DNA from: a bacterium
GTDB taxonomy: Bacteria; Margulisbacteria; Marinamargulisbacteria; SXXA01
DNA: 64,000 nucleotides
Reading direction: 5' to 3'
Assembly (NCBI GenBank): GCA_010028705.1
Contig: RHAI01000001.1
Coordinates: 3,104 to 67,103, forward strand
In this document: piece by piece, positions 1 to 64,000 of the stretch
How positions within the stretch are numbered: the stretch's first letter is position 1
How the letters are laid out: each line of letters begins with the position of its first letter
Program-made: the position numbers and the translations under genes
The notes under the pieces: generated by a model
The model's database searches: none
Told to the model about the DNA's origin: nothing
The model's input: only the letters and a program-made list of their open reading frames with translations

Positions 1-1160
1 GAATAAGTATAACGTGTTGATGGTAGGCTGTTACGTTGGACGGACGTCAAGTTTCCGCTGACATCGTAGGCGTATGTGACAGAACCCGTGACGCCATTCG
101 GCGCAGGGTAATTAATTTTGCTGACCCTGCAGATCGTCGTCGCAACCGGAACAGCTTGATATTCGAGTGTAATGGTTCGCCCCATCGAATCAAGAATCGA
201 CACAGGACGTAACCGTTTAGTGAGACTCGACATCGAATAAACCGGATTCATCGGCGCCGTCCCTGCATTAATCATGTCTATGAGGCGCTTATAAGTCTGC
301 CCAACAATGTGGGGTATTCGATATACTGCCAAATTGTCACTTTCATATTTACTCGTTTGGACCTGCATAATGTACCGGGTCGAATAGCTCTTGCTATCTT
401 GAATTGGAGGGCTAAATTCCTGATATGTTATCGTCGATTTATTTCCAAACAGGTCGCCAATAGACGTTAGGCAAAACCCACGAATGGTTAAGTCCTCGCC
501 ATATAAACCGTGAACCTCATTATAAAACTCCCTTTCAAATGAATAAACGATGCCATCCAGGGTAGTCATCACAACCTTGGCAATCGGCGATGTTCGTGAA
601 GACTGAGGATTTTGGATGCGAATTCCCGAAGCGTCGAAAAGTTCGATACGACTTTGGTTAGGGGTATCCCGGGTCCGATATTCTTCGCCCGCGTTCCCAG
701 TCGCATCAAAGATTTCTAAGGAGCCAGAATCCAAAATAACTCGACAATTTTTTAAGTCATATTCACGCACTACATACACTCGCATCCCGATGTTCATATT
801 CCAACCATTTCCTATCAAGGCTCCCCATAACCTGTTACTTGTCGCGGATATTTCGGCCGAAGAACGATAATTTCGACTGCTGTAGAACCGCGATAAATTT
901 AATCCAACCGGGCCTTTGCCAGGGAGTTCCAAATCGACTACAGCCTGCACGACATGTCCTCTCGCGATATCCAAATCGTCGTGTGTCGCACTCAACTCTC
1001 GTGTGGAATAAGAATTTACTTTTTCAAACCCGGCAACACCAGGTCCGTATGAAACCATGTCTGTCGCCGAAAACACGACTGTCGCGAAGGCTAGACAAGA
1101 TACGCATACACTGGTAGACAAACTGAGCCAACATCTCGATGTCATTAATAAGTTAGTCAT
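1..1160 (-). CDS. Secreted protein; N-terminal part only, the gene continues beyond the window start. It has a signal-peptide-like N-terminus and a YD-repeat-like motif near the window edge.
   Basis: Manual minus-strand translation from the ATG at 1158-1160 gives MTNLLMTSRCWLSLSTSVCVSCLAFATVVFSATDM..., a hydrophobic signal-like segment. The frame stays open to position 1. Near the edge it reads ...NYPAPNGVTGSVTYAYDVSGNLTSVQ, resembling the Rhs/teneurin YD-repeat consensus YxYDxxGxLxxV. The ORF track omits it because it is truncated. The plus-strand ORFs 616-870 and 839-1117 are antisense to it. Confidence 0.5.
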   Translation of the reverse strand, partial: MTNLLMTSRCWLSLSTSVCVSCLAFATVVFSATDMVSYGPGVAGFEKVNSYSTRELSATHDDLDIARGHVVQAVVDLELPGKGPVGLNLSRFYSSRNYRSSAEISATSNRLWGALIGNGWNMNIGMRVYVVREYDLKNCRVILDSGSLEIFDATGNAGEEYRTRDTPNQSRIELFDASGIRIQNPQSSRTSPIAKVVMTTLDGIVYSFEREFYNEVHGLYGEDLTIRGFCLTSIGDLFGNKSTITYQEFSPPIQDSKSYSTRYIMQVQTSKYESDNLAVYRIPHIVGQTYKRLIDMINAGTAPMNPVYSMSSLTKRLRPVSILDSMGRTITLEYQAVPVATTICRVSKINYPAPNGVTGSVTYAYDVSGNLTSVQRNSLPSTRYTY

Positions 1161-1164
1161 CTGT

Positions 1165-2583
1165 TTATTGGGACAGAGCCTTCAATTTCTTAATTTCGAA
1201 GTTTAACTCATTGAGCTGTTTTTTCAGCTGAATCACATACAAGGTCAACTCTTCAATCTTTTTCATATGAATTTGTTGCATTTCAGCGACATTGATTCCC
1301 TTCGATTTAATATCCGACTCGGACGGAACGTCGGGCAAATGTTTATTATTTTTCACATATTCAGCCAACTCCGACAGCGGTCGAAGCGAATAATTAGGCT
1401 CAAACACGTAATCCGCCCACCCGGTGGTCGACACGAAAAAATCTTGCGCGGTTATCGTGCCATCAACGCGGACATTTCCACTGATATGCAGCTTTTCTAA
1501 CGGAGCGGTGGTACCAATACCTATATTTCCAGACGCTGTGATAGTCAATCGGGGCGATAACGTCGACACCAATGATGACGAATTGGTTGAAAATAAAAGG
1601 CGACCACCGTTACCTTGCAGCTCGCTGATGCCCTGAATGCTGGCAAATCGAGGCGACGTCAACGAACTAAATACAATATTTAAGCCTTCTGAAGATCCAC
1701 TTCCAGGATCCTCTAAAGTCAAGCCATCTTGAATTCCGTAGATATTTGCCGGTCTCAAATGTAATAACGATTGTGGTACCATCGTACCAATACCAACTTT
1801 TCCGTCATACGTTATCCGCATACGCTCAGATGTTAATTGCGTCCCCGATGAATTCCCGGTATGAAATTGGAGGTTATGATTCCCTGACGGACCGACGGCA
1901 CCAATTCGAAAGCTATTATCCGCGCCGTAATGGCCCAAAACCCCATACTGGTTCTCTGGGGTTCCTTCCCCAATTTTAACCGTAACAATCGAGCTGCCGC
2001 CACCAAGATTTTGAAAATGAGCCGCTAAAAGCTCGGTATTTTGGCTATATTTAGCCGCGTGAAGCATCGCGTCTGGCGCCGTCGTCCCAATCCCCACGTT
2101 TCCGCTCACAACAGTTAACCCGCCCGACACCTGCATCGTGCCGCCATCTGGAATCATCAGTGTTTTTCGATTTGCTAAATAATCAAAAAAGTACAATTGT
2201 CGATCCCTGGCCGAATAGGTGATGTCCCAGCGTAATTGAGCCGTTCCACCGTTAGCGGAGGGTGCCATAAACATCAGCCCCAACCATCCATTGTTGGTAC
2301 CATTATTGTCGATTGTTTGTCCGGCAGATGTTGTCATGAGTGTGATAATCGGATTGGTATTTTTTAGGTGGAGGTAGGTTTGTGGGACATCGGTGCCCAA
2401 CCCGAAATTGCCATTAGATGAATTGTAATAGATCGCACTCGGGTCAAACGCAGCCCCAATGCTGACCGACATGATCACCACCCCCGCCGCCACCTGGACG
2501 ATACGCCCAGCGATGCGCTGATGCCATCCGCGACCGTCCCCGTTCGATGGTGAAAATAGCTGTTTACTGAATCGTTCGATCAT
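1165..2583 (-). CDS. Glycine-rich repeat protein with a tail-fiber-like C-terminal domain (intramolecular-chaperone / peptidase S74-like, coiled-coil tail)
   Basis: A 472 aa ORF with repeated G(N/K)(V/I)GIGTxxP...LH motifs. The C-terminus reads ...ITAQDFFVSTTGWADYVFEPNYSLRPLSELAEYVKNNKHLPDVPSESDIK..., followed by a heptad-like KKIEELTLYVIQLKKQLNELNFEIKKLK. This is typical of Bacteroidota 'tail fiber domain-containing' proteins. Its stop lies 4 nt from the start of the downstream gene. Confidence 0.6.
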   Translation of the reverse strand: MIERFSKQLFSPSNGDGRGWHQRIAGRIVQVAAGVVIMSVSIGAAFDPSAIYYNSSNGNFGLGTDVPQTYLHLKNTNPIITLMTTSAGQTIDNNGTNNGWLGLMFMAPSANGGTAQLRWDITYSARDRQLYFFDYLANRKTLMIPDGGTMQVSGGLTVVSGNVGIGTTAPDAMLHAAKYSQNTELLAAHFQNLGGGSSIVTVKIGEGTPENQYGVLGHYGADNSFRIGAVGPSGNHNLQFHTGNSSGTQLTSERMRITYDGKVGIGTMVPQSLLHLRPANIYGIQDGLTLEDPGSGSSEGLNIVFSSLTSPRFASIQGISELQGNGGRLLFSTNSSSLVSTLSPRLTITASGNIGIGTTAPLEKLHISGNVRVDGTITAQDFFVSTTGWADYVFEPNYSLRPLSELAEYVKNNKHLPDVPSESDIKSKGINVAEMQQIHMKKIEELTLYVIQLKKQLNELNFEIKKLKALSQ

Positions 2584-2611
2584 GTGTGACTCTCCTGTGT
2601 GGTGTGTTTAG

Positions 2612-3553
2612 TTACCATTTAATTCGGACCCCCAATCGATACGTGGGTTCCATACCATCGATCGACGGTTGAAAATATGACAAATCGATACCGGAGTTCC
2701 CGAGACGAAGACCGGTTCCAATGGTCCATCCCCGACTGGCGACGTTACCCCACACGGGAATATACTCAGACAGCCAATATTCAGCACCAGCGCGCGTCAA
2801 CGTTTCTTTTGGCCAATATCCGATCTCAGCAATGGTCGTCAAGCGATCATCAAGCCATCGATACCGCATCCCTAATTCAACCGCCGAATCAACCGCCTCA
2901 ATCGTTCGTGATGGGGTATCCCAAGCCATTTGGGGAGCGATAATATTCCGAAATACGACTCCGAAATCGCCCCAGGGCCACGGTGTCCACTGAAGGCCAA
3001 TATCCGCACCAACACCCGATCCAACAAATCCCGCGCCGGTCTCATATATCCATTTACCTGCCACCCCTAAAGAGATTTGAGGAGTGATACGATATGCACT
3101 GGCTATTGTAATTCCCCTACCCAAATAACTGAGAGGATCCCCGGTCTCGTGGAGTCGTTTATCCAATACAGACTGGGCCGTTTGAGGCGAAATCAGTTGG
3201 GTATTGATCATCCCGATACCAACTCCCAGTGTCGATGTCATCCACGCTACTTGGGCTTCGGTGTAATCAGACTCCAAATAATGATAAGCGGTTCCCCCAA
3301 TGATAAGGCCTTGATCAGCGGCAAGCCCGGCGGGATTGCCACATACCGCATCAAATCCCTGCTCAGTAGTAATCCCACCCAATCCCGTCAAATGAGCTTG
3401 GCCCATATTTTCCATAAATACCGCCGCACCTGTTGCGGCATAGCCACCTACCGACCATAGACCCACGCATCCAATAATCATGACCATTCCCATCAGTCGC
3501 GAGATGTGGCGTTTATCAATGATTGTCACAGTATTCGATCCCTTCCCATCCAA
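2612..3553 (-). CDS. Outer-membrane beta-barrel protein, possibly PorP/SprF-like
   Basis: A 313 aa ORF with an N-terminal hydrophobic segment. The remainder has an alternating Gly/aromatic-rich pattern typical of beta-barrels and ends in ...YRLGVRIKW, an aromatic C-terminus. It sits between a T9SS-CTD protein and a fibre-like protein, as PorP/SprF genes usually do. Confidence 0.4.
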   Translation of the reverse strand: MDGKGSNTVTIIDKRHISRLMGMVMIIGCVGLWSVGGYAATGAAVFMENMGQAHLTGLGGITTEQGFDAVCGNPAGLAADQGLIIGGTAYHYLESDYTEAQVAWMTSTLGVGIGMINTQLISPQTAQSVLDKRLHETGDPLSYLGRGITIASAYRITPQISLGVAGKWIYETGAGFVGSGVGADIGLQWTPWPWGDFGVVFRNIIAPQMAWDTPSRTIEAVDSAVELGMRYRWLDDRLTTIAEIGYWPKETLTRAGAEYWLSEYIPVWGNVASRGWTIGTGLRLGNSGIDLSYFQPSIDGMEPTYRLGVRIKW

Positions 3554-3567
3554 TAATTCACCGGACG

Positions 3568-4476
3568 CTATTTGATCACTAGCAGGCGATTTCGCCCCGA
3601 AACGCGATCACTGCCCGATCTGGCGGTTACAACAATGAGATAGGGTCCATTGGCGACCATCTCGCCAGTCCCATCACGACCATTCCATGAGACCCGATTA
3701 AATCCGGGCGACGCACCGTCACGCCCAGCAGGTACGAAATCGGTCCAAATCATACGGCCATTCATGGCAACAATTTTGATATCGATATCCGCCGCACGCG
3801 ATAATTGATACTCGATGACCGCCGTCGACTGATTCGGGTTTAACGGATTGGGCCCACTGATTAATCCAGATAGTCGAAGTGCGGATTCAGCGCGTAAATT
3901 AGAAATCGTACTGGCACTATAGTTCCCTCCAGAATCCCACACCTCAAGCCGCAACGAGTAGATTCCATTCGGCAATGGAGACGTGACTCGCATCGACGCC
4001 GTAACCGAGGACTGAGTCTCACCCTGGCGATTTTCAGATACAAGGGTCTGGTTGGAGGCGTCATTGAGTGAAATATTCCAACTCGATATCGTCGAATCGA
4101 TATCAAAAAAGCCCGCCTCAAACACCGTTGATACCCCAATAGAATCGCCCGTGCTCACCCATTGGCCCGCTGACATTACCCCTCGGATGCCGGGAGGGTT
4201 TATATCCAACGCCAATGGAACGGAGTCACTACCCGATGCCTTAAAATCAGACCCTACCCCTCGGTTGGCCGAACTCTCTTTATTAGCGGTTGTGGTCCGA
4301 ATCGGATTCGCCCCACCGCCGACCAACTGAACACGGGTCGGAGTAGCGGTATCGCGACGGATCTGATACTCGTTTGGAATGTCCGGACGATTGTTGGTCA
4401 ATGCAAGACTCGGCCGAGCGTACACTGCGCCTAGCATCATCAACAGAATCGCGATTTGAAATGGTAAACGAGTCAC
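3568..4476 (-). CDS. Secreted protein with a T9SS-type C-terminal sorting domain (FlgD Ig-like fold)
   Basis: A 302 aa ORF with a signal peptide (MTRLPFQIAILLMMLGAVYARPSLA). The C-terminal ~85 aa read NPLNPNQSTAVIEYQLSRAADIDIKIVAMNGRMIWT...RVSWNGRDGTGEMVANGPYLIVVTARSGSDRVSGRNRLLVIK. This matches the Por-secretion CTD pattern NPFNP..T.I.Y.L....V.L.IYD..G..V........G.H...W.G.......G.Y.....A......K. Confidence 0.55.
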   Translation of the reverse strand: MTRLPFQIAILLMMLGAVYARPSLALTNNRPDIPNEYQIRRDTATPTRVQLVGGGANPIRTTTANKESSANRGVGSDFKASGSDSVPLALDINPPGIRGVMSAGQWVSTGDSIGVSTVFEAGFFDIDSTISSWNISLNDASNQTLVSENRQGETQSSVTASMRVTSPLPNGIYSLRLEVWDSGGNYSASTISNLRAESALRLSGLISGPNPLNPNQSTAVIEYQLSRAADIDIKIVAMNGRMIWTDFVPAGRDGASPGFNRVSWNGRDGTGEMVANGPYLIVVTARSGSDRVSGRNRLLVIK

Positions 4477-4536
4477 TATAACCCCTTAAAGTTGTAAAAC
4501 GGGGGATTATAGGGATCGATGGTCGAACCGTCAACT

Positions 4537-6099
4537 TTACTTGGTATTTTTGACTATTGATTCCTCAAACAATGACAAGCCGGCCTTCGCACCTTCACCC
4601 ACCGCAATGACGATTTGTTTAAACGGCACCGTCGTCACGTCACCAGCGGCGTAAATCCCGTCGGAGCTGGTTTTACATTTTGAGTCCACAATGATTTCTC
4701 CCGACGCATTACAATCCACAACGCCACATACAAACTGGCTGTTTGGAACCAACCCGATTTGGACAAAAACACCCTCAACATCGAGAATCTGACGCTCTCC
4801 GGTCGATCGATTTTCAACCGACAAACCGACTACTTTTTGACCGTTACCTACCACTTCGACGGGAGCCGCATGGGTCACAATAGAAACATTGGGTAATCCT
4901 ATCGCTTTATCCACCAAAATTTGGTCAGCCTTCAGCTGTGGAGCAAATTCGACAACCACGACTGACTGGGCAATACCCGCCAAATCAATCGCCGCCTCAA
5001 TACCTGAATTACCCCCACCCACCACCGCCACCGATTTCCCCTTGTAGAAGGGACCGTCACAGTGCGGGCAATAGGCGACGCCTCGGCCAATGTACTCCGC
5101 CTCCCCGGGCACACCCAGCTTACGCCACTGAGCTCCCGTCGCGACAATAATCGATCTCGCACGCAGTGATTCCCCACTCGATAAATGCAGAGTTTTTATC
5201 ATACCGGTATCAATTCCGACGACTCGCCGGTTTTCGTAGCAGTCGATGCCATTCTCCGTAGCATGGCGCCGCAAATTAGCCGCTAAATCCGATCCCTCGG
5301 TATAGGGAATCGAAATAAAGTTCTCGATTCCCTTTGTATCATTTAACTGCCCCCCAATTCGGTCGGCCACAATTGCCGTTCGCAATCCCTTACGGGCGGT
5401 GTAAATTGCAGAACTGATTCCAGACGGCCCGCCGCCGATGATGGCCACATCCACTTCCGGTAATTCTTGGGGACTGTTATCCGCCGACTCATCCGACCCC
5501 ACATGCGCCGAAATGGCCTCGATCAGCTCCATTAAATTAGCTCGCCCCGAACTCACCAGATGCGTTCCGGACATCACACTGGGGACCCCCTGGATACCCA
5601 ACGCAGTAATCTGGTCTGGCACATAGGCCCCATCGACCATTTCATGCTCAAAATCAGGATGAATTAACGCCATTTGATTGAGTGCCTGAACAACATCCGG
5701 ACAATTTTCGCACGTGAGAGAGATAAATGTTTTGAGTCGGATCGGCCCCCGAAGGTGTCGGATACGACGCTGAATCCCATCATCTGGCAATTTGCCTTTA
5801 CCATCACTATTCAGTAGGGCAACGATTAGCGATGTAAATTCATGTCCCGTCGGGATTCCGGTAAAGCGAATACCCGTGGGACCGTGAACCGTATGAATGT
5901 GCAACTGAGGTACCGGCGCCATCTCCCCTCGTTCAATAACCTGAACATGAGGTGCAACCGACGCAATATCACTCAGCAAGGCCATCAATGCCGGACCATC
6001 CGGATGGGAGGTCGGATTCACCTGACACACAACCGTCGATGTCAACACACCTAACACCGTTTTGAGCTGAGCTTTTATTGAATCGTTCATCGTGTCCAA
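4537..6099 (-). CDS. ahpF: Alkyl hydroperoxide reductase subunit F (thioredoxin-reductase-like flavoprotein)
   Basis: A 520 aa ORF with an N-terminal CxxC (LTCENCPDV), a FAD/NAD Rossmann fold (GGGPSGISSAIY, GGGNSGIEAAIDLAG) and a redox-active CPHCDG. It lies immediately downstream of ahpC. Confidence 0.85.
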   Translation of the reverse strand: MDTMNDSIKAQLKTVLGVLTSTVVCQVNPTSHPDGPALMALLSDIASVAPHVQVIERGEMAPVPQLHIHTVHGPTGIRFTGIPTGHEFTSLIVALLNSDGKGKLPDDGIQRRIRHLRGPIRLKTFISLTCENCPDVVQALNQMALIHPDFEHEMVDGAYVPDQITALGIQGVPSVMSGTHLVSSGRANLMELIEAISAHVGSDESADNSPQELPEVDVAIIGGGPSGISSAIYTARKGLRTAIVADRIGGQLNDTKGIENFISIPYTEGSDLAANLRRHATENGIDCYENRRVVGIDTGMIKTLHLSSGESLRARSIIVATGAQWRKLGVPGEAEYIGRGVAYCPHCDGPFYKGKSVAVVGGGNSGIEAAIDLAGIAQSVVVVEFAPQLKADQILVDKAIGLPNVSIVTHAAPVEVVGNGQKVVGLSVENRSTGERQILDVEGVFVQIGLVPNSQFVCGVVDCNASGEIIVDSKCKTSSDGIYAAGDVTTVPFKQIVIAVGEGAKAGLSLFEESIVKNTK

Positions 6100-6135
6100 C
6101 CTCCTAATGGTGACTCGGGAATCCCAGAGCGCAGA

Positions 6136-6735
6136 TTACAGTTTACCGACTAAATCTAAGCTAGGTTCCAACGTCGATTCACCGGGATTCCATTTGGCTG
6201 GACATACCTCTTTTGGGTGTTTCGCGATGTATTGTGCCGCTTGGACTTTGCGAAGTAGCTCGTCGGCGTTACGACCGATCCCATTATCTGTTACTTCAAT
6301 CGACTTAATGGACCCGTCGGGCGCCACGATAAACGTCCCACGTCGCGCAATCCCATCCTCTTCGTTATAGACCCCAAAGGCACGAGATATCCGTGCGGTC
6401 GGATCCGCTAACATTGGGAATGTGATAGTTTTAATCGTGTCAGAGGCATCATGCCATGCCTTGTGGGTAAAATGGGTATCGGTGCTCACGGACACCACTT
6501 CAACGCCCATCGATTGAAGTTGGGGATATTTTTCGGCAACGTCAGCCAATTCGGTGGGACACACAAACGTAAAATCCGCCGGATAGAAAAAGAACACCAC
6601 CCATTTTCCGGAAAAATCATTTGAACTGACATCGATAAATGTATTGGCGTGGTACGCTTTTGCTGTGAATTCGGGGAGTTTAGAATTAATTGTTACGGTC
6701 ATTGAACATCTCCTTAAAAAATTTGATGGCGCCAT
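6136..6735 (-). CDS. ahpC: Peroxiredoxin AhpC (typical 2-Cys)
   Basis: A 199 aa ORF with the FTFVCPTEL peroxidatic Cys motif and a resolving Cys near the C-terminus (EVCPAKW). Confidence 0.9.
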   Translation of the reverse strand: MAPSNFLRRCSMTVTINSKLPEFTAKAYHANTFIDVSSNDFSGKWVVFFFYPADFTFVCPTELADVAEKYPQLQSMGVEVVSVSTDTHFTHKAWHDASDTIKTITFPMLADPTARISRAFGVYNEEDGIARRGTFIVAPDGSIKSIEVTDNGIGRNADELLRKVQAAQYIAKHPKEVCPAKWNPGESTLEPSLDLVGKL

Positions 6736-6773
6736 TGTCTCGGAACATCACGCCTATTTCCAATTCAAAAACA

Positions 6774-6798
6774 CTATCATATAATAGTTTTAAACTAT
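6774..6798. promoter_or_regulatory. Candidate OxyR/LysR-type operator in the ahpC-oxyR divergent intergenic region
   Basis: The sequence CTATcatataATAGttttaaaCTAT contains an ATAG-N7-CTAT dyad plus an extra CTAT half-site. It resembles the OxyR ATAGnTnnnAnCTAT repeat architecture and sits between divergent ahpCF and oxyR. Confidence 0.4.
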
Positions 6799-6829
6799 CA
6801 TAAATTTTTTACAATCCGACAAACCTATC

Positions 6830-7738
6830 ATGATTTCGATGAGTCAAGTGGAATATATACTCGCGGTGGCACGTACCGGGCATTTCGGGAAAGCGGCTCG
6901 GGAATGCCATATCAGCCAACCGTCCTTGTCCTCGCAAATTCAAAAAGCCGAGATCCATTTCGGTGTGACCCTATTCGATCGGAGTACAAAGCCTGTGACC
7001 GTCACGGAAGCCGGGCAACCCATTATCGACCATGCCATGGTGTTGATGGACGACTATCAGCAATTTGTCACTGCCACGGCCCGGCAAACGCCATTAAGTG
7101 GGACGTTTCACCTGGGCACCATTCCTACAATTGCGCCGTACTTATTACCGATGATTCTGCCCACCTTTTCTAAGACATATCCACACATTCAACTCACCGT
7201 ATCGATTGAGAAGACGCACACTCTCCTTGAGATGATGGATAGCCATCGTCTCGATGCCGCCATCCTAGCGACCGAACACGATGACCATCGACTGCACCAG
7301 GATCCCGTCGGATCCGATCCATTTTGGGTTGTAAGCTCAGACCCGGACATTTTGAGCCATTCGACCGTGACCCCGGATCTCCTCCACACCGTACCGCTGT
7401 GGCTATTAGACGACGGGCATTGTTTTCGGGACCAAGTGATCGACATGTGCCACCTCGATATCGGCCAACAGGGACTGCCTAATGTTCAATTTCGAGGTGG
7501 TAGCCTGGAAACCTTGATGCATTTAATCCAAAACGGTATCGGAACCACGTTAATTCCCGAAATGGCCATTCGATTTCTGCCAGCCAATACCCAGACCGCC
7601 ATCCGTCCGTTGGCCGCCCCCACCCCCGCTCGCACCATTCGTATCTCCCGGCGCAGCAAAAATCCCAAACGGTCGATTGCAGCGATTTTTCACACCCTGT
7701 GTCATGACGCGATGACGGCACCGCATGGGATGGGATAA
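6830..7738 (+). CDS. oxyR: LysR-family hydrogen-peroxide sensor/regulator OxyR
   Basis: A 302 aa ORF with an N-terminal LysR HTH (VEYILAVARTGHFGKAARECHISQPSLSSQIQKAE). It has a redox Cys pair spaced like OxyR C199/C208 (GHCFRDQVIDMCH). It is divergent from ahpCF. Confidence 0.8.
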   Translation: MISMSQVEYILAVARTGHFGKAARECHISQPSLSSQIQKAEIHFGVTLFDRSTKPVTVTEAGQPIIDHAMVLMDDYQQFVTATARQTPLSGTFHLGTIPTIAPYLLPMILPTFSKTYPHIQLTVSIEKTHTLLEMMDSHRLDAAILATEHDDHRLHQDPVGSDPFWVVSSDPDILSHSTVTPDLLHTVPLWLLDDGHCFRDQVIDMCHLDIGQQGLPNVQFRGGSLETLMHLIQNGIGTTLIPEMAIRFLPANTQTAIRPLAAPTPARTIRISRRSKNPKRSIAAIFHTLCHDAMTAPHGMG

Positions 7739-7743
7739 TCCCG

Positions 7744-9567
7744 CTACGACGGGTTGGATTCCGACGGCAATATCGCTTCGCCCCGTTTGTCGGCCAAGTT
7801 CCAAAACTCCCAAAACCGTCCCCGCCGCTCAAGTAACTGATGGAGGGAACCTATTTCGATCACGCGCCCCCCATCCAAGACAACAATGCGGTCCATTTCG
7901 GCAATCGTACTGAGCCGATGGGCAATGACAATCGCCGTGACGCCACCCAAAAATCGATGCAATGACTCTTGAATTTTTTCTTCGGATTCGACATCCAGAT
8001 GAGACGTCGCTTCGTCCATTAATATGATATCGGGACGCCGTGCGATCGCACGCGCAATTCCCAACCGCTGACGCTCCCCTCCCGATAGCTTTACCCCTTT
8101 CTCACCAATCATGGTGTCGAGGCCATCCGGTAATTTGGCCACTAGATCTCTCAGGTTGGCCGTATCGATGACACTATCCAACGACGGGTCGGTGCTGTTA
8201 TCGCCTGAGGTGGCGATCATAATATTATCCCTCAAAGACACATTGAATACTTCCGTGTCCTGTAATACCACCGACACATGGTTAAAATAATCCGAGGACT
8301 TGATATCCGTGATCGATACATCATCAAATTGAATATCGCCGCTAAATCCCTCGCGTTCTTTGAGTAACAATTTGAAGAGAGTCGATTTTCCGGCACCCGA
8401 CAACCCAACAATCCCAACCTTCTCGCCACGATGAATCGTGAGCGATATGTCATGGAGGACGGGGACCTCCGCATAGGCAAATGACAGGTGGGTCAGGGTC
8501 AGGCGCTGCCACTGGCTCGGGAAGGCACGTTTATCCGTGTCATTTTCAATCACGATTGGGGTCCGTAACAGGTCCCGTAATCGTGAGATGCTGAACTGCG
8601 CGACCATCACATCCATTGATACCGACGACAACTCATCGATGGCTGTTCGTAAATCCGAAAAGTAGCTATTGAATAAAATGAGAAATGCCAGCTCATACCG
8701 GCCAATAAAAATCCCATAAATTATCCACCCCACCATTGCCACACGGGCCACGCCTTCCCAGATCGCCAGTACCATATTACGCGATTGATACCGATAAATT
8801 CGGATGGCAATCCGATTCAATACCGCCTCGGATCCATTCCAAAGCCGATCCAAAAACCGAGAGGTAATCCCCATCGCTTTGACCGTCCGAATCGTGTTGA
8901 TCGACTCAAATACGATGCCGCTGAGCTGTTCCTCGTAGTCATTCACCACTCGTGCGGCCGCACTAGCCTGCCGCGTTAGGTACAAGGAAAGTGCAAAATA
9001 GCTCATCAGAAATAGCACAACACAGGCCACAATCCGGTGATCAAACTGAGCAATCACCACCTGAATCGCCACGAGATGGACAATGATTTGAATAATATTC
9101 ATAAACCAAATTCGAATCAGGCGATTGAAGCCATCACTGGCGTTTTGAATTCGCTTCACCTTGTTGCCGGCATTTTCGAGCTCATGCCACCCCATGTCGA
9201 GGCGAAACAAGTGAGTCACCGCCTCCAGTGTACAATCAACCGACACGCGCTCGGCCACCCAAAACCCATACCGTTTCCCAACGTAATGGCAGACATTTCG
9301 ACCGATGACAGCCACCACCCACAGTCCCAACACGACAGCCATCGGCACCACGGATTGGCCCGGGTGATAGTGTGTGATCATCGTTACAATTTGAGCGAAC
9401 GCGTACGCTGGAAACAACCACAGAACATCCCCAGTCATGCGAACCAGGCTGGCAAATATAAACTGCGAACGATATCGATGGAGTCGGCCCGCCATGTCTC
9501 GCAACAGTTCACGCATATAAACCACCCTACCAAAGACCCGCGAATTAAACCATTCGTGCGCTGACAA
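7744..9567 (-). CDS. ABC exporter with fused permease and ATPase
   Basis: A 607 aa ORF with about six predicted TM helices in the N-terminal half. The C-terminal NBD carries Walker A (GLSGAGKST), the signature LSGGERQRLGIARA, Walker B (ILMDEATSHLD) and an H-loop. Confidence 0.8.
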   Translation of the reverse strand: MSAHEWFNSRVFGRVVYMRELLRDMAGRLHRYRSQFIFASLVRMTGDVLWLFPAYAFAQIVTMITHYHPGQSVVPMAVVLGLWVVAVIGRNVCHYVGKRYGFWVAERVSVDCTLEAVTHLFRLDMGWHELENAGNKVKRIQNASDGFNRLIRIWFMNIIQIIVHLVAIQVVIAQFDHRIVACVVLFLMSYFALSLYLTRQASAAARVVNDYEEQLSGIVFESINTIRTVKAMGITSRFLDRLWNGSEAVLNRIAIRIYRYQSRNMVLAIWEGVARVAMVGWIIYGIFIGRYELAFLILFNSYFSDLRTAIDELSSVSMDVMVAQFSISRLRDLLRTPIVIENDTDKRAFPSQWQRLTLTHLSFAYAEVPVLHDISLTIHRGEKVGIVGLSGAGKSTLFKLLLKEREGFSGDIQFDDVSITDIKSSDYFNHVSVVLQDTEVFNVSLRDNIMIATSGDNSTDPSLDSVIDTANLRDLVAKLPDGLDTMIGEKGVKLSGGERQRLGIARAIARRPDIILMDEATSHLDVESEEKIQESLHRFLGGVTAIVIAHRLSTIAEMDRIVVLDGGRVIEIGSLHQLLERRGRFWEFWNLADKRGEAILPSESNPS

Positions 9568-9653
9568 TGGCGCCCGGGGGATTCTCGACCTATGTCCCTC
9601 ACATACAGGGTCTGCTACGCGTTATCGGGGGCTCACTACCGGGTTATCGGACC

Positions 9654-10310
9654 CTATTTTATGCCAATCAATTTATGCGATTGGGGAATCACCCGTACGT
9701 CCGCTAATTTTTGATGAGCAAAATTGTAGGCTCTCTCAATATCCTCAATGGTCGCACGGTCTTTGATACCCCCGAACGGAGTCACGGGTTGAATTATAAA
9801 CGGCACATCCGGCGCTACCGTCGCGACAGTTTGCACCATTTTTTTGAGATCCAACACTGGAAACCCGCGGGTCAGCACCCATTTTACAAATACGTTCGGG
9901 CGTCCCCGAAGGATCGTCATAAAATCTGCAAATTCTTTATCAAATCCAGGTTTATAATCTACGGAAAAATAGGTAAATAAATCCACTACTTCTTCAAGGT
10001 GCTTCGGTAAGGTCCCATTGGTTTCCAAATAAGCCGGTACTGGGATATGAGGCAATAGTTCTTTAATTGCGGCCACCTGAATCAGCGGCTCGCCTCCCGT
10101 TATTGATATCGAATGGGGGTTTTTCTGAATCAATGGGTGAAGCTCGTCGAGCACTTTTTCTAACGTGTAGGGTTTACGCTGATGGATAAAATCAGGTTCA
10201 TCGCAATACTCGCAATGGATATTACATCCATAAAACCGAAGAAAAATTTGGGGATACCCGATAAAGGGGCCTTCCCCCTGAAAACTATAAAAAATATCTT
10301 TAATGTACAT
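9654..10310 (-). CDS. queE: Radical SAM 7-carboxy-7-deazaguanine synthase (QueE-like)
   Basis: A 218 aa ORF. Its N-terminus (MYIKDIFYSFQGEGPFIGYPQIFLRFYGCNIHCEYCDEPD) matches the QueE signature IFxSxQGEG...FxRxxGCNLxCxYCDT, including the Cx3CxxC cluster. Its start overlaps the upstream helicase stop by 1 nt. Confidence 0.65.
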   Translation of the reverse strand: MYIKDIFYSFQGEGPFIGYPQIFLRFYGCNIHCEYCDEPDFIHQRKPYTLEKVLDELHPLIQKNPHSISITGGEPLIQVAAIKELLPHIPVPAYLETNGTLPKHLEEVVDLFTYFSVDYKPGFDKEFADFMTILRGRPNVFVKWVLTRGFPVLDLKKMVQTVATVAPDVPFIIQPVTPFGGIKDRATIEDIERAYNFAHQKLADVRVIPQSHKLIGIK

Positions 10311-12436
10311 TAGAGTCGTTTGACATCGGCGTATTTCGCCATCACCTTCCGGGTGTGATCCGTAAATTGAATATTAAGCACTAGTTTGTCCTCTGAGCCT
10401 TCGATGGATTGAACGATCCCTTTCCCCCATTGCCCGTGGTCAATCCATTCACCCACGGTGAACTCCTGAAACGACTTCCCGCCACCGGACCCGCCCGTGG
10501 GGGTCCAATTATCAAGCGTATTTCCATTCATTTCGACCCAGCGAGTGAGGCCGGTACGCTGGGAATCTGTCACCGATTCGGACACCATGGCCCCCACACA
10601 CTGGGACGGCCATTCATACGCAAACCGAGACAGTTGGGTCGGCTGATCATGCGCCACATGACGCTGAAATGATGCACACAACGACAGATGATGGGTGGCC
10701 CGGCTAATGCCCAGATACACATACCGTCGTTCTTGAGCTAACAGATCCGGGCGATCGATAGCTGAACCGTGTGGCAAGGTCCCCTCTTCAAACCCAGGAA
10801 TAAACACGCATCGGAATCGACGGCTTTTGGATGATTTAAGTGGCATTAATGTGACGGCGTCACCCGACGTAGGGGCATCATCACTGAGTTGCTGAGTCGT
10901 CACCTGAGTGAACACCTGATCGACGGTCCACTCGTTCTCGATGGCGGCATCGATAAACTCGTCAATCGATTGAAGTTGGTCCAAGGATTCAAGCGTGTTT
11001 TCTTCATCCAGGAGCGATCGATACCCACTGTCCCGTGCGATATTATCCAACACGACCCCGGCTAAAATGTCGGGATTTTCTTTAATTTCGGCCTCCCAAT
11101 GAGTGAGCAAATCCACGAGACCTAAGATTTTAGGCTGAACCAAATCGGATAGGCGATCCGTATCTTGCAGGTCAAAGACACCGTCCGAATGCGTGGGCAT
11201 ACACGTTAGCACCGTCGAAATCTCGGGTTCGGTCAGTTGAAATGGCGCTATCGACAACAACTGCGCCAACGCCTGACGATCACAGGGGTTCATCAACAAG
11301 CGCAGATATAACATTAAATCTCGAATTTCACTGTGACCAAAGGGGGTGTGACGTCCCATACTGCGGAGCCGAATCGCGTGTAATCGCAACTGCTCTTCAA
11401 GATACACGGCGTGAGACCCCGCACGATACAAAATACAAAAATCGTTATACGACCACCGTTTTTCCCGACGCATCGATTCAATCGTCTGTAAAATATACTG
11501 GCTTTCCTCCAGTTCACTGGCCGTCACCATCACCGTCACTTTATCCGTTTCCTGTGAAACATCCGCCACAGGTTGGGGAGATGTGGATAATGCATTGACG
11601 AGAGTATTTATGACTGGTGTTCGGCCCCACAACTCCAGCAACTCGATGGTGTGCATCCCTGGGACCGTCGCCAAATCTGTGAAGGGGTCATAGCCATCCA
11701 TCGTCTCATCGGATATCCGCTGCCCCGGGTCGATGGCAACCGTGACATGTATCCCCGCGTCCACCGCCTCACGAATCAGCTGGACCGCTACGGGCGACAG
11801 GTCTTCCCCATGATCAATAAGCCAGACGGGATGGTCATCGGCCATGCGTTGCCGAATATCCGGAGCGGTTTGAAACAGCCGCAGCGTGAGGGCCAGAATG
11901 TCCTCCACGTTAATCGCATTCGATCGACGGAGATACTCCCGATACTGAGTCATCGCCAGATCGACCCGGTGAGTATCGTGCCGATCATCCGCCGTCGACG
12001 CCACATGCTGGGAGTCCCGATGAATACGCGCCACAAGATCTCGTGGCGCCAATCCAATCCCTTCGAATTGAGGATCATTTAGAATCTCGATGGCGACCCG
12101 AATCGATTCAATTGGGTCAAACACAGTAAAATGGGGCGCCAACCCCGCTAACGCCGCGTGGGATCGTAGCCACCCCAAACACACCAATTCGATACGATTA
12201 AACTGAACTTTTAGAACATCGTTCCCGACAATTTCACCGGTCCATGCCCGCCAATCGTTCAGTGCATGAGCCGACCCCGACATCGCGATCAGTGACGGGG
12301 TAGCTACGGCTTCCAGGAGATATGCGATTTTATGGGCCAACAGGGTCGTTTTACCGGTACCGGAGGCCCCAACAATCATGAGTGGCGAATCGGTATATCG
12401 GATCGCGTCGTGTTGTGTCGTCGTAAATGTCGTCAT
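10310..12436 (-). CDS. UvrD/PcrA-family helicase-like protein with a degenerate motif II
   Basis: A 708 aa ORF. The Q-motif and Walker A match UvrD (TTTQHDAI...PLMIVGASGTGKTTLL). Motif VI reads VYLGISRATHHLSL, and there is a UvrD C-terminal domain (EFTVGEWIDHGQWGKGIVQSIEG...). Where DE(F/Y)QD is expected the sequence is WLIDHGEDL. Confidence 0.7.
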   Translation of the reverse strand: MTTFTTTQHDAIRYTDSPLMIVGASGTGKTTLLAHKIAYLLEAVATPSLIAMSGSAHALNDWRAWTGEIVGNDVLKVQFNRIELVCLGWLRSHAALAGLAPHFTVFDPIESIRVAIEILNDPQFEGIGLAPRDLVARIHRDSQHVASTADDRHDTHRVDLAMTQYREYLRRSNAINVEDILALTLRLFQTAPDIRQRMADDHPVWLIDHGEDLSPVAVQLIREAVDAGIHVTVAIDPGQRISDETMDGYDPFTDLATVPGMHTIELLELWGRTPVINTLVNALSTSPQPVADVSQETDKVTVMVTASELEESQYILQTIESMRREKRWSYNDFCILYRAGSHAVYLEEQLRLHAIRLRSMGRHTPFGHSEIRDLMLYLRLLMNPCDRQALAQLLSIAPFQLTEPEISTVLTCMPTHSDGVFDLQDTDRLSDLVQPKILGLVDLLTHWEAEIKENPDILAGVVLDNIARDSGYRSLLDEENTLESLDQLQSIDEFIDAAIENEWTVDQVFTQVTTQQLSDDAPTSGDAVTLMPLKSSKSRRFRCVFIPGFEEGTLPHGSAIDRPDLLAQERRYVYLGISRATHHLSLCASFQRHVAHDQPTQLSRFAYEWPSQCVGAMVSESVTDSQRTGLTRWVEMNGNTLDNWTPTGGSGGGKSFQEFTVGEWIDHGQWGKGIVQSIEGSEDKLVLNIQFTDHTRKVMAKYADVKRL

Positions 12437-12446
12437 ATTGAGTCCT

Positions 12447-13568
12447 CTAATGTGTGAGTGGGTTGCGATTCCATCGATTGATGTGTGGGGTCCACTTCAT
12501 CGAGGATGCCCTGACCTGAAATTCCCCATCGTTTTGACCAAATTCCACCACCCCGTCCATCAAATATTTGATATTGTTCAGGGTCTGGTCGGGAACGGTA
12601 CCCTCTTCCATCAAAAATAGCGTCGTCACACCACCAAACGAAATCGCCGTTCGTGCAATCTGACTCAAAAATCGTTGAACCGAAGGCAGATCGAAGTTAA
12701 TTAATAAGCTCGAAATAGAGTCGACAACCCGACGCCCTCCCAATTTACTTTGAACGGTTTGCCCCAATTCGAAGCTTGCATCTGAAATAATCCCGGCTAA
12801 TTGATTCAATTCCAACATACCGTTTAAGGCAAATCGTTCGGACTCCGGTGCCGAAAACGTCGACCAGGAGTAGGCATCCACAAACCGGAGTAGGCATAAT
12901 GACTCGAGCTCGGTCACTGTCGTTTTAAGATCTTTATCCATAATCCGCCGAACCTGCTGCGGATTATCATCCAATGCCACAAAGAGACATCGCTCGGATC
13001 GCTGTAATCCGCTCACCATAAACTGGCGCGCAAAGGTGGATTTCCCGCTACCTACCGGACCGATCACTAAAATATTCGAGCCTTTCGGAAGACCGCCGTA
13101 CAATGCTTCATCCAACGACCCAATACCCGTCGATACGGTGTCGATATTGACTGGCTCAGCCATATCCCGTTCGCGGGGAGCCACTATCTCCGGTTTGGGT
13201 CGAAAGCGAAATAGCAAGGCTTTGGCGCGCGCCTTCAACTCTTCGATATTGAATGGTTTCGTCACGAAATCGTCAGCCCCTTCTTCAAATCCCGTGAGCT
13301 TGTTGTACTCGTCACCCAATGCCGAAATAATGATGATCGGGGTTTCCGCGATATCCGGATGAGATCGGACCGCCTTACACACCTCAAAGCCGGTCTTTTT
13401 AGGCATAATTATATCGGTGATAATCAAATCTGGACGTTCCCGAAGCGCCACTTCGATGGCCTCGTCACCGTCACTGGCGGTCACCACATCCATTCCAATG
13501 TCTTTGAATACCATCTCCGTCAACATCAGAACATGATATTCATCGTCAGCAATCAAGATTTTTGTCAT
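12447..13568 (-). CDS. Response-regulator receiver domain fused to a KaiC/RadA-like RecA-superfamily ATPase
   Basis: Start chosen at MTKILIADDEY. The longer ORF to 13655 would overlap the upstream gene. The REC domain reads ILIADDE...DLIITDIIMPKKTGFEVCKAVR. The KaiC-like domain has GIGSLDEALYGGLPKGSNILVIGPVGSGKSTFARQF. Confidence 0.7.
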   Translation of the reverse strand: MTKILIADDEYHVLMLTEMVFKDIGMDVVTASDGDEAIEVALRERPDLIITDIIMPKKTGFEVCKAVRSHPDIAETPIIIISALGDEYNKLTGFEEGADDFVTKPFNIEELKARAKALLFRFRPKPEIVAPRERDMAEPVNIDTVSTGIGSLDEALYGGLPKGSNILVIGPVGSGKSTFARQFMVSGLQRSERCLFVALDDNPQQVRRIMDKDLKTTVTELESLCLLRFVDAYSWSTFSAPESERFALNGMLELNQLAGIISDASFELGQTVQSKLGGRRVVDSISSLLINFDLPSVQRFLSQIARTAISFGGVTTLFLMEEGTVPDQTLNNIKYLMDGVVEFGQNDGEFQVRASSMKWTPHINRWNRNPLTH

Positions 13569-13575
13569 GCTACCC

Positions 13576-14316
13576 TCATATCGGCTGCCGCAATACAATG
13601 CCGCGTTGAGGCAAAATCTCAAACGAAAATTCTGACAAATCCACTCGCGTTCCACGCATCTTTTTTACCCGGACCGTTCGAATGTACTTGGTGTTTAGTT
13701 TGGTTAACTTCAAAATTATGATACCCGACGCCGCAAATTCCTCGATTCCATGGTGGCTAACCTTGTCACTACCGACCGGGGAATACGATGTCAGAAGAGT
13801 GGTGCAATCCGAAATATCTTCGATTGCAAAAATAAGCCGACGAATATACTCAGTAATCTCGGGAATATGCCGCTCAGAAAAAATAAGTGGCGCCACCGGA
13901 TCTATCACTAAACGGGTGGCCTTGAAGTCTTTGACATACCCCAGAACCTCTAAAATAATTCGATCAATATCGATCCCTGATGTTCCCATCTGGGCAGATG
14001 AAAAGTGGCTTGTCACATCAATAATCCGAAGCATCCCCTGTTCAAGATAGGTCTGCAATGACCATCCCAATGCCTCGGCATCGGCGATCACATGTTCGGG
14101 TTTTTCGTCGATCGAAATGTAAATTACACGCTCACCCAACCGAAGACCCTCCAGTAAAAACTGGAGTGTAAAAATGGTTTTACCCGCCCCGGGCTCACCG
14201 GCGACTAAATAGGATCGCCCCTTCGGAAACCCTCCGAATAATAATTGATCGAACCCTTCGACTCCACTACTCACTTTTAACATCGGCATAGGGTTCCAAT
14301 TTACAGTGATCGACAA
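13576..14316 (-). CDS. Single-domain KaiC-like (RecA-superfamily) ATPase
   Basis: A 246 aa ORF with SSGVEGFDQLLFGGFPKGRSYLVAGEPGAGKTIFTLQFLLEG and a C-terminal KKMRGTRVDLSEFSFEILPQRGIVL typical of the KaiC/Rad55 family. An alternative internal start (MPMLK) is possible. There is a 7-nt gap to the downstream REC-KaiC gene. Confidence 0.7.
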   Translation of the reverse strand: MSITVNWNPMPMLKVSSGVEGFDQLLFGGFPKGRSYLVAGEPGAGKTIFTLQFLLEGLRLGERVIYISIDEKPEHVIADAEALGWSLQTYLEQGMLRIIDVTSHFSSAQMGTSGIDIDRIILEVLGYVKDFKATRLVIDPVAPLIFSERHIPEITEYIRRLIFAIEDISDCTTLLTSYSPVGSDKVSHHGIEEFAASGIIILKLTKLNTKYIRTVRVKKMRGTRVDLSEFSFEILPQRGIVLRQPI

Positions 14317-14891
14317 AACTGCTCAATATGCGTCCGTGCCTTCGCCAATGCACGACTTCGATGACTGAGGCTATTTTTTTCCTCTGGCCCCATCTCAGCA
14401 AACGTCCGGTGATGCCCCTCAGGTATAAAGATAGGGTCATATCCAAATCCATCATCCCCCCGGATTTCACGGGTGATAGTTCCGTCGACACAGCCATCAA
14501 CGGTGACAATGGATTGATCCGGAAAACGGAGTGCGATGACGCATCGAAACCGAGCCCGTCGGTCGTGATTATCGGCAAGTTCATCGAGAATCTTTCGACA
14601 CATATCGGTCCCAGTCGCCTGAGGTCCCGCATACCGCGCGGAATGTACCCCGGGGGCCCCCTGTAATCCATCGACTTCAAGGCCCGAATCGTCGGCCAGT
14701 AGGATCACCCCGGATCGAATCGGCCAGGCGGCTAATTTTTTAATGGCATTCGACGCAAAAGTATCCCCATCTTCGAGCGCTGAATGTCGATGACCGTATT
14801 CATGGCTAAAGGAAACCACCTCACATCCGGAAAGAATCGTTTGAATCTCGGATACTTTATGACCATTATCACTGGCAACGACAATACGCAT
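14301..14891 (-). CDS. rdgB: Non-canonical purine NTP pyrophosphatase (RdgB/Ham1, dITP/XTPase)
   Basis: A 196 aa ORF: MRIVVASDNGHKVSEI...FGYDPIFIPEGHHRTFAEMGPEEKNSLSHRSRA. Its start shares one nucleotide with the relA stop. Confidence 0.8.
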   Translation of the reverse strand: MRIVVASDNGHKVSEIQTILSGCEVVSFSHEYGHRHSALEDGDTFASNAIKKLAAWPIRSGVILLADDSGLEVDGLQGAPGVHSARYAGPQATGTDMCRKILDELADNHDRRARFRCVIALRFPDQSIVTVDGCVDGTITREIRGDDGFGYDPIFIPEGHHRTFAEMGPEEKNSLSHRSRALAKARTHIEQFCRSL

Positions 14892-17059
14892 TACTTGGCC
14901 AATCTCTGAATAGAATATACATCGGCAATTTGAGCCAACGCCTGACGAATCACGTTAATATGTTGAACGTCCCGAATATCAACGGTTACGGTCGCTTTCA
15001 TCCGCCCACCTGTCCGTGCGGTCTTGGTTCGAATTTCCTGAATATTTGTTTTGGTATTGGTGATCCGATGAATAATATCCTCCAAGATTCCGATCCGATC
15101 AAACGCCTCAATCTGAAGGCTAGCGCGAAAGGTTTTATCGCGAGATGACAGCACCCATTCAACCGCCACTAATCGGGCGCGATCATCATCAGGTACCGAC
15201 AAAATATTGGCACAATCGGGACGGTGCACCGCCACACCACGCCCGGTGGTGACATAGCCGACAATTGGATCTCCGGGCACCGGGCTACAGCACCGAGGCA
15301 GTGTCACCAAGACGTTGGTTTCGCCCATAACCTTAATTGATTCGATGCCGGTTCGCCGGGATTGTTTCGCCGACGGGGGAGCAAAGGGTGCCGAGGTCGA
15401 TGAAATGTCGATTTTGAGCAATCGCTCTAAGACGCGCTCAATATCGCGCGTCGACAAGTCTCCCTCGGCCAACGCCAAGTACACATCGTCCGGGCGACTA
15501 TAGTCCAATTGCCGCACGAGCTGATCGGTAAATTCACGGGTCAACACATCTTTGGGTACGAATCCCAAAAAGACCAAGAGTCGCTCAAGTTTTTCACGCC
15601 CACGCTCGATGATTTCCGACTGATTTTGACGTTTAAACCATTGCTTTATTTTGGACTTAGCTTGCCGAGTTTGAACCACGTTCAACCAATCCAACTTTGG
15701 ACTTGGCGTTTTAGACGTCAATATTTCGATTCGATCGCCGCTTCGAAGACGATAATTGGTATTTACGATTTGACCGTTTATTTTGGCACCGACATACGAA
15801 TGGCCAATTTCGGAATGGATTTTATACGCAAAGTCCAATGGGGTGGCACCCTTTGGCAACACCTGGACATCACCTTTGGGAGTAAAAATAAACACCTCAT
15901 CAATAAACAAATCGAGTTTGAGGTTTTGCAGAAATTCTTTAGGGGCCCCGCCTTCTTTTTCGGTTTCTAATATCTGCCGTAGCCACGCAAAGTCTCCATC
16001 GAAATGACCGCGAGTATCCCCCTCTTTGTACCGCCAATGAGCCGCGATGCCATATTCGGCAATTTGATGCATTTCCTTAGTTCGAATTTGAATTTCGACC
16101 GGACGCCCCAACTTTCCGATAACGGTTGTATGGAGACTCTGATACAAATTGCTTTTGGGCATCGCAATATAATCCTTAAATCGTCCAGCCAACGGTTTGT
16201 ACATCGAGTGGACAACCCCTAAAACGGCATAACAGTCCTGCAACGACTCAACAATGATCCGAACTCCCAATGTGTCAAAGAGCTCGTCGTAACTCAAATT
16301 CTGTGACACCAATTTTTTGTAAATACTAAAAAAATGCTTGGGACGCCCATAGATTTTGGCCGTAATCCCGGCGCGGTTAATTAAAGGTGCTAAATCATCG
16401 ATGACGGTTTGAACAACGGCTTCCCGCTCATCCCGCTTGAGCGCTACTAACTTTTTAATCCTCTGAAACTCTTCATGCTGGAGGTAGTAGAACGAATAAT
16501 CTTCAAGTTCCCACTTTAAGGACCACATTCCCAACCGATGAGCCAATGGCGAAAAAATCTCACTGGTTTCCCTCGAAATTAAGATTTGCTTCTCTTTGGA
16601 CAAATGTTTCAAGGTTCGCATGTTATGGAGTCGATCGGCCAATTTGATAATCACCACGCGGATATCCTGGGCCATCGCCAAAAACATCTTTCGAAAATTT
16701 TCGGCTTGCTCGTCCTCTTTTGACTCAAAATAAATCTTACCCAATTTGGTCACCCCTTCGACCAAAAGATAGATATCCTCGCCAAAGAATTGGGTGATTT
16801 GATCGCGCGTCGCGCCAGTATCTTCGACGGTATCGTGGAGCAAACCGGCAGCGACCGTCGCTGGATCTTGCTGCAAATCGGCTAAAATGTACGCGACTTC
16901 AACCGGATGAATAATATACGGATCGCCCGATTTTCGCTGCTGGGGTGCATGTGCATCGCGTGCAAATTCGTAGGCACGTTGGACCAACTGAACCGATTCA
17001 TCCGGCATATATCGGGAAACTAGATCCATCAATTCCTCGACCGAGTGCTCCAAACGCAT
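14891..17059 (-). CDS. relA/spoT: Bifunctional (p)ppGpp synthetase/hydrolase (RelA/SpoT family)
   Basis: A 722 aa ORF with an HD hydrolase domain (HPVEVAYILADL...HDTVEDT), a synthetase domain (RPKHFFSIYKK...YQSLHTTV), a TGS domain and a C-terminal ACT domain. Confidence 0.9.
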   Translation of the reverse strand: MRLEHSVEELMDLVSRYMPDESVQLVQRAYEFARDAHAPQQRKSGDPYIIHPVEVAYILADLQQDPATVAAGLLHDTVEDTGATRDQITQFFGEDIYLLVEGVTKLGKIYFESKEDEQAENFRKMFLAMAQDIRVVIIKLADRLHNMRTLKHLSKEKQILISRETSEIFSPLAHRLGMWSLKWELEDYSFYYLQHEEFQRIKKLVALKRDEREAVVQTVIDDLAPLINRAGITAKIYGRPKHFFSIYKKLVSQNLSYDELFDTLGVRIIVESLQDCYAVLGVVHSMYKPLAGRFKDYIAMPKSNLYQSLHTTVIGKLGRPVEIQIRTKEMHQIAEYGIAAHWRYKEGDTRGHFDGDFAWLRQILETEKEGGAPKEFLQNLKLDLFIDEVFIFTPKGDVQVLPKGATPLDFAYKIHSEIGHSYVGAKINGQIVNTNYRLRSGDRIEILTSKTPSPKLDWLNVVQTRQAKSKIKQWFKRQNQSEIIERGREKLERLLVFLGFVPKDVLTREFTDQLVRQLDYSRPDDVYLALAEGDLSTRDIERVLERLLKIDISSTSAPFAPPSAKQSRRTGIESIKVMGETNVLVTLPRCCSPVPGDPIVGYVTTGRGVAVHRPDCANILSVPDDDRARLVAVEWVLSSRDKTFRASLQIEAFDRIGILEDIIHRITNTKTNIQEIRTKTARTGGRMKATVTVDIRDVQHINVIRQALAQIADVYSIQRLAK

Positions 17060-17371
17060 GGATAAATACTAACTTAATTTTATAAACAAAGGTACCAGTT
17101 CGACGCGATGGACCATCGGGCAATTCAATCGCGACTAAATCGACCGAACGACTCGACTATCTTTAACGTTTGTGATCTTAAGGGTACACTATGGTCCAGA
17201 ATTTGGGACTGTTCCGATAACCAACTTTGGTTCAATCGCGAGTGGAATACATGCCCAACGGAGCGGTTACTCACTCACCACTGTGGCGCCAGTTGCGGGC
17301 CGTTGAGAGAGACCTTGTTTCGCCGAGTCCATGTGTACCCCTCGCTAAGATTTTTATTAAGGTGAGACACC

Positions 17372-20170
17372 ATGACAACTCTTTTTCCCGACGATTTATT
17401 TGCTGACCGACATATTGGCCCCAAAGGCCAGGATCTCACAACTCTACTGGACCGAATTGGCGTAGGATCACTCGACGAACTGACCCAACTCACCGTCCCA
17501 GCCGCAATCCTGAGGAACCGCCCACTCGCGACTGGCGACGCATTAACCGAACGAGAGCTTTTGGATGAACTTCACCAAATCGCCTATAAAAATAAAATAT
17601 TATCCAACTTCATTGGGGGAGGATATTACGGAACAGTTACCCCCCCAGTCATTCGCCGAAATGTCACCGAAAATCCCGGTTGGTACACGGCATACACCCC
17701 GTATCAAGCGGAGATCGCTCAAGGCCGTTTAGAAGCATTATTTAATTTCCAAACCGTCATTGCCGAATTAACGGGCTTGCCGATTGCGAATGCGTCCCTT
17801 CTCGACGAAGCCACTGCGGCGGCGGAAGCCATGACACTCGCCTATCGATCAGGGAATGGGGCTCGCCGATTTTTTGTATCGACTCGCTGCTTTTCGCAAA
17901 CAATCGAGGTCATTCGCTTGCGCGCCGAACCGTTACATATCGAGGTCGAAGTCGGCGATGTTGACGAGTTTGTTCCATCCACTGATTACTTTGGCGTACT
18001 CATTCAATATCCCGCCCATGACGGGACCATCACCGACTTTAAACAACTGGTTTCTGACGCTCATGCTCATCGCATTCAGGTTACTGTGGCCGCTGACATA
18101 TTAAGCTTGACGTTACTTGTTCCGCCAGGTGAGTGGGGCGCCGACATCGTTGTGGGTTCAACTCAGCGATTGGGAGTACCCATGGGATATGGGGGGCCTC
18201 ATGCCGCATTCTTTGCGACCAAAGACGAATTCAAGCGGCAAATCCCGGGTCGAATCATCGGAGCGTCGGTCGATCGCCTAGGGAACCCGGCATTCCGAAT
18301 GGCCCTCCAAACTCGGGAACAACATATCCGTCGCGAGAAAGCCACATCCAACATTTGCACCGCCCAAGCGTTATTGGCCATTATGGCATCGTTTTATTCC
18401 ATCTATCACGGACCCGATGGACTCAAACGAATAGCGACTCGAATCCACCAATTGGCTCATTGGGCGGCACGGTCGATTGGGTCACTCGGATTTTCAATCG
18501 CGTCGGCCAGCTATTTCGATACCGTTTCCGTTACCGTGGCATCCGCCACTCAATTGAGTGAGGAAGCGATAAAACGGGGCATCAATATCCGGATAATCGA
18601 CGCCACAACCGTTGCATTCAGTGTTGACGAAACTCACTCGGTACATGACCTTGAGCAACTGGTGAGTGTATTCGAGGCGGTGTCTGGCCAATCCCTAGCG
18701 CCCCACCCATCGTACGAGATTGGAATCCCCACTCATCTCCTCCGAAGGTCCGCATTTATGCAACAACCGGTGTTTAACCGATACCACAGCGAAACTCAGC
18801 TGATGCGCTACATTAAGCAATTGGAAACTAAAGATTTAGCATTAAATACCGCGATGATCCCGCTCGGAAGCTGTACCATGAAACTGAATGCTGCCGCGGA
18901 AATGATCCCCATTACCTGGCGTAATTTTTCACAGCTCCACCCCTTTGTTCCAGTGAATCAAGCCGAAGGGTACCGCATCATATTTGATCGATTGTCCGAC
19001 GCCCTGTGCGAATCTACCGGATTTGCGGCGTGTTCATTACAGCCGAATTCGGGCGCTCAAGGTGAGTACGCGGGTCTTATGGTGATCCGCGCGTACCACC
19101 ACTACCGAGGGGATGCGCATCGAACGATTGCGCTCATTCCATCGTCTGCCCACGGAACAAACCCGGCCAGTGCCGCATTGGCGGGATTGGAGATTGTGAT
19201 TGTATCCTGCGACGACCAGGGTAATATCGATGTCGATGATCTCCGAGCGAAAGCCATTCAATACTCCGATCGATTAAGCGTGTTAATGGTGACCTACCCC
19301 TCCACCCATGGCGTGTTTGAATCAGAGATTCAAACGATCTGTGAGATTATTCACCAGAACGGCGGACAAGTGTACATGGACGGGGCCAACATGAATGCCC
19401 AAGTGGGGCTGACCTCTCCCGCCTTGATTGGCGCTGACGTCTGCCACATCAACCTTCACAAAACATTTTCTATTCCTCACGGGGGGGGTGGCCCCGGAAT
19501 GGGACCGATTTGTGTTGCCGCTCACCTTGAACCGTTTTTGCCCGGGCATCCATTCGTCGACCTTGGCCATTCCCATGCCACCCGTCCCGTATCCGCCGCC
19601 CCATGGGGAAGCGCCTCCATTTTAATTATTTCGTACGCGTATATTCGGATGATGGGTGGCGCGGGCTTGACCCGCGCTACCCAGGTGGCGATTGCCAACG
19701 CAAATTACATCAAAGAGCGACTGGCACCCCATTATGACGTGTTATATGTCGGCCAAAATGGACGGGTTGCCCATGAATTAATATTAAATTTCCAACCATT
19801 CAAAAAACAGGGAAAAATCGAAGTTGAAGATATTGCCAAACGACTCATCGACTATGGATTTCATGCTCCAACCGTTTCTTTTCCAGTGGCATTTTGTGAC
19901 GCCATGATTTCCATCCGATCAGAAATTGACGCGATAATCGAGGGATCCGCCGATGCCACACACAATGTCCTGAAAAACGCCCCACATACAGCCGCCGAAG
20001 CAATCGCAACGGACTGGGGGCACCCTTACTCACGAGAGACCGCCGTATACCCACCCGGGGTCAACCGATCCACGAAATTCTGGCCATCGGTCGCGAGGAT
20101 CGACGGCGCCTATGGAGATCGGAATTTAGTCTGCACCTGTGCACCGATCGAAACGTACGTTACCGCCTAG
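17372..20170 (+). CDS. gcvP: Glycine dehydrogenase (decarboxylating), single-chain P-protein
   Basis: A 932 aa ORF. The N-terminus (FADRHIGP...) is typical of GcvP, and the PLP-lysine region reads [22 protein letters not shown]. It is preceded by a 312-nt leader. Confidence 0.9.
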
Positions 20171-20172
20171 GT

Positions 20173-20631
20173 ATGTTATCCAAAAAAACAAAATACGCCA
20201 TCAGTGCATTGCGAATCCTCGCCCGCCACGCTCACCCTGAGCCGATGTTAATTTCCGACATTGCTCAAAAAGGAGACATTCCTAAAAAATTTTTAGAACT
20301 CATCTTATTGGAGCTGAAAAAACATCACATCCTGGAATCCAAAAAAGGCCAAGGGGGCGGATATTTTTTAAAAATTAATCCTGAAGAGATTAGTATTGGC
20401 CAAATCATTCGAAAACTATCTGGCCCGATCGGTATGGTGTCGTGCGTGAATCGTGACGGATACCTACCCTGTGACGAATGTCCGGGCGAGGATTTATGTG
20501 GGCTGCGGGAAATCATGACCAACGTACTCGATGCAACGTGTCAGATACTCGACAACGAAACGTTGGCTGACTTATTGGTTCGCGAAGACCGCCTATTGCA
20601 GGAAAAGCGCGATTACATGTTTCATATATAG
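20173..20631 (+). CDS. Rrf2-family transcriptional regulator (IscR/NsrR-like) with a Cys-rich C-terminus
   Basis: A 152 aa ORF. The N-terminal wHTH reads MLSKKTKYAISALRILA, and the C-terminus carries a cysteine cluster (CVNRDGYLPCDECPGEDLC). Confidence 0.75.
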   Translation: MLSKKTKYAISALRILARHAHPEPMLISDIAQKGDIPKKFLELILLELKKHHILESKKGQGGGYFLKINPEEISIGQIIRKLSGPIGMVSCVNRDGYLPCDECPGEDLCGLREIMTNVLDATCQILDNETLADLLVREDRLLQEKRDYMFHI

Positions 20632-20633
20632 GT

Positions 20634-22424
20634 ATGGCTGAATTTATTACTGTATCACAACTGACCAAAACAATTGGCACCCGAACCTTGCTCGACAATG
20701 TCTCAGTGACCCTATCCACTGATCAAAAAATAGGGATCATTGGTCGCAACGGTGCTGGAAAAACCACATTTTTTCATATCGTACTTGGTACGGACGAAGC
20801 GACATCGGGAACCATTACCCAAAGTGCGGGATTAACCATCGGCTATCTGCGCCAGCACGACGACTTCAGTGACAGCGAAGCCACGTTAGCCTGGATGGAA
20901 CGAACATCCGGAGCCCCCGCCTGGGAGTGCGCCAAAGCGGCTCACGCCTTTGGAATTACAGACGCCCAATTAGACCAATCGCCGCTCGCCTTATCCGGGG
21001 GGTATCGGATGCGAGTCAAATTAGCGACCATTACCGCCTCCGAACCCAATATGTTGATGCTCGATGAGCCAACGAACTATTTGGACTTAAGCACGTTACT
21101 GTTACTCGAGCGGTTCATCAACACGTTTTCCGGCGGAGTATTGTTGATTTCCCACGATCGGGAGTTTCTCCGGCGCACCTGCGATCACACGCTCGAAGTA
21201 GCCTCCGGCAAACTGGATCTATTTCCTGGAACTATCGACGATTATATCGCTTACAAATCCGAGCGATTGGCCCACGCCGAAGCATTTAATCGAAACGTGG
21301 AAAAAAAGCAGGAGCACCTGGAACGATTTATCACCCGGTTTCGTGCCAAAGCCTCCAAGGCCACTCAAGCCCAATCAAAAATGAAACAGCTGGAAAAATT
21401 ACAAAAAGTAGAGATTGACGCACCCCTCTCGACGGCACGCATTAAATTTCCACTCCAAGAACGCAAAAAGGGGACGGCGCTGGATGTAATGGATCTCGCC
21501 ATAGGGTATCCCAACAAACACGTTGCCGGACCGGTCAATGTGTCGATTGAACGCGGCCAGAGAATTGCCGTACTGGGTGATAATGGCCAAGGGAAATCAA
21601 CATTTCTAAAAACAATCGCCGAGACCCTACGCCCCTTAAACGGTCGGGTCAAGTGGGGCTTCGGCACACAGATCGGATATTTTGCCCAACACGTCTATGA
21701 AGAACTCAATCAACCGCTGACCATTGTCCAATATCTCGAAAAAGAAGCCGATCCATCGGTCCCAAGGCAACAAGTATTAGATACCGCCGGAAGCTTGTTA
21801 TTCAGTGGCGACGACATGCACAAATCGCTGTCAGTATTAAGCGGAGGAGAACGCGCCCGAGTGCTGCTGGCTAAAATAATTTTGTCCAATCCAACCGTGA
21901 TGCTGCTCGACGAGCCCACCAACCACCTGGATTTTGAAACAGTCGAATTGTTGGGCGAAAGCCTCAAGGATTACGCGGGTACGGTGTTGTTTATTAGCCA
22001 CGATCGTACGTTTATCAGCGAAGTTGCCACTGGAGTCATTCATGTCGCCGACGGAAAAATACGCAATTTCCCCGGCCCCTTCGACGAGTTTTTAAGCTAC
22101 CTCAAAAACGTAGTCGCCAGCCAATTGATTAGTGATTCCCCTAAACCCACCTCAAAAAAACAGGCATCCGCGGTGTTGTCTGGAAAAGCACAGCGCGAAC
22201 TCACGAAAAAAATGCAGGGAATCGAGCGTAAAGTCGAAAAATTAGAAGCGGAAAAAAAACAAATTCACCGATTGTTTGCGCTTGAACCCCTCGGATATTC
22301 AGAAGAAAAAACGAACCGTCTCGAGGCCATCGACGCCGAATTAGCGAGCCTTGAATCGGATTGGTTCACTATGAATGAGCGACTTAGCATGTCGAAAGGC
22401 TCTGACAATGTCACCGAGGCCTAA
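20634..22424 (+). CDS. ABC-F family ATPase (two tandem NBDs, no TMD)
   Basis: A 596 aa ORF with two Walker A motifs (GRNGAGKTT; GDNGQGKST) and two signature motifs (LSGGYRMRVKLA; LSGGERARVLLA). A linker and a C-terminal coiled coil are typical of ABC-F proteins. Confidence 0.8.
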   Translation: MAEFITVSQLTKTIGTRTLLDNVSVTLSTDQKIGIIGRNGAGKTTFFHIVLGTDEATSGTITQSAGLTIGYLRQHDDFSDSEATLAWMERTSGAPAWECAKAAHAFGITDAQLDQSPLALSGGYRMRVKLATITASEPNMLMLDEPTNYLDLSTLLLLERFINTFSGGVLLISHDREFLRRTCDHTLEVASGKLDLFPGTIDDYIAYKSERLAHAEAFNRNVEKKQEHLERFITRFRAKASKATQAQSKMKQLEKLQKVEIDAPLSTARIKFPLQERKKGTALDVMDLAIGYPNKHVAGPVNVSIERGQRIAVLGDNGQGKSTFLKTIAETLRPLNGRVKWGFGTQIGYFAQHVYEELNQPLTIVQYLEKEADPSVPRQQVLDTAGSLLFSGDDMHKSLSVLSGGERARVLLAKIILSNPTVMLLDEPTNHLDFETVELLGESLKDYAGTVLFISHDRTFISEVATGVIHVADGKIRNFPGPFDEFLSYLKNVVASQLISDSPKPTSKKQASAVLSGKAQRELTKKMQGIERKVEKLEAEKKQIHRLFALEPLGYSEEKTNRLEAIDAELASLESDWFTMNERLSMSKGSDNVTEA

Positions 22425-23511
22425 ACCACGGGACACGCTGGCTCGGATAGTGCCCTATACCCCGGGTCGGTCAATCGCCGATGTCAAAGCGGCATTGGGA
22501 CTAGAGGCTGTGATAAAATTGGCCTCAAATGAGAATCCTTTCGGTTCGCCCATCAGCCATGACGAACTGATTGAATGTCTCGAGTCAATCGCACTGTACC
22601 CCGACCTGAGCGGGGCCCCGTTAATTGGGGCACTTGCTGCCGAGTTATCGGTCGCCCCTCACCAGATTATCGTGGGCAACGGAAGTGACGAAATTCTCAC
22701 CATGATTGGCCTGGCCTACCTTAATCCTGGGGATCGTGTGCTCACCGCATCGGGCACGTTTTCCGAATATGGGTTTGTGGCCAATCTTATGGATGCCAGT
22801 GTGGATGCCATACCCTACTCGGATTTCACATTTGATCTTGGCCGCATGGCGGAGCAAATTACCGAAACAACAAAATTAATTTTTATTGCCAACCCGAATA
22901 ACCCAACAGGCACCATTGTGTCCACACGGTCATTGACAGAGTTCATGCAGCGTGTGCCTGCGACCACTCTGGTGGTGATCGACGAAGCGTATGCCGAATT
23001 TGTCGATTCTCCCCATTATCCCCGTCCCATTACATGGTTATCCGACTATCCAAATCTGATTGTCACTCGGACGTTTTCAAAAGTATACGGATTGGCTGGT
23101 TTCCGAATTGGATATGCGGTGTCCACAGCGGAAGTGATCGCCACTCTTTATAAAGTTCGCCAACCCTTCAATGTCAACAGCGTTGCACTTGCGGCGGCAT
23201 CCCTTGCCCTGACCAAGCCGGAATTTATTCACCACACGATACAGAATAATCAGACCCAAAAAACTCGGTTAACGGATGCCATTACCGAGATGGGCTTTAG
23301 TGTCATCCCGTCTCATGCTAATTTCATATGTGTTCATATCGGTGTTCATGCCAAACAATGTGTCGATGAATTAATGGCTCGAGGGATTATCATTCGACAC
23401 TTAGCCAGCTTTGGAATGCCTGAACATGTGCGCATTACCATTGGCACTCCCGACCAGATCACGACACTCATCACAGCACTCACTCTACTCGTAGAAGGCA
23501 AATTAATATGA
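22408..23511 (+). CDS. hisC: Histidinol-phosphate aminotransferase
   Basis: The KLASNENPFG motif and a PLP-lysine context (FSKVYGLAGFRIGY) are present. Start chosen at MSPRPK. The longer ORF from 22375 would overlap the ABC-F gene more. Confidence 0.8.
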   Translation: MSPRPKPRDTLARIVPYTPGRSIADVKAALGLEAVIKLASNENPFGSPISHDELIECLESIALYPDLSGAPLIGALAAELSVAPHQIIVGNGSDEILTMIGLAYLNPGDRVLTASGTFSEYGFVANLMDASVDAIPYSDFTFDLGRMAEQITETTKLIFIANPNNPTGTIVSTRSLTEFMQRVPATTLVVIDEAYAEFVDSPHYPRPITWLSDYPNLIVTRTFSKVYGLAGFRIGYAVSTAEVIATLYKVRQPFNVNSVALAAASLALTKPEFIHHTIQNNQTQKTRLTDAITEMGFSVIPSHANFICVHIGVHAKQCVDELMARGIIIRHLASFGMPEHVRITIGTPDQITTLITALTLLVEGKLI

Positions 23512-24605
23512 AAACTATCCCAATCAAAATTAACTTCAAAAATCATCCAGTACACGTGGGGGTCAACCTGATCGCGAAGGTACCTCAATGGATAGATAAC
23601 GAAACTGCAAGCCGAAAGGTAGCCATCGTCACCCATCCTGAGTTAGTCAATTTGGCCGCCCCCTTGATGGAGGCGCTCCGAGACAGTGATTACTCACCAT
23701 CGTTAATCACGATTCCATCGGGTGAATCGAGTAAATCAATGGACACCGCCATGCGAATCATTGATCAACTTCTGGAGCACCAATTTGAACGAAAAGACAC
23801 CGTAATATCATTTGGAGGTGGGGTCGTGGGCGACACCGCCGCATTTGCTGCCAGTATCTATTTGCGGGGAATTAATTTGATACATATCCCGACAACATTA
23901 CTGGCTCAGGTTGATTCGGCCATTGGCGGCAAAACCGGAGTGAATCATTCAAAGGGAAAAAATTTGATTGGCACATTTTATCAACCATTATTTACGGTAG
24001 TTGATTTTACATTGTTGGCCACGCTACCCGAACGAGAAATCAAATGCGGGCTGGCTGAAATAGTAAAGTATGGCATTATCGGAAATGCCGGCCTATTTAA
24101 ATACATCGAAACCCACGTCGATAAAATTAAGGCATGCAATATCACTCGTGACTCCGATATTTGGGCCCATTTGATCACTCGGTCCGTCGCTGACAAAGCC
24201 CAAGTGGTGACCCAAGATGAAAAAGAATCAGGGCGGCGTGAGATACTCAATTTTGGGCACACCATCGGCCATGGCGTTGAAGCCGCATCTGGGTATGGGC
24301 GATATCTTCACGGAGAGGCCGTAGCCATTGGCATGATCGGCGCCACGCGACTGGCAGAAACCATGGGGTTTCTGGATTCTAAAACAGCCATTCGCATCGA
24401 TAATTTGATACTCGCACTGGGTTACGACACGACGATCGATTCATCAGTCACACTATCGGAGGTCATGAGGGCGATGCGCTTGGACAAAAAAGTCCGCAAC
24501 GGTAAGATGCGATTTGTATTGCCATTTGGAATTGGCGACGTCGAAACAGTGTCCGACATTGATGAATTAATGGTGACGGAAATTATTGAAGGGCTCTATG
24601 CATGA
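23508..24605 (+). CDS. aroB: 3-dehydroquinate synthase
   Basis: A 365 aa ORF with [45 protein letters not shown] and a downstream metal-binding His pair. It overlaps hisC by 4 nt. Confidence 0.85.
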
Positions 24606-25030
24606 AAATACTCGTGATCCATGGACCCAATCTGAATATGTTAGGCACTCGAGAACCCTCAGTCTACGGCTCCATTACCCTTGAATCATTGAACGATACA
24701 TTGATTCAAAAAGCCAAATCACTCAATGTTGAACTGGATGTCTTTCAATCAAACAGTGAGGGCGGGCTGATCAACAAGATACAACACGCCCCCCAAAACT
24801 ATGACGCGCTTATTGTAAATCCCGCCGCATATACTCATACCAGCATCGCCATTCGGGATGCACTAGCCAGCATTTCTATTCCCAAGGTTGAAGTGCATTT
24901 ATCCAACATTCACGCCCGCGAAGAATTTCGCCATCGGTCGGTTACGGCGGGGGTATGTCAGGGCCAAATTTCAGGTTTCGGCGTCAAAAGCTACCTAATG
25001 GCACTCTACTATCTAACAGAATTGAATTAA
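24602..25030 (+). CDS. aroQ: Type II 3-dehydroquinate dehydratase
   Basis: A 142 aa ORF: [23 protein letters not shown]...[13 protein letters not shown]. It overlaps aroB by 4 nt. Confidence 0.85.
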
Positions 25031-25066
25031 CACCCTACGCGCATATTAACGGCCGACTCCGGCAAC

Positions 25067-26602
25067 CTAGACTCGGCCTTTGTACTTATTGTAATCAATT
25101 TGCAATGTGGAAATTTTGTATCCGATGATTCGCTGGGTTGTTTTAAGCATATCAGCGGCCTTAGATTTGTTTCCTCGCGTCTTTTTTAAGGCGTCTATAA
25201 TTAATTCACGCTCAAAATTATTCACCATTTCCTCATAGGTTAAATCTTCCGACACCGACAGGCTGGTATCACTACGTTGCAACGTCGGAGGAAGGTCCCG
25301 CGCTTGGATGGTATCCGTTCGGCAGACCAAAACGGCTCGCTCGATACAATTTTCCAATTCACGAACGTTACCTGGCCATTGATAACTCGTTAACAAATCG
25401 ATGGCTAATGACGAAATTCGAGTAATTTGCTTTTCATTCTCCCGAGAAAATTTATCGAGAAAATGCTCCGCCAATAGTAAAACATCGGTTTTACGATCCT
25501 TTAACGATGGCAAAAAAATGGGGAATACATTGAGCCGATAATAGAGATCCTCACGAAACCGTTTGCTTACTAATTCGGATTCTAAATCGCGATTGGTCGC
25601 CGTTACCACACGAACATTTACCTTAATCGGTTTTAAGCCCCCCACACGCTCAATTTCTTTTTCTTGTAAGACGCGGAGTAATTTAACCTGCACGGCGGGT
25701 GCCAGCTCGCCAATTTCATCAAGAAAAATAGTACCGCCATTTGCTAGTTCAAATTTCCCCACCTTAGTGTCGTGCGCATCGGTAAACGCCCCTTTTTCGT
25801 AGCCGAACAATTCGGACTCGATCAGACTTTCAGGAATAGCGCCACAATTGATTTTAATAAACGGCTTCGTCGAGCGGGGTGACGTATAATGAATCGCGTG
25901 TGCCACCAATTCTTTACCTGTTCCACTTTCGCCCCGAATCAAGACTGTTGCGTTTGAATTGGCGACTTGAATAATACTTTCATACACCTGATGCATCGAG
26001 GAACTATTTCCAATCATGTTATGAATGTTGTACTTATCTTTAAGCTCATCTCGAAGCAACACATTTTCACGACGCAATGCCTCTTTTTCAATTTCGAGCA
26101 TTTTTTTTAGCTTAATTTCCTGGGCAATTAGCAAACATACCGTCGACAACAACCCCAGCCGATCATTTACATCGACGGTGGTCTGGGGAACGAACACGCT
26201 CAGGGTTCCGATGTTTTCCTCTCCCAAGACTATGGGTAAGCACACAATGCCATACCCGGGCATTTCTTCGTCAGAATCCATGGGTACGTTGCAAATTCCA
26301 GATTTCACCTCCGAAATCCGCTCCACCTGATTAGATTCAAGGACTTTACTCGTCAATATTTCTAAAACTTTAAATACAGATTTCCGACGATCTTTTTCGG
26401 TGAGCCCATAGCCTATTTCGATATAATATTCATCCGTGTAATTATCGCGAAGAATCAAAACACCTTTTTTAAGATGAATATGATCTTCCAGTAGGCTAAA
26501 AATACTTGATAGAGTGTCTTTTAGATTTAGTGATGTCGTTAGGAGGCTACTAATTGAATGCAACAATTGCAATTGATCAATGGAATTTTCAATGGGAGCC
26601 AT
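25067..26602 (-). CDS. Sigma-54-dependent transcriptional activator with an N-terminal GAF domain (NifA/FhlA-like)
   Basis: A 511 aa ORF. The AAA+ sigma-54 interaction domain has GESGTGKELVAHAIHYTS, a GAFTDA loop and Walker B FLDEIGEL. The C-terminal Fis-type HTH reads KSKAADMLKTTQRIIGYK. The N-terminal half is GAF-like. Confidence 0.8.
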   Translation of the reverse strand: MAPIENSIDQLQLLHSISSLLTTSLNLKDTLSSIFSLLEDHIHLKKGVLILRDNYTDEYYIEIGYGLTEKDRRKSVFKVLEILTSKVLESNQVERISEVKSGICNVPMDSDEEMPGYGIVCLPIVLGEENIGTLSVFVPQTTVDVNDRLGLLSTVCLLIAQEIKLKKMLEIEKEALRRENVLLRDELKDKYNIHNMIGNSSSMHQVYESIIQVANSNATVLIRGESGTGKELVAHAIHYTSPRSTKPFIKINCGAIPESLIESELFGYEKGAFTDAHDTKVGKFELANGGTIFLDEIGELAPAVQVKLLRVLQEKEIERVGGLKPIKVNVRVVTATNRDLESELVSKRFREDLYYRLNVFPIFLPSLKDRKTDVLLLAEHFLDKFSRENEKQITRISSLAIDLLTSYQWPGNVRELENCIERAVLVCRTDTIQARDLPPTLQRSDTSLSVSEDLTYEEMVNNFERELIIDALKKTRGNKSKAADMLKTTQRIIGYKISTLQIDYNKYKGRV

Positions 26603-26623
26603 TCTATCACCTTATTAAACTGT

Positions 26624-26713
26624 TGGTGCCGAGGGCCGGACTTGAACCGGCACGACCGGATTAGGGTCAACGGATTTTAAGTCCGTCGTGTCTACCAATT
26701 TCACCACCCCGGC
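26624..26713 (-). tRNA. tRNA-Leu (anticodon TAA), class II with a long variable arm
   Basis: The reverse complement reads GCCGGGGTGGTGAAATTGGTAGACACGACGGACTTAAAATCCGTTGACCCTAATCCGGTCGTGCCGGTTCAAGTCCGGCCCTCGGCACCA. It has a D-arm, an anticodon loop CTTAAAA, the GGTTCAAGTCC T-arm and a CCA end. Confidence 0.85.
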
Positions 26714-26744
26714 TAAGTAGGTAGGGAAGGCAGCCATGATATCA

Positions 26745-28034
26745 CTAAATTGGCGTGGACTGAAGCCGTATATCAACGCTCAATTGATGGGCATCAAACC
26801 CTTCCATAGTGGTTAGTGGTCTCATATCATTAGCCACGTCGCTCAACGCCTGTTCAGAGTACCGACAAATGGCTGAATATTTCATAAAATCCATGACCCC
26901 CAACGGTGACGAAAAGCGGGCCGCTGAGGCGGTCGGTAATACGTGATTCGGCCCCGCTATGTAATCGCCAAGGGCCACCGGAGTAAACGGCCCCAAAAAA
27001 ATAGAACCGGCGTGACGGATGTTCGGCAACAGAGTGTCGGCATCATCGACTAATAGCACCAGATGTTCCGAGGCCACCGTATTAATCATTTCGATCGCAT
27101 CGGCCAGTGTGTCGGTGACAACCACTGACGAATGGCAAACCGATTGCGCAATAATATCGCGTCGCTTGCAGTGATTTATGACCTCACGAAACGCCTCAAC
27201 TATCGCCGTCGCGCATACGGCTGAGGGGGTCACCGATACCGCACGCGCATCCGGGTCATGCTCCAGTTGCGCGAGCATTTCAGCCGCTGCAAACCGCGCG
27301 TAACGGGCATCGGTCACTAAAATCGCCACTTCCGACGGCCCGGCAGGTTTATCAATATCGACCACGCCATACACCCGTTGTTTGGCACCGTCGACATATT
27401 TATTACCTGGCCCCACGATTTTATCGACTTTAGGAACGGACTCGGTACCATACGCCATGGCAAAAATGGCTTGGGCACCGCCAGACTTAATGACTGTGGA
27501 TACTCCACAAACACTGGCTGCCGCCAAAATAGCATCCGGAATCTGACCATCTGCCTGTGGGGGCGTAGCCATAACGATATGATCGACCCCAGCAATACGA
27601 GCGGGTATCGCATTCATTAGTACACTCGACGGATATATCGCGCGGCCACCTGGCACATACAACCCGACGGAATCCAAGGCGCGATACTGGAGTCCGTAGT
27701 CAACACCCGCTCGTGGCTGCTTCCGCCAACTGGTGGGGAGTTGGTGGCGATGATAGTCTGAAATATTGCGATGAGCGATCGTCAGTGCCGCCATAAATTC
27801 CCGAGGCACTCGGGTAGTGGCCGACTCAATCTCATCCGAAGTGACCACTAATTTGAACCCGGGAGCACTCACTCGATCAAAGCGTCTCGCGTAGTCATGA
27901 AGGGCAGCATCGCCCCGTTGAAGGACCTGACTCTGAATGTCCGATACCACGGCTTGTACATCGGGATCCGACGCTGGAGATCCGAGATGCTGGAAGGACT
28001 CACGAAATTCAGCCGCTGTTTGAACCGCTAACAC
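26745..28034 (-). CDS. hisD: Histidinol dehydrogenase
   Basis: A 429 aa ORF with HisD-like motifs ([23 protein letters not shown]; SEHL..L). It overlaps the valS stop by 7 nt. Confidence 0.85.
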
Positions 28035-30649
28035 GGCTGCGTGGCCTTGATCTGAATCTGGATGGAGTCCAGCTCTGCAAGGAGTGCGGCATGCTGATCT
28101 CGAAGTTTATCGACCACGTGTGGCGGCGCTTTCTCAACAAAATTAGGGCGCCCCAGCGTCGCCTCTGTGACGCTAAGTTCCGCCTGAATTCGGTTCTTTT
28201 TCTTGGTCAGTCGGGCGAGTTCTTGGTCAAGGTCAATGAGGCCGGCCAAGGGGACATATAATTGGATGTCGTCAACTACTCCCGCCGCAGACTGGGACGG
28301 CGGCGCATCACGACTCATTTCCGTGTGCCAGTCCGATACCCGCGCCAACTTGCGGATATATTGGAGCGACTGGGACACAATATCACGATCGGCTGCCGAC
28401 GGGATCACCGCAATAACCGATATGTCTTTTCCAGGGGAAATCGATAACTGCTGTCGAATATTTCGGAGCTCGCGAATAATCGAAATCCAACGGTTCGTTT
28501 GGGAATCGAGTTCGGAATCGGTGGCTCCCAGTGTCGGCCATTGCGCCGTGATGAGCATTGACGACTCCATCCCGACAATCTTCTGAGTGGCCACGAGAGT
28601 CTGCCAAATTTCTTCGGTAATAAACGGCATGTAGGGATGGAGTACTTTGAGTGAGCCCAACAGGACATAGATCAAGGTCGGCATCGATTCCGCCTTATGA
28701 ATTTTACTCAGCTCTAAATACCAGTCGCAGTACGTATTCCAAATAAATTCCCACAACAGGTCCGCACCGCGTGCAAAATTAGTCGTTGATGTGCACTGCT
28801 CCAAGTCACGGATTAATCCGTTAAACTGGCTCAGTATCCAACGATCCGCCAGAGTCGTCGGGGTTGGAACCTTATAATCGATCGGGGCCTCCATCGCATC
28901 CAATCCCATGATCACAAATCGCGACGCATTCCACACCTTGTTCGCAAAATTCCGACTCGATTCAACCTTTTCTTTACTGTACTTAATATCCTGTCCACCC
29001 AATGTCGCTAAGGATGCCAAGCTGAATCGAAGCGCATCGGCCCCAAATTCCTTCACTAAATCCAAGGGATCGACCGCATTACCAAATGATTTGCTCATTT
29101 TTTTGCCGGTGATATCCCGGACCAATCCGTGGACATATACCTTGCCAAATGGGGACTTTCCGGTGAGGGCCAAGCCCATCGTGATCATTCGTGACACCCA
29201 AAAGGTCAAAATATCATACCCCGTAACTAACATTGTGTTTGGATAGAATCGAGATAGATCAGGGGTATCATCCGGCCAGCCAAACGTCGAAAAGGGCCAT
29301 AGAGCTGACGAAAACCAGGTATCTAACACGTCGGGATCTTGAAAATAGGAATGCCCGTCCGTTGGCGGCGATACCGACACAACAAAATAATCGGGATTAT
29401 TGCGTCGGTACCATACTGGAATCCGATGTCCCCACCAAATCTGTCGGGAAATACACCAATCGCGAATGTTTTCCATCCAGTCGAAATATAATTTTGAAAA
29501 TCGCGGGGGGACAAATTCGATCTCCCCAGTTTTGACAGCGTCAATGGCGGGCGCGGCGAGGGATTTCATATTGACGAACCATTGACGGGACAAATATGGC
29601 TCAACAATCGTCTTACATCGATAGCACGTCCCACGGGATAACGCATGATCCGTGACGGAGACTAACCAACCCGCCGCCGATAAATCCTCGATCAGTTTTT
29701 CCCGACAATCAAATCGATCCAATCCCCGATACTGTGGGGGGACCGCCGTGTTCATGACACCCGTTTCAGTCATGATCAGCAACGGTTCCAACTGATGGCG
29801 TTGACCCATTTCATAATCGTTTAGGTCATGCGCGGGGGTTACCTTTACAGCGCCTGTACCAAATGTAGGATCAATGGCGGCATCCGCGATAATGGGAATC
29901 CGACGACCCGTAAACGGCACCTCGACCGTCTGTCCGATGAATTGAGTGTAACGACTATCATCCGGATGGACGGCCACAGCGACGTCGCCCAACAGTGTTT
30001 CGGGCCGAGTGGTTGCCACAACGATGCCATGAGGCTCACCGTCAGAAAAGGGATACAAAATATTCCAAAGGTGCCCATCCGCGGGTTCATGATTGACCTC
30101 GATATCGGAGAGAGCTGTGGTGCAGCGCGGGCACCAATTAATGATGTAGGCCCCCCGATAAATGTGCCCCTGATTGTAGAGGGTTACAAACGTATGCGCG
30201 ACCGCCGCCGCGCACCCTGAATCCATGGTAAATCGTTCACGACTCCAGTCCACCGAGATCCCCATACGGCGCATTTGGTTAGTGATGGTATGTCCATATT
30301 CATGCTTCCAATCCCATACCTTTTTAACAAATGCCTCCCTCGAAAATGAGTGTCGGGACTGTCCCAGGCTGGCCATAGTCTTTTCAACGACGTTTTGGGT
30401 GGCAATTCCAGCGTGATCCGTTCCTGGAAGCCACTCAACGGCATGCCCCTGCATTCGTTTTTGACGACATACGATATCGATCAAGGTGTGTTCCAGAGCG
30501 TGTCCAATGTGCAAGGTACCAGTGACATTGGGGGGCGGAATAACGATCGAAAAAACATTGGCCGATTCGGTTGGCTCAAAGACGCCAGATTCTTCCCATG
30601 CAGAATAAATACGAGATTCAATTGATTTTGGTGAATAAGTGATGTCCAT
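28028..30649 (-). CDS. valS: Valine--tRNA ligase
   Basis: An 873 aa ORF with the HIGH-type motif (PPPNVTGTLHIGHAL), KMSKS and a C-terminal coiled coil. Confidence 0.9.
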   Translation of the reverse strand: MDITYSPKSIESRIYSAWEESGVFEPTESANVFSIVIPPPNVTGTLHIGHALEHTLIDIVCRQKRMQGHAVEWLPGTDHAGIATQNVVEKTMASLGQSRHSFSREAFVKKVWDWKHEYGHTITNQMRRMGISVDWSRERFTMDSGCAAAVAHTFVTLYNQGHIYRGAYIINWCPRCTTALSDIEVNHEPADGHLWNILYPFSDGEPHGIVVATTRPETLLGDVAVAVHPDDSRYTQFIGQTVEVPFTGRRIPIIADAAIDPTFGTGAVKVTPAHDLNDYEMGQRHQLEPLLIMTETGVMNTAVPPQYRGLDRFDCREKLIEDLSAAGWLVSVTDHALSRGTCYRCKTIVEPYLSRQWFVNMKSLAAPAIDAVKTGEIEFVPPRFSKLYFDWMENIRDWCISRQIWWGHRIPVWYRRNNPDYFVVSVSPPTDGHSYFQDPDVLDTWFSSALWPFSTFGWPDDTPDLSRFYPNTMLVTGYDILTFWVSRMITMGLALTGKSPFGKVYVHGLVRDITGKKMSKSFGNAVDPLDLVKEFGADALRFSLASLATLGGQDIKYSKEKVESSRNFANKVWNASRFVIMGLDAMEAPIDYKVPTPTTLADRWILSQFNGLIRDLEQCTSTTNFARGADLLWEFIWNTYCDWYLELSKIHKAESMPTLIYVLLGSLKVLHPYMPFITEEIWQTLVATQKIVGMESSMLITAQWPTLGATDSELDSQTNRWISIIRELRNIRQQLSISPGKDISVIAVIPSAADRDIVSQSLQYIRKLARVSDWHTEMSRDAPPSQSAAGVVDDIQLYVPLAGLIDLDQELARLTKKKNRIQAELSVTEATLGRPNFVEKAPPHVVDKLRDQHAALLAELDSIQIQIKATQPC

Positions 30650-30816
30650 AATAGGGCTAGAATATCATCCCCACACGAATCTTAGAATCGACGATCACAC
30701 AATTCCCCTCCCGAAGTATAGACAGCCAATTAAATCGTTTTATCCATCGGACAATTTGGGGAAACTGCATCTCAGATTGGGTATGTTTTTTTTGAAAAAT
30801 AGGGCAAAATACGGGG

Positions 30817-31350
30817 ATGAACAAATACGCCCCATCCCGCATTCAAGCTTGGCTTAGTTCACTATTATTCGGAGTTATCGCGATGACCCACCCTAATTTC
30901 CATAAACCCTCAGATGCCGAATTACGCAAACAATTAACTCCAGAACAATATCAAGTCACTCAACACGACGCTACCGAGCGTCCGTTCGCCAATAAATATT
31001 GGAATACCACCACCCCCGGGCTCTATGTTGATGTCGTGTCTGGAGAACCCCTATTTACATCCTTGGATAAATTCGATTCCGGGTGTGGGTGGCCCAGTTT
31101 TTCAAAACCGATCGGTCCTCTGACCGAAAAATCCGATCATAAAATTGGCTATGAGCGAACGGAGGTGCGGAGTAAAGGGGCCGATTCTCACCTCGGACAT
31201 GTATTTCCAGATGGCCCCAAGGATCGTGGGGGGCTTCGCTATTGCATCAACTCCGCCGCACTGCGATTCATCCCGGTGAGTGATCTTGAAGCCGAAGGAT
31301 ATGGCCGTTTCAAGTCATTATTCACCTCAGCCAACTCCCGACCCAAGTGA
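30817..31350 (+). CDS. msrB: Peptide-methionine (R)-S-oxide reductase MsrB
   Basis: The MsrB core reads [18 protein letters not shown]...GCGWPSF...[10 protein letters not shown]. The first ~22 aa are hydrophobic, so either a signal peptide is present or the true start is the internal Met at 30883. Confidence 0.85.
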
Positions 31351-32294
31351 CACGCTCCCCGATCATTGCCGTGTCATCGGTCAGTTTTTCCAAAAATGCG
31401 ACGTTACGCTCTGAATTGAGTGCCCAATTTCCAAATTCCCGATTTAATGAATCAGGACGCAATTTATCGACAGACGAATTAATTGCATTTTTTAGTCACG
31501 CGGATGGCATTTTAGTCGGAACCGAGCCAATTAACCGTGAGGTCATTAATGGATCCCCCTCTGTGTCCTGCCTCGCTAAATATGGCGTGGGTCTCGACAA
31601 TGTGGACATCGACTATTGTCGCCAGGCCAATGTTGCCATTGGGTGGACAGGTGGCGTTAATAAATATGCCGTTGCTGAGCTAGTGATCGGATACATGATC
31701 ACCTTATCCCGAAACATGTTTATGAGTGCGAATCAATTGAAGGCAGGGGGGTGGCACAAATTCGGGGGTCGGCAATTATCGGGACTCACCATTGGGATCA
31801 TAGGCCTGGGTCATATCGGTCAAGAATTGGTACGGTTGCTCCAGCCATTTGAGCCCACTATTCTGGCAAACGACATCGCGGATCGCTCGGAATTTGCGAC
31901 AACACACGGCGTTCAGCTCGTGGGATTGAGCACACTGGTATCGCGTTCCGACATCATAACGATACACACCCCATTAACGGCGTTAACTCATCACTTAATT
32001 AACGCCGGGACATTGTCGCTCATGAAGCCAACGGCCATCGTAATCAATACCGCCCGGGGTCCAGTGATTGATCAGGCGGCCCTCACCGAATCCCTCGCGA
32101 ACGGGGTAATTGGTGCGGCAGCGCTCGATGTCTACGCGGTTGAACCAGAAACAGATGCAAGACTATTAGCCCTTCCGAATCTATTCTGCACGCCCCATAT
32201 CGGGGGCAACTCAATCGAGGCGGTGCTCGCAATGGGACGAGAAGCGATTCATCACCTCGTTCAGTTTTTTACAGCACCCAACCTAATGGCATGA
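31347..32294 (+). CDS. D-isomer-specific 2-hydroxyacid dehydrogenase (PGDH/SerA-like)
   Basis: A 315 aa ORF with the NAD-binding motif [12 protein letters not shown] and a catalytic region (ARGPVID...HIGGNS). It overlaps msrB by 4 nt. Confidence 0.75.
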
Positions 32295-32367
32295 CCGCCC
32301 AGTCACGTATTGTAATGGGTGGGGGCCACTCGGGATGGGTACGAATTAATTCGGATAGCAGGATCCT

Positions 32368-34122
32368 ATGAAATTAGCATCGGGCATGCTGATGTGGAGC
32401 GCCATTATTTACACTCAGATGCGCCCAAGTCAGACTCTACCGATCGGGCACCCGAACAATGCCCCACTCCGCCCCATCCAATCGGACGATTCACTTCCAA
32501 CGCGGCGATTGGCCACAACGACCCTCGATGCACCGTCGGGGACCGCCCACTCGATCGATGAACTCAGTCGGACCCTGTTAGAAATCGTCGATATTGGGGT
32601 TCCATTAACCACCCCAATGTGGGGGGGATGGACCCCCGGAACCCAGGCGGCTGTCGACGGGGACATCCAGCAACTCCACCGCCTAAATCGGCTCGACCCC
32701 GCATCACTCAAGGAATCCGATGTGGAGGGATGGACCCCCGCCACTCGCGCGGCGTCTGTCGGGCAGGTTGAATCGATAATGGCTCTCTTTGAGATTGACC
32801 CACTATTGCTTCGGCAGGTGGATAATTTTCTAGCGACGCCCGCCACACGGGCCGCACATTATGGCCAGACAACCATTTTAGAGACATTGCATCGATTGGA
32901 TCCCGAGTTATTATCGCAAATCGACGCCGGAGGTTGGACTCCCGCCACACGAGCCGTCTTCGACAAGCAGCATGGTGTATTAGAAACGCTATTCCGTTTG
33001 AACCGGACGATATTAACACAACCAAACGGCAAAGGGTGGACTCCCGCCACCTTAGCGGTAGCGTTTGATAAAGGAGATATTGTTAACACATTGTATCGAC
33101 TCGACCCCCAAGCGGTGACGTGTAGCGACGCCAATGGATGGACTCCCGCGATGTGGGCGGCCAACGACGGCAAAGTTGCCGGACTGCGACGACTTCATTC
33201 GCTGCACCCCGAAACCATTACTCGGCCAGATTCCTATGGTCGAACCACGGCAACCCGGGCCGCCGCCAATGGGCATTCCCACGTACTTCAGCTACTTTTC
33301 GAACTCGCACCTGAGATAGTTCGACATCCCGACGTGACCGGTTGGTCCGTCGGGACCATCGCGATACGCCACAACCAAGGCGAGATACTCCAGACACTCC
33401 ACGCCCTAGATCCACGCTTATTATCCCAACCCGATGGCCATCAATTCACGCCACTCACGTTTGCAATTCACGAAAAAAAAATGGAAATGATTACTACCCT
33501 CTACCAGATTAACCCGTCACTGATTGATACGCTAACCCCCGACGGATTGACACCCGTGTCCTTCGATTCACTGCTGGAGTTAATGAACACGACCCATCGA
33601 GGTTGGGGTATCGATCCATGGCTGGCGATATCGCCACTCCTATTAATTAGTCAGGTTACGGTTGGAGTTCTGTCACTGATTTTCATCATCCAGCGTCTCG
33701 GCCGAGGGGGAATCCCAAACGATGCTCAGACGAATCTGTCCTCCGAACCAATCGGCAACGAGTTAGTCGCGGATCAAAGTCATCAGCTGATGACCCAACT
33801 TGCCGAACTTTCGGATAAGGAGTCACTTAATGTCGGCCACGGAATGGTCGCCCGTCGAAACGGAAGCCTCTATGAACTCGACGATGCCACGGGCACCTAT
33901 CAACCCGTAGCGTGCCTTATCTCGCACGACGAACTCACGCTACACACCGCGGTCTTAATTCATCGACCAACGCATCCCAATCACCGGCTCCATCTCGTGA
34001 CGGCCGAAAATCCGTATCAATTTGCTAAGTGTGCGCTCTGTAAGGAACCCACGGCAACTGAGAACTGGCTCCATTACTATTGGGCCACCCGGATCCAAAA
34101 TTCGATTGCCGCGCCCGACTAA
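32368..34122 (+). CDS. Membrane protein with ~10 tandem 34-residue ankyrin-like 'GWTPATxAA' repeats, one TM helix and a conserved Cys/His C-terminal domain (paralog A)
   Basis: A 584 aa ORF. The repeats follow DxxGWTPATRAAxxGxxxxLxxLxxLDPxLLxQxD. A TM helix (ISPLLLISQVTVGVLSLIFII) is followed by a C-terminal domain with HGMVARRNGSLY and CALCKEPTATENWLHYYWATR. This domain is shared with the gene at 37891. Confidence 0.6.
   Translation: MKLASGMLMWSAIIYTQMRPSQTLPIGHPNNAPLRPIQSDDSLPTRRLATTTLDAPSGTAHSIDELSRTLLEIVDIGVPLTTPMWGGWTPGTQAAVDGDIQQLHRLNRLDPASLKESDVEGWTPATRAASVGQVESIMALFEIDPLLLRQVDNFLATPATRAAHYGQTTILETLHRLDPELLSQIDAGGWTPATRAVFDKQHGVLETLFRLNRTILTQPNGKGWTPATLAVAFDKGDIVNTLYRLDPQAVTCSDANGWTPAMWAANDGKVAGLRRLHSLHPETITRPDSYGRTTATRAAANGHSHVLQLLFELAPEIVRHPDVTGWSVGTIAIRHNQGEILQTLHALDPRLLSQPDGHQFTPLTFAIHEKKMEMITTLYQINPSLIDTLTPDGLTPVSFDSLLELMNTTHRGWGIDPWLAISPLLLISQVTVGVLSLIFIIQRLGRGGIPNDAQTNLSSEPIGNELVADQSHQLMTQLAELSDKESLNVGHGMVARRNGSLYELDDATGTYQPVACLISHDELTLHTAVLIHRPTHPNHRLHLVTAENPYQFAKCALCKEPTATENWLHYYWATRIQNSIAAPD
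32650..33630 (+). repeat. In-frame tandem repeats (~102 bp period) encoding the GWTPAT ankyrin-like modules of paralog A
   Basis: The motif recurs at ggatggactcccgccac about every 102 nt. Antisense ORFs with VAGV.P peptides in the ORF track are artefacts of this periodicity. Boundaries are approximate. Confidence 0.6.
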
Positions 34123-34199
34123 CACTCAACGATACGCCAGGGGAATACGACTTCATCCATTGGCCCATCGGAAGTCTGCAGCCCCGTTAGTGCCCCACC

Positions 34200-36761
34200 C
34201 TACACCGTAATCCGCCCCTCACGATAGTCTACAGTGATTGAGGATTGGGGGATTGTTCCCGCCAACAATTTGGCCGCTAACGGATTTTCGATGGTTTGGA
34301 CGATTAATCGCTTCATTGGTCGAGCCCCAAATTCTGGATCAAAACCTGCCAGTGCGAGATACTGAATGGCCGACGGTGTCACGTGAAACGAATACCCTCT
34401 GGCGGCCAACCGATCGGACAAATGCGCCAATTGAATATGTACTATTTTTTCCAAATCGTCGTTGGAAAGCGGATGAAACGACACGATATCATCAATTCGA
34501 TTTAAAAATTCGGGTCGAAACACTTGTTTGAGCGCTGACATCAACTGATGATCGCGTCGATCGGGATCCGACTCGGCGTGTAGAATATGACTGCCAATGT
34601 TCGACGTCATAATTACGATAGTATGTTTAAAATCGACGGTGCGACCCTGACTATCGGTTAAGCGACCGTCGTCCAATACCTGAAGTAATAGGTTGATGAC
34701 ATCCGGATGCGCCTTTTCGATTTCGTCTAGCAACACCACACTGTAAGGACGACGTCGGACAGCCTCGGATAGCTGACCTCCCTCGCCATAGCCCACATAC
34801 CCCGGCGGCGCACCAATTAATCGAGATACCGAATGCTTTTCCATGTATTCCGACATATCGATTCGCACCAGGTGTTTATCGTTATCAAACAAAAACTCAG
34901 CTAAGGCTTTCGCCGTTTCAGTTTTCCCAACGCCGGTCGGGCCAAGAAACAAAAAACTTCCCATCGGTCGATTGGGATCCGCTAATCCCGATCGCGACCG
35001 TCGAATGGCATGGGCAACACGATCAATCGCCTCCAACTGCCCCACCACTCGCTGCGTGAGTCGCTCCTCCGCATGAATCAATTTTTCCTTCTCGGTTTCA
35101 ATCAGTCGAGAGACCGGAATGCCGGTCCATTTGGCTACGATCTCCGCGATATCTTCGTCTTCAACTTGTTCGTTTAACATTTTCTGTGTCGACTGAACCT
35201 CCGCCAGCTGCTGCGTCAACGAATCAATCATTTGGGTCAACTCGGGGACTAACTTAAATCGAATTTCAGATACTTTCTCGTAATTTCCCAATCGCTCTTC
35301 CATTTGTTCTGTGTATCGCGCATCTTCCAACTGTTTTTTGGCCGTTCGAATCGATTGAATCACCGCTTTTTCGCTCATCCAATGGGCCGTCAGCGTCGCG
35401 GATTTTTCTTTTAATTCGGCCAACTGTGCATCAATTTTAGCCAAGGTACTGTTTCCGAGCTCGTCGCCGTCCCGTTTCACCGCCTGACGTTCAATTTCAA
35501 GTTGGAGTATTTTACGGGTAACTTCGTCAATTTCTTGAGGCATGGAATCAATTTCGATGCGCAATTTGGAGGCGGCTTCATCGAGCAAATCAATGGCTTT
35601 GTCTGGCAAAAAACGGTCGCTAATGTACCGATTTGAAAGATTGGCCGCCGCAATCACCGCGTCGTCATGTATTTTTACCCCGTGATGGATTTCGTATTTT
35701 TCCTTAAGCCCTCGCAAAATTGCGATGGTATCTTCAACACTCGGCTCTCCCACATAGGTCTGTTGAAACCGACGTTCCAGGGCCGGGTCTTTTTCAATGT
35801 GGGACCGATATTCATCCAGGGTCGTAGCACCGATGCAACGGAGCTCACCCCGAGCCAGTGCCGGTTTAAGCATATTGGCCGCATCAACGGCCCCCTCAGC
35901 CCCCCCCGCGCCGACCAAGGTGTGGAGTTCATCAATAAACAAGATGACGTCATCTTTCCCCTGCACTTCCGTCAGCAATCCCTTAAGCCGCTCTTCAAAC
36001 TCGCCCCGATATTTGGCACCTGCAATCAGCGCACCCATGTCCAACGACAGGACCCGCTTGCCACGTAATAGTTCGGGAATATCGCCCGACACAATGCGTT
36101 GGGCCAACCCTTCGACAATCGCCGTTTTACCCACTCCCGGTTCTCCGATAAGTACAGGATTGTTTTTTGTGCGGCGGCATAACACTTGAATAACGCGACG
36201 AATCTCATCATCACGGCCAATCACAGGATCCAACTTTCCCTGAGCGGCCCGGTCGACCAAATCAATGGTAAATTTTTTAGACGCATTGAACCGGGCATCG
36301 GGATCCGGACCATCGACTCGCATCGACCCGCGAATCTGCGTTAAGGATTCTTTAATCGCCCGGGGAGAGGCCCCCGCATCCGACAATAACCGCCCCGCCG
36401 CAGACGGATGATCGGCAACCGCCACCAGCAAATGATCGCAACTGACATATTCATCACCCATCGACGACGCGGTGGTTTTAGCCAGTTGCATGATGGTTGT
36501 GAGATGAGAAGATAGGTAAGGAGTATGGCCCCCAGTGACTTTGGGTAATCGACTAATCGCGTCCATCGACAATTTTAAGACGTAATCGGGTGACACCCCA
36601 GTTTTCTGGACCAATTCCGTTGCTAATGACGAACGATCCGATACCAATCCGGCCAATAAATGCACATCCGTTAGTTCTTGATTGGTATGGGCGATGGCCA
36701 ATTCCTGAGCGTTTTGAATGGCTTCCTGCGCCTTAATCGTCAGTTTATCGTTACCGATCAT
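34200..36761 (-). CDS. clpB: ATP-dependent chaperone/disaggregase ClpB
   Basis: An 853 aa ORF with a Clp N-domain, two AAA+ modules ([15 protein letters not shown]; [15 protein letters not shown]) and a long middle-domain coiled coil. Confidence 0.9.
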
Positions 36762-37111
36762 GGATACACCTCATGTTTAAATTGAAAAGTCGCTAAAACG
36801 ACAGGAGTTACGCGGCACATTGGGTGCCAATCAAAACGGCCAAAAATCGTTCCATAATACTACACTTGGAGGGTGATGCGATATGAATCTGTCGGCATTC
36901 AGTACATCGTGAATCGCCCGTCGTATCGTTCGGGATATCGGTAGGCGTTAGGGCCTTCTGACGAATCGCCGAGTTGTATGTCCGCATACCGTCCTCGACA
37001 ACCGCCCGTACGACTCCGGTCGTCGGTGTCACCCTGCCGTGCGATTGACTCCGTCAATCCGCCCCTACGTGTAATCGTGCACTGGGGATCGCGATGCGCG
37101 GCACCCGACCA

Positions 37112-37675
37112 TTACTTCGGACCCCATTTTTTTTGAATAAATCCGGCGCGACCGGACCCTACTTTGTATCGCTCATAATGGATGGGTTGTTTGCGGTAAT
37201 ACTGTTGATGATAATCTTCAGCTGGATAAAATGTCGCGGCCGGTTTAATGGTAACAACAATCGGTTTTTCAAATTTTCGACTGGCCGCCAACGCTTCTTT
37301 CGACGCAGCCGCCGCGAGACGTTGCTCAGGGCTGTGATAAAAAATGACAGGTCGATATTGAGGGCCTAAATCGGCAAACTGCCCATACTGATCCGTCGGA
37401 TCAACATTTTTCCAGTACACATCTAATAACGCGTTATAGCTTACCCTCGACGGGTCATATTCAACCTGAATTACTTCATAATGTCCGGTTCGACCGGTAC
37501 TGACTTGGTCGTATGTTGGTCGGATTACACTACCGCCCATATACCCTACCGTTGTGTTTACAACGCCTGGAATATGATCATACGGTGACTGCATACACCA
37601 AAAACATCCCCCCGCAAACGTCGCAATCAATAAGGCTTTCACGTACCCATTTAATCGGATGTTCTCGTGAAACAC
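37112..37675 (-). CDS. msrA: Peptide-methionine (S)-S-oxide reductase MsrA
   Basis: A 187 aa ORF with the MsrA active-site motif GGCFWCMQ near the N-terminus, a conserved GYxGG and recycling-Cys context. Confidence 0.85.
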   Translation of the reverse strand: MFHENIRLNGYVKALLIATFAGGCFWCMQSPYDHIPGVVNTTVGYMGGSVIRPTYDQVSTGRTGHYEVIQVEYDPSRVSYNALLDVYWKNVDPTDQYGQFADLGPQYRPVIFYHSPEQRLAAAASKEALAASRKFEKPIVVTIKPAATFYPAEDYHQQYYRKQPIHYERYKVGSGRAGFIQKKWGPK

Positions 37676-37890
37676 AATTTTAAATTCAATAACAACCGAT
37701 CAGGGGAGAACCTCGTGCCGCCCCCGATTACGACTTGTGACGTGACCGATCGCCGATCATTCCACTGCCTTGGCATTTTAATTGAAATTTTTTCGCCCAA
37801 AATTTCGATAATAATTTGAGCCGATTGAATGGAGTGGCCGAATCCCATCGCCACTAGACTTTATTCCATTCGCCCAGGAGTCTGTCCCCA

Positions 37891-40185
37891 ATGAATATAT
37901 TTAACGGCGCCAACCCGATGATTACCCAAGTAGCTTACAATACAACATCCCCCCGACGGACGGATAATTCACTCCCCGTATGCCCGATTCCTACCCCAGT
38001 TAGTCGCCATCAAGACCCCATCGCCATGGACTCATGGACACAACTCGAGCAACTTACTCGATCAAATATTCGCTGGTCACTCCCTCCGGATCAATCCGGC
38101 AATACCGCCCGGCCGATTTTTCCAACACTTGCGCCTGATTTAATAAGTCAATTAGTTAACGGCGACACAACAGCTGCCACAATGGCCGCAAAATACGGCC
38201 GATCCGATGATCTCATCAGGCTGTATCACCTCGACCCCAGAGGCTTAAATCAGACTGACAAAAAGGGATTGACTCCCGCCACAATGGCCGCCAAATCGGG
38301 CCAATCAGATGTACTTAAAACAATTCATCTACTTGACCCTAAATTGCTCACCCAATTTGATAATTACGGCCGAACTCCCGCCACAATAGCCGCCATCTCA
38401 GGACAATCAGACGTACTTAAAATGCTCTACTCAATAAATCCGAAACTACTCACCCAATTTGATAAAAACGGTTGGACTCCGGCTACATTAGCCGCCAAAT
38501 TAGGCCAATCGGAAATAGTTCTCACACTTCACCAACTCAATCCCAATTTGCTCAAACAACACAATAAGAATGGAAAAAACGCCGCGACAGAAGCCGCTTA
38601 CGAAGGAAATTTGGATGTCATACAGACGATTTCCAAAATCGACTCAAATTTGTTACGAATCTTTGACAAAAAAGGGCGGACTCCCGCCACAATGGCGGCT
38701 CAAGAAGGTCATCCAGACATCCTAATTGCACTTCATCACCTGGATCCGGATTTACTAAAACAATCGACCCAATTTGGGCATACCCCAGCAACCACGGCTG
38801 CCAGAAAAGGAAAATTAGGCATACTCAATACTCTAAACCAACTCGATAGTCGTCTGTTACATCAATACAACAAGCACGGAGATACGCCAGCAACCACGGC
38901 CGCCGGAGAAGGAAAAGCAAACGTCATCACGACCCTCCACACACTCAATCCCCAATTGATCACCCAATGTAATAAACACGGCTGGACGCCAGCCACCCTT
39001 GCTGCGAAAACAGGAAACGCCAACGTCATTAAAATCATCCACCAACTCAATCCTGAACAATTATCTCAAGTCGACAGTAACGGGCGAAACGCCGCATCAA
39101 CAGCTAGTGAGGCCGTTAGAGATGACGTATTAAATGCACTCCACACACTCAATCCCCAATTGCTCTCACAGTGGGATAATCACGGCGCAACGTCTGCGAC
39201 AAGAGCTGCCGAATTGGGGCGTTCATTCGCAATTATCACCCTGCATAAACTGAATCCAGAATACCTGACCCAATTCGACAAAAATGGCCGAACACCTGCC
39301 ACTGTCGCCGCCAAATCAAAAAAATTAGGCATCATCAAAACTCTCTACCGACTTAACAAAGACTTGCTCAACCAATCGGATGATAGCGGACATAATCCAG
39401 CCACTGTCGCCGCCAAATCAGGCCAATTAGACGTCATCTCCACTATTTACGAGCTCAATCCAGAAGTACTCATACAATCGGATCGTAGCGGCCATACACC
39501 AGCCACTATCGCCGCGACATTAGGCAACTTAGACGTCCTCATCACACTCCACAACCTCGATCCTGCGTTACTCACCCAACTCGACAACAACGGCTGGACT
39601 CCCGCCACGAAAGCCGCGTCCAAAGGCAACTTAGACGTCCTCAAAACTCTGTATCAACTGGATCCCAAACTATTGCTACAACTCTGGCTCCTGATCGGGA
39701 GCATAAGCGTTCTGGGGATCGCCACCCTCGGAGGGATTTGGTATTTATTACCGTTGGAACAACTCCACCCCAATGCACTCGGTCAAGCTATTCTTGAACC
39801 ACCTATCCCCATCATGGCGCCCCAGGTCGCCGAAGTTCCAATGATCGGACTCGAGGTGGTCACCGCCCAACGCAATCAACTGATGGCTCAACTGAGTCAA
39901 CTTGGGGAGAATGATCACCTCGATGTCGGCCATGGGATGGTCGCCCGTCGAGACGGAAGCCTTTATGATCAGAGCGAAAGTAGCATGCTTAATCTCTTAC
40001 AACGACCTGATGCTCGATACCGCGACCCTACTTCATCGACCACGGAATCTCCATCAACGCCTCCATCTTGTGACGTCAGAATATCCGTATCAATGGGCGA
40101 CGTGTGCGCTCTGTCAGGAACCCACGGCACCAGAGACCTGGCTCCATTACTATTGGGCCACTCGGAACATGGCCCCGCCAAGTGA
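37891..40185 (+). CDS. Paralog B of the GWTPAT ankyrin-like repeat membrane protein (~15 repeats); the C-terminal conserved domain is frameshifted
   Basis: A 764 aa ORF with 34-aa repeats (e.g. DKKGLTPATMAAKSGQSDVLKTIHLLDPKLLTQF), a TM helix (LWLLIGSISVLGIATLGGIWYLL) and then HGMVARRDGSLY. After that the annotated frame encodes a non-conserved tail. The conserved C-terminus CALCQEPTAPETWLHYYWATR is encoded in another frame (39902-40192). Confidence 0.55.
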   Translation: MNIFNGANPMITQVAYNTTSPRRTDNSLPVCPIPTPVSRHQDPIAMDSWTQLEQLTRSNIRWSLPPDQSGNTARPIFPTLAPDLISQLVNGDTTAATMAAKYGRSDDLIRLYHLDPRGLNQTDKKGLTPATMAAKSGQSDVLKTIHLLDPKLLTQFDNYGRTPATIAAISGQSDVLKMLYSINPKLLTQFDKNGWTPATLAAKLGQSEIVLTLHQLNPNLLKQHNKNGKNAATEAAYEGNLDVIQTISKIDSNLLRIFDKKGRTPATMAAQEGHPDILIALHHLDPDLLKQSTQFGHTPATTAARKGKLGILNTLNQLDSRLLHQYNKHGDTPATTAAGEGKANVITTLHTLNPQLITQCNKHGWTPATLAAKTGNANVIKIIHQLNPEQLSQVDSNGRNAASTASEAVRDDVLNALHTLNPQLLSQWDNHGATSATRAAELGRSFAIITLHKLNPEYLTQFDKNGRTPATVAAKSKKLGIIKTLYRLNKDLLNQSDDSGHNPATVAAKSGQLDVISTIYELNPEVLIQSDRSGHTPATIAATLGNLDVLITLHNLDPALLTQLDNNGWTPATKAASKGNLDVLKTLYQLDPKLLLQLWLLIGSISVLGIATLGGIWYLLPLEQLHPNALGQAILEPPIPIMAPQVAEVPMIGLEVVTAQRNQLMAQLSQLGENDHLDVGHGMVARRDGSLYDQSESSMLNLLQRPDARYRDPTSSTTESPSTPPSCDVRISVSMGDVCALSGTHGTRDLAPLLLGHSEHGPAK
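38180..39660 (+). repeat. In-frame tandem ~102-bp repeats encoding the ankyrin-like modules of paralog B
   Basis: Adjacent units are near-identical, e.g. ...caatcagatgtacttaaaacaattcat... / ...caatcagacgtacttaaaatgctctac..., and ctcacccaatttgataa recurs. Boundaries are approximate. Confidence 0.6.
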
Positions 40186-40192
40186 AACTTAA
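39902..40192 (+). pseudogene. Out-of-frame segment encoding the conserved C-terminal domain of paralog B (frameshift relative to 37891-40185)
   Basis: The 96-aa frame-2 ORF (...VACLISYNDLMLDTATLLHRPRNLHQRLHLVTSEYPYQWATCALCQEPTAPETWLHYYWATR...) aligns residue-for-residue with the C-terminus of the 32368 protein. A DNA alignment shows that paralog B has 20 nt fewer than paralog A just after ggaagcctttatga (~39970-39985). Confidence 0.6.
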
Positions 40193-40436
40193 ACTAGAAC
40201 GGGTCATCACGACGCCCCCCACCCGTGTGGGACAAAGGCTCACGTACCGTCACGACGTCGGCATCAGTTTCCCTTAACCTATGATTTACTGCTAAAATCC
40301 CTCCACTTTTGAAAATTAAGCCATCTCATCCTGATCGACCAGCTGATTCGGAACCACCACCGATTCCAGGTCAGCGACTCAGTCCATCCCATAGTCCTAC
40401 ACTCTTTATCCATCGAAAGGACCCCGCCCAGACCCT

Positions 40437-41753
40437 ATGATCGCATCTCTAGTTCATATTGATTCTCTGTCGATCGTCATCATGATTCTGGTGGGATTTA
40501 TCGGATCCATTGTCCTGGCGTTCGCCACACGTTACCTAAGATACGACCGGCATTACGCCCGATTTCTAGCGTCACTGAGCGGTCTACTGGTGTCTGTTAT
40601 CATCTTAAGCGTTTCCGATCATGTTGTGCTTTTTGGCATAACGTGGACACTGGTTAATGGAATACTGATTCGGCTAATGACCCATTTTCGCCAGTGGCCA
40701 CAGGCCATCGAATCGGGACGCCAGGCCGTTTATCGCTTGGGAATAGGCACGGCGGCACTATATTTGGGGCTCATCCTAGTGACACACTCGGCACACAGCG
40801 TTCGAATTTCGACCATCATCCACACGGTGCCGGTCACCCCAATGTCGACCATTGGGATCGGATGTATTGTCATTGCTGCATTGGCACAATCCGCTATTAT
40901 TCCGTTTCATAAATGGCTACTGAGCTCCCTTAATTCCCCAACCCCCGTTTCGGCACTCATGCACGCCGGAATCATTAACGGCGGGGGGGTTCTACTGACA
41001 CGATTTGGGCCGTTGGTCATTCAACATCCCACGATTCTTCATTTTTTGGTCATCATCGGGCTACTGACCGCCGCGTTTGGAACGGCATTTAAATTAGTGC
41101 AATCGGACATCAAGCGCATGTTAGCGTGTTCCACGATGGGGCAAATGGGGTTCATGATACTCCAATGTGGACTGGGATTATTTCCCGCTGCTATTTCGCA
41201 CATGGTGTGGCACGGCATGTTTAAAGCCTATTTTTTCCTGGATTCTCCGAGCGCCGCGCAGTACCCCAAACTTAGCAAGCCCGAAACCCCGCATCCGTTG
41301 TCAGCCATCGCGTCAATTGTGGGTGGTATGGCGGCGGCATCCATTGCCATGATGATACTCCATATTTCAGTGGCCCCGATCAATTCTTCGGTGGTCATCC
41401 CCATTGTTATCGGAATCGCAGGCACCCAAGGAATGATGACATTTATTCAACGAAACGGTGTATCTCTGGCCCCGATTGGGTTCGGACTAGCAGTGGTGAT
41501 GGGCGCCATGTACGGATTCAGTGTCCGGATCGTCGAAACGACGCTAAGCCCCCTTCACCTGTTGGCACCCCAACCCTTTCATTGGGTTCATGGCATGGCC
41601 GCCAGCGTATTAATTGGATTATGGGCAAGTATCGCCTTGAGCCCATTGATTACGAAACGAAAATTACCCGGGCTATACGTTTGGATACTGAACCTCAGTC
41701 AGCCTCACCCCGCCACGATTACCTCCGACAGAAACATGTACCGCTATGATTAA
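40437..41753 (+). CDS. dabB: Proton-conducting membrane transporter subunit (NuoL/MrpA-like); DabB-like partner of a DUF2309 protein
   Basis: A 438 aa polytopic membrane protein with ~12 hydrophobic helices and a NuoL-family-like core (HAGIINGGGVLLTRFGPL; MGQMGFMILQCGLG). It lies immediately upstream of a DUF2309-type gene and overlaps it by 8 nt. Confidence 0.6.
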   Translation: MIASLVHIDSLSIVIMILVGFIGSIVLAFATRYLRYDRHYARFLASLSGLLVSVIILSVSDHVVLFGITWTLVNGILIRLMTHFRQWPQAIESGRQAVYRLGIGTAALYLGLILVTHSAHSVRISTIIHTVPVTPMSTIGIGCIVIAALAQSAIIPFHKWLLSSLNSPTPVSALMHAGIINGGGVLLTRFGPLVIQHPTILHFLVIIGLLTAAFGTAFKLVQSDIKRMLACSTMGQMGFMILQCGLGLFPAAISHMVWHGMFKAYFFLDSPSAAQYPKLSKPETPHPLSAIASIVGGMAAASIAMMILHISVAPINSSVVIPIVIGIAGTQGMMTFIQRNGVSLAPIGFGLAVVMGAMYGFSVRIVETTLSPLHLLAPQPFHWVHGMAASVLIGLWASIALSPLITKRKLPGLYVWILNLSQPHPATITSDRNMYRYD

Positions 41754-43932
41754 CTCCTCGGCCACTATTCGTGATATCATCGAGGCCGCTTGGCGGCCCA
41801 TCTCACCGTTTTGGCCACTGCAATCGATTGTATCGGTCAACCCACTTCAGGGTTTGGAATATTTGCCATTTGATCAGGCCATCGTTCACGCCCAGCATTT
41901 ATGGGGAAGGACCCCATTACCTGACACGATCTCCACTGCGAATCGGATCTCGATAAAATGGTGTCAATCGCTCATGGATTTGGGCCAGGCTCGAATTGGA
42001 ATTGTATCCAAACGGCGCACACTATTTGACACCTGGAAATCACTGGCCGTATGGGATACGGAACTCACCCGACCATGCCCCACATTACGATCATGGTTAG
42101 ACAAAGATCCCGTTGATTTGATCGCGCATCACATCAATGAACTGGGGATAACCCTCGATCAGGGAGCCGAGTTACTGACACTCACGCTCACATCGCTACC
42201 GGGATGGGCATCGCATGTTCGGTATCTCGACCAATGGGCATCGGGTCACCCGACGGATATCCAAACCGATTTCCTCGCAATTCGGTTAAGTATTATTCGG
42301 GCCGTTGGTCAGGACTCCGAAATCGTGCGGTGGGTCACCACGCCGCCAGTGCCGAATCCCGATTTTATAAATTATCAGGCCATCCGCGACGCCGAATCTG
42401 ACTATATTCCATCGCTAATCCAACGCCTGGAATCGGCGATAAACCACCCATCGCCCAGTGAATCACCCGACCTACAAATGGCATTCTGTATTGATGTTCG
42501 CTCAGAACCTATTCGCCGAGCGATCGAGTCAGCGGGGCCGTATCAGACGTTTGGGATCGCCGGTTTTTTTAATATTCCGATTCAAATTTCCGACCATTTG
42601 TCACTCGAGACCCACCCGTCATGCCCAGTCATAATGCGCCCGGAATATCGCATCCACGATCGACGCCCCGCATCAACCTGGCTGGCCCATAGTTTAAAAT
42701 CATGGCATATGATTCAACGCGGAATTCGGTATTTGTATCGAACACTCAAATATACATTTTCCGCTCCCTTTGCATTAGTCGAAATAGTCGGTGGAAGTTT
42801 AGGGATCGCTATGGCGATACGAACATTATTTCCCGCCGTGGCCCACATGGCGACCCCTCAAAAAATACACGCTACCCCCCGATTGCCATCAGTATTGGAT
42901 GCATTAACAGCGATTCCGTTAGAGGATCAAATTCGCTACACCGAAGGTGCGTTGAGGACGATGGGATTAACGGACAACTTTGCCCCAATCATACTTATTT
43001 GCGGCCATGGCAGTTCGACTCAGAACAATGCCTTCGCCACAGCCCTCGATTGTGGCGCATGTGGCGGGCAACCCGGCGACCGAAATGCCCGTGTTCTTGC
43101 ACAACTCCTCAATTCCCCCGATGTACGACAGGCGCTTCATTCACGGGATATCTCGATCCCTGACAGCACATTATTTATGGCGGCACTGCACAACACAACA
43201 ACTGATCACATCTCATTATTCGACGACAGCCTCCTACCTCCAAACGGAATCCAGCAGGCTATTCTTGAACGATTTAAGTCCCATTTACCCGCCATACAAT
43301 CCATATGCGCCCATCGACGACTGACTCAACTGGGGCACCCCACCGACGTCCGCCTTGCAACACGTTTGGCGATTAAACTCAGTGTGGACTGGGCGCAAAT
43401 CAGACCGGAATGGGGGTTATCCGGAAATGCCTCTATTATTGTCGGCGATCGTGAGCTCACGCGAGATCTCGACCTTGGCGGCCGGTCATTTTTGCAGTCC
43501 TACAATTGGCACTCTGACCTCGATGGCCGCATATTAGTGAGCCTTCTGGATTCGGCTGTTGTTGTCGCCCACTGGATCAACAGTCAGTACCTTTTTTCAA
43601 CCATCAATCCAACCGCCTTTGGAAGTGGGAGTAAAGTGACCCACAACATCACAGGAAAACACAGCGTCATGCAAGGCAACGCCAGTGACATTATGACTGG
43701 ATTGCCAATGCAATCGTTATATCGGCGACCGGGAGAACCGTACCATGCGCCCGTCCGACTAACGATCGGAATTATGGCGCCCATCGATCGAGTCATCGGG
43801 TCGATAAAACAATCCCCGACGCCGCTTCAATTGATTATTAATCAATGGGCCCATTTGGTGGTGATTGATCCGATCACCCGGCGAGTCAGTCGGATTACCC
43901 ACACCGAACTATTGGCGCACTGTTCCGCCTAG
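41746..43932 (+). CDS. dabA: DUF2309-family protein, DabA-like (putative inorganic-carbon accumulation complex subunit)
   Basis: A 728 aa ORF with the motif FCIDVRSEP. A His and a Cys lie 15 residues apart (ICGHGSSTQNNAFATALDCGACGG). This matches the Cys-x-Asp ... His ... Cys beta-carbonic-anhydrase-like site described for DabA. Confidence 0.65.
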   Translation: MINSSATIRDIIEAAWRPISPFWPLQSIVSVNPLQGLEYLPFDQAIVHAQHLWGRTPLPDTISTANRISIKWCQSLMDLGQARIGIVSKRRTLFDTWKSLAVWDTELTRPCPTLRSWLDKDPVDLIAHHINELGITLDQGAELLTLTLTSLPGWASHVRYLDQWASGHPTDIQTDFLAIRLSIIRAVGQDSEIVRWVTTPPVPNPDFINYQAIRDAESDYIPSLIQRLESAINHPSPSESPDLQMAFCIDVRSEPIRRAIESAGPYQTFGIAGFFNIPIQISDHLSLETHPSCPVIMRPEYRIHDRRPASTWLAHSLKSWHMIQRGIRYLYRTLKYTFSAPFALVEIVGGSLGIAMAIRTLFPAVAHMATPQKIHATPRLPSVLDALTAIPLEDQIRYTEGALRTMGLTDNFAPIILICGHGSSTQNNAFATALDCGACGGQPGDRNARVLAQLLNSPDVRQALHSRDISIPDSTLFMAALHNTTTDHISLFDDSLLPPNGIQQAILERFKSHLPAIQSICAHRRLTQLGHPTDVRLATRLAIKLSVDWAQIRPEWGLSGNASIIVGDRELTRDLDLGGRSFLQSYNWHSDLDGRILVSLLDSAVVVAHWINSQYLFSTINPTAFGSGSKVTHNITGKHSVMQGNASDIMTGLPMQSLYRRPGEPYHAPVRLTIGIMAPIDRVIGSIKQSPTPLQLIINQWAHLVVIDPITRRVSRITHTELLAHCSA

Positions 43933-44436
43933 AGACGGAGCGACGGATACGCGAATATTTTCGGCCAATTGGGTGAGCGCCGTGATATCGCCCATTGGTC
44001 CACTCCCCGAACAAATCCACCCCTCGTATCGTTCAAACCAAAACTGTTTGCCACTGAGTTGCTGGCGCCAACTGCCATTTTCTAAATGTTCAGTCCCATG
44101 CATGGGCACCAATTTAATGTGAGCGTGATCAACCCCGGTACCCTCCATAATCAATCCAACGCGGCCCACGTCGTCAAAATAATTTTCAAGAATACCCGCG
44201 ACCGTTTTCGAGGCCAAAATAAACCGTTGGAGCACCTCATCGGGCATCTTCAACACATCGCTACCAAAATGGATTTTGGGGACAACACACGAAAATCCTT
44301 CGGTATTCGGATCGATTGCCAACCACGCCATAAAGTCGTCGTCACTCCAAAAAATTCCTGGAGTGTTTATTTTCCCAGAAATAATGTCACAAAAAATGCA
44401 TCGATTATCAGCGGTGTGCGACGGGTAATTAGCCAT
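43909..44436 (-). CDS. HIT-family (histidine triad) nucleotide hydrolase/transferase
   Basis: Start set at MANYPSHT. The longer ORF to 44532 would run through tRNA-Tyr. The protein has a Cys-rich N-terminus (CIFCDII) and the histidine triad DHAHIKLVPMH. Confidence 0.75.
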   Translation of the reverse strand: MANYPSHTADNRCIFCDIISGKINTPGIFWSDDDFMAWLAIDPNTEGFSCVVPKIHFGSDVLKMPDEVLQRFILASKTVAGILENYFDDVGRVGLIMEGTGVDHAHIKLVPMHGTEHLENGSWRQQLSGKQFWFERYEGWICSGSGPMGDITALTQLAENIRVSVAPSLGGTVRQ

Positions 44437-44446
44437 AAATAGTTGG

Positions 44447-44530
44447 TGGAGGGAGCTGGATTTGAACCAACGTAGAGCTAAGCTCGGCAGATTTACAGTC
44501 TGCTGCGATTGACCACTCCGCCATCCCTCC
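44447..44530 (-). tRNA. tRNA-Tyr (anticodon GTA), long variable arm
   Basis: The reverse complement reads GGAGGGATGGCGGAGTGGTCAATCGCAGCAGACTGTAAATCTGCCGAGCTTAGCTCTACGTTGGTTCAAATCCAGCTCCCTCCA. The anticodon loop is CTGTAAA and the T-arm is GGTTCAAATCC. Confidence 0.85.
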
Positions 44531-44621
44531 AAAGGAAAGCTTTGAAAAAGCAGAGTATTCTAGGATATAGCTTGCGAGAAACCTATGTCAAATCAAGCCC
44601 ATTCACGCAAAGCGAATTGGG

Positions 44622-45470
44622 ATGGTAATATCTGATCCAATGAAAATTCGTCTTTCAAAACGAGGGGTGTGGCTACTAGCGCTTGTCATTATTGCGTGCA
44701 TCATGGGCCCATTACGAGGCGTAATCTCAAATACCCCTGGGGTAGGGGTCCCCTTCTTGTACATCTACTACTGGACTGACAATCTAAAATTTTGGGGAAC
44801 AAAATCGTTGTCACCATCGCTTCGTGGGCTTGAAATACCGACCGTGGCAGGGCGTCCGATTGGGACCGATCCAGTGGGATCTCATTTTCGCTCACCCAAT
44901 AGCTCCTTTGTTCTGACCTCCAATCCTACCCCAATTTACACCCGCCCCAGCCAATCCAGTCGACGAATTCGAATGATACAGCCCGGCTATCGTGTGCGAG
45001 TGGTTTATCAAAAAGATGATGTATCTGTTTCAGACTCGAATGGTCGTGGATTATGGGTTTTTCTGACCATGGAAGATGGCAAACGTCCCATCGGATGGGC
45101 GATCAATACGACACTAGGGTATCAGGATAAATTTGCACCGCCCGCGCACTGGAACATCCCTTATTTTTCTCTGTGTATCGGTGAATATTGCGCCAGCTTC
45201 AAAGTCAAACCCAGCGGTCGATTTTATGAGACCTGGGATTCGATTGGTAAAGGAATAGAGATGAGAGGGAAAAATACCGGTCAGATTTTCGAATACCAGT
45301 CGTTAATATGGGCGAAACAAGACGATCCCGAGGATTATGATGAGCTCATTATTAAAGACAAGGCGAAAGGAATTCGCCATGAAGATAAGTACCGTGATGA
45401 ACCAATCAAGGTGACTCGGTCATATATAAAATCCATTCGATCGTCTCGCGACTACGTATTAAAAAATTAA
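44622..45470 (+). CDS. Hypothetical membrane-anchored protein (N-terminal TM; SH3-like middle region)
   Basis: A 282 aa ORF with an N-terminal hydrophobic helix (VWLLALVIIACIMGPL). No recognised catalytic motif was found. The call is tentative. Confidence 0.35.
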   Translation: MVISDPMKIRLSKRGVWLLALVIIACIMGPLRGVISNTPGVGVPFLYIYYWTDNLKFWGTKSLSPSLRGLEIPTVAGRPIGTDPVGSHFRSPNSSFVLTSNPTPIYTRPSQSSRRIRMIQPGYRVRVVYQKDDVSVSDSNGRGLWVFLTMEDGKRPIGWAINTTLGYQDKFAPPAHWNIPYFSLCIGEYCASFKVKPSGRFYETWDSIGKGIEMRGKNTGQIFEYQSLIWAKQDDPEDYDELIIKDKAKGIRHEDKYRDEPIKVTRSYIKSIRSSRDYVLKN

Positions 45471-47067
<1,597 letters not shown>

Positions 47068-47078
47068 TATTCACCACT

Positions 47079-47474
47079 ATGGATGATCAAAAAATAGGTT
47101 CGGTTGTTGAAGGGGAAGTCACACATATCACCACGTTTGGGGCCTTCGTCAAACTTGAGGATGGAGAAGAAGGGCTCGTTCATATTTCAGAAATTGCCAA
47201 CGAATATGTCACTGACATATCAAATTTTGTAAATGTTGGGGATAAAGTGTCCGTTAAGGTCATGGCCAGAAATCAAAAAAATAAGCTTGAGCTTTCGATG
47301 AAACGTTCGAAGCCTGATTTTGAAGAAGAAGCCGGCTTGTTTATGGCTAAAAAAACAAAAAATGCGGCGTTCGAAGATCGAATCACATCGTTTTTAAAGC
47401 GATCAGAAGAGAAGCAAATTGATATTCGACGCAATCTCAAGAGTAAACAAGGTATTACAAAAAAACGTCGATAA
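47079..47474 (+). CDS. S1 RNA-binding domain protein (YabR/GSP13-like)
   Basis: Start chosen at MDDQKIG. The S1 fold reads GSVVEGEVTHITTFGAFVKLEDGEEGLVHISEIANEYVTDISNFVNVGDKVSVKVMA, followed by a basic tail. Confidence 0.7.
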   Translation: MDDQKIGSVVEGEVTHITTFGAFVKLEDGEEGLVHISEIANEYVTDISNFVNVGDKVSVKVMARNQKNKLELSMKRSKPDFEEEAGLFMAKKTKNAAFEDRITSFLKRSEEKQIDIRRNLKSKQGITKKRR

Positions 47475-48543
47475 GCGACGTTTTTTACTGTTGATCTCAG
47501 TATGGTGTCTGACATTAGCCACACCTGTAGTCGCGGATTTATCCGAGGTACTGTTTACAACGCCAATTGTTTCTGGCAAATTCTACGACACGTCATTTAT
47601 CGGGATAACATCCCAAAATACCCTCACAAAGTATTCCATTACGGGACAAAAATTCTGGACAGTATCCATCGAACATCCCCCGCTCCAGCAATTGGATATC
47701 CTATTTAACCGAGTGATCATGATCGATGGCCAAGGATCGATCGAATGCCGTGATGGAAACTTTGGAATCCGACTTTGGGGAATATCGTCCGAAAAATATC
47801 GCCGATTATTTCTTCAGTATCCGATATTTTTTGCGCTGCGCGACAATGGTGCTATCGATGCGTTTGATTTCTCGAGCGGGTGTCTCTTATACGGGGTCCG
47901 GTACCCGGAGTCGTGCCGCATTTTTGATAAAATTCCAAATGGGGGCGGACTCTTTGCTCAAAACGGCACGAATGTCAGCTATATTTCTCCGGACTTGTCG
48001 GATGAAACAATCATCACTCATGAGATGAGGCCCACCGGGGAGGAGCTGGATATCACGCGTGATCGGTTGGCATATCTAGACAACACTACGATTCGTGTGT
48101 CTTCAGGGGATTCAACGATTGACACGTACGTTTTAGGCTCATCGCCCAGTCAAATACTCATTCCTAAGAACCGATTTGTGAGTATAAACTACTCCGAATC
48201 AGACCAAAATCAATGGATAATTCACTACCCATTGCTAGTCGAAATCAACCTTCCATATGGCCTGATTCGTGCTTTTAACGTCACAACGGATGACACATAT
48301 CTGGAATGGAAAGAGTTGGACCCCGACAAAAAATGGAATTCCGTTTGGTGGCAAAACGGATTAGTGGGACTCGTGAACTCTGATAACGTACTCACGATTT
48401 GGGACTACGACACCAACCGAATTCTAGGCTCTGTCCCGTGGGACGCCAAAAAAGGACACCCCATTGCGATCAATTACACACGCGATATTATTTCGATCGC
48501 CACATCAGAAAAAATGTACGTTGCGGCAGTGAGACGAAATTGA
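47419..48543 (+). CDS. Hypothetical secreted protein (possibly beta-propeller-like)
   Basis: A 374 aa ORF with a signal-like N-terminus (RRFLLLISVWCLTLATPVVA). No recognised motif was found. Confidence 0.35.
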   Translation: MIFDAISRVNKVLQKNVDKRRFLLLISVWCLTLATPVVADLSEVLFTTPIVSGKFYDTSFIGITSQNTLTKYSITGQKFWTVSIEHPPLQQLDILFNRVIMIDGQGSIECRDGNFGIRLWGISSEKYRRLFLQYPIFFALRDNGAIDAFDFSSGCLLYGVRYPESCRIFDKIPNGGGLFAQNGTNVSYISPDLSDETIITHEMRPTGEELDITRDRLAYLDNTTIRVSSGDSTIDTYVLGSSPSQILIPKNRFVSINYSESDQNQWIIHYPLLVEINLPYGLIRAFNVTTDDTYLEWKELDPDKKWNSVWWQNGLVGLVNSDNVLTIWDYDTNRILGSVPWDAKKGHPIAINYTRDIISIATSEKMYVAAVRRN

Positions 48544-50225
48544 CACTCCGAGTGATTAAAGACACTTATACCATTCAATCCGAACTTTTCAGGGACTCGA
48601 TATCCCGTTCTTTCGCAGGAAACTCGCCAACAGGGGACGTCATTATCACGCAATACGATCCCAAATTTACGGGATCCGGCACAGTCAATGCGTTAATCAC
48701 CGTGGGAAATCGGTGGTTAAATGCCTCGGGTGACTACGGCCCGCGATTAATCGATTTTCATTATGACGGCCAATCCTTTTATGCCATATATTCAGTCCAG
48801 AAACCGTGTCGGCCATTAGTCACTGTATTACGGGATTCCCCATCGATATCAATGCAGATGTTAGATCAATGGACCAAAGAGTTGCTCGATCAACTCTGTA
48901 TCCTTGAATCACTGGGTGTATATCATGGGGGAATAAGTCTCCATTCGATAGTGATTGACGGAGAGGGAAAGCTGTCGACAATCCATGCAGGGCTTCATGC
49001 TGAAATCGTACGCCTCAATCTTTCCGAGATACGCCAAATCGAATCCGCTATTTTTCTGACTGAATCCCAATTAAATGGCCACCCATCAGTGATTCAAGAT
49101 GACATTCATGCGGTTGGAGTTCTCACTTACCTGTTCTTTTCAAATACATGGCCCTACGAATTTACCGGGGAGCTGGCACGAGCACGCGCATTAATCGGGG
49201 TTCGGCATCGTCCCTTTTCACCGTCAAACGAACTCATTCCTTCCAATTACCCAATGATTATTGACTGCGCATTGATGTCTAAATCGGGCGACGGATACCC
49301 CTCTATGCAAGAACTGAGATCGGCATTTTTACCAACTAAAGCTCCACAACCGACTCCCAATTCCCCAATTATTGATCCTATCAGTACCGAGATTGCCCGG
49401 GGGCGCGATTCAGATGAACGCCAACCGCTTGATTCCCGAATCCTCGATGTATTTCATCGCAAAAAACGCATTATAACCACCGTGATCATTGGGTTAGTGT
49501 TAGCATTTACCACAAATTACCTGTACGTATCGTATGTCACCTCGATTCCTGAAATTACCGTTCCAAATATTCAAGGCGAATCACTGACCTCAGGTATATC
49601 GCAGTTGGAAGCGGTCCATCTCCAAGGAAAAGTGGCCGCCTATCGACCCGACTATACTGTGCCAGAAGGTACCATTTTAGAAACTCGCCCACCCGGAGGG
49701 CGCCAAGTTAAGCAAAACCGAATCATTCTATTAACTGTTTCAAAATATACTTCCGAATTAAAAATGCCCGATTTAATTGGGCGAACAATTACTGACGCGC
49801 AACAACTTCTGCCAAACCCAAAAACAAAAATTAAAATTATTGGAGATGCGTTTTCGATGTCGGCAACAGCCGGTGAAATCATGTCACAAATCCCAACTCC
49901 GGGAGTAACTATTAACGCCAATTCAGCCGTTCAAGTTACGATCAGTAAGGGGTTTCCGGTCCAGATAGACATCCATCCAGGCGGAAAAAAATATATTGCG
50001 ACGATAATTATTGGGGTTCCACCCGATTGGCCCGAGCAAGAAATTAGAGTAACAGTAAAGCATGGCGGCACAAGCCAACAGCTACTATCGAAGACAGTAT
50101 CCCCAGGAGATACGACTCAGACATCCGCCCCCCTCGATCTGTCCGACACATTGTCCGTCAGCTACAATGGAAAATCAGCTATCTCACAGTCTGTAAAAGA
50201 CCTACTGGCAGAAGAGGCGGAATGA
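48540..50225 (+). CDS. Membrane-anchored protein-kinase-like (probable pseudokinase) with two extracytoplasmic PASTA domains
   Basis: The N-terminal ~330 aa have a kinase-like layout with degenerate motifs. The Gly loop reads FTGSGTVNALITV with no obvious VAIK Lys. The catalytic loop reads YHGGISLHSIVID instead of HRDLKPxN. No DFG is present. A TM helix (IITTVIIGLVLAFTTNYLYV) follows. Two PASTA modules follow (VPNIQGESLTSGISQLEAVHLQG...ILLTVSK; MPDLIGRTITDAQQLL...VQVTISKG). The start is inferred as TTG at 48540, overlapping the upstream stop. The ORF track starts at 48399. Confidence 0.55.
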   Translation: MTLRVIKDTYTIQSELFRDSISRSFAGNSPTGDVIITQYDPKFTGSGTVNALITVGNRWLNASGDYGPRLIDFHYDGQSFYAIYSVQKPCRPLVTVLRDSPSISMQMLDQWTKELLDQLCILESLGVYHGGISLHSIVIDGEGKLSTIHAGLHAEIVRLNLSEIRQIESAIFLTESQLNGHPSVIQDDIHAVGVLTYLFFSNTWPYEFTGELARARALIGVRHRPFSPSNELIPSNYPMIIDCALMSKSGDGYPSMQELRSAFLPTKAPQPTPNSPIIDPISTEIARGRDSDERQPLDSRILDVFHRKKRIITTVIIGLVLAFTTNYLYVSYVTSIPEITVPNIQGESLTSGISQLEAVHLQGKVAAYRPDYTVPEGTILETRPPGGRQVKQNRIILLTVSKYTSELKMPDLIGRTITDAQQLLPNPKTKIKIIGDAFSMSATAGEIMSQIPTPGVTINANSAVQVTISKGFPVQIDIHPGGKKYIATIIIGVPPDWPEQEIRVTVKHGGTSQQLLSKTVSPGDTTQTSAPLDLSDTLSVSYNGKSAISQSVKDLLAEEAE

Positions 50226-51352
50226 TTACCGAATTTGAGACGCAAACCCTCAAACATTTATTAGCCATATCGCGACGAAATGCATGGAAAACTCGTCCAA
50301 ATCCTGCGGCTGTTGCCGCCGTGGTTAACGATGGCGTTATATTAGGGATTGGACACCATCGGGGAAAAGGATCTCCACACGCAGAAGTCGATATACTCCA
50401 TCGATTGGGTGATCGCGCCAAGGATTCCACCATTATTGTGACGCTTGAACCCTGTACTCACTGGGGAGACAATCCCCCGTGCACATCAGCCATCATTGCC
50501 AGTGGCATTAAGCGAGTGATATTTCCCATAATTGACCCCAATCCCCTGGTCAGAAAAAATTCCGCCACCGAATTACTTCAAGCCCATGGCATCGAGGTGA
50601 TTTCGGGTGTGTTGGTGGAAGAAGCCGCTGAAGCCAATATCGAATTCTTTACCCACATTAGTCAACAACGCCCGTACGTGACCGCAAAAATTGCGTGCTC
50701 GCTCGATGGAAAAATGGGATTGGATAACGGGGAAAGTTTTCCCATTTCAAGCGCGACATCGCTTCATAAGGTACACCAACTTCGAAATAAAATGGACGCT
50801 ATAATGGTGGGAGTCAACACCATTATTAACGATAATCCAAGATTAACAATTCGAGGGATTAGATCCCCCAATCGACTAATAAAGATCATCGTCGACTCCC
50901 ATGCCAGAGTGCCTTTAAACGCTCGTTGCTTTGAAAATACAGACCCGGCCGATGTATTTGTTATTACAGGGAACGATTGCCCTATAGACGCCATAAATGC
51001 CCTCAAATCCAAATCAACCATAATTGAGCTTCCCTTTGCGTCGTTAAAAGGCCGCTTTGACGCCGTAGTAAAGGCATTGTACCCGTATTCAATTTATCAT
51101 GTGCTTCTCGAGGGCGGCCCCACCTTATTGTCCGATGCGATAGATCACCAACTCGTCGACCGCCTAATCGTCATCCAGTCTCCAATACTTATCGGAGGTA
51201 CATCAAAATATTCATTTTACTCGGGGAACTCGACCCAAACCCTGAATAGTGCCCTACAATTTCAAACAATCAGACGTCAATCAATTGGCCCCGATATCTG
51301 GATTGAGGGAATGATTCACCGTCCGACATCCAATCTAACTAAAGGAATTTAA
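50222..51352 (+). CDS. ribD: Bifunctional riboflavin biosynthesis protein RibD (deaminase/reductase)
   Basis: A 376 aa ORF with the CDA zinc motifs HAEVDIL and LEPCTHWGDNPPC, plus a C-terminal RibG-type reductase domain. Confidence 0.85.
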   Translation: MITEFETQTLKHLLAISRRNAWKTRPNPAAVAAVVNDGVILGIGHHRGKGSPHAEVDILHRLGDRAKDSTIIVTLEPCTHWGDNPPCTSAIIASGIKRVIFPIIDPNPLVRKNSATELLQAHGIEVISGVLVEEAAEANIEFFTHISQQRPYVTAKIACSLDGKMGLDNGESFPISSATSLHKVHQLRNKMDAIMVGVNTIINDNPRLTIRGIRSPNRLIKIIVDSHARVPLNARCFENTDPADVFVITGNDCPIDAINALKSKSTIIELPFASLKGRFDAVVKALYPYSIYHVLLEGGPTLLSDAIDHQLVDRLIVIQSPILIGGTSKYSFYSGNSTQTLNSALQFQTIRRQSIGPDIWIEGMIHRPTSNLTKGI

Positions 51353-51355
51353 TCC

Positions 51356-52255
51356 ATGACCGAATTCAATTACACGCCAACCTTAACCAAACTGCCGTTT
51401 CCCCTGTTTCGACAAGGTAAGGTCCGAGAAGTCTACGATATTGGACCTTATTACCTGTTTGTAACTAGTGACCGAGTGTCCGCGTTTGACCATGTACTCG
51501 AAACCACTATTCCTGACAAAGGTAAGATTCTGAATTCCATTTCTGAATATTGGTTTAAACAGACTCGACGAATTTGCCCCAATCACATGCTAACGGCTGA
51601 CGTAATGGACTTCCCAATGGAGCTGAATCCCTACTCGAATGACCTACGCCATCGATCCATGGTTGTTGCGAAAACCATCCCAATTGATGTGGAATGCGTA
51701 GTCAGAGGATATATGGCCGGATCAGCATGGCAAGAATATCAACAACGAGGAAGCGTTGCGGGTATTTCCTTACCCAAGGGACTGCGACTTGGATCACCGT
51801 TACCTGAGCCACTATTTACTCCGGCAGTAAAAAATCATTCGGGTCACGACGAAAATATTACATTTGAGGAGATGGCACATTTAGTCGGTGACGATGTGGC
51901 GTCACAATTGAAGAAAATTAGTATTAACCTATTTACATTTGCTCACGAAAAAGTGAGCCATAGCGGCCTCATTTTAGCGGACACCAAATTTGAATTCGGA
52001 TGGCTAAACAACACCATTATATTAATCGACGAAGCACTGACTCCGGATTCCAGCCGGTATTGGGAGACAGAGCATTATAAACTCGACGAATCGCCACCAA
52101 GCTTCGACAAACAAATCGTACGAGACTACTTAAACCATGTCTGGTCAGAACCAGATCCTGTTCCACCTCTACCTTCAGAAGTCGTCGAAAAGGTGGTGAG
52201 AAAATACAATGAAGGATTTGAGAGGATAACGGGAGCTAAACTAATGCCATTTTAA
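51356..52255 (+). CDS. purC: Phosphoribosylaminoimidazole-succinocarboxamide synthase (SAICAR synthetase)
   Basis: A 299 aa ORF with GKVREVYDIGPYYLFVTSDRVSAFD, typical of the long-form PurC. Confidence 0.9.
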   Translation: MTEFNYTPTLTKLPFPLFRQGKVREVYDIGPYYLFVTSDRVSAFDHVLETTIPDKGKILNSISEYWFKQTRRICPNHMLTADVMDFPMELNPYSNDLRHRSMVVAKTIPIDVECVVRGYMAGSAWQEYQQRGSVAGISLPKGLRLGSPLPEPLFTPAVKNHSGHDENITFEEMAHLVGDDVASQLKKISINLFTFAHEKVSHSGLILADTKFEFGWLNNTIILIDEALTPDSSRYWETEHYKLDESPPSFDKQIVRDYLNHVWSEPDPVPPLPSEVVEKVVRKYNEGFERITGAKLMPF

Positions 52256-52258
52256 TAA

Positions 52259-52335
52259 TGGCGGGAGCGAAGGGACTCGAACCCTCGACCTCCTGCGTGA
52301 CAGGCAGGCGTTCTAACCAGCTGAACTACGCCCCC
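52259..52335 (-). tRNA. tRNA-Asp (anticodon GTC)
   Basis: The reverse complement reads GGGGGCGTAGTTCAGCTGGTTAGAACGCCTGCCTGTCACGCAGGAGGTCGAGGGTTCGAGTCCCTTCGCTCCCGCCA. It has a 7-bp acceptor stem, the anticodon loop CTGTCAC and the T-arm GGTTCGAGTCC. Confidence 0.85.
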
Positions 52336-52381
52336 GAGTTGTCCTCAGAAACCGTTTGGGATTATAACCCCTTAATGAAAG

Positions 52382-52912
52382 ATGCACAACACAATGGTAA
52401 AAAAGTTTAATTATATTTTAGGAATAATCGGTCTGCTTGCAACGCACCTCACCGCAAGCGATATTCCGTTTCGCACACAGTTCTACTCCGTGATCCTATC
52501 GAGTGATTTCGTCACGACTCCAAATAATAAACAGAGCAGTATTAATTACTTTATATTGCCATCCATCGCTACGTTTTCAATAACCACGTACGATTTAAAC
52601 TTCACACCAACCCCTGGGGCCATCGAAGCGATACGAATTCATGACCGGTACGACGGCTGGATATTGAAACACCGCAGAGACCTAACATCGGATGAATTAA
52701 GCCGATCAAACTCCCAATCCGGATCGCTCGCAGTCTACGGTTTCACTCGAATGGACGCAAATTCACTCAAAATAAAAAATAAATTATCCATCGAATACAG
52801 CTACATTACCAACCACAGATCGGCTGTAATCACGGTTGAAACCGACGACACGCACTGGAAACACCTCGAACCAAAAATAAAACAATTTGTTCGCTTGTTT
52901 ATGTTTATATAA
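52382..52912 (+). CDS. Hypothetical secreted protein
   Basis: A 176 aa ORF with a signal peptide (YILGIIGLLATHLTASD). No recognised motif was found. Confidence 0.35.
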   Translation: MHNTMVKKFNYILGIIGLLATHLTASDIPFRTQFYSVILSSDFVTTPNNKQSSINYFILPSIATFSITTYDLNFTPTPGAIEAIRIHDRYDGWILKHRRDLTSDELSRSNSQSGSLAVYGFTRMDANSLKIKNKLSIEYSYITNHRSAVITVETDDTHWKHLEPKIKQFVRLFMFI

Positions 52913-52983
52913 TCTATATTTTACTTGACGTAGTAAATATAAGTAGTTAATTTAATCCTCATCGAATTAATAAGGGAGGATTT

Positions 52984-53349
52984 ATGGCGTTTAATTTTAA
53001 TCAAGCTACACTAGTGGGCCGTCTGACCCGCGACCCAGAATTAAAACAAGTAGGTGATGGGGTATCAAAAGCCTATTTCACGTTGGCAATCAGCCGAGGT
53101 TATAAACGCCCTGACGACACAATAGAAACCGACTTTATCCCCGTGTCACTTTGGGGTAAAAACGCAGAAACGGCTTATCTTTTATTAAAAAAAGGAGCCC
53201 CTGTTTTAGTTACTGGCCGAATTCAGGTTCGAGTATATGAAAAAAACGACGTAGTTCGAAGTATGGCTGAACTGGTCGCTGAACATTTTCAAATACTTGA
53301 AAAACGAAACCGCCTGGAACCCCAATTAGAAATTACCGAAGTAAATTAA
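52984..53349 (+). CDS. ssb: Single-stranded DNA-binding protein, short OB-fold form without an acidic tail
   Basis: A 121 aa ORF: MAFNFNQATLVGRLTRDPELKQVGDGVSKAYFTLAISR...FIPVSLWGKNAETAYLLLKKGAPVLVTGRIQVRVYE. It matches the SSB OB-fold pattern. An SD (AGGGAGGA) lies upstream. Confidence 0.7.
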   Translation: MAFNFNQATLVGRLTRDPELKQVGDGVSKAYFTLAISRGYKRPDDTIETDFIPVSLWGKNAETAYLLLKKGAPVLVTGRIQVRVYEKNDVVRSMAELVAEHFQILEKRNRLEPQLEITEVN

Positions 53350-53755
53350 CACACCCAAATCCCACGTTGATCACGGCTTTGTTGCCAAATGCTCCATCTG
53401 CCCCATTTTCGCTCTACTCATGTCGCTCTGCACCACCACGTGGAGAAAGAAACGGCGAATCTGAATCATTTGGCAACATCGCTATTTCTGAAAATAATCC
53501 ATTTTGCAACAGGCCCAACAACGAAAAAGACCGACGTCCACCGTTTAGCGGAGATCCACAGCCTAACTCACCAGTAACCCAGCCAATCAATCACTACAAT
53601 TCAACAAGGTTATCCCTTGTATCCTTCAGATATCAATTAAAATCAACTAGTACGGCATACACTCGACCAATTTAATTCGGACTCATTTCCCCCGACTATT
53701 AGCTTAACAAAAGAGAAAAGCACCGAGGAAAAAAATAAACCAATTTTAATAAATG

Positions 53756-53832
<77 letters not shown>

Positions 53833-53834
53833 AG

Positions 53835-54326
53835 TTACCGTTCATCAAAATACTTGGAGAAATCGTCGGGCTTAATGTTGTCAATAAATTCGCGGAATTT
53901 CTGAGCCTCTTCTTCATCCTTTTCAGCATTGACCATTTTAGCTTTCGCCATCACGGACTCAGATACAAACACCGGCGAACCTGTCCGAACCGCGATCGCA
54001 ATTGCATCGGATGGACGGGCATCGACTTTTAACGAGGTACCGCTGTTAGACAAAATTTCTACAAATGCGTAAAAAGTATTATCAAGAATGTCATTAATCG
54101 CCACTTTTACGACTTTACCACCAAACAACTCAATCAACTTGGTAATCAAATCGTGAGTCATCGGACGGGGCGGCTTGAATTCCTGAAGTTCCATGGCAAT
54201 CGCGGCGGCCTCGAACATGCCGATCCAAATTGGTAGAAAATTCCGGTCTTCCATATCCCGCAATAATACAATAGGAGACATATTTTTAGGATCAAATCCA
54301 AGCCCCCCCAATTGCATTTCAATCAT
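53835..54326 (-). CDS. Bifunctional nuclease (BFN/DUF151) domain protein
   Basis: A 163 aa ORF. ...PIVLLRDMEDRNFLPIWIGMFEAAAIAMELQEFKPPRPMTHDLI... matches the BFN-domain signature (P.VLL......LPIWIG..EA.AI..........RP.THDL). Confidence 0.6.
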   Translation of the reverse strand: MIEMQLGGLGFDPKNMSPIVLLRDMEDRNFLPIWIGMFEAAAIAMELQEFKPPRPMTHDLITKLIELFGGKVVKVAINDILDNTFYAFVEILSNSGTSLKVDARPSDAIAIAVRTGSPVFVSESVMAKAKMVNAEKDEEEAQKFREFIDNIKPDDFSKYFDER

Positions 54327-54345
54327 ACAATTACCTTTACAGTAT

Positions 54346-54693
54346 TTACTTTGATGCTAATTGAACAACAGACCTGAAAGTTTCAGGATTGGAAATCGCC
54401 AATTCGGACAACATCTTTCGATTTATCTCAATATTATTACGTTTCAAACCACCAATAAATCGCGAATATGAGATACCCTCAGCAGTAACCGCGGCGTTTA
54501 TTCGGGAAATCCACAATGCCCGAAAATCACCTTTTTTGTCACGACGATCGACGTACATGTGGCGCATCGCTTGAAGAACTGCCTGGTGGGCCTGACGATA
54601 TAATTTTGAAATACCACCGCGGTATCCTTTTGCAAACTTGAGAACTTTTTTTCGTCGATTTCGGGCAACATTACCTCGTTTAACTCGAACCAT
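54346..54693 (-). CDS. rplT: 50S ribosomal protein L20
   Basis: [27 protein letters not shown]... is canonical bL20. Confidence 0.95.
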
Positions 54694-54719
54694 AACTCTT
54701 TAACTCCTATCCTAATATT

Positions 54720-54914
54720 CTAAGCGTAAGGTAAGCACGCTTTAATTTTGTTCATGTCTGAATCAGACACTGCAAAAAAGCCCCGCTTGTTTCGCTTAAG
54801 TTTGGACGATTTGTGACCTAATAAATGCCGCCTCCCTGAAACATTACGAACTACTTTTCCGGTAGATGTAATTTTGAATCGTTTAGCTGCTGCTTTTTTT
54901 GTTTTTAATTTCAT
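54720..54914 (-). CDS. rpmI: 50S ribosomal protein L35
   Basis: MKLKTKKAAAKRFKITSTGKVVR...; 64 aa, canonical bL35. Confidence 0.9.
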   Translation of the reverse strand: MKLKTKKAAAKRFKITSTGKVVRNVSGRRHLLGHKSSKLKRNKRGFFAVSDSDMNKIKACLPYA

Positions 54915-54942
54915 AAAGTACTGACCTTTAACCTTTCAAATT

Positions 54943-55446
54943 TTATTTGGGATTCAAAAACGCAATTAAGGACCGACCTGATTGACTCACTTGCCCCTCT
55001 AAAGTGCCATTCTCACGCAACAAGTCCACAAATTTATCCACGTTTTGACGACCTAACTCGGGGTGAATAATTTCCCGACCACGGAATGATACGGATACTT
55101 TAACCTTAAACCCTTTTTCTAAAAACTCTCGTCCGTGATTTACCCGAACCATCAAATCGTGCTCCGATATTTTGGCGCTCAATTTGAGTTCTTTAATAAC
55201 ATGGCTCTTGGATTTTTTTTGAGCTTGTTTTTCTTTTTTTCGCTGTTGGTACTTAAATTGACCAAAGTTGACCAACTTGCATACCGGCGGATCAGAGGTT
55301 TCCGAGACGAGCATTAAATCTAAATTACCGTCCCTCGCCATTGTCATCGCACTCTCTATTGGGACAATACCGTGCTGAGTACCATCATCGCCAATCAGTC
55401 GCACAGTGCGAGCTTTGATTTTTTCATTTAGTAAATACTTTTTTAT
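54943..55446 (-). CDS. infC: Translation initiation factor IF-3, with a probable non-AUG (AUA) start
   Basis: The conserved IF3 N-terminus LNEKIKARTVRLIGDDGTQHGIV lies upstream of the GTG at 55404 used by the ORF track. The frame is open back to an ATA codon at 55446-55444. That ATA is preceded by AGGAGG at a 7-nt spacing. infC classically uses AUU/AUA for autoregulation. Confidence 0.8.
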   Translation of the reverse strand: MKKYLLNEKIKARTVRLIGDDGTQHGIVPIESAMTMARDGNLDLMLVSETSDPPVCKLVNFGQFKYQQRKKEKQAQKKSKSHVIKELKLSAKISEHDLMVRVNHGREFLEKGFKVKVSVSFRGREIIHPELGRQNVDKFVDLLRENGTLEGQVSQSGRSLIAFLNPK

Positions 55447-55639
55447 ACTGGTTCCTCCTGTATCTCCGGAACATCTTGCCTAACGTCGAGAATACAGAAT
55501 TCAATCCAGTCGGCATGGCCGAGAGAGTATATATTCTATCTAAAAAAAATGTCAATGTGGCGAGGTCATTTTAAGTTCAAAATGTATCCGTATTATTGTC
55601 TCAATTTTTTTAACAACGATGGATCAACATAATTCACAG

Positions 55640-55790
55640 GCCTGTGTATAACTTGTAGATAACTAGTGAAAATCTATGATATTTGTTATTAAAAAAAACA
55701 CGAAATAACCCGTAATAAGGCATTAAATTAAACTCAAATCAATTAGATAAAAATCTCCCTATATACAAAAACACAATCTGTGGATAACCT
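55640..55790. promoter_or_regulatory. DnaA-box cluster upstream of dnaA (candidate oriC part or dnaA autoregulatory region)
   Basis: A perfect TGTGGATAA (rc TTATCCACA) lies at 55779-55787. TGTGTATAA at 55643-55651 matches TGTGNATAA. A 1-mismatch TGTAGATAA lies at 55653-55661. The surrounding sequence is AT-rich. Confidence 0.55.
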
Positions 55791-55796
55791 GTTGAA

Positions 55797-57140
55797 ATGT
55801 TGCATGAACTTTGGGAAAAAATATTGATCAACCTCAATCAAACATTATCGGGTCCGGGATATCAAACATTCGTCTCATCATCTATTCCAAAATCATTCGA
55901 AGACAATATCTTAACCATTACTGTTGGAAATCGCTTCTCGATGGATTGGATTAAGGAAAAGTGTGAACAATCTGTTCGTGACACACTTCAACAAAACGGA
56001 TTCTACCCTGTAATCGTTATGTACGATATTGATTCTACCCCGGTCACCAATGAATCCAGTCAAATGGATTTACTTGAGGTCACCACCCCGCCCCCTGTAA
56101 TTACAAATCCAAATGGGATGTTTAATCCCAAATATAATTTTGACAACTTTATTGTCGGCCATAACAACCGCTTTGCACATGCGGCATCGGAAGCAGTCTC
56201 CAAGGCACCCGCCAAAGCGTACAACCCCCTCTTTATTTATGGGTCTGTTGGACTAGGTAAAACACATTTGCTCCACGCGATTGGCAACGAAATTCAGAAA
56301 AAACACCCAAAACTCAAACTATTTATGGTGTCATCAGAAAAATTTACGAACGAACTTATTAATTCGATCAAAGATAAAAAAGTCGAAAACTTTAGATCGA
56401 AATACCGAAACGTTGATGTGTTACTCGTCGACGATATCCAATTTTTATCTGGGAAGGAACAAACTCAGGAGGAATTTTTTCACACATTTAACGAACTTCA
56501 CAGCAACAACAAGCAAATAATATTGACCTCAGACCGACCACCAAAAGAAATTCCAACACTTGAAATTCGACTGAGAACTCGCTTTGAATGGGGATTAATC
56601 GCCGACATTCAACCTCCTGAATTTGAAACTAGAATTGCTATTCTTAGAAAAAAAATTGAGTTATATAACATTCGGATTTCCGACGAGATCCTTCATTTTA
56701 TTGCAACTCAAATTCCGACAAACGTCCGCGAAATGGAAGGATGCCTGACTAAAATTTCGGCATATGCGTCACTTCTAAATACGGAAATTACCCTTTCAAT
56801 TGCGAGTAACGTCATTCGGGATATGATTGGCATTAAAAACGATAAACCGCTCACAATCACTCACATCAAACGGAAAGTATGTGATTACTTTAACGTATCA
56901 AACGTCGATCTATGCTCCAAAGGCCGAACAAGAGAACTGACGTACGCGCGGCAAATTGCGATGTATTTAGCCAGGGAATTAACGAACGTGTCACTGCCAA
57001 AAATTGGCGAAAATTTTGGAGATCGTGACCATAGTACCGTCATGCATGCATGTGACAAAGTGAAAACGTTGTTAGTGAATGACCCTGAAACAAAAAGTAT
57101 CATCAATCTGCTAATATCAAATATCAAAAACGACGAATAA
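55797..57140 (+). CDS. dnaA: Chromosomal replication initiator protein DnaA
   Basis: A 447 aa ORF with the AAA+ Walker A GSVGLGKTHLLHAIGNE, Walker B LLVDDIQF and a C-terminal DnaA-box-binding HTH (...YARQIAMYLARELTNVSLPKIGENFGDRDHSTVMHA). Confidence 0.95.
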   Translation: MLHELWEKILINLNQTLSGPGYQTFVSSSIPKSFEDNILTITVGNRFSMDWIKEKCEQSVRDTLQQNGFYPVIVMYDIDSTPVTNESSQMDLLEVTTPPPVITNPNGMFNPKYNFDNFIVGHNNRFAHAASEAVSKAPAKAYNPLFIYGSVGLGKTHLLHAIGNEIQKKHPKLKLFMVSSEKFTNELINSIKDKKVENFRSKYRNVDVLLVDDIQFLSGKEQTQEEFFHTFNELHSNNKQIILTSDRPPKEIPTLEIRLRTRFEWGLIADIQPPEFETRIAILRKKIELYNIRISDEILHFIATQIPTNVREMEGCLTKISAYASLLNTEITLSIASNVIRDMIGIKNDKPLTITHIKRKVCDYFNVSNVDLCSKGRTRELTYARQIAMYLARELTNVSLPKIGENFGDRDHSTVMHACDKVKTLLVNDPETKSIINLLISNIKNDE

Positions 57141-57147
57141 TGATTCC

Positions 57148-57355
57148 GTTGATAACGCTGCGTATAACTACCTAACTTTTTGTTGATAACTGTTGATAAC
57201 AGTATGGTTATTATTTTTTTCCGCATTTTTATCTACAGTCCAATTTACTATTTTTAATTGAATAACCAAATAAAATAGACTTTATTAACATATTAACAGG
57301 TCCCTACTAGATACTAAATTTAAAATAAATATATTAATCTTTATAAAAGCTATTA
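57148..57355. promoter_or_regulatory. Candidate oriC: DnaA-box cluster plus an AT-rich DNA-unwinding element between dnaA and dnaN
   Basis: Four DnaA-box-like 9-mers lie within 57148-57200 (cgTTGATAA, TGcGTATAA, TGTtGATAA x2; 1-2 mismatches to TGTGNATAA). A ~125-nt stretch that is mostly A/T follows at 57230-57355, just before dnaN. Confidence 0.55.
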
Positions 57356-57385
57356 ATGAATCATCAAGAATTAAGCCGAGGAAAC

Positions 57386-58528
57386 GCCATGCAATTTTCA
57401 TGTTCTGCATCTCAGTTACAAAAAGCCGTCGGAATCGTAGAGCGAGCTATTTCTCAACGGACTACACTGGCCGTTTTGGAGAATCTTTATTTAGAGCTCA
57501 GTGGAAATCGATTAAAACTTCGAGGTAACGACCTAGAAATTGGAATCGAAACTAGCCTGTTCGTTGAGTCTGCTGGGGTGGATGGTTCGGTGTTAGTTCG
57601 GGCGAAGACTTTTAGTAGTATTCTGTCTAAAATTCAGGCCGACACCCTGAATGTTCGAGTCGATGTGAACTCAAAAATTGTGATAGTTGCGAATAAGGTT
57701 GATTTCGAAATTTTGTGTACCCCGGTTGAAGATTATCCGATTTTCCCCGCCGTGGAGTCTGGTATTTCATTCACTATGTCGGCGTCCGTGATACAGGATT
57801 TGATTCGGCATACAATTTTTGCCGTTAGCTTTGATGAAACAAAGCAGTTTCTGAATGGGATTTTCGTCAAAGTTGAGAGTGGCAGCATCAATTTCGTTGC
57901 GACGGATGGCTATCGCTTGGCGTTAAAACGTCATACTCTCGACCAAAGCAGCGTCGGGGATTTTTCATTAATCGTTCCTCATAAAGCAGTCAATGAATTA
58001 CTTAAAATTTTGGGCACTTTGGGGGATGACGCGCCAATTAAATTAAATGTTTCTGAGTCTCAAATTGCCTTTGAGTCCGAACGGTTTTTATTAGTGTCGC
58101 GTGTAATTAAGGGGCAATTTCCCGATTACCGGCAAGTGATGCCAAAACACTCTGATAATTTATTTTCAGTGTCTCGGCATTCACTGTTAAACGCGTGTGA
58201 TCGAGCCACGATTATTGCCGCAACCTCAAATAATGTTGTTCGATTAAATTTCAGCGAAACCAGCGTATTGATCAAAGCTAACGCCGCGAGTTTAGGTGAC
58301 TTTAAAGAAGAAATTGATGTTTCGCGGTTGAGTGGTGCGGGTGAAGTGAAAATCGCATTTAACGTTAAACTGGTATTAGATGGGATTCGCGGAATTAGCT
58401 CGGATGATATTCGATTGGAATTCAATCAGGGAGTCTCGCCGTGCGTGGTTCGTTCGGCGGCGGATGAGGATTATGTATACATTGTGATGCCGATACGTAC
58501 AAATGACTTTCAGGAGGAAACTGCCTAG
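57386..58528 (+). CDS. dnaN: DNA polymerase III beta sliding clamp
   Basis: Start set at MQFSCSASQLQKAV, which aligns with the MKFT... N-terminus of DnaN homologs. The ORF track starts 10 codons earlier. The three-domain clamp length is ~380 aa. Confidence 0.9.
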   Translation, partial: AMQFSCSASQLQKAVGIVERAISQRTTLAVLENLYLELSGNRLKLRGNDLEIGIETSLFVESAGVDGSVLVRAKTFSSILSKIQADTLNVRVDVNSKIVIVANKVDFEILCTPVEDYPIFPAVESGISFTMSASVIQDLIRHTIFAVSFDETKQFLNGIFVKVESGSINFVATDGYRLALKRHTLDQSSVGDFSLIVPHKAVNELLKILGTLGDDAPIKLNVSESQIAFESERFLLVSRVIKGQFPDYRQVMPKHSDNLFSVSRHSLLNACDRATIIAATSNNVVRLNFSETSVLIKANAASLGDFKEEIDVSRLSGAGEVKIAFNVKLVLDGIRGISSDDIRLEFNQGVSPCVVRSAADEDYVYIVMPIRTNDFQEETA

Positions 58529-58533
58529 GTGAA

Positions 58534-59601
58534 ATGCTGCGTCGGATCTGGGTTAAAAATTTTAGAAATTTATCCGAGCAGCTTTTAGAGTTAGATCCTA
58601 AATTCACAGTTATTCGTGGGGAAAACAATCAGGGAAAAACAAATTTATTAGAGGCCATTTATTTTGGTATTTCAGGGGGGACGATTATGGATGAGTCGTT
58701 ACATGATCTCCCCAGTTTTTCCTCGGCTGATTCGGCCGTTGTGGGGGTTGATTTCGAGTCGTCTACTTCCCATCGGCTGTACCGAGAGGTATCGAGGCGG
58801 GGGGCAAAGTTTCCAGTTCTGGATGGTGAATCGGTTCGTCAAGCGAGGGACCAGGTACCTCATGGCGCTGCCTACTGGTCGGCTGATCTGATTCGATCAA
58901 TTCAGGACTCAGCCGACGAGCGCCGAAAGATGGTTGATCGAATAGTGGTTAAAAAAGATCGTAAACTCGAGTTTTTGTACAAGTCGTATCAAAGGGTTCT
59001 GTCACAACGAAACGCGTGTTTACGAACCGGTAATCGGTCTCTTATTCGATTTTATAATGATCGGTTTATTGAGCTATCGATGGCCGTAACTTCGGCGAGA
59101 GAAAGAATGGTCGTCGAGTTATGTGATCGGGTAGGTCCCTATATATCTGACATTTTAGGGGACCGGCTACTGACGGTGAGTGGGGTGATCCAAATGAAGG
59201 GAATTGATCGTTTGCAAGACGTTGATTCATTCAAGCACGCGCTAGAACATCGGCTTGAAAAAGATTTCGCGTTGGGGTTTACGTCCGTTGGGGCCCATCG
59301 AGATGATATTGAATTTTTTATAGACGGTCAGTCGGTGGTGCGTTATTTGTCACGAGGCGTTAATCGTATTTTTGCATTGTTATTAAATTTGTCTGGTCTT
59401 GAATCGATGGTTTCCAAGGTGCCGATGATTTTATTAATTGATGACGCCTTCTGTGAGGTGTCCAGTCGGTTAAAGGATCGCGTACTACCGTTTTTATTGG
59501 GGCGGTTTCAGATCGTTTACGTTTCGACGAATACTGACGAATTTCGTGATTTTTCGGGGAAACGATTTATAATGGAATTGGGTGTTTGTACTGATGGATA
59601 A
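58534..59601 (+). CDS. recF: DNA replication and repair protein RecF
   Basis: A 355 aa ORF: MLRRIWVKNFRNLSEQ...GENNQGKTNLLEAIYF, with Walker A and a C-terminal SMC-like signature region. Confidence 0.9.
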   Translation: MLRRIWVKNFRNLSEQLLELDPKFTVIRGENNQGKTNLLEAIYFGISGGTIMDESLHDLPSFSSADSAVVGVDFESSTSHRLYREVSRRGAKFPVLDGESVRQARDQVPHGAAYWSADLIRSIQDSADERRKMVDRIVVKKDRKLEFLYKSYQRVLSQRNACLRTGNRSLIRFYNDRFIELSMAVTSARERMVVELCDRVGPYISDILGDRLLTVSGVIQMKGIDRLQDVDSFKHALEHRLEKDFALGFTSVGAHRDDIEFFIDGQSVVRYLSRGVNRIFALLLNLSGLESMVSKVPMILLIDDAFCEVSSRLKDRVLPFLLGRFQIVYVSTNTDEFRDFSGKRFIMELGVCTDG

Positions 59602-60061
59602 GCTAGGTGATACGCTTGGACGGATTAAGGCGGTCAGTACGGTATCTCGAAACCACCACTTAGTCAGTCAAATTGTAAAGGCATGGCGGGATTTAGCTGG
59701 AAAATTGGCGGATGATATTTCCGTAGAGTGGGTTCGTGACAAAGTTCTTTACCTGAGTTGTACTAACTCACTTTGGATTTCAGAAGCGGAATTTATCAAG
59801 CCGAGGTTACTGGAGCGAATCGGCGCCGAGTTCGGTAAAAATGTTATTAAATCAATTAAGATTCGGTATTTTGATCCGATTCGAAGCGACGGTTCGGTGA
59901 TGACTGCACCTGTTCCAAAATCGTTACAGCAATTGATATTGGAATCAAACTTTGCGAGAAGGGAACAAGGAATGTCTCTATGCGACGCCTGTGGTGATGT
60001 ATACTGTAACGGCGGCCAATGCATATTTTGCAAGGTAAAATCTCAATCTACCCAAGGTTAA
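59582..60061 (+). CDS. DUF721 (DciA-like) domain protein with a C-terminal Cys-rich zinc-ribbon-like tail
   Basis: It follows recF. ...WVRDKVLYLSCTNSLWISEAEFIKPRLLERI... resembles the DUF721 core. The tail reads CDACGDVYCNGGQCIFC. The real start may be MDKLGD at 59594. Confidence 0.55.
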   Translation: MFVLMDKLGDTLGRIKAVSTVSRNHHLVSQIVKAWRDLAGKLADDISVEWVRDKVLYLSCTNSLWISEAEFIKPRLLERIGAEFGKNVIKSIKIRYFDPIRSDGSVMTAPVPKSLQQLILESNFARREQGMSLCDACGDVYCNGGQCIFCKVKSQSTQG

Positions 60062-60114
60062 TGGTTAGTTGCTACCATGGGTGCTGGTACAGTTTGTCGA
60101 GGAGGTGAATTTGA

Positions 60115-60201
60115 ATGGGAAGTTTGATTAAAAAACGACGAAAAAAAATGCGAAAACATAAATATAAAAAGTATGGACGCAAAATGAAGGCCAAACGATA
60201 G
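60115..60201 (+). CDS. 28-aa highly basic mini-protein resembling ribosomal protein bS22 (DUF4295-like)
   Basis: MGSLIKKRRKKMRKHKYKKYGRKMKAKR. A perfect SD (GAGGAGGTG) lies 8 nt upstream. The N-terminal pattern MGS[VL]IKKRRK.M.K.K resembles bS22 of Mycobacteria and Bacteroidota. It is too short for the ORF track. Confidence 0.5.
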   Translation: MGSLIKKRRKKMRKHKYKKYGRKMKAKR

Positions 60202-60291
60202 TTCGTATAAAAATGTTTAAAATTATTACCCCTGGGAATTATAGCGGTCTCATCATATTTAAATAATTTATAGTTCCCGGGGGGTATTTTT

Positions 60292-60645
60292 ATGGAGTCT
60301 ACGGCGGCCGTCGTTGATCGATATAACGTCGAAACAGTTATTGCTCATATTGTGCGATTGGGAGTCGGTATTTATCGGAAATTTGGTCGGTGTGTGGTGG
60401 TGTCCTCGAATCCTCACTCCACTGGATTTAGTAAAGAGCTGGTTGAATTTTCTGGAACAGGTTTGCGATATATTTCGGTACTATCACGATGTCAAAGCCG
60501 TTTTTATTTTGATTACTCAACGAATACGTTAATTGGAGGTGACCGCGAAATTTCAGTCGGGTATTTCGTTGGCCTTGGTGCTGATGTATTTCGGCTGGTT
60601 CGGGGAATCGATTCTCGAAAAAGTCATATTTATTTAATTTCTTAA
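60292..60645 (+). CDS. Hypothetical protein
   Basis: A 117 aa ORF with an SD-like GGGGGGT upstream. No recognised motifs were found. Confidence 0.35.
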   Translation: MESTAAVVDRYNVETVIAHIVRLGVGIYRKFGRCVVVSSNPHSTGFSKELVEFSGTGLRYISVLSRCQSRFYFDYSTNTLIGGDREISVGYFVGLGADVFRLVRGIDSRKSHIYLIS

Positions 60646-60655
60646 GGGGGGAATT

Positions 60656-62569
60656 ATGGGCGGGGTATCTGAATGTCGAGCTGTTGGAGGGTCCGATTTC
60701 CGTCAACCATTGAGTGGCGTTCAATCGGAAATCGATTTTATTCGGAACGTTACGGGTTCGTCGACGTCTCGTGTTCGATTGATAAATTTTGAGTCTATGT
60801 CAGAGCGATTTCTGTCTCAATTTTCACGGTTCCGGGGGGCGTGTCGAGCGTTGTTGGCTGTGGATAATCCGTTGAATGTTAAAAAAGTGGTTACGGATAT
60901 GGCGTTTCGTTCGTTTTTTGCTCCGCCTACCGCGATGGTTGAGTCGGCATCCCGGTTGTTGGATAGATTATCGTCGGTTGATATGTCGTTTTTGAATAAA
61001 GTAGATTCGATCGTGTCTGTTTGGCGTTCGTTATCGAGCGCTGGTTTTCTGCGTAGTCGAGATAATCGAGAGTTCGCTGTCGGTAAAAAAAACTGGGGGC
61101 ATCCAATTAATCGGGGCCTGCATTCTTTTGAGATTGACGATATAGGGTTTGATCGGCACGATTTACATACGATTGAGGGGGGCGATTTTGAAGCTCGGTT
61201 TAGGCCGCATTCTGTGTCGGAATTTGCCTCACAACTAAGGTTATCCGATTTCGATTTATTAGGTGAGGATCATAGCTTGACGTCTGATTCAATAGTTGGG
61301 TCGGTGTTGCATGATTGCGAAGTCCAGTGTTTTGATCCGTCCTTGATGGGTGGGTCCGGAGGCGTAGGGACCTCTGTTAGTACATCGGGGCCATTGGGAT
61401 CGTTGTATCAGTTTGAAATGGATAGTAGTTATTTGGCTTTGGACGATGGTAATTCAGCGGTAGCGAGGAAACCTTTACCCCTGGTTGGTGCCGAATTACG
61501 CCCGGTAGGTGACAGTGAGGAAGTTTATTATCATCGTGGGTCCCAATTGGCTCAACTTGAGCAGATTCCGATTGAAAACAGCTCGAGGTTAGGAATAAAT
61601 AATTTTGAAGTCGACGCCGTTAATTCAGATAACAATCATTTTTTATCGAGATTTGAAATTTGTTTCAAACGAACAGTGGAAAAGGTGAATAAAACGGAGA
61701 CGATAAGTGATTCTGGGTATTGTCTGAATAGGGATAAAGCTGGATATTTGGATGTAAAAGCTAACACCGTGAGGAAAAAATCTGTTTTTGAGCAGTTTGA
61801 TGATATGGTCGCCCACCGGTTCGGGGCTGAATTTATGAATTCTAGTCAAAATGTTGTCGACTATTTTCGTTGGAGAGATTGTTACGGGAACCGGCTAGGC
61901 GCTCATTCGTCGGGTGATGGTGACGGCGTCGGCCGGCCGGGTGGGACCGGGGGTGGATTTCTTGGTGTTGTGTGCGAGCCGGATCGCTATGATTTGTCGG
62001 GATTGGGTGTTTACGACGAGTTGTTCGACGATTTTTCGGATCTTGGGGAGGAGTATGAAAATATTTTCGGCTCGGTCCGGCGGGTCCATGGGTATATTGA
62101 TCGGATTAATCACCGGTGGGATATCGCGATTGAATATATTGAAACGTTTTTGAAGCTCTGTGGTGTCTCAGTAGGTAGTAGTGGGAAGTTTCCGCGATCG
62201 TCGATTGACACGTTACGATCATTGGAAGGTCTTATCAATGATAGGTCGTTGTTGGTTAAAGTTTTGGGTAGTGATAACGCGGTCGTGTCGACGTACACGG
62301 ATTTGGTTGAGTTGTGTAATGAAAATGAAAAAGATATTAAAAAAGTGACACATATAATCGACGGTATTATGATTGCTACTGAGCGATTTTGCGGTGAAAT
62401 AGGTATTTTTGATAAGGATCATCGATATTGTGATTGTGATGAGATTCGGTCTCACGTGAAACATTTGAAAAATGATCTTAATCGTATAGGTCAATTTAAA
62501 TTGGGCAGTTATGAATCACTTTGGGAGGCCACTAAATACGCCGTGTATTCGAATGTCGAGCCTGCTTAA
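60656..62569 (+). CDS. Hypothetical 637-aa acidic, Ser/Gly-rich cytoplasmic protein
   Basis: A long ORF with an upstream SD (AAGGGGGG). It has no TM helix and no recognisable catalytic motif. It sits where gyrB usually lies in the dnaA-dnaN-recF cluster. Confidence 0.45.
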   Translation: MGGVSECRAVGGSDFRQPLSGVQSEIDFIRNVTGSSTSRVRLINFESMSERFLSQFSRFRGACRALLAVDNPLNVKKVVTDMAFRSFFAPPTAMVESASRLLDRLSSVDMSFLNKVDSIVSVWRSLSSAGFLRSRDNREFAVGKKNWGHPINRGLHSFEIDDIGFDRHDLHTIEGGDFEARFRPHSVSEFASQLRLSDFDLLGEDHSLTSDSIVGSVLHDCEVQCFDPSLMGGSGGVGTSVSTSGPLGSLYQFEMDSSYLALDDGNSAVARKPLPLVGAELRPVGDSEEVYYHRGSQLAQLEQIPIENSSRLGINNFEVDAVNSDNNHFLSRFEICFKRTVEKVNKTETISDSGYCLNRDKAGYLDVKANTVRKKSVFEQFDDMVAHRFGAEFMNSSQNVVDYFRWRDCYGNRLGAHSSGDGDGVGRPGGTGGGFLGVVCEPDRYDLSGLGVYDELFDDFSDLGEEYENIFGSVRRVHGYIDRINHRWDIAIEYIETFLKLCGVSVGSSGKFPRSSIDTLRSLEGLINDRSLLVKVLGSDNAVVSTYTDLVELCNENEKDIKKVTHIIDGIMIATERFCGEIGIFDKDHRYCDCDEIRSHVKHLKNDLNRIGQFKLGSYESLWEATKYAVYSNVEPA

Positions 62570-62619
62570 TTGTTAGTTTATTGTTGCCGTAACGTTCAGC
62601 GGTGTCTATACTCTGATGG

Positions 62620-63384
62620 ATGTCATGTAAAGTTCTAGCGGTGGTAAATCAAAAAGGCGGCGTCGGCAAAACGACGACCGCTATTAATATTGCGTCTTAC
62701 CTAAGTGAATTTGGGAATAAAGTACTGTTAATCGATTTGGATTCTCAATCGAACGCCACCTCTGGGTTAGGGCTTCGTCCCGATACAATACAGGCTGGGA
62801 TTTATGATCTATTAATATCAGAGGCTCCTATTTCGACGGTTCTATATCCGACCCCATTTGATAAATTGCATATTATTCCAAGTACAAAAGATTTGGCTGG
62901 GGCGGAAGTCGAGCTGGTCGGATTTGATTCACGTGAAACCGTACTCCGTGACCGTATATCTGGATTGAGGTCTTATTATGATTATGTCGTGATGGATTGT
63001 CCGCCGTCCCTCGGTTTGATTACCTTGAATGCCTTGGTTGCAGCGGATAGGACATTGATCCCAGTCCAGTGCGAATATTTCGCCTTAGAAGGTATCGCTA
63101 GTTTATTAAACACCTTAGGTCTGGTTAAAGAAATGTTCAATCCGGGTCTGGAAATTTCAGGTATAGTCCTTACGATGTATGATAAGCGAACAGCCTTAAA
63201 TCGGCAGGTGGCCGAAAACGTTCGGACGTATTTCAAGGACTTGATCTACGAAACAATTATTCCTCGAAATGTTAGGCTGTCTGAGGCCCCGAGTCACGGG
63301 TTACCGATTTCGTTATATAAATCTGATTCTAGGGGTGCCATTGCGTACTTAAATTTAGCTCGGGAGGTAAATAGGCGTGATTAA
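62620..63384 (+). CDS. parA: Chromosome-partitioning ATPase ParA/Soj
   Basis: A 254 aa ORF with the deviant Walker A KGGVGKTTTAINIA and the MDCPPSLG motif. Confidence 0.9.
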   Translation: MSCKVLAVVNQKGGVGKTTTAINIASYLSEFGNKVLLIDLDSQSNATSGLGLRPDTIQAGIYDLLISEAPISTVLYPTPFDKLHIIPSTKDLAGAEVELVGFDSRETVLRDRISGLRSYYDYVVMDCPPSLGLITLNALVAADRTLIPVQCEYFALEGIASLLNTLGLVKEMFNPGLEISGIVLTMYDKRTALNRQVAENVRTYFKDLIYETIIPRNVRLSEAPSHGLPISLYKSDSRGAIAYLNLAREVNRRD

Positions 63385-64000
63385 AGACAATGTAAGGTTA
63401 GGAAAAGGGTTAGAGGCATTGATTCCAAGGACTACATTAAGTGCGGGTCGTACGATATTGTCGTTGCCTATAACTGCGATTGTTCCAAATCCGTTTCAGC
63501 CGCGTCGATTGTTTGACGACGATTCGATGAGTTCCCTTGTTGCTTCAATAAAAAAACATGGTTTAAATCAGCCTATTTTGGTTCGGCGTAGTGGTGACGG
63601 GTACGAATTGATTGCTGGCGAACGTCGATTGAGGGCCTGTCAGATCGTGGGTCTTGAGCAAATTCCGTCTATAATTAAAACTGTTAGTGACGAGGAGTCA
63701 CTTCAACTTGCTTTGATTGAAAATATTGAACGGCAGGATCTCAATTCTATTGAGGTGGCCCGGGCGTATCAACGCCTAGTTGATGAGTTTGAATACACCC
63801 ATCAGGCGATAGCGGACGCGTTTGGACGAAGTAGGTCAGCTGTTTCGAATACAATGAGGTTGCTAAATTTGCCCGCGATTGTTCAGGATGATGTGGCTAG
63901 CGGAGTGATTTCTGAAGGACATGCACGGACGCTTTTGTCACTGGGTACGGAAGAAGAAATGTTGGATTACGTGGATCGTATAAAACGTGGAAAACTTAAT
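63377..64000 (+). CDS. parB: Chromosome-partitioning protein ParB (N-terminal ~208 aa; the gene runs off the window end)
   Basis: A GTG start at 63377 overlaps the parA stop. The translation reads VIKDNVRLGKGLEALIP...ITAIVPNPFQPRRLFDDDSMSSLVASIKKHGLNQPILVRR...GYELIAGERRLRA...HTH. This is the canonical ParB/Spo0J N-terminus and HTH. Confidence 0.8.
   Translation, partial: MIKDNVRLGKGLEALIPRTTLSAGRTILSLPITAIVPNPFQPRRLFDDDSMSSLVASIKKHGLNQPILVRRSGDGYELIAGERRLRACQIVGLEQIPSIIKTVSDEESLQLALIENIERQDLNSIEVARAYQRLVDEFEYTHQAIADAFGRSRSAVSNTMRLLNLPAIVQDDVASGVISEGHARTLLSLGTEEEMLDYVDRIKRGKLN

Follow-up and report, generated by a model that had tools for sequence, protein, structure and literature searches.

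Four adjacent minus-strand genes (G1 to G4) of an uncultured freshwater bacterium, located at the edge of the 64-kb stretch of DNA that was analysed (the window), probably encode a single, undescribed device for toxin delivery at the cell surface, because the same gene set recurs in distant relatives. The parts, whose identities are solid, are a small protein with a C-terminal sorting domain (G1), an outer-membrane barrel (G2), a beta-helical fibre (G3) and the start of an Rhs polymorphic toxin (G4). How they would work together is what we infer, and we lean, with moderate confidence, towards the four genes forming one conserved module that puts a toxin on the cell surface by the mechanism proposed here.

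Layout of the four-gene cluster

All four minus-strand open reading frames listed in an earlier note on this DNA are present. G1 (3568-4476) encodes 302 aa from a GTG start, G3 (1165-2583) encodes 472 aa, and G4 (1-1160) comprises 386 codons and continues beyond the window edge. For G2, the open reading frame spans 2612-3553 from a TTG, but homologues favour the ATG at 3493 over the TTG at 3553, giving a gene at 2612-3493 (293 aa). The G1-G2 spacer is accordingly 14 nt (TTG start) or 74 nt (ATG start), followed by spacers of 28 nt between G2 and G3 and 4 nt between G3 and G4, and none of the cluster's intergenic gaps contains a terminator-like site. The ahpF stop (4537) and the start of G1 are 60 nt apart, and this gap holds a sigma-70-like, near-consensus promoter-like site (TTGACG-17 nt-TATAAT, 4506..4534, minus strand), scored at 11/12 as a match to consensus only, and an AAGGGG ribosome-binding site is placed 7 nt 5' of the G1 GTG. 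Promoter-like sites in positions 1-7000 do not exceed the shuffled expectation in number; this one is nonetheless 11/12 and intergenic. All four proteins have a strongly hydrophobic stretch of 12 residues at the N-terminus (mean Kyte-Doolittle 2.35-2.54), which fits a predicted signal peptide.

Proteins identical to the cluster products are present in NCBI, ENA and Logan assemblies and homologues occur in the same order in other lineages, and the four are therefore real genes rather than chance open reading frames. It is highly improbable that the four lack a joint function, whether as unrelated neighbours or as the degraded remains of a prophage or tailocin. The resemblance of G3 to phage tail fibres would speak for a remnant; however, no further phage genes were found near the cluster, the flanks are housekeeping genes (ahpCF, oxyR-type, ABC transporter and uvrD-type), the open reading frames are all intact and closely spaced, and the gene order is kept down to ~27-34% identity in different genomic backgrounds.

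Identities of the encoded proteins

In G1, a small Sec-exported protein, the signal peptide is followed by a low-complexity linker, then by an Ig-like domain (approximately residues 90-205) and finally by a C-terminal sorting domain (residues 209-302; 3571..3852, minus strand) with the landmarks GPNPLNPN, NGPYLIVV and, at the extreme C-terminus, RLLVIK. [quoted passage not shown] The domain belongs to the T9SS type-A/FlgD-Ig class. Residues 62-292 further align with positions 848-1086 of the 1095-position PorU model (E 1.2e-13), but G1 contains no peptidase domain and therefore cannot be a sortase.

G2 is, judging from profile matches and a predicted structure, a PorV/PorQ-family (FadL-like) outer-membrane beta-barrel. 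It aligns with nearly the whole PorV/PorQ model NF033709 (positions 3-325 of 326), with 36.7 bits and thus below the curated cut-off of 90, and all 51 of its aligned homologues match the same model. A broad profile of the family matches PorV (6H3I_F, E 7e-48), and the AlphaFold2 model (pLDDT 85, pTM 0.81, ~14 strands) has its best PDB matches in PorV 8GL6_F (TM 0.72) and 6H3I_F (TM 0.67). The family is rare, with 229 representatives at E<=1e-3 among 1.84 billion. The PorP/SprF-like identity given in the earlier note was thereby replaced: G2 does not match the PorP/SprF model and only two of the 51 relatives do, weakly, ruling that identity out.

In G3, a signal peptide precedes four beta-helix modules, capped by one GxxGIGTxxPxxxLH loop motif each, and a C-terminal helical module. 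The four capping motifs, GxxG(I/L)GTxxPxxxLH, start at residues 58, 161, 261 and 352 (2368-2412, 2059-2103, 1759-1803 and 1486-1530 on the minus strand, together spanning 1486..2412), and their G and P are invariant or nearly so across 79 homologues. A G3 profile matches the mosaic adhesive trimer (MAT) fibres of Bdellovibrio (8OND, E 7e-32; 8OML, E 1e-21), and a Foldseek search of the PDB returned the same structures and a T5 tail fibre. Together with matches to PHROG tail-fibre families (E 1e-22 and 5e-18) and to BFVD phage tail-fibre models (E down to 1e-13), this upholds the earlier tail-fibre-like description of a family that has more than 4378 homologues.

The repeats and the DYVF...HLP...coiled-coil end that had been described for G3 are likewise found in the sequence. 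The C-terminal module (residues 389-472; 1168..1419, minus strand) reads WADYVF..Y.L.PL.E...Y...NKHLPDVPS...KIEELTLY and then forms a long helix, a predicted coiled coil. It is the most conserved region of the family and is modelled with pLDDT 89-96 over residues 401-472 (helices 403-413, 422-428 and 432-471). The module had also been taken for an intramolecular chaperone, but a Peptidase_S74 identity was rejected: it has no match in Pfam or NCBIfam, lacks the conserved SDxxxK, and is found in one homologue (P0023) alongside a real, separate S74 domain.

G4 is, from its domain content, the start of a true Rhs polymorphic toxin. Within the window it has a signal peptide, a DUF6531 domain (nt 720-974; 31 bits, cut-off 24.1) and a first YD repeat (nt 36-95), with the motif YAYDVSGNLTSV at residue 363; the match of this part to RHS_repeat (19 bits) is under the cut-off of 22. 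Leftward extension was possible in two related assemblies and revealed many more of the YD repeats from which the earlier note had named the gene, as well as an Rhs-associated core and a toxin tip accompanied by candidate immunity proteins. A contig with 99.96% identical DNA (L001) extends G4 to 1417 aa and raises RHS_repeat to 60.6 bits, and a 97.9% identical one (L007) holds the complete gene of 1654 aa (RHS_repeat 78.9 bits; TIGR03696 72.9 bits, cut-off 32.5; YD_repeat_2x 48.3 bits). There, the core has NLIDPDGM at its end, and after it come a tip of ~180 aa, a 165-aa membrane protein, an orphan core-plus-tip open reading frame (TIGR03696 73.8 bits) with a 127-aa membrane protein and, beyond these, an additional Rhs core-end fragment. 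The membrane proteins after the tips are immunity candidates. None of the C-terminal tips belongs to a recognisable family; the tips are glycine-rich and partly hydrophobic and the immunity candidates are multi-pass membrane proteins, which suggests that the toxins may target membranes. No C-terminal sorting domain was found on either G3 or G4.

Gene order in other lineages

Synteny was sampled in about seven lineages, mostly represented by short metagenome contigs, and strengthens the earlier view of a co-oriented cell-surface operon with the look of a fibre, adhesin or toxin-delivery assembly. L012 has the order G1-G2-G3-Rhs (identity 52% for G1, 51% for G2, 56% for G3 and 83% for the Rhs N-terminus), L006, L011 and L008/L009 (G2 identity 31-32%) have G1-G2-G3, and L013 and L014, whose contigs are cut at the 5' ends, have G2-G3-Rhs at ~27-34% identity. 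G1 accompanies G2-G3-Rhs wherever the contig reaches that far, and its orthologues (27-52% identity) adjoin G2 homologues. The pair G1 and G2 is the constant core, joined by fibre plus Rhs, by a fibre (contig cut) or by Rhs alone, depending on the lineage. In L011 the Rhs gene is truncated, with a lipase-like gene in place of its N-terminal half, and L016/L017 have G1-G2-Rhs without a fibre; linkage of the four parts is therefore not obligatory.

In a reading that we regard as rather unlikely, G1-G2-G3 form a self-contained fibre or adhesin module for attachment or for recognising prey and hosts, in the manner of Bdellovibrio MAT fibres, and the Rhs protein is an independent Sec/T2SS-type toxin that is a neighbour only because loci of polymorphic toxins often come to lie next to genes for surface proteins. 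The lipase-like replacement in L011 agrees with it, as do the orders G1-G2-fibre in L018 and G3-G1-G2 in L005, both on contigs too short to tell whether an Rhs gene lies downstream. Between two clades, moreover, identity is 76-83% for Rhs but 51-56% for G1-G3, which suggests a separate evolutionary history, and Rhs toxins with a signal peptide have been classed as general-secretory or T2SS-trafficked (PMC3482391). However, the Rhs gene comes 4-10 nt after G3 in the window, L012, L013 and L014, lineages that are ~30% identical, and in L016/L017 it directly follows G1-G2, overlapping G2 by 4 nt, and is therefore linked to the G1-G2 pair itself and not to the fibre alone.

The pairing of G1 with G2 extends further. 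Distant G2-family barrels (L019 and L020) begin no more than 2 nt from where a large gene for a surface protein stops, and the product of that gene ends in a G1-like sorting domain (E about 1e-10). In all contexts seen, a specific gene for a sorting-domain protein lies upstream of the G2-family gene as its partner. L008 encodes a fibre of at least 2394 aa with G3-like repeats plus an S74 domain, and the first 4 nt of its gene are shared with the gene for a 198-aa protein that has a signal peptide and a sorting domain; this pair is a second case of a small sorting-domain protein with a tag-less fibre, and more small sorting-domain proteins adjoin other fibres in the same metagenome-assembled genome. 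Such specific partners point to cognate pairs and not to a housekeeping shuttle. The idea that G1 and G2 are general T9SS attachment or shuttle parts (a reduced PorU/PorV or PorZ/PorQ) serving all cargo, with their location being meaningless, could draw on the match of G1 to the last ~240 PorU model positions and on the PorV-like fold of G2, but is improbable given this pairing, the additional L008 proteins, the rarity of the G2 family and the missing peptidase domain of G1.

Relation to known systems and proposed mode of action

No description of a sorting-domain protein combined with a PorV-like barrel, a fibre and an Rhs protein was found in the literature, but each part has known counterparts. 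In the T9SS, PorV and PorQ anchor PorU and PorZ. These pairs (Porphyromonas, Flavobacterium) share with G1-G2 a retained sorting domain and a 14-strand barrel of the PorV/PorQ family. However, G1 has just 302 aa and neither the sortase domain nor the PorZ-like beta-propellers, G2 is below the family cut-off and shorter than PorV (~275 mature residues vs ~370-400), and both are encoded together with a fibre and an Rhs toxin. SprB-SprF and other T9SS pairs of a type-B sorting-domain protein with a PorP/SprF-like barrel, the likeness behind the barrel identity in the earlier note, also have a dedicated barrel gene adjoining that of the surface protein served, but G2 is not PorP/SprF, the sorting domain of G1 is type A/FlgD-Ig and not type B, and the G2 gene lies downstream of a small sorting-domain protein rather than of the giant adhesin itself.

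G3 shares homologous beta-helix modules and the capping-loop motif with the MAT fibres of Bdellovibrio bacteriovorus (e.g. Bd2133 and Bd3182), as well as a signal peptide, modular length and phage tail-fibre ancestry (PMC10769870). MAT fibres are surface displayed, bind prey glycans and have no established cell-surface anchor (PMC10769870). G3 is shorter (472 aa vs ~1000), ends in its family-wide helical coiled-coil module instead of an S74 chaperone or variable adhesive tip, and is encoded with a PorV-like barrel, a sorting-domain protein and Rhs, partners that the sections consulted on MAT fibres do not mention (PMC10769870).

The G4 locus resembles those of other Rhs/YD toxins (T6SS PAAR-Rhs, Bacillus WapA, Tc-toxin TcB/TcC) in its YD repeats, core ending in DPxG, variable tip, downstream immunity candidate and orphan Rhs C-terminal fragment. 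It differs by its Sec signal peptide and DUF6531 N-terminus, by the lack of a PAAR, VgrG or TcA-like partner, and by having a sorting-domain protein, a PorV-like barrel and a fibre as partners; no T6SS genes occur within the 64 kb, and a WapA-style cell-wall route is inapplicable since the context is diderm. The analogy with CdiB/CdiA (T5SS two-partner secretion) is functional only: there, too, an outer-membrane barrel gene accompanies a filamentous protein at the cell surface, and a polymorphic toxin at the C-terminus comes with an immunity gene and orphan modules. There is no homology: G2 is FadL/PorV-like and not Omp85/TpsB, and the filament (G3) and toxin carrier (G4) are separate proteins.

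T9SS core genes (SprA, PorK-N/GldK-N, PorU) were not found within the 64-kb window. In the mechanism that we propose for the single toxin-displaying module, G2 would bind the uncleaved sorting domain of G1 and retain G1 on the outer face of the outer membrane, by analogy with the T9SS attachment complex, where PorV holds PorU and PorQ holds PorZ. The Ig-like domain of G1 would dock or escort the fibre and the Rhs protein, both of which lack the tag, either carrying them through the T9SS translocon or tethering them once outside. The trimeric G3 fibre would then touch a neighbouring cell, and the Rhs shell would cleave itself at the DPxG motif, as is usual for such proteins, and set free its C-terminal toxin. 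The predicted display would serve contact-dependent antagonism.

Gene layout and chromosomal setting

Four co-oriented minus-strand genes had been described at positions 1-4476 in the earlier note, and open reading frames for all of them were found there. These are G1, encoding a sorting-domain protein (3568-4476, minus strand, 302 aa), G2, encoding an outer-membrane barrel (ORF at 2612-3553, minus strand, with an ATG at 3493 that is backed by homologues and gives 293 aa), G3, encoding a fibre protein (1165-2583, minus strand, 472 aa), and G4, encoding an Rhs protein (1-1160, minus strand, 386 codons before the gene exits the window). The spacers measure 14 or 74 nt between G1 and G2, 28 nt between G2 and G3, and 4 nt between G3 and G4, and the intergenic gaps of the cluster hold no terminator-like hairpin. 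Strongly hydrophobic N-terminal segments are present on all four proteins, and every motif cited in the earlier note was located in the sequences. Upstream of G1, on the same strand, lies ahpF, at a distance of 60 nt; this gap contains TTGACG-17-TATAAT (11/12) and an AAGGGG ribosome-binding site.

Elsewhere the window carries ordinary chromosomal content, including ahpCF, a LysR regulator, an ABC exporter, uvrD, KaiC-like genes, spoT and gcvP, as well as valS, clpB, DabAB, two ankyrin-repeat proteins, enolase and the dnaA-dnaN-recF origin. Because the flanking genes are housekeeping genes, a prophage or tailocin origin of the cluster was rejected. None of the T9SS core genes (SprA/Sov, PorK-N/GldK-N, PorU and PorV) was found within the 64-kb window.

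Several features of the surroundings deserve mention in their own right. The GC skew switches from negative to positive at ~57-58 kb, coinciding with dnaA-dnaN-recF and then the DciA gene (55797-59601), and the window probably spans the chromosomal replication origin. The two ankyrin-repeat proteins are large (584 and 764 aa, at 32368-34122 and 37891-40185), a pair that free-living bacteria do not usually have and that may be a sign of interaction with eukaryotic cells. At 12447-14316, the gene for a response-regulator-KaiC fusion (402 aa) overlaps by ~80 nt, on the same strand, that for a stand-alone KaiC-like ATPase (246 aa), and at 40437-43932 a DabB-like (Proton_antipo_M) and DabA pair forms a probable inorganic-carbon uptake system. 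Additionally, ORFs of 637, 374 and 282 aa (at 60656-62569, 47419-48543 and 44622-45470, respectively) are Pfam-less and have no NCBIfam match at E<=0.001. Exact look-up of two large proteins encoded in the window gave no entry.

Identity of the encoded proteins

The sorting domain of G1 occupies residues 209-302 of 302, at the extreme C-terminus, while the N-terminus is hydrophobic and was judged to be a signal peptide by inspection only. G1 passes the cut-offs of TIGR04183 'T9SS type A sorting domain' (24.3 bits versus 23) and of FlgD_ig PF13860 (34.5 bits versus 27), and Por_Secre_tail PF18962 scores 18.9 bits, under its cut-off of 27. Its C-terminal domain contains GPNPLNPN, NGPYLIVV and the terminal RLLVIK, which we take to be the usual landmarks of a type-A CTD (T9SS-type C-terminal sorting domain). 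Residues 62-292 also align with the PorU model (positions 848-1086 of 1095; E 1.2e-13), and a PDB sequence search returned marginal FlgD matches only. Together, the domain matches and C-terminal landmarks point to a protein without any enzymatic domain, in which a signal peptide and a linker precede an Ig-like domain and the CTD.

G2 belongs among the PorV/PorQ-type barrels, of which it is a compact and divergent member. It aligns end to end with the PorV/PorQ model NF033709 (model positions 3-325 of 326; 36.7 bits, E 3.4e-9), falling short of the curated cut-off of 90; G1 and G2 are both borderline with respect to curated cut-offs. All 51 aligned G2 homologues match the same model (best E 1.3e-37), with PorQ, 'PorV2' and PorV matches in 50, 46 and 38 of them, respectively. 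A broader profile (A6), which also takes in more typical PorV-family proteins, matches Flavobacterium johnsoniae PorV (6H3I_F) at E 7e-48. The AF2 model of G2 itself (pLDDT 85, pTM 0.81, ~14 strands) has as its top Foldseek matches PorV (8GL6_F, E 3.8e-12, TM 0.72; 6H3I_F, TM 0.67), followed by TodX and FadL. In entry 8GL6, PorV is bound to the CTD of RemA. The gene had earlier been likened to PorP/SprF, an identity we discarded: TIGR03519 has no match in G2 at E<=1 and matches 2 of the 51 relatives weakly (best E 3e-4), and the best structural match is PorV.

The G2 family is rare. A word-index search returned a single match, a 97% twin, an exhaustive search of 1.84 billion proteins gave 229 representatives at E<=1e-3, and a scan of genome contigs with G2 alone retrieved no related locus. 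In every context examined whose contig extends there, a CTD-protein gene lies immediately upstream of the G2-family gene. A housekeeping function for G1 and G2, resembling that of PorU and PorV, is unlikely given this rarity and the constant, specific partner gene.

The NCBI entry 'hypothetical protein EB093_00010 [bacterium]' has the same sequence as G3, which matches nothing in Pfam (E<=1) or NCBIfam. G3 has more than 4378 homologues, nearly all labelled 'hypothetical', and those with named sources come mostly from Bacteroidota, Ignavibacteriae and Balneolaceae. In family alignments, a signal peptide is followed by modules that vary in number and each close with GNVGIGTTxPxxKLHV; the first module of G3 is clade-specific (YDPxxxYYN...TSAGQTIDNDGTNNGW). 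A profile of 79 of these homologues matches crystal structures of Bdellovibrio mosaic adhesive trimer (MAT) fibres, with E 7e-32 for 8OND, 1e-21 for 8OML and 6e-15 for 8OJN, and there are matches to PHROG tail-fibre families at 1e-22 and 5e-18. Foldseek with the monomer model of G3 (pLDDT 71.7) retrieved the same MAT structures and the T5 L-shaped tail fibre from the PDB, and phage tail-fibre and S74 proteins in BFVD match G3 down to 1e-13. The tail-fibre-like character noted earlier is hence well founded, the repeat modules being homologous to those of MAT and phage tail fibres. According to the study describing them, MAT fibres are displayed on the cell surface, GxxGIGT-type motifs are the capping loops of their trimeric beta-helix domains, and a conserved N-terminal domain of ~130 aa is without a solved structure (PMC10769870).

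The C-terminal module of G3 (residues 389-472, ~85 aa; window 1168-1419, minus strand) has the consensus W.DYVF...Y.L..L.E......NKHLP.VPS......G.......KIEELTLY, which runs into a predicted terminal coiled coil, and is the best-conserved segment in the alignment of 79 of the more than 4378 homologues. It is predicted to form a helix, a second helix and a long helix (pLDDT 89-96 over residues 401-472). The proposal that this end is an intramolecular chaperone of the Peptidase_S74 type did not hold. PF13884 is unmatched, and the catalytic SDxxxK motif is not conserved, the family consensus at the 'SDIKSK' of G3 being PSAxEVxxNG. Further, the homologue P0023 carries a genuine internal S74 domain (64.8 bits) as well as a G3-type module at its end, and the presence of both in one protein, together with the HMM result, rules out this identity. 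We infer that the module may instead serve trimerisation, retention or both; as it has no model in Pfam or NCBIfam, it merits a family model of its own.

Within the window, DUF6531 is the only domain of G4 to pass its cut-off (31 bits), and a single YD repeat, at 19 bits, stays under its cut-off of 22. Leftward extension, as suggested in the earlier note, bore out its YD-repeat claim and brought many more repeats, an Rhs core and a toxin tip into view in two related contigs. The first, L001 (DNA 99.96% identical over 12 kb), extends G4 to 1417 aa, with RHS_repeat at 60.6 bits and the end of the RHS core visible. The second, L007 (97.9% identical DNA), holds the entire gene, encoding 1654 aa from the signal-peptide start, with RHS_repeat at 78.9 bits, YD_repeat_2x at 48.3 versus a cut-off of 15.8, and the Rhs-associated core TIGR03696 at 72.9 versus 32.5 bits (residues 1402-1474). 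Beyond ...NLIDPDGM, where the core ends, comes a glycine-rich tip of ~180 aa that belongs to no known family, a description that applies to this ~98% identical strain rather than to the window's own tip.

Downstream of the full Rhs gene, L007 (17339-20918) encodes a 165-aa protein with predicted membrane helices and a 301-aa orphan ORF comprising an Rhs core end (TIGR03696, 73.8 bits) and a different tip. Also encoded there are a multi-pass membrane protein of 127 aa, a protein of 301 aa with a signal peptide and one more fragment of an Rhs core end. Judged by this gene content, the region has the standard anatomy of a polymorphic-toxin locus, with an orphan toxin/immunity array in which no toxin family is recognisable. 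The toxin tips and immunity candidates gave nothing significant against Pfam, and the sole PHROG match lies over the end of the Rhs core and leaves the tip uncovered. The Rhs toxin comes without PAAR, VgrG or a CTD.

Gene order in related loci

Related loci were gathered by exact-protein look-up and by a scan with the G3 N-terminal signature (alignment A5), which yielded five metagenome loci and one genome locus, and were compared by BLAST. In this sample, which is small and drawn from fragmentary contigs, the complete order G1-G2-G3-Rhs recurs in L012, with identities to the window of 52% for G1, 51% for G2, 56% for G3 and 83% for the Rhs N-terminus. Either a frameshift or an assembly error has divided the G3 homologue of L012 between two ORFs, which encode 329 and 286 aa (9902-11782). 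G1-G2-G3 is also found in L006, where the contig ends, and in L011, where the three genes are followed by a lipase-like ORF, a 163-aa ORF and the 3' part of an Rhs gene (remnant 76-80% identical). Here, at 7861-10211, the lipase/alpha-beta-hydrolase-like ORF (620 aa; Lipase_2, 29 bits) and the 163-aa ORF replace the first ~900 Rhs residues, which may represent an effector swap or a rearrangement. Between the clade of L012 and L011 and that of the window, identity reaches 76-83% for Rhs but only 51-56% for G1, G2 and G3, a contrast that may reflect a recent exchange of the Rhs gene or much stronger constraint on it.

More distant loci retain parts of the same arrangement. Two contigs with a cut 5' end carry G2-G3-Rhs: L013, with identities of 27, 34 and 26-34%, and L014, in which Rhs is 31% identical over ~1300 aa. 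In a New Zealand groundwater MAG (L008/L009/L015), a G1 of 410 aa is followed by G2 (31-32%) and by G3, in which the contig ends; G1-G2-fibre is seen in the cut contig L018, and in L005 the order differs (G3-G1-G2). Such synteny, together with the housekeeping flanks, disfavours a reading of the cluster as a chance adjacency or a phage remnant.

The main alternative would have the fibre or adhesin genes form a module of their own, next to an Rhs gene that is unrelated to them. Against it stand L016/L017, in which G1-G2-Rhs occurs without a fibre gene, and the very tight junctions to Rhs in lineages that are only ~30% identical. We regard the identities of the parts and the genetic linkage of G1-G4 as demonstrated.

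Pairing of a barrel with a CTD protein extends beyond this clade. In L019 (2-3588) and L020 (97-3142), distant G2-family barrels begin within 2 nt of the end of the gene for a large carboxypeptidase-regulatory-repeat protein, and these large surface proteins end in a G1-like CTD (E ~1e-10). The L020 barrel has an additional C-terminal extension of ~130 aa. The rule seems to be that a CTD-protein gene is followed by the gene of its own PorV/Q-like barrel; in the sub-clade of G1-G4, the CTD protein seems to be reduced to a minimum, with separate genes behind the pair for the large fibre and/or Rhs proteins that lack a CTD. In L008 (1-5189), there is a 4-nt overlap between the gene for a 198-aa protein, which has a signal peptide and a CTD, and the start of a second fibre gene, encoding at least 2394 aa with G3-type repeats and Peptidase_S74. 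This pair is a second case of a small CTD protein with a tag-less fibre.

A possible export route and its significance

Rhs toxins are widespread weapons, and to our knowledge it is poorly understood by what route those with a signal peptide cross the outer membrane and arrive at a target. The classic polymorphic-toxin survey of 2012 reportedly precedes knowledge of the T9SS. In that survey, signal-peptide Rhs toxins were assigned to general or T2SS secretion (PMC3482391). Each part of the present cluster falls within or beside a known family, namely type-A/FlgD-Ig CTDs, PorV/PorQ barrels, MAT/phage beta-helix fibres and Rhs toxins; searches of the open-access literature for Rhs with T9SS, PorV or a tail fibre turned up no account of the combination, and no paper linking Margulisbacteria with T9SS was found.

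PorV and PorQ of the T9SS attachment complex hold PorU and PorZ at the surface, and the latter two retain their CTDs. By analogy with these pairs, from which we infer every interaction and transport direction in the model, G2 would hold G1 via the CTD, and the Ig-like domain of G1 would escort or tether the fibre and the Rhs shell, to which the first module of G3 may add. The fibre would bind a neighbouring cell, and the Rhs protein would then release its tip. That the toxins act on membranes is weakly suggested by the tips, which are glycine-rich and partly hydrophobic, and by immunity candidates that are membrane proteins. In a more far-reaching reading, this would be a hitherto unrecognised way for diderms to deliver Rhs toxins: the small G1 adaptor and its G2 barrel would piggyback a CTD-less Rhs protein and the targeting fibre across a T9SS-type translocon, or act at a step after it, and would hold both on the surface. 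We put this reading forward as a tentative and, on balance, rather unlikely one.

The repeated encoding of Rhs with a sorting-tag protein, a PorV-type barrel and a phage-like fibre offers a concrete, testable candidate for export and targeting. The cluster suggests that barrels of the PorV/PorQ family have branched out into anchors dedicated to individual surface proteins, and that tag-less cargo may rely on small CTD-only proteins as adaptors. If true, the proposed route would be a T9SS-linked analogue of contact-dependent inhibition and would occur in uncultured lineages from freshwater and groundwater, beyond the well-studied Bacteroidota.

Follow-up and report, generated by a model that had tools for sequence, protein, structure and literature searches.

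A tightly packed six-gene string in uncultured freshwater bacteria resolves into three separately conserved gene pairs

Does a string of six adjoining genes, running from a RelA/SpoT homologue to a QueE-like radical SAM enzyme, form a single system? The original prediction proposed that these genes, at positions 9654–17059 on the minus strand of the 64-kb stretch of DNA analysed here (the window), are a co-expressed unit that ties the stringent response to a KaiC-type ATPase and receiver module and a helicase-like protein. We confirmed the six open reading frames, their tight packing and their domains (Table 1). Comparison with about 170 related loci, in contrast, resolves the block into three two-gene modules: rel and rdgB, a pair of KaiC-family genes, and a PcrA-like gene with a radical SAM partner. 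We put at roughly 70% the probability that the region is a string specific to this lineage, probably co-transcribed, whose three two-gene modules are independent in evolution and occur as neighbours in just a single small group of uncultured freshwater bacteria. Because the modules are conserved separately and come together in that one group only, they do not amount to a single starvation-response or clock-like ATPase system.

Table 1. Features of the six-gene string and its flanks (positions in the window)
Feature	Coordinates	Strand	Remarks
Gap downstream of radical SAM gene, before ABC exporter gene	9517..9653	.	86-137 nt; short GC hairpin 9641-9654
QueE-like radical SAM enzyme, 218 aa	9654..10310	-	CX3CX2C motif; QueE-type N-terminus
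Motor-degenerate PcrA/UvrD-like protein, 708 aa	10310..12436	-	UvrD-helicase, UvrD_C, PcrA_UvrD_tudor domains
REC-KaiC-2, receiver + divergent KaiC-family domain, 373 aa	12447..13568	-	PF00072 93.7 bits; PF06745 88 bits
KaiC-1, stand-alone CI-like single-domain KaiC-family ATPase, 237 aa	13576..14289	-	PF06745 207.9 bits
rdgB/HAM1 non-canonical purine NTP pyrophosphatase	14301..14891	-	PF01725 199 bits; TIGR00042 159 (cut-off 145)
rel, long bifunctional RelA/SpoT homologue	14891..17059	-	HD_4, RelA_SpoT, TGS, ACT domains
Divergent intergenic region rel/gcvP	17060..17371	.	312 nt; only long non-coding gap upstream of cluster

The block has the geometry of an operon, with one coding strand and short or overlapping junctions. 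The rel stop codon shares 1 nt with the ATG start codon of rdgB at 14891, the helicase stop shares 1 nt with the radical SAM start at 10310 (TAATG), and gaps of 7 nt and 10 nt separate KaiC-1 from REC-KaiC-2 and REC-KaiC-2 from the helicase gene, all as predicted. One junction needs correcting. The proposed 16-nt overlap of rdgB and KaiC-1 requires a TTG start at 14316, which is less likely than the ATG at 14289, the start called on four near-identical metagenome contigs and one that fits ortholog lengths of 233–243 aa; an 11-nt gap is therefore the more likely arrangement. For rel, gene callers report a 712-aa product, which corresponds to an alternative start at 17029.

None of this spacing is tighter than the genomic background. 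The window holds 56 called genes with a coding share of 91.5%, its same-strand gaps have a median of 11 nt, and 17 of the 38 same-strand junctions outside the cluster are 11 nt or shorter. The adjoining plus-strand run of unrelated genes from gcvP through Rrf2, ABC-F, aminotransferase and aroB to aroQ, with gaps of 2, 2, -17, -4 and -4 nt, is as tightly packed as the six-gene block. The block lies in a compact genome about 40 kb from oriC, in a setting of genes co-directional with replication. Where genomes are compact, overlap at gene junctions is by itself weak evidence of common function.

The six genes are nonetheless probably transcribed together, to judge from geometry and synteny. Rearrangements have broken the gene order at the ends of the block, which keeps the predicted co-expression plausible, although tight spacing as such is the norm in this genome. 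Internal junctions leave no space for intergenic promoters, and consensus scans and Rfam searches of the cluster found no internal promoter, terminator or RNA element above chance (12 promoter-like sites against 13.6 +/- 4.3 expected from shuffles, 16 terminator-like sites against 10.7 +/- 3.4, and no Rfam element). The divergent rel/gcvP region likely serves as promoter region for the string; it has no riboswitch or other Rfam match, and a sigma-70-like 9/12 match on the minus strand at 17378–17350, overlapping the first gcvP codons, is a consensus match only. At the other end, the hairpin before the ABC exporter gene carries its T-run on the plus strand only and so offers no minus-strand terminator signature.

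Gene order holds within one clade and breaks up outside it. The six-gene block is intact in the window and in three relatives (L007, L011, L092) whose flanks are entirely different from the window's; at the species level, at least four lineages with saturated synonymous divergence retain the order, with two flank sets. Beyond roughly the genus or family level, synteny, which the original prediction had named as its check, is absent. rdgB directly follows rel in the window clade only, and the two are linked to the KaiC pair solely there (L007, L008, L011, L090, L092). Identities to the window's own copies within this clade are 82–84% for REC-KaiC-2 and, in L007, L011 and L092, 77–79% for rel. 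The helicase pair, for its part, also occurs without the KaiC pair. A single unit joining the stringent response to the KaiC/receiver module and the helicase is thus unsupported.

rel and rdgB themselves are conventional genes. The rel product scores 780.5 bits against TIGR00691 (cut-off 499), has the domain order of a long RelA/SpoT homologue and displays HDTVED and EIQIRT motifs in its translation. This module would perform housekeeping functions, namely (p)ppGpp metabolism and purine NTP house-cleaning. In E. coli, ppGpp acts together with UvrD in transcription-coupled repair, and this precedent, together with an order retained across several lineages and two flank sets, speaks for a six-gene system in which (p)ppGpp signalling is coupled to the KaiC/receiver module and a helicase-like effector. 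We nevertheless regard such coupling as very unlikely: the rel-rdgB linkage is missing at every locus outside the window clade, close spacing is general in this genome, and in sister lineages the string simply runs on in both directions with equally short gaps, into panK, an accB-like gene and recJ upstream and acs downstream. The E. coli model, moreover, requires translocase activity, and the helicase lacks the catalytic Glu on which that activity depends.

KaiC-1 is a single-domain relative of the CI half of KaiC. We counted a protein as carrying a KaiC/RecA-superfamily ATPase domain if it scored above the PF06745 gathering threshold of 26.6 bits and had a Walker A motif; KaiC-1 and REC-KaiC-2 both score above it, and Walker A is conserved in both families (GEPGAGKT in KaiC-1). 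In phmmer searches the CI domain of KaiC matches KaiC-1 with 131.6 bits and CII with 57. Its arginine finger, KMRGT, is kept, and its catalytic pair is D-E, not E-E, invariantly so in 41 orthologues. Circadian KaiC joins CI and CII in tandem in one polypeptide, whereas KaiC-1 is a lone domain, and it falls below the circadian KaiC cut-offs (152.6 versus 408 bits for PRK09302; 111 versus 546 for TIGR02655).

REC-KaiC-2 joins a canonical receiver to a divergent KaiC-family domain through a disordered linker. The receiver scores far above its PF00072 cut-off of 30.2 bits, and across 23 homologues D52, S82 and K104 are invariant and D8/D9 conserved in at least 90%. The AlphaFold2 model (pLDDT 85.9, with residues 125–138 disordered) matches KaiC hexamers in Foldseek at about 1e-15 and archaeal PH0284 with a target-normalised TM-score of 0.83 and an rmsd of 2.5 A. 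The KaiC-family domain keeps Walker A and carries an invariant D200-D201 in place of the E-E pair and SMKWT in place of the KMRGS arginine-finger motif. REC-KaiC-2 would therefore bind ATP and hydrolyse it poorly, since Asp-Asp stands for the catalytic Glu-Glu and Lys for the arginine finger. These substitutions make the domain probably hydrolysis-impaired; Asp for Glu at the catalytic position is not proof of ATPase loss.

The original prediction read the two proteins as a split KaiC, and only half of that reading survives: KaiC-1 is CI-like, but its partner is not CII-like. The domain comparison found no CII-specific affinity in REC-KaiC-2, whose KaiC domain scores 78.5 bits to CI, 72.6 to PH0284 and about 70 to part of CII, and the CII autophosphorylation sites S431 and T432 align to K334 and Y335. 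It is accordingly highly improbable that KaiC-1 and the KaiC domain of REC-KaiC-2 act as CI and CII of a phospho-oscillator or hourglass. The strong CI match of KaiC-1, the superposition of the REC-KaiC-2 model on KaiC hexamer chains and a host phylum that is sister to Cyanobacteria, a placement judged by the names of relatives and not by marker genes, favour a clock of this kind. Against it, besides the lost phosphorylation sites and the altered catalytic and finger residues, stand a receiver domain in the position of the CI-CII linker, the lack of any KaiA or KaiB Pfam match among the open reading frames scanned in the 64-kb window, and the occurrence of the pair in phyla unrelated to Cyanobacteria.

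The KaiC pair is a widespread cassette. The best 120 REC-KaiC-2 homologues listed are all full-length, and about 46 of 65 loci have a KaiC-1-type gene immediately upstream, at distances of -4 to +89 nt. These loci belong to Margulisiibacteriota, Abditibacteriaceae, Methylomirabilis and MAGs labelled Binatia or Deltaproteobacteria. The usual flanks are parAB, purA or dnaA: about 40 loci outside the window clade have the pair either after dnaA or with parAB on one side and purA on the other.

Known KaiC relatives share parts of this design. Like the archaeal KaiC-like hubs PH0284, PH0186, SSO2452 and ArlH, the two proteins have a single RecA/KaiC domain fold. As the relevant passage of PMC5847659 relates, citing Makarova et al. 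2017, archaea have KaiC-REC fusions, reported there in six Methanosarcinaceae genera only, as well as inactivated "iKaiC" domains. REC-KaiC-2 resembles such fusions in joining a KaiC-family domain to a two-component receiver, and the pair resembles the archaeal sets in placing an apparently active paralogue alongside an apparently impaired one. Unlike the archaeal proteins, it occurs in a bacterial host, has the order REC-KaiC and not KaiC-REC, always forms a cassette of two (sometimes three) genes that includes a CI-like partner, and spans a whole bacterial phylum and several others. Cyanobacterial KaiC and the bacterial double-domain homologues (Pseudomonas, Rhodobacter and Legionella types) share the PF06745 family and, in CI, a likeness to KaiC-1. 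Genes for histidine kinases and single-domain response regulators typically adjoin those of bacterial KaiC homologues (bioRxiv 10.1101/2022.01.26.477890), so an association of KaiC-type ATPases with two-component signalling is a known theme. In contrast to these proteins, the present locus has two separate single-domain genes and no CI-CII fusion, its receiver is fused to the ATPase instead of being separately encoded, and the 64-kb window provides neither S431/T432 equivalents nor KaiA, KaiB or an adjacent kinase.

The third module pairs a helicase relative that has lost its motor motifs with a radical SAM enzyme. The PcrA-like protein, a hypothetical protein in the NCBI annotation, has the UvrD and Tudor architecture (PF00580 78.5 bits, PF13361 93.6, PF21196 28.3) and falls below equivalog cut-offs (257.9 versus 911 bits for TIGR01073; 185 versus 1144 for TIGR01075). 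It is collinear with the PcrA structure 1pjr over residues 14–723, and alignment to it bears out the predicted degeneracy. Walker A and the motif VI Arg are kept, but motif Ia reads SGSAHAL for TFTNKAA, motif II reads DHGED for DEYQD, and motifs III, IV and V are degenerate, leaving no intact set of SF1 motor motifs. Across about 18 representative clusters of the family, degeneracy affects motifs Ia, II (both the catalytic Glu and Gln), III, IV and V. The gene is the fastest-evolving in the block, with dN 3–5 times that of its neighbours, and has pN below pS. The PcrA Tudor residues needed for RNA polymerase binding, H681, W684, K712 and L714 (PMC5397179), correspond to H667, W670, R696 and V698. 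The protein thus shares with PcrA/UvrD SF1A helicases (PMC5397179, PMC8318588) Walker A, the motif VI Arg and the His, Trp, basic and hydrophobic contact residues of the Tudor domain, and differs from them in its motor motifs and in being followed by a QueE-like gene in every locus checked.

The radical SAM partner looks like QueE and scores below it. The enzyme has the cysteines C29-x3-C33-x2-C36 behind an FQGEG...F.R..GC N-terminus, that is, the QGEG...F.R..GC.x3C.x2C signature of QueE (7-carboxy-7-deazaguanine synthase), together with TGGEP and ETxGT motifs. Its top three PDB matches are the QueE structures 5tgs, 6nhl and 4njg (E-values 7e-8 to 6e-7), and NCBI names it QueE (NDC82045.1). 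Its best NCBIfam matches are QueE subfamilies, yet every one lies far below cut-off: TIGR04349 (63.1 bits against 300), TIGR03365 (57.4 against 206), TIGR03963 (54 against 260), TIGR04508 (41.8 against 240) and TIGR04322 (39.5 against 200). The predicted assignment to QueE therefore stands at the level of motifs and closest structures and fails at that of subfamily scores. The setting differs from that of QueE too, for the gene is a conserved partner of the pseudo-helicase outside any queuosine operon, and the 64-kb window contains no queC, queD or tgt.

This partnership is the most constant feature of the third module. The two genes adjoin in every locus checked: in six of the window clade (L007, L011, L089, L090, L091, L092), in three of a second type (L017, L019, L141), and on four contigs (P0206, P0207, P0209, P0214) with no KaiC pair within 5–6 kb. 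The radical SAM orthologues beside degenerate helicases are 51–81% identical. No radical SAM neighbour was found at two canonical PcrA genes looked up individually, nor at about 75 other PcrA/UvrD-like loci (20–26% identical, mostly with canonical motifs).

Weak PADLOC matches (GajB at no more than 100 bits, pVip at 20, mad8 at 20–30) might cast the locus as an anti-phage defence island with a GajB-like helicase, a viperin-like radical SAM enzyme and KaiC-like ATPases. That reading is scarcely credible. The matches are at generic superfamily level and far below those to PcrA (258 bits) and QueE, no GajA or other partner gene is present, and the genes are vertically conserved in origin-proximal core-genome contexts with no mobile-element or composition signal. 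Gabija or another PADLOC defence system is effectively refuted, the GajB match being one to the UvrD superfamily at large.

Could the second and third modules form one four-gene device? Only two sublineages, the window clade and L017/L019, have the KaiC pair next to the helicase pair. In the former the four genes follow one another directly and with tight coupling; the latter also has them in an unbroken row, with a REC-KaiC-2 just 62% identical to that of the window and with other genes on either side (dnaA upstream, aminopeptidase P downstream). Such adjacency with different flanks could reflect a functional link instead of common ancestry. Nucleic acids are what KaiC/RecA-family ATPases and SF1 helicases alike act on, and in Abditibacteriaceae (L054, L069) a canonical pcrA immediately precedes the KaiC pair, a second and independent case of a helicase gene beside KaiC genes. 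The KaiC-1/REC-KaiC-2 switch might then govern the QueE-like enzyme and its motor-dead PcrA-like partner, for instance by loading the latter onto RNA polymerase or DNA or releasing it from them, with rel-rdgB as mere neighbours. We judge this unlikely. The helicase pair does without a KaiC pair on the four contigs above, and at about 40 loci the KaiC pair lacks any UvrD-like gene within 10 kb. In an unbootstrapped neighbour-joining tree of REC-KaiC-2, both sublineages group together, so a single ancestral juxtaposition is enough to explain the four-gene order; they group with L009, which lacks the helicase pair, so inheritance and loss cannot be cleanly separated from selection for linkage.

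With the three modules taken as independent, we infer the following complexes and biochemical roles. KaiC-1 would be the catalytic subunit of a conserved signalling ATPase pair and REC-KaiC-2 its regulatory paralogue, the two assembling into a mixed or stacked RecA-type ring. A histidine kinase would phosphorylate the receiver at Asp52 and thereby alter assembly or ATPase output, making the pair a switch or hub and not a KaiABC clock. The PcrA-like protein, a PcrA descendant that has lost its motor motifs, would keep nucleotide binding through Walker A and the motif VI Arg, along with the Tudor surface that docks PcrA/UvrD on RNA polymerase. Its gene is probably translationally coupled to that of the QueE-like enzyme, and the products may form a scaffold-and-enzyme pair acting at nucleic acid or RNA polymerase, with 7-deazapurine formation as the default guess for the chemistry. 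A bolder version is a long shot: the two would be an undescribed two-protein machine that directs a radical chemistry, 7-deazapurine formation or another, to nucleic acid or to transcription complexes. In the window clade this machine would sit directly behind a receiver-controlled KaiC-type switch as part of the rel transcription unit, and its dosage would thereby follow that of the stringent-response operon.

As a stringent-response device, the six-gene "system" is not worth pursuing. Dissecting the block instead exposes two conserved, wholly uncharacterised modules in an uncultured phylum sister to Cyanobacteria. In the KaiC pair, found phylum-wide, a KaiC-family ATPase is coupled directly to a classical phospho-receiver and accompanied by a CI-like protein; it offers a simple bacterial test case for KaiC-type rings that serve as switches and not in clocks. 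The pseudo-helicase pair clearly exemplifies the retention of a pseudo-enzyme and may point to a new role for QueE-like chemistry.

Six minus-strand open reading frames fill 9654–17059, as originally predicted, and most of the junctions between them stand as described. The rel and rdgB genes have 1 nt in common, KaiC-1 and REC-KaiC-2 are read in different frames across a 7-nt gap, 10 nt separate REC-KaiC-2 from the helicase gene, and the helicase stop shares 1 nt with the radical SAM start (TAATG). The reported 16-nt overlap of rdgB and KaiC-1 has to be dropped: it requires a TTG start at 14316, whereas the ATG at 14289, which is the called start on four near-identical metagenome contigs and agrees with ortholog lengths, leaves an 11-nt gap. 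Exact block proteins occur in an NCBI MAG (NDC82045–NDC82049) and in freshwater metagenomes; the MAG annotation calls the helicase a "hypothetical protein", KaiC-1 a "recombinase RecA" and the radical SAM protein QueE. Named relatives of REC-KaiC-2 belong to Candidatus Margulisiibacteriota and Marinamargulisbacteria, and it is on these names that the phylum assignment is based.

Features of the window, with block gene identities assigned by Pfam and NCBIfam
Feature	Position	Strand	Assignment or context
rel		-	Long RelA/SpoT homologue; TIGR00691 780 bits (cut-off 499)
rdgB		-	RdgB/HAM1; TIGR00042 159 bits (cut-off 145)
KaiC-1	13576-14289 (ATG start 14289)	-	Single-domain KaiC-family ATPase; PF06745 208 bits
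REC-KaiC-2	12447-13568	-	Receiver + KaiC-family fusion; PF00072 94 bits, PF06745 88 bits
Helicase		-	UvrD/PcrA-like with C-terminal Tudor domain; TIGR01073 just 258 bits vs 911
Radical SAM		-	Small protein; best NCBIfam matches are QueE subfamilies, all far under cut-off
gcvP-Rrf2-ABC-F-aminotransferase-aroB-aroQ	17372-25030	+	Tightly spaced run
dnaA	55797-57140		Origin region (54000-63400)
dnaN	57389-58528		Origin region
recF	58534-59601		Origin region
dciA	59594-60061		Origin region
637-aa ORF	60656-62569	+	Large orphan between dciA and parA; no Pfam match even at E <= 0.01
parA	62620-63384		Origin region
472- and 305-aa ORFs	1165-3529	-	Two adjoining ORFs without Pfam match, adjoining the FlgD-like protein
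FlgD-like protein	3568-4476		FlgD Ig-like domain
Stress genes	4537-7738, 30883-31350, 34200-37594		Oxidative/proteotoxic stress: ahpF, ahpC, divergent LysR-type regulator, msrB, clpB, msrA
Ankyrin-repeat protein	32368-34122	+	Large, 584 aa
Ankyrin-repeat protein	37891-40185	+	Large, 764 aa
DabB-like + DabA	40437-43932	+	Proton-antiporter subunit and DabA (PF10070, 642 bits); putative inorganic-carbon pump pair

Tight packing of the block is not special in this genome. By a simple gene call the window holds 56 genes and is 91.5% coding, with a median same-strand gap of 11 nt, and 17 of 38 same-strand junctions outside the block measure 11 nt or less. The gcvP–aroQ run, which served as our internal reference for interpreting tight junctions in this genome, packs genes of unrelated function with gaps of 2, 2, −17, −4 and −4 nt. 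Promoter-like and terminator-like sites within the block occur at shuffle level. An Rfam scan of the window at gathering threshold returned four tRNAs and no element inside the block, and a permissive scan of 9400–17500 gave a single chance-level match (ncS54, E = 0.56). The strongest promoter-like match in 7.5–17.5 kb, an 11/12 fit to the sigma-70 consensus (TTGACA-17-AATAAT) at 13931–13959 (+), lies antisense in KaiC-1. The origin cluster dnaA-dnaN-recF-dciA-parA occupies 55.8–63.4 kb, where GC skew flips, so long co-directional minus-strand runs are expected to its left. The sign change, negative to positive, falls near 58 kb, and GC content is as low as 0.39 at 54–58 kb; no bin in the window departs further from zero in GC skew (−0.23) or AT skew (+0.21) than the one at 38–40 kb.

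The strongest evidence at hand for a transcription unit running from rel to the radical SAM gene is indirect and came from comparative gene order. Window proteins were searched by tblastn against 69 loci recovered via REC-KaiC-2 and 80 recovered via the helicase, supplemented by twelve gene-context look-ups. Relatives in the window clade (L007, L008, L011, L090 and L092) carry the order panK-accB-like-recJ, the six genes, then acs-cytochrome-molybdoenzyme, while the window has a divergent gcvP upstream of the block and an ABC exporter downstream. Loci of the L007/L011/L092 type thus keep the same block among other neighbours on both sides, placing rearrangement breakpoints at the block ends. 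The six genes therefore probably form one transcription unit in the window clade, in line with the co-expression first suggested from their tight coupling.

The block is nevertheless three independent modules joined recently, and its link to the stringent response is unconserved. Gene order is conserved within the window clade; among the loci compared, rel-rdgB lies upstream of the KaiC pair (KaiC-1 with REC-KaiC-2) only in the five relatives above, whose REC-KaiC-2 is 82–84% and Rel 77–79% identical to the window's. This confinement argues against the proposed single unit tying the stringent response to a KaiC/receiver module and a helicase.

The KaiC pair is widespread and consistently origin-proximal. 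Of 65 loci whose REC-KaiC-2 is full-length, about 46 have a KaiC-1-type gene immediately upstream in the same orientation, at gaps of −4 to +89 nt; they span Margulisiibacteriota as well as MAGs labelled Abditibacteriaceae, Methylomirabilis and Binatia/Deltaproteobacteria. Eight loci of Termititenax and Riflemargulis types (L037, L039, L040, L041, L044, L048, L049, L050) instead carry three KaiC-family genes in tandem, REC-KaiC-2 being flanked by a divergent KaiC-like gene and a second one (Pfam KaiC 205 bits in L039), and about eleven, from Planctomycetota/Brocadiia and a few others, have no KaiC-like neighbour. The usual flanks are divergent parA-parB and convergent purA, each in at least 13 loci. 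Most Margulisiibacteriota loci have the divergent parA-parB; parAB loci include L010 (spacing ~95 nt), L018, L024–L026, L030, L034, L035, L046, L067 and L071, and in L017 the pair follows dnaA, a neighbourhood that marks it as origin-proximal. In two Abditibacteriaceae MAGs a canonical pcrA sits directly upstream of the pair (L054 6625–8946; L069 6436–8847), a second, independent helicase–KaiC adjacency.

The two KaiC proteins differ in their predicted catalytic state. KaiC-1 scores 131.6 bits to the KaiC CI domain vs 57 bits to CII, retains both Walker A and the arginine finger (KMRGT), and has an invariant D-E at the KaiC E77-E78 positions. In REC-KaiC-2 the receiver is complete, with D52, S82 and K104 invariant, and is connected through a disordered linker to a KaiC-fold domain (AlphaFold2, pLDDT 85.9); Foldseek matched the model to KaiC hexamers (~1e-15) and PH0284 (target-normalised TM-score 0.83). 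Where KaiC has its Glu pair, REC-KaiC-2 has an invariant D-D whose first Asp aligns to the RecA general base E96; Lys occupies the arginine finger position, KaiC S431/T432 align to Lys/Tyr, and we found no CII-specific affinity in its KaiC domain. These substitutions leave a split-KaiC clock unsupported: the "split KaiC-like pair" stands as two separate KaiC-family genes, one CI-like, but the partner is not CII-like. KaiA, KaiB and a histidine kinase were not found in the window. The pair may comprise an active CI-like ATPase, KaiC-1, and a receiver-controlled, hydrolysis-impaired paralogue, REC-KaiC-2, and would work as a switch, not a clock. Parallels exist in archaea, which have KaiC-REC fusions and inactivated KaiC domains (PMC5847659), and in bacteria, where KaiC homologues have kinase and response-regulator genes as neighbours (bioRxiv 10.1101/2022.01.26.477890). 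Our literature search turned up nothing published on KaiC in Margulisbacteria or on this pair.

The helicase is a retained pseudo-enzyme. It is collinear with PcrA (1pjr) over its full length, and its description as degenerate was borne out: motif Ia reads SGSAHAL for TFTNKAA, motif II DHGED for DEYQD, and motifs III, IV and V are degraded, leaving Walker A and the motif VI Arg. Word-indexed protein searches recovered four close clusters only, an underestimate of family size corrected by an exhaustive HMM search of a 50%-identity library, which found the same decay in ~18 representative clusters. RNA polymerase binding by PcrA needs Tudor residues H681, W684, K712 and L714 (PMC5397179); their counterparts are H667, W670, R696 and V698. 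The whole family retains the Tudor motifs H..WG.G and K/R-x-L-M-A-K-Y-A. All pairs show saturation at synonymous sites (pS ~0.75–0.8), leaving only relative dN and pN < pS usable; on that scale the helicase is the fastest-evolving block gene (dN 0.59, window vs L007), with rdgB intermediate (0.43) and rel, both KaiC genes and the radical SAM gene at 0.13–0.17. An intact 700–730-codon frame in all lineages, together with pN below saturated pS, rules out a decaying pseudogene. An AlphaFold2 model from a 4-sequence alignment was too poor to use (pLDDT 51, pTM 0.33).

The helicase's constant partner is a radical SAM protein that we file, from its sequence, as QueE-like. The original name QueE is favoured by its CX3CX2C motif, by an N-terminus of QueE type (FQGEG...F.R..GC), by QueE structures being its top three PDB matches and by the NCBI name, but the protein falls under the cut-off of every QueE subfamily model; queC, queD and tgt were not found in the window. 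The two genes are adjacent in every degenerate helicase locus checked: in the window clade (L007, L011, L089–L092), in a second sublineage (L017, L019, L141) and on four more contigs from the exhaustive HMM search (carrying helicases P0206, P0207, P0209 and P0214). At 51–81% identity over full length, their radical SAM genes are clearly orthologous. No radical SAM neighbour was found at ~75 other PcrA/UvrD-like loci, whose proteins are 20–26% identical to the window helicase with mostly canonical motifs. Nor was one found at the two canonical PcrA genes looked up individually: P0208 is followed by pgi, and P0135 (L169 7001–10408) is convergent with tgt (queuine tRNA-ribosyltransferase), another, possibly coincidental, PcrA/queuosine-gene neighbourhood. 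A literature search found no paper on a QueE–UvrD pairing. We also rejected an anti-phage defence island, as PADLOC gave generic superfamily matches only.

A four-gene functional module made up of the KaiC and helicase pairs is a minority possibility. The second sublineage has the order dnaA-KaiC-1-REC-KaiC-2-helicase-radical SAM-aminopeptidase P, and in an unbootstrapped NJ tree the two sublineages with the four-gene order group with L009, which is without the helicase pair. The four additional contigs have aconitase or CCA-adding enzyme upstream and no KaiC pair, ruling out that it always accompanies the degenerate helicase. On the reading of independent modules, the KaiC pair and the helicase pair are two uncharacterised, well-conserved two-gene modules worth follow-up. 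Most notable is the helicase pair, in which a motor-dead PcrA relative with a Tudor domain is invariably coupled to a single QueE-like enzyme.

Follow-up and report, generated by a model that had tools for sequence, protein, structure and literature searches.

Two ankyrin-repeat genes with a shared, putatively orphan C-terminal tail at a strain-variable bacterial locus

Two genes on a 64,000-nucleotide stretch of bacterial DNA (the window) encode tandem 34-residue repeats, a transmembrane helix and a common tail, which raises the question of what these repeats are, on which side of the membrane they lie and whether both genes are still functional. The closest named taxon to the ValS of the source, an uncultured bacterium, is Candidatus Margulisbacteria. 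An earlier first-pass annotation had described two paralogs with an N-terminus, 34-residue repeats, a transmembrane helix and a shared tail, bracketing clpB and msrA and next to dabBA; this architecture and these neighbours were both recovered, as listed here.

32368..34122, + strand: gene 1, intact ORF of 584 aa (ORF list)
32368..32616, + strand: gene 1 N-terminus, non-repetitive, aa 1-83; starts MKLASGMLMWSAIIYTQ, a marginal signal-peptide-like segment
32617..33636, + strand: gene 1 ankyrin array, ten 34-residue units, aa 84-423 (register print; Pfam Ank_2, 9.6e-20)
33616..33702, + strand: gene 1 single transmembrane segment, aa 417-445, core PLLLISQVTVGVLSLIFII (Kyte-Doolittle 19-aa window maximum 2.35)
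33769..34119, + strand: gene 1 putative orphan C-terminal tail domain, aa 468-584 (alignments to other tails)
34200..36761, - strand: clpB, between genes 1 and 2
37112..37675, - strand: msrA, between genes 1 and 2
37653..37855, + strand: upstream (5') segment of each tandem paralog; present twice in L088 (3714-3916, 7285-7487), both aligning here
37891-40192, + strand: gene 2, tail split across two frames
37891..39978, + strand: gene 2 frame A, with N-terminus, 15 repeats, transmembrane segment and first tail part up to GSLYDQSE
aa 1-88, + strand: gene 2 N-terminus, no signal peptide; best 10-aa hydropathy 0.58
38155-39684, + strand: gene 2 ankyrin array, 15 units, aa 89-598 (Pfam Ank_2, 1.2e-49)
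39658-39759, + strand: gene 2 transmembrane segment (hydropathy)
39978..39979, + strand: site of 20-nt deletion, CCCACTGGCATATTTCAACC missing relative to the intact L088 allele (blastn)
39980..40192, + strand: gene 2 second tail part, +1 frame, VACLISYNDL...CALCQEPTAPETWLHYYWATR...stop; ORF 39902..40192
40093..40214, + strand: 3' end common to gene 2 and g2', ~85 nt identical; contigs of other assemblies begin here
40437..41753: dabB, adjoining gene 2 on its 3' side
41746..43932: dabA (PF10070)

The gene 1 protein is identical to NDC82063.1, 'ankyrin repeat domain-containing protein [bacterium]', and matches P0001 and the members of its cluster exactly; contig L001 carries an identical gene 1. 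No conserved partner gene was found near either gene, and ankyrin-tail genes are absent altogether in relatives with 70-73% identical ValS, so that genomic context is uninformative on function. The biosynthetic genes hisD, aroB, aroQ and those for glycine cleavage are encoded, as in a free-living cell.

Repeat units and their predicted fold

The 34-residue period is strict in both genes (10 units in gene 1, 15 in gene 2; register print), and BLOSUM autocorrelation has its only peak at lag 34 (+0.29 in gene 1, +1.17 in gene 2; next-best lags below -0.5), which bears out the 10-15 tandem repeats counted in the first-pass annotation. Its reading of TPAT in place of TPLH likewise holds. Its description of the units as ankyrin-like and non-canonical has to be revised: Pfam Ank_2 matches with E = 9.6e-20 in gene 1, 1.2e-49 in gene 2 and 3e-135 in g2', a third paralog from a sister strain, far over the Pfam Ank cut-offs. 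The suggested structure prediction also indicates an ankyrin fold. An AlphaFold (AF2) model of seven units, with pLDDT 95.9 and pTM 0.90, shows the unit pattern helix 8, helix 10, helix 5, loop, and the best 50 Foldseek matches in the PDB are all ankyrin proteins (50/50). Judged by Pfam and by predicted fold, the repeats of genes 1 and 2 are genuine ankyrin repeats.

HMM matches to canonical ankyrin repeats (Pfam clan Ank: PF12796, PF13637, PF00023; AnkB/AnkG membrane-binding repeats, PDB 5y4e, 7xce) are strong. Unit positions 1-21 (xxG.TPxxxAAxxGxxxx[LV]xxL) align with the consensus, and the predicted helix-turn-helix solenoid superposes repeat on repeat (TM 0.7), with AnkB R8-14 fitting the model seven repeats on seven at TM 0.71-0.73. 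Unlike canonical repeats, the units of genes 1 and 2 have 34 rather than 33 residues, T-P-A-T for T-P-L-H, and LxxL(D/N)PxLLxQ instead of LLxxGAxxN after helix 2, where the extra residue is placed and the model forms a short, 5-residue third helix. Two g2' units are back to the canonical 33 residues through loss of one loop residue. The repeats had been taken for an undescribed variant, but neither peculiarity is unique: 34-residue units (G.TPAH.AA..GH...L..LH.LVP.TLS..D) are present in the Durusdinium protein P0008, and TPAT.AA units in P0007. Mean pairwise unit identity within a protein is 0.31 in gene 1, 0.46 in gene 2 and 0.71 in g2'.

Of the 34-residue repeats in bacteria, the best known are those of TAL effectors (NCBIfam AvrBs3), which share this period and a loose 'TP...LET...L.P.L.Q' resemblance, with a weak match (E = 3.7e-7, 28 bits). 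The score stays far from the 1000-bit cut-off, the motif spacing is off by 3 residues by eye, and the top 50 fold matches are all ankyrin.

The shared C-terminal tail

Alignment confirmed the tail motifs reported earlier, HGMVARR(N/D)GSLY and CALC(K/Q)EPTA.E.WLHYYWATR, in the ~115-aa tail of both genes. In gene 1 this region contains a helix QxxQLMxQL, HGMVARRNGSLY, the pattern C-x15-H-x9-H-x12-C-x2-C and WLHYYWATR. Tail identity is 62-65% between gene 1 and either gene 2 or g2', and 91% between the latter two. As the first-pass annotation had surmised, the tail falls outside described families: Pfam, NCBIfam, PADLOC and the PDB sequences contain nothing that matches it. When 1.84 billion representative proteins were searched with a profile, a single distant homolog came up, P0002 (E = 5e-12), which keeps the transmembrane segment and tail without the repeats; the tail thus does exist apart from them, in this one case. 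In an alignment of gene 1, the composite gene 2 tail and P0002, 24 tail columns are invariant across the three lineages, including C49, H65, H75, C88 and C91. Paralog dN/dS in the tail is 0.28-0.56, below 1 in every pair, and 0.45 downstream of the gene 2 deletion.

An identity above that among the repeats within genes 1 and 2 (31-46%), the dN/dS range, the invariant columns and P0002 together indicate that the tail is a real domain, and the searches point to an orphan one. It possibly binds metal through C-x15-H-x9-H-x12-C-x2-C; its structure model has a pLDDT of 48.7, so that metal binding and fold are guesses. A U-box domain, considered as an effector-type candidate for the tail, was rejected at a profile comparison probability of 0.1%.

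Gene 2, a third paralog and possible decay

Gene 2 had been annotated as one reading frame (37891-40185), which overlooks a frameshift. As an ORF, frame A spans 37891..40185 (764 aa) and terminates in unrelated sequence, whereas the VACLIS...CALCQEPTA...WLHYYWATR half of the tail sits in the +1 frame at 39980..40192, a shift caused by the lack of 20 nt that an intact allele has. That allele, on JGI contig Ga0214923_10010132 (L088) from another metagenome, has 20 additional bases (CCCACTGGCATATTTCAACC) between window positions 39978 and 39979, translates uninterrupted (DQSEPTGIFQPVACLIS) and is intact up to the contig's limit. Window gene 2, 97.6% identical to L088 7285-9691, is disrupted by this deletion; repaired, it encodes 773 aa, and its second tail part is 69% identical to gene 1 aa 514-575 (tblastn). 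The deletion could be an assembly artefact; three other assemblies break in this region (L001 ends at 37817, inside the upstream segment, L085 starts at 40160, L086 at 40185).

The sister strain carries the third paralog, g2', at the same locus in tandem with gene 2, each copy having its own upstream segment (L088). It has ~25 repeats, against 10 and 15 in genes 1 and 2, and within it a 102-nt unit recurs 24.5 times at 78% identity. Strains differ at the locus in how many genes and repeats they have, with an excess of amino-acid changes. Between two strains that are 99.5% identical, nonsynonymous and synonymous changes number 13 and 3 in gene 1 (pN/pS 1.44) and 11.5 and 8.5 in gene 2 (0.43), while eight neighbouring genes range from 0 to 0.21 (7 and 35 when pooled). 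A decaying gene would likewise be expected to have a pN/pS close to or exceeding 1, as gene 1 does.

Genes 1 and 2 might accordingly be decaying duplicates of one working gene, g2', with window gene 2 a true pseudogene and the finding mostly debris of a birth-and-death family. The frameshifting deletion, the loss of the signal peptide in gene 2, the degenerate final three repeat units of gene 1, the drop in repeat self-identity from 0.71 (g2') through 0.46 to 0.31, and the pN/pS values (1.44 and 0.43 versus at most 0.21 in neighbours) all fit decay. However, gene 1 keeps an unbroken 584-codon ORF in both strains although it has diverged deeply from gene 2, the gene 2 ORF of L088 is uninterrupted up to the contig's limit, and the deletion may be artefactual. 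In no paralog pair does the dN/dS of the tail reach 1, even downstream of the deletion, and therefore any decay would be recent. We consider this explanation unlikely.

Membrane topology and a working model

Each gene encodes one hydrophobic segment 3' of the repeats (Kyte-Doolittle), in agreement with the annotated single transmembrane helix followed by the tail. The N-termini, put earlier at ~100 aa, are non-repetitive (~90 aa), but their supposed kinship found no support: tblastn gave the self-hit alone, the gene 1 N-terminus could not be aligned to the others, and BLASTP of the gene 2 N-terminus against that of g2' gave nothing at E<=100. In both L083 and L088, g2' starts with MKLSSLIIAAVGVASTASA and, after the predicted cleavage site, SQ; with K in its n-region, a hydropathy of 2.54 over 10 aa and A-S-A ahead of the cleavage, it clearly carries a Sec-type signal peptide as called from hydropathy and inspection. 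By the same means none was found in gene 2, in the window copy or the L088 allele, and P0002 has none; the gene 1 start, MKLASGMLMWSAIIYTQ, is borderline (best 10-aa hydropathy 1.55, against 2.54 and 0.58 in g2' and gene 2; AXA-type cleavage site missing). The earlier statement that signal peptides are absent is right for window gene 2 and doubtful for gene 1.

Because g2' has a Sec signal peptide, the repeats are probably extracytoplasmic and the tail cytoplasmic, the reverse of the topology preferred, though not insisted on, in the first-pass annotation; the charges flanking the transmembrane segment in gene 1 and P0002 weakly favour the same orientation. In the topology preferred there, the array would be cytoplasmic (N-in) and the helix would anchor it C-terminally; the Cys/His tail would lie outside the cytoplasm, where disulfides or metal might stabilise it, and the protein would be a cytoplasmic scaffold at the membrane. 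The lack of a signal peptide in both gene 2 alleles and in P0002 and the weak gene 1 N-terminus speak for it, as does the fact that ankyrin proteins of bacteria are for the most part effectors or soluble proteins of the cell interior. Yet in g2', whose tail is 91% identical to that of gene 2, a textbook signal peptide precedes the same kind of repeats, the flanking charges lean the other way, and three conserved Cys, an odd number, with conserved His would suit cytoplasmic metal binding over disulfides. We regard a cytoplasmic array as rather unlikely. Read literally, gene 2 would have a topology opposite to that of g2', although their tails are 91% identical.

Our preferred reading, which we hold tentatively and at slightly less than an even chance, is a lineage-restricted, fast-diversifying family of single-pass exported ankyrin membrane proteins with a cytoplasmic tail. 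A Sec signal peptide would export a solenoid, N-terminal and built of genuine ankyrin repeats whose 34-residue units have a short extra helix (D/N-P-x-L-L), and one C-terminal transmembrane helix would anchor it in the cytoplasmic membrane, leaving the ~115-aa, possibly metal-binding Cys/His tail in the cytoplasm. Beyond the cytoplasmic membrane, either in the periplasm or on the surface, the array would recognise a protein ligand, and the tail would relay this binding to a partner in the cytoplasm. Repeats would recombine with one another, as would tandem gene copies, and the array would grow, shrink and diverge in this way. The known kind here is the exported bacterial ankyrin protein, and the orphan tail would be new; function, including the ligand and any signalling role, is something we infer, as are metal binding and the topology of genes 1 and 2.

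Pseudomonas aeruginosa AnkB is one Sec-exported ankyrin protein. Like it, Bd3460 and ANKp, g2' has its array behind an N-terminal signal peptide and hence would act outside the cytoplasm. Bd3460 of Bdellovibrio is a documented Sec-exported bacterial ankyrin protein (PMC4686830), and the ANKp proteins are Sec-exported ankyrin proteins from sponge phage, explicitly without a transmembrane domain (bioRxiv 10.1101/608950). Such examples are small (about 4-6 repeats), soluble or N-terminally anchored, and have no C-terminal transmembrane segment or tail, whereas the present family has 10-25 repeats, both of these elements, and no adjacent cognate enzyme gene.

Alternatively, the proteins could be eukaryote-directed factors, released or injected, whose array mimics host proteins, for example blunting grazer phagocytosis, while the helix enters the host membrane and the tail serves as a new effector module. 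Ankyrin arrays are typical of eukaryote-like proteins, the best matches include the dinoflagellate P0008 with the same 34-aa variant, the genes diversify rapidly, and signal-peptide-bearing ANK proteins lower phagocytosis (10.1101/608950), although the ANKp proteins of that study have no transmembrane domain. NCBIfam also gives weak similarity to Dot/Icm and other Ank effectors (T4SS_AnkG, AnkX, AnkF, AnkY), which are likewise bacterial and have a C-terminal module peculiar to their lineage joined to ankyrin repeats; the similarity lies in the repeats only, at 20-57 bits against cut-offs of 500-1400 (at best 57 versus 500), and no T4SS context was seen. The window holds no secretion-system genes, the U-box comparison gave 0.1%, and the biosynthetic genes (hisD, aroB, aroQ, glycine cleavage) match a free-living cell. 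A eukaryotic target is therefore, in our judgement, very improbable.

For the exported, membrane-anchored family that we favour, ZAS-type anti-sigma factors, an example of signalling proteins that span the membrane once and bind zinc through a module in the cytoplasm, offer a parallel. Their domain order is opposite (here sensor, transmembrane segment, tail), there is no sequence similarity and no sigma-factor gene is adjacent, but both would be bitopic, the sensing domain lying outside the cytoplasm and a small His/Cys domain inside it, a likeness of working mode rather than of family.

Gene order, frame and copy number of the ankyrin locus

The ankyrin genes of the window lie on the forward strand, with the following coding features.

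32368..34122, + strand: gene 1 (g1), an intact ORF of 584 codons
37891..40185, + strand: gene 2 (g2) in frame A, 764 aa, with an end unrelated to the g1 sequence
ending at 40192, + strand, +1 frame: second half of the g2 tail (VACLIS...CALCQEPTAPETWLHYYWATR), matching the last 70 residues of g1

The product of g1 is identical to NDC82063.1, an "ankyrin repeat domain-containing protein [bacterium]". The first-pass annotation had treated g2 as one gene; in the window it is spread over two frames, with half of its tail (the ~115-aa Cys/His C-terminal domain common to the family) in the +1 frame. The neighbours are as that annotation named them: clpB and msrA, both on the minus strand, separate g1 from g2, and g2 is followed by dabB and dabA (PF10070).

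Public metagenomes contain two haplotypes of the locus, ~99.5% identical to each other, which we refer to as strains A and B.

Strain A, which matches the window: contigs L001, L085 and L086
Strain B: contigs L083, L084, L087 and L088

On the strain B contig L088 (JGI contig Ga0214923_10010132), msrA is followed by an extra intact paralog, g2', of 1100 aa from its ATG, which consists of a signal-peptide-like start (MKLSSLIIAAVGVASTASA|SQ), 24 full and one partial repeat, a hydrophobic (TM) segment and a complete tail. After g2' come a second copy of a ~200-nt upstream segment (window 37653-37855) and a window-type g2 with 97.6% identity. This allele carries 20 extra bases, CCCACTGGCATATTTCAACC, exactly at the window frame switch (39978/39979) and reads through in frame; therefore, the window g2 has a 20-nt deletion, and adding the 20 bases to it restores a 773-aa protein. 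With such an in-frame allele, programmed frameshifting is an unnecessary explanation and was rejected. Either a genuine mutation has turned g2 into a pseudogene, or the assembly is in error here. Of the contigs from three other assemblies, one ends at 37817, in the duplicated upstream segment, and two begin at 40160 and 40185, within a ~85-nt stretch exactly common to g2 and g2'. Contig breaks at repeats are usual behaviour of assembly graphs, and because these contigs break inside sequences repeated in g2 and g2', we infer a copy of g2' in strain A too; the window contig may have skipped it. The strain A contig L001 shows two gaps relative to the window and therefore contains indel errors; by analogy, the 20-nt gap in g2 could likewise be technical.

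Among the neighbouring genes, ClpB is ~60% identical to homologs of many phyla in a GTDB scan and gives no placement of the organism, and ValS is 69-73% identical to proteins of MAGs labelled "bacterium" and 52-56% identical to those of Candidatus Margulisbacteria or Marinamargulisbacteria, a weak Margulisbacteria affinity. Relatives keep valS, hisD and a sigma54 activator gene together, and a synteny check found no ankyrin genes and no conserved partner at this locus of relatives, which points to the ankyrin family as a probable recent, lineage-specific acquisition or expansion. The clpB/msrA/dabBA surroundings give no clue to function, and promoter and terminator scans returned fewer sites than in shuffled sequence and were uninformative. 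Since dnaA-dnaN-recF and a GC-skew reversal also fall in the window, the ankyrin genes are some 16-23 kb away from the probable origin of replication.

Several further features of this neighbourhood were recorded. Genes for oxidative and proteotoxic stress cluster around the locus (window 4537-7738 and 30817-37675), namely an ahpF-like gene, ahpC, a divergent LysR regulator, msrB, msrA and clpB. In MAGs related to the organism (ValS 70% identical; L091 7176-9879 and L092 72-2802), three tandem phage-tail-collar (PF07484) genes lie immediately upstream of valS, and the window has msrB, a 2-hydroxyacid dehydrogenase gene and g1 at their position instead. The valS gene itself is intact in the window and split into 375-aa and 513-aa genes in L001 (7168-9808, corresponding to window 28028-30649), an ENA assembly of the same strain.

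A 34-residue variant of the ankyrin repeat

In blocks of 34 residues, the G-W-T-P-A-T motif stays in one column across ten units of g1 (aa 84-423) and 15 units of g2 (aa 89-598), and the sole positive peak of the BLOSUM autocorrelation is at lag 34. The period is 34 in g1, in g2 and, for g2', in 22 of its 24 full units, and the motif is T-P-A-T, which sets these repeats apart from the canonical 33-residue TPLH unit; the remaining two g2' units have 33 residues, with one residue missing at the unit end, at the junction with the next unit. All three proteins score above the Pfam gathering cut-off for Ank_2 of 27.3 bits (g1 71.4, g2 167.3 and g2' 441.6 bits). An AlphaFold2 model of seven g2 units, run as a check of whether the 34-residue unit folds as an ankyrin repeat, gave a pLDDT of 95.9 and a pTM of 0.90, and the best 50 Foldseek matches of this model in the PDB were all ankyrin proteins (TM up to 0.73); the seven units superpose on seven repeats of AnkB R8-14 with TM 0.71-0.73. 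The ankyrin solenoid of the g2 units is a predicted structure; by Pfam score and predicted fold, g1 and g2 contain true ankyrin repeats of a variant type, more than the ankyrin-like units of the first-pass annotation.

Compared with the ankyrin consensus, the g1/g2 unit agrees at positions 1-21 and differs after helix 2, where LxxL(D/N)PxLLxQ replaces the usual LLxxGAxxN; in the AlphaFold2 model this stretch forms a five-residue third helix. The description of the unit as non-canonical holds for its period and its T-P-A-T motif, neither of which is unique to the family: the Durusdinium protein P0008 shares the 34-residue period (units G.TPAH.AA..GH...L..LH.LVP.TLS..D), and another protein, P0007, shares TPAT.AA units. 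As a natural scaffold variant with an extra helical turn, the 34-residue unit may be of interest to repeat-protein engineers.

Other repeat and effector families were considered. The NCBIfam model of the TAL effector AvrBs3 (NF041308) matches g1 weakly (window 32368-34119, aa 162-387; E=3.7e-7), scoring 28.4 bits where the cut-off is 1000, and no TAL structure is among the best 50 fold matches listed; a TAL reading was rejected on both counts, and the match is apparently a periodicity artefact of the 34-residue period and an "LET..RL.P.L.Q"-like stretch. No 34-aa TPR family matched in Pfam at E<=1, and the fold matches are to ankyrin only. Matches to type IV-secreted Ank effectors in NCBIfam do not exceed 57 bits, where the cut-offs are 500-1400, the 64-kb window contains no T4SS genes, and a role as a eukaryote-directed effector appears very unlikely. 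In PADLOC, the matches to anti-phage defence models (PDC-M72A, "Ankyrin") are driven by the repeats only, with none for the tail or its distant homolog P0002.

The conserved Cys/His tail

The repeats are followed by the hydrophobic segment, a Pro-rich linker and the tail, which is 58-66% identical between g1 and the g2 pieces in tool alignments (0.62 over the repaired codon alignment). The earlier remark that the tail was not recognised as a described family is borne out in the resources searched: in Pfam it matched only C1_2, below threshold, and neither NCBIfam and PADLOC nor the PDB sequences, searched by phmmer and by profile, gave a match. When 1.84 billion representative proteins were searched by profile, only g1 and P0002 were retrieved; these two clusters form a lower bound, as g2', present on a JGI contig, was missed. 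P0002 (341 aa, E=5e-12) has a TM segment and the tail and lacks repeats, one case of the tail occurring without the array. It is carried on a 2-kb contig, where it adjoins a partial ORF (L002 1-297, minus strand) that ends ...SNSITEGFHRKMKLIQ and by eye resembles the C-terminus of an ISL3-family transposase; this neighbour suggests a bacterial, mobile-element-rich context for P0002. Tail patterns had no match in GTDB genomes or in viral contigs. A word-indexed search for homologs of the g1 tail returned none either; its index is evidently incomplete, as it missed g1 itself though g1 is in the collection.

Across the tails of g1, g2 and P0002, 24 columns are invariant, including C49, H65, H75, C88 and C91, which gives the conserved spacing C-x15-H-x9-H-x12-C-x2-C. 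A U-box/RING lead for the tail (C-IS..EL ... C..C.P) was not supported: it had no Pfam match at E<=10 and none by hmmsearch of the PDB, and hhalign gave a U-box probability of 0.1% (E=0.47), a soft negative from weak profiles and a hand-typed U-box alignment. The C1/DC1 zinc finger (PF03107, C1_2) scored 13.5-17.8 bits, below its cut-off of 26; its alignment spans only profile positions 1-32 of 48, and the second half of the H-C-C...C-C-H-C ligand set is absent. The AlphaFold2 model of the tail has a pLDDT of 48.7, and a Foldseek search with this low-confidence model returned only noise (E>=1) and was discarded. In the resources searched, the tail is an orphan domain; orphan C-terminal modules are common on bacterial ankyrin proteins.

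Topology, variation and possible role

We tentatively read the family, with a little short of an even chance, as bitopic membrane proteins whose ankyrin ectodomain is exported and variable and whose Cys/His tail is conserved and cytoplasmic. The ankyrin array would be exported, the TM segment would anchor its C-terminal side, and the tail would remain in the cytoplasm. The predicted signal peptide of g2', clear by inspection and hydropathy, is what would place the repeats outside and the tail inside, with weak support from the TM-flank charges, which weakly favour a cytoplasmic tail in g1 and P0002 and are neutral in g2. The first-pass annotation reported no signal peptide and for this reason preferred cytoplasmic repeats with an extracytoplasmic tail, allowing for the opposite orientation. 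By inspection and hydropathy, g2 does lack a signal peptide in both strains; the g1 start (MKLASGMLMWSAIIYTQ) is marginal. These g1 and g2 starts, together with N-termini that cannot be aligned among g1, g2 and g2', speak for cytoplasmic repeats; the g2' signal peptide and the weakly opposite flank charges of g1 and P0002 speak against it, and we consider it unlikely. Exported ankyrin proteins are known, such as Bd3460 (PMC4686830) and the phage protein ANKp (10.1101/608950). For the cleavable N-terminal signal peptide of Sec-exported, Bd3460-like ankyrin proteins the family gives a mixed picture, with a clear candidate in g2' by inspection and hydropathy, a marginal one in g1 and none in the window g2.

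Comparison of the strains revealed that the ankyrin genes vary differently from their surroundings. Between strains A and B, eight neighbouring genes have pN/pS values of 0-0.21 (pooled, 35 synonymous and seven nonsynonymous changes), g1 has three synonymous and 13 nonsynonymous changes (pN/pS 1.44), and g2 has 8.5 and 11.5, respectively (pN/pS 0.43). Selection would be either diversifying or relaxed, and the data do not separate the two. Over the tail, paralog dN/dS is 0.28-0.56, so it is a selected coding domain. A rival reading, in which the genes are decaying duplicates of one working gene, is distinctly unlikely. Mean unit-to-unit identity within a protein falls from 0.71 in g2', where the tandem array has a 102-nt period and 24.5 copies, to 0.46 in g2 and 0.31 in g1, which fits a birth-and-death family in which one copy was recently expanded or homogenised and the others are older and diverging.

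Ankyrin proteins that carry a lineage-specific C-terminal module are already known from bacteria, and some of these are Sec-exported. If the bitopic model is true, bacteria can present long ankyrin solenoids of 10-25 repeats outside the cytoplasm, anchored in the membrane, and change them rapidly. The exported bacterial ankyrin proteins, so far a short list of small soluble inhibitors, would then include receptor-like molecules, and the tail would be a new domain family recognisable by a short Cys/His signature that lends itself to testing. A further proposal, speculative and rather doubtful, is that the TM segment and tail form a cytoplasmic domain for signalling or anchoring that has not been seen before, has a new fold and may bind zinc, and which together with the exported, recombination-variable array would make a new class of single-pass bacterial surface receptors whose ectodomain diversifies between strains like variable surface antigens. 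The importance of the family is bounded by its occurrence in one uncultured lineage and one remote homolog, and by a gene context silent on function.

Elsewhere in the window, dnaA (55797..57140), dnaN (57356..58528) and recF (58534..59601) are grouped (window 53800-59601), G+C drops to 0.39 between 54 and 58 kb and the sign of the GC skew switches near 58 kb; the chromosomal origin of replication is most likely here. A 637-aa ORF (60656-62569) follows closely downstream of recF, a frequent position of gyrB, and has no match in Pfam at a threshold as loose as E<=0.01. Of three consecutive ORFs of 471, 312 and 301 aa (1165-4476, minus strand), only the third has a family match, to a FlgD Ig-like domain. 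A 608-aa protein (48399-50225) has C-terminal PASTA domains and no further Pfam match at E<=1e-5, and its gene overlaps a preceding unannotated 374-aa ORF. The 5' end of a 207-aa HIT-like ORF (43909-44532, minus strand) overlaps tRNA-Tyr (44444-44530, minus strand), and the actual protein probably corresponds to the 140-aa form annotated in L085. Finally, the gene at 12447-13655 (minus strand) encodes a fusion of a response-regulator receiver domain and a KaiC/RecA-like ATPase (PF00072 and PF06745).

Follow-up and report, generated by a model that had tools for sequence, protein, structure and literature searches.

The lesion described here, a small gap that shifts the end of an ankyrin-repeat gene out of frame, is of an ordinary kind: it is a frameshifted paralog or else a local mis-assembly, and it lies in a tandem-repeat locus that was poorly assembled in a metagenome-assembled genome (MAG). 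Frameshift truncation of ankyrin-repeat genes is common between strains, one example being the nine ankG alleles of Coxiella (PMC7506536), and the same source cites Voth et al. 2009 for strain-specific truncation of ankyrin effectors in Coxiella burnetii. On the assembly side, Chen et al. (2020, Genome Res; PMC7111523) described local assembly errors that lack a single supporting read, with 13 such errors in a 1.13-Mb MAG, one of them in the gene for a repeat-containing protein. Two further systems, programmed +1 frameshifting of the prfB type and the frame switching of phase-variable contingency genes, bear a partial resemblance to the present case.

Here, we analyze a 64,000-nucleotide stretch of a Marinamargulisbacteria MAG (GenBank assembly GCA_010028705.1, contig RHAI01000001.1, positions 3,104 to 67,103 of the forward strand), hereafter the window, in which one of two ankyrin-repeat paralogs, designated paralog B, lacks 20 nt and carries its conserved C-terminal domain in a second reading frame. 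The deletion is private to the window contig, and we put the probability that it reflects a local assembly or consensus error at roughly 0.55. As with AnkG of Coxiella burnetii, a multi-copy ankyrin family includes one allele truncated C-terminally by a small frameshifting indel; the Coxiella alleles, however, are confirmed in isolate genomes, whereas the window allele is seen in a single MAG contig and a secreted-effector role for it is unsupported. The likeness to the published assembly errors (PMC7111523) is that the lesion lies in a gene for a repeat-containing protein, here within a tandem-paralog locus, and that the contig conflicts structurally with other assemblies, while contigs assembled from short reads of the same population end at the edges of the repeats; the difference is that those errors were defined by the lack of any supporting read, whereas here contigs were compared with contigs. 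Paralog B shares with prfB-type genes the overlapping frames and a conserved downstream part in the +1 frame but has neither the shift-prone codon or stop context nor the spaced Shine-Dalgarno stimulator, and its shift is not conserved. Contingency genes likewise have an indel that toggles the frame of a surface or host-interaction type of gene in a variable family, but the indel in B involves no simple repeat or homopolymer, and the unique 20 nt are not restorable by slippage.

The intact member of the pair, paralog A (32368..34122, plus strand; GenBank NDC82063.1), is a 584-aa open reading frame (ORF) with a hydrophobic segment at residues 423-441, the only one that hydropathy analysis found in the protein, and its C-terminus is a conserved Cys/His domain of ~110 aa. 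Copies of A in four assemblies are identical or 98% identical, indicating high conservation. The frame-1 ORF of paralog B (37891..40185, plus strand) encodes 764 aa comprising ankyrin repeats, a hydrophobic segment, a partial C-terminal region, and a tail; its predicted membrane-spanning segment (39673..39729, plus strand; LLQLWLLIGSISVLGIATL) was taken from the best 19-residue Kyte-Doolittle window, with a score of 2.03. Both proteins belong to the ankyrin-repeat class, as upheld by significant Pfam Ank matches (Ank_2, Ank_4, and Ank_5), with Ank_2 matching A at 9.6e-20 and B at 1.2e-49, the latter over 10 stretches. Only Ank families were matched by the Pfam search of A and B, leaving the C-terminal part without a family. 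The repeat unit in the family is 34 residues, seen by TRF as a 102-nt period, and the number of repeats varies between members. All three members, including a paralog C that is found in other assemblies, share one layout, in which ankyrin repeats are followed by one strongly hydrophobic segment and then by the Cys/His domain of ~110 residues, the invariant positions of which are C-x-I-S-x3-L … H-x-P … L-H-x-V … C-x2-C-x2-P … Y-Y. Other GenBank products in the window include ClpB (NDC82064.1), MsrA (NDC82066.1), DabB (NDC82069.1), DabA (NDC82070.1), enolase (NDC82073.1), and DnaA (NDC82086.1), and these genes share one contig of 112,020 bp with A. The relatives of DabA in a scan of GTDB species representatives reach at most about 40% identity, and the closest are from Alphaproteobacteria, Rickettsiales, Holospora, and Chlamydiota.

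Judged by the sequence searches, the Cys/His domain is essentially an orphan. The 111 C-terminal residues of A and a 5-sequence profile were each searched against a word-indexed database of 5.8 billion proteins and retrieved nothing, and the full-length B protein from a related assembly (L002, see below), used as the query, retrieved only unrelated ankyrin proteins. With phmmer, run exhaustively on 1.84 billion representative proteins, the search recovered A itself, one spurious repeat protein, and a distant relative (P0003) of 341 aa that is 34% identical and is encoded on a 2-kb Logan contig without useful context. Genome contigs scanned with the domain alignment contained no relatives, and a profile search of the PDB with the domain gave no match. 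Pfam C1_2 aligned with the domain at E = 0.004, which is below the cut-off of that family. A U-box or RING-like E3 ligase fold was considered but is unsupported: no Pfam U-box or RING match appeared at E values up to 10, and hhalign returned a probability of 0.09 against a U-box alignment. The AF2 model of the domain was unusable (pLDDT 47).

Alignment of the A and B DNA sequences showed a single 20-nt gap in B. With the last 130 residues of A as the query, tblastn followed B in frame 1 to 39969 and then in frame 2 from 39980 to 40165, the two segments having 69% identity and a joint E value of 2e-33. Alignments with two other assemblies, L002 and L006, placed the deletion junction at 39978..39979 (GAGCGAA|AGTAGC), where the 20 nt CCCACTGGCATATTTCAACC are absent. 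In frame 1, the conserved C-terminal region of B continues up to ...GSLYDQSE and gives way to a non-homologous tail of 69 aa. The tail includes the peptide DQSESSMLNLLQRPDAR. The Cys/His domain of B (VACLIS...CALCQEP...WLHYYWATR) is encoded in frame 2 at 39980..40192 (plus strand), within a mechanical ORF at 39902-40192, and the frame-2 stop (40190-40192) lies 7 nt past the frame-1 stop (40183-40185). An earlier sequence-only reading of the window had reported two paralogs that differ by a 20-nt indel, which is borne out by the ORFs, the DNA alignment, and tblastn, and had located the frame-2 ORF and its stop just beyond the annotated one at coordinates that agree with ours. Its description of a base-for-base realignment downstream of the indel is correct in that A and B realign, but the identity there is only ~79% and an additional in-frame gap of 9 nt lies near the 3' end. 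Frame 2 remains open for 70 codons beyond the junction, with a chance of ~0.05 expected from base composition, and the shifted domain retains all 17 invariant positions without decay, so that no signs of relaxed constraint were found downstream of the lesion. The window-specific states of the shifted domain (LVT and PYQ) agree with paralog A.

The locus was then compared with that in related assemblies. The contig L002 (ENA ERZ3460577, NODE_809; 71.6 kb), which is 99.35% identical to the window overall, carries the B ortholog as a single continuous 773-codon ORF, with exactly 20 additional bases, CCCACTGGCATATTTCAACC, at the position of the window junction, encoding …EPTGIFQP…. A gapped-pattern scan of JGI metagenomes yielded one contig, L006 (Ga0214923_10010132), again in the intact 20-nt form; this contig ends ~65 nt beyond the junction, and the full B frame is therefore visible in L002 alone, with L006 supporting the intact junction but not the whole ORF. 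The 20-nt segment is present in A of the window and in both B and C of L002 and L006, that is, in every other copy of the domain. Since both conspecific assemblies contain the 20 nt, the gap is a deletion in the window contig, and since every other domain copy has the segment, it is neither an insertion in A nor a conserved arrangement. The deleted junction was seen in no assembly besides the window contig, the metagenome scan having returned the intact form only, and viral contigs scanned for the junction flank gave no match. Exact matches in the protein collection were absent for all B products (the 764-aa protein, alternative starts, the frame-2 ORFs, and a hypothetical repaired 773-aa B) as well as for L002 B and L006 C; because the called 773-aa product of L002 is also missing from the collection, the absence of B products from it is uninformative.

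The wider locus in the window differs from that in the other assemblies as well. In L006, clpB and msrA are followed by U - C - U - B, where U is an upstream region. Paralog C, of 1100-1125 aa, has a signal-peptide-like N-terminus, ~30 ankyrin repeats, and the C-terminal domain of the family. Both L006 and the combination of L090 with L002 give the order msrA - U - C - U - B - dabB, whereas the window has msrA - U - B and no paralog C; a direct join of msrA to B was found in no other assembly. Elsewhere, U is ~200 bp long and occurs as two diverged copies, one before C and one before B. In the window, U (37653..37855, plus strand) is a hybrid that carries C-type SNPs up to ~37826 and B-type sequence from ~37832, as seen in the U alignment and by 21-mer painting, and the five 21-mers that span this switch are absent from all other assemblies. 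At the other end of B, a 3' block (39852..40214) consists of 21-mers that also occur in paralog C elsewhere and are mainly common to B and C, except at the deletion junction and at a small number of SNPs specific to the window; the 20-nt loss thus sits within the block shared by B and C. Paralog C of L006 is itself a mosaic, with an A-like patch that begins at most 5 nt from the left end of the deletion, and this conversion patch points to recombination activity near the deletion site.

Contig ends in other assemblies cluster at the edges of these shared sequences. In ERZ3460577, NODE_1772 terminates within the 5' end of C, and NODE_809 has the 3' end of C at its start. Three contigs (L001, L094, and L095) end inside U, at 37817, 37756, and 37742, respectively, and two of these assemblies resume at 40160-40185. 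In detail, the ENA re-assembly of SAMN10254614 differs from the window by 3 mismatches in 15.3 kb outside U and by another 3 over the 14 kb beyond; entering U from msrA, it gains B-type SNPs, stops at 37817, and resumes at 40160 (= 40215 - 55). A Logan contig of SRR8075959 with 100% identity to the window begins at 40185 (= 40215 - 30, which is k-1 for k=31), one of SRR7812697 ends at 37756, which is 30 nt past a C-specific G at 37726, and in ERZ27275342 a MEGAHIT contig stops at 37742. The starts at 40160 (k=55) and 40185 (k=31) indicate a branch of the assembly graph at 40214|40215, and the break points together match a de Bruijn graph in which both U and the 3' block have two contexts, implying that the C-B tandem is present in the population from which the window itself comes. 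At this locus, therefore, the contig structure conflicts with that of independent assemblies, and the GenBank contig is unreliable here, with C missing, U hybrid, and other assemblies breaking at the repeat edges.

The gap is a non-programmed loss of sequence in gene B, private to the MAG contig, and these observations favor a local assembly or consensus error as its source. Under this explanation, the contig would be a shortcut across the tandem C-B array, with C skipped by a jump between the two copies of U, and the missing 20 nt, lying in the block shared by B and C, would represent the type of error that metagenome assemblers make in repeat-containing genes. The B gene of the organism is then most likely intact as a 773-codon ORF, to judge from L002, and we infer that the junction 39978|39979 is backed by no read or by a minority of reads. 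The sequence-only reading had offered a mis-assembly as one alternative, which gains strength from the missing C, the hybrid U, and the breaks elsewhere, and an inactivating deletion as another, for which it proposed a comparison of orthologous loci; in that comparison, the related assembly proved intact and the window copy broken, as a pseudogene would require. A real deletion, very recent, specific to a strain or subpopulation, whether fixed or not, and leaving B as a pseudogene or truncated allele, is accordingly the main competitor, to which we give odds distinctly short of even. Several features count against an artefact and in favor of such a deletion: in a comparison of ~34 kb against five assemblies, the only other indel in the window contig is a paralog-specific 1-nt difference in U; the 3' end of B carries its own SNPs on the flanks of the lesion, some of them common to A, which makes it a genuine allele rather than a chimera of B and C; and de Bruijn assemblers normally require reads to make a novel junction. 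Moreover, a de Bruijn path that skips the 20 nt was sought, and neither a shared k-mer nor a concrete artefact step was found. Pointing the other way, toward an artefact, is the length of 20 nt, which corresponds to k or k-1 for the smallest k in common metagenome assemblers; the assembler used here may differ, however, and we regard this match as no more than a noteworthy coincidence. Imprecise recombination or gene conversion, of which the A-like patch in C of L006 is a trace at the very edge of the deletion, could have caused the loss; B evolves fairly fast, with a pN/pS of ~0.38 compared with 0-0.24 for its neighbors; and frameshift-truncated alleles of ankyrin effectors are well documented in Coxiella (PMC7506536). 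Because A is intact, as is C if it exists, loss of the B domain would be tolerated. Set against a real deletion are the undecayed state of the shifted domain, the lack of a second assembly with the deleted junction, the structural clash of the same contig with every other assembly 2 kb upstream, and the endpoints themselves, between which no microhomology was found. Zero microhomology is atypical of spontaneous deletions. A broader variant, in which the C-B array is a natural hot spot of variation and recombination among the U copies and 3' ends generates subpopulations without C, without the B domain, or without both, appears highly unlikely. In a weaker form of the hot-spot idea, the domain would still be produced by +1 shifting or by internal initiation.

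Two explanations would leave the shifted domain expressed. The sequence-only reading had raised a phase-variable or frameshift-regulated C-terminus, which would correspond to a programmed +1 frameshift near 39970-39980 or to a phase-variable switch. The direction of the shift, from frame 1 to frame 2, is the correct one for +1 frameshifting, and both frames are open over the junction, but the slippery sequence that this proposal called for was searched for and is absent: no X XXY YYZ heptamer occurs in 39902-40185, and the junction (GAU CAG AGC GAA AGU AGC) lacks homopolymers of 4 or more, tandem repeats, an in-frame stop, and any known hungry-codon context (GAA AGU AGC). The only nearby homopolymer of that length is GGGG at 39904, TRF shows just the 102-nt ankyrin periodicity, and the closest Shine-Dalgarno-like motif, GGGGAG, lies ~70 nt upstream of the junction. 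A single frame runs through the L002 ortholog, paralog A, and C of L006, so a frameshift is not conserved, and a repeat-free loss of 20 nt is irreversible and cannot serve as a switch. Without a slippery heptamer, homopolymer, repeat, or microhomology, neither programmed frameshifting nor phase variation is supported; on these sequence features, both would seem effectively excluded, and this proposal, the junction being undeleted in two assemblies, did not survive the comparison, leaving a regulated C-terminus as extremely unlikely. No better is the prospect of a split gene, in which translation starting at a frame-2 ATG inside the gene, at 39965 or 39911, would yield the Cys/His domain as a small soluble protein and frame 1 would supply the anchored ankyrin part. 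Frame-2 ATGs are available at 39911, 39923, 39932, and 39965, the last with a weak GGAAG 5 nt upstream, but the ribosome-binding site is unconvincing, and the separated domain would lose its membrane tether and the conserved N-terminal half (NVGHGMVARRxGSLY). The split product is also absent from the protein collection, which is weak evidence, given that family members seem generally absent there. Even combined, the regulated and split-gene explanations are improbable, and the chance of anything more unusual at this locus is, overall, similarly small. The observation made from the sequence alone was thus accurate, and its interpretation is partly supported: of its three explanations, the pseudogene and the assembly error are both plausible, and the regulated C-terminus is not supported.

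The finding matters chiefly as a caution regarding this GenBank MAG contig: because the contig probably misrepresents the locus, with C missing and B broken, counts of gene content or pseudogenes taken from it would be wrong. Should the hot-spot explanation be true, the ankyrin arrays displayed by the cells would carry the cytoplasmic domain in some and lack it in others, a population heterogeneity driven by recombination and not an error. Should the deletion be real, the B protein would keep its ankyrin array and membrane segment, lose the Cys/His domain, and gain 69 unrelated residues, and the locus would add one more case in which an allele decays within an ankyrin-repeat family that is redundant. 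Apart from the question of the indel, a family that combines ankyrin repeats, a membrane anchor, and an orphan Cys/His domain is of mild interest in its own right.

A third tandem paralog, here called C, accompanies the two ankyrin-repeat genes of the window, A (32368-34122) and B (37891-40185), in other assemblies. It encodes 1100-1125 amino acids, with a signal-peptide-like N-terminus (MKLSSLIIAAVGVASTASA), about 30 ankyrin repeats and the same C-terminal domain as in A and B, and the order msrA-C-B is found in both other assemblies that cross this point. The gene is contained in the JGI contig Ga0214923_10010132 (3877-7254, reverse complement), and portions of it are present in two contigs of ENA assembly ERZ3460577, NODE_809 (1-457) and NODE_1772 (15524-16084). 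Paralog C is absent from the window contig, where its expected place is between 37675 and 37891. The region upstream of B in the window (37653-37855) is a hybrid of two diverged copies known elsewhere, with C-type SNPs first and B-type sequence after, and in three other assemblies contigs terminate within the region matching it.

The first 10 nt of the JGI contig (ATCGAGGTGA; 1-10) lack a match to B. They correspond, in reverse complement, to a sequence some 120 nt upstream and look like a contig-end artefact. In the ENA re-assembly scaffold of SAMN10254614, a run of about 20 N (7201-7220, equivalent to about 29586-29588 of the window) divides valS into two gene calls; the window sequence is essentially unbroken there and encodes an intact 873-aa ValRS, and the gap in the scaffold is spurious.

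Elsewhere in the window, a DabB/DabA pair (40437-43932; proton-conducting transporter and DUF2309) has nearest relatives among GTDB species representatives that are only about 40% identical, mostly MAGs of Alphaproteobacteria, Rickettsiales, Holospora and Chlamydiota. The mechanically called 207-aa ORF at 43909-44532 (minus strand) overlaps a tRNA gene (44447-44530, minus strand), and the true HIT-family gene at this location is shorter, at 140-175 aa in other annotations. Because dnaA (55797-57140) adjoins a low-GC stretch (0.39; about 57000-58500) and GC skew switches sign at about 58 kb, with negative values before and positive values after, this region is probably the replication origin.

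The Cys/His C-terminal domain (33790-34119 in A, 39980-40189 in B) follows the pattern C-x-IS … H-x-P … LH-x-V … C-x2-C-x2-P … YY and is in essence an orphan. It had no match in Pfam or PDB, structure prediction gave no usable model, and a single distant relative (residues 236-329 of a 341-aa protein) was found among 1.84 billion representative proteins.

The 3' ends of A, B and C are mosaic. Compared with A (33900-33960) and B (39979-40040) of the window, C of the JGI contig has an A-like patch, about 60 nt long, that begins where the 20-nt segment missing from window B sits, and C of NODE_809 is B-like at the same site. These sequence patterns suggest that gene conversion has taken place among the three paralogs.
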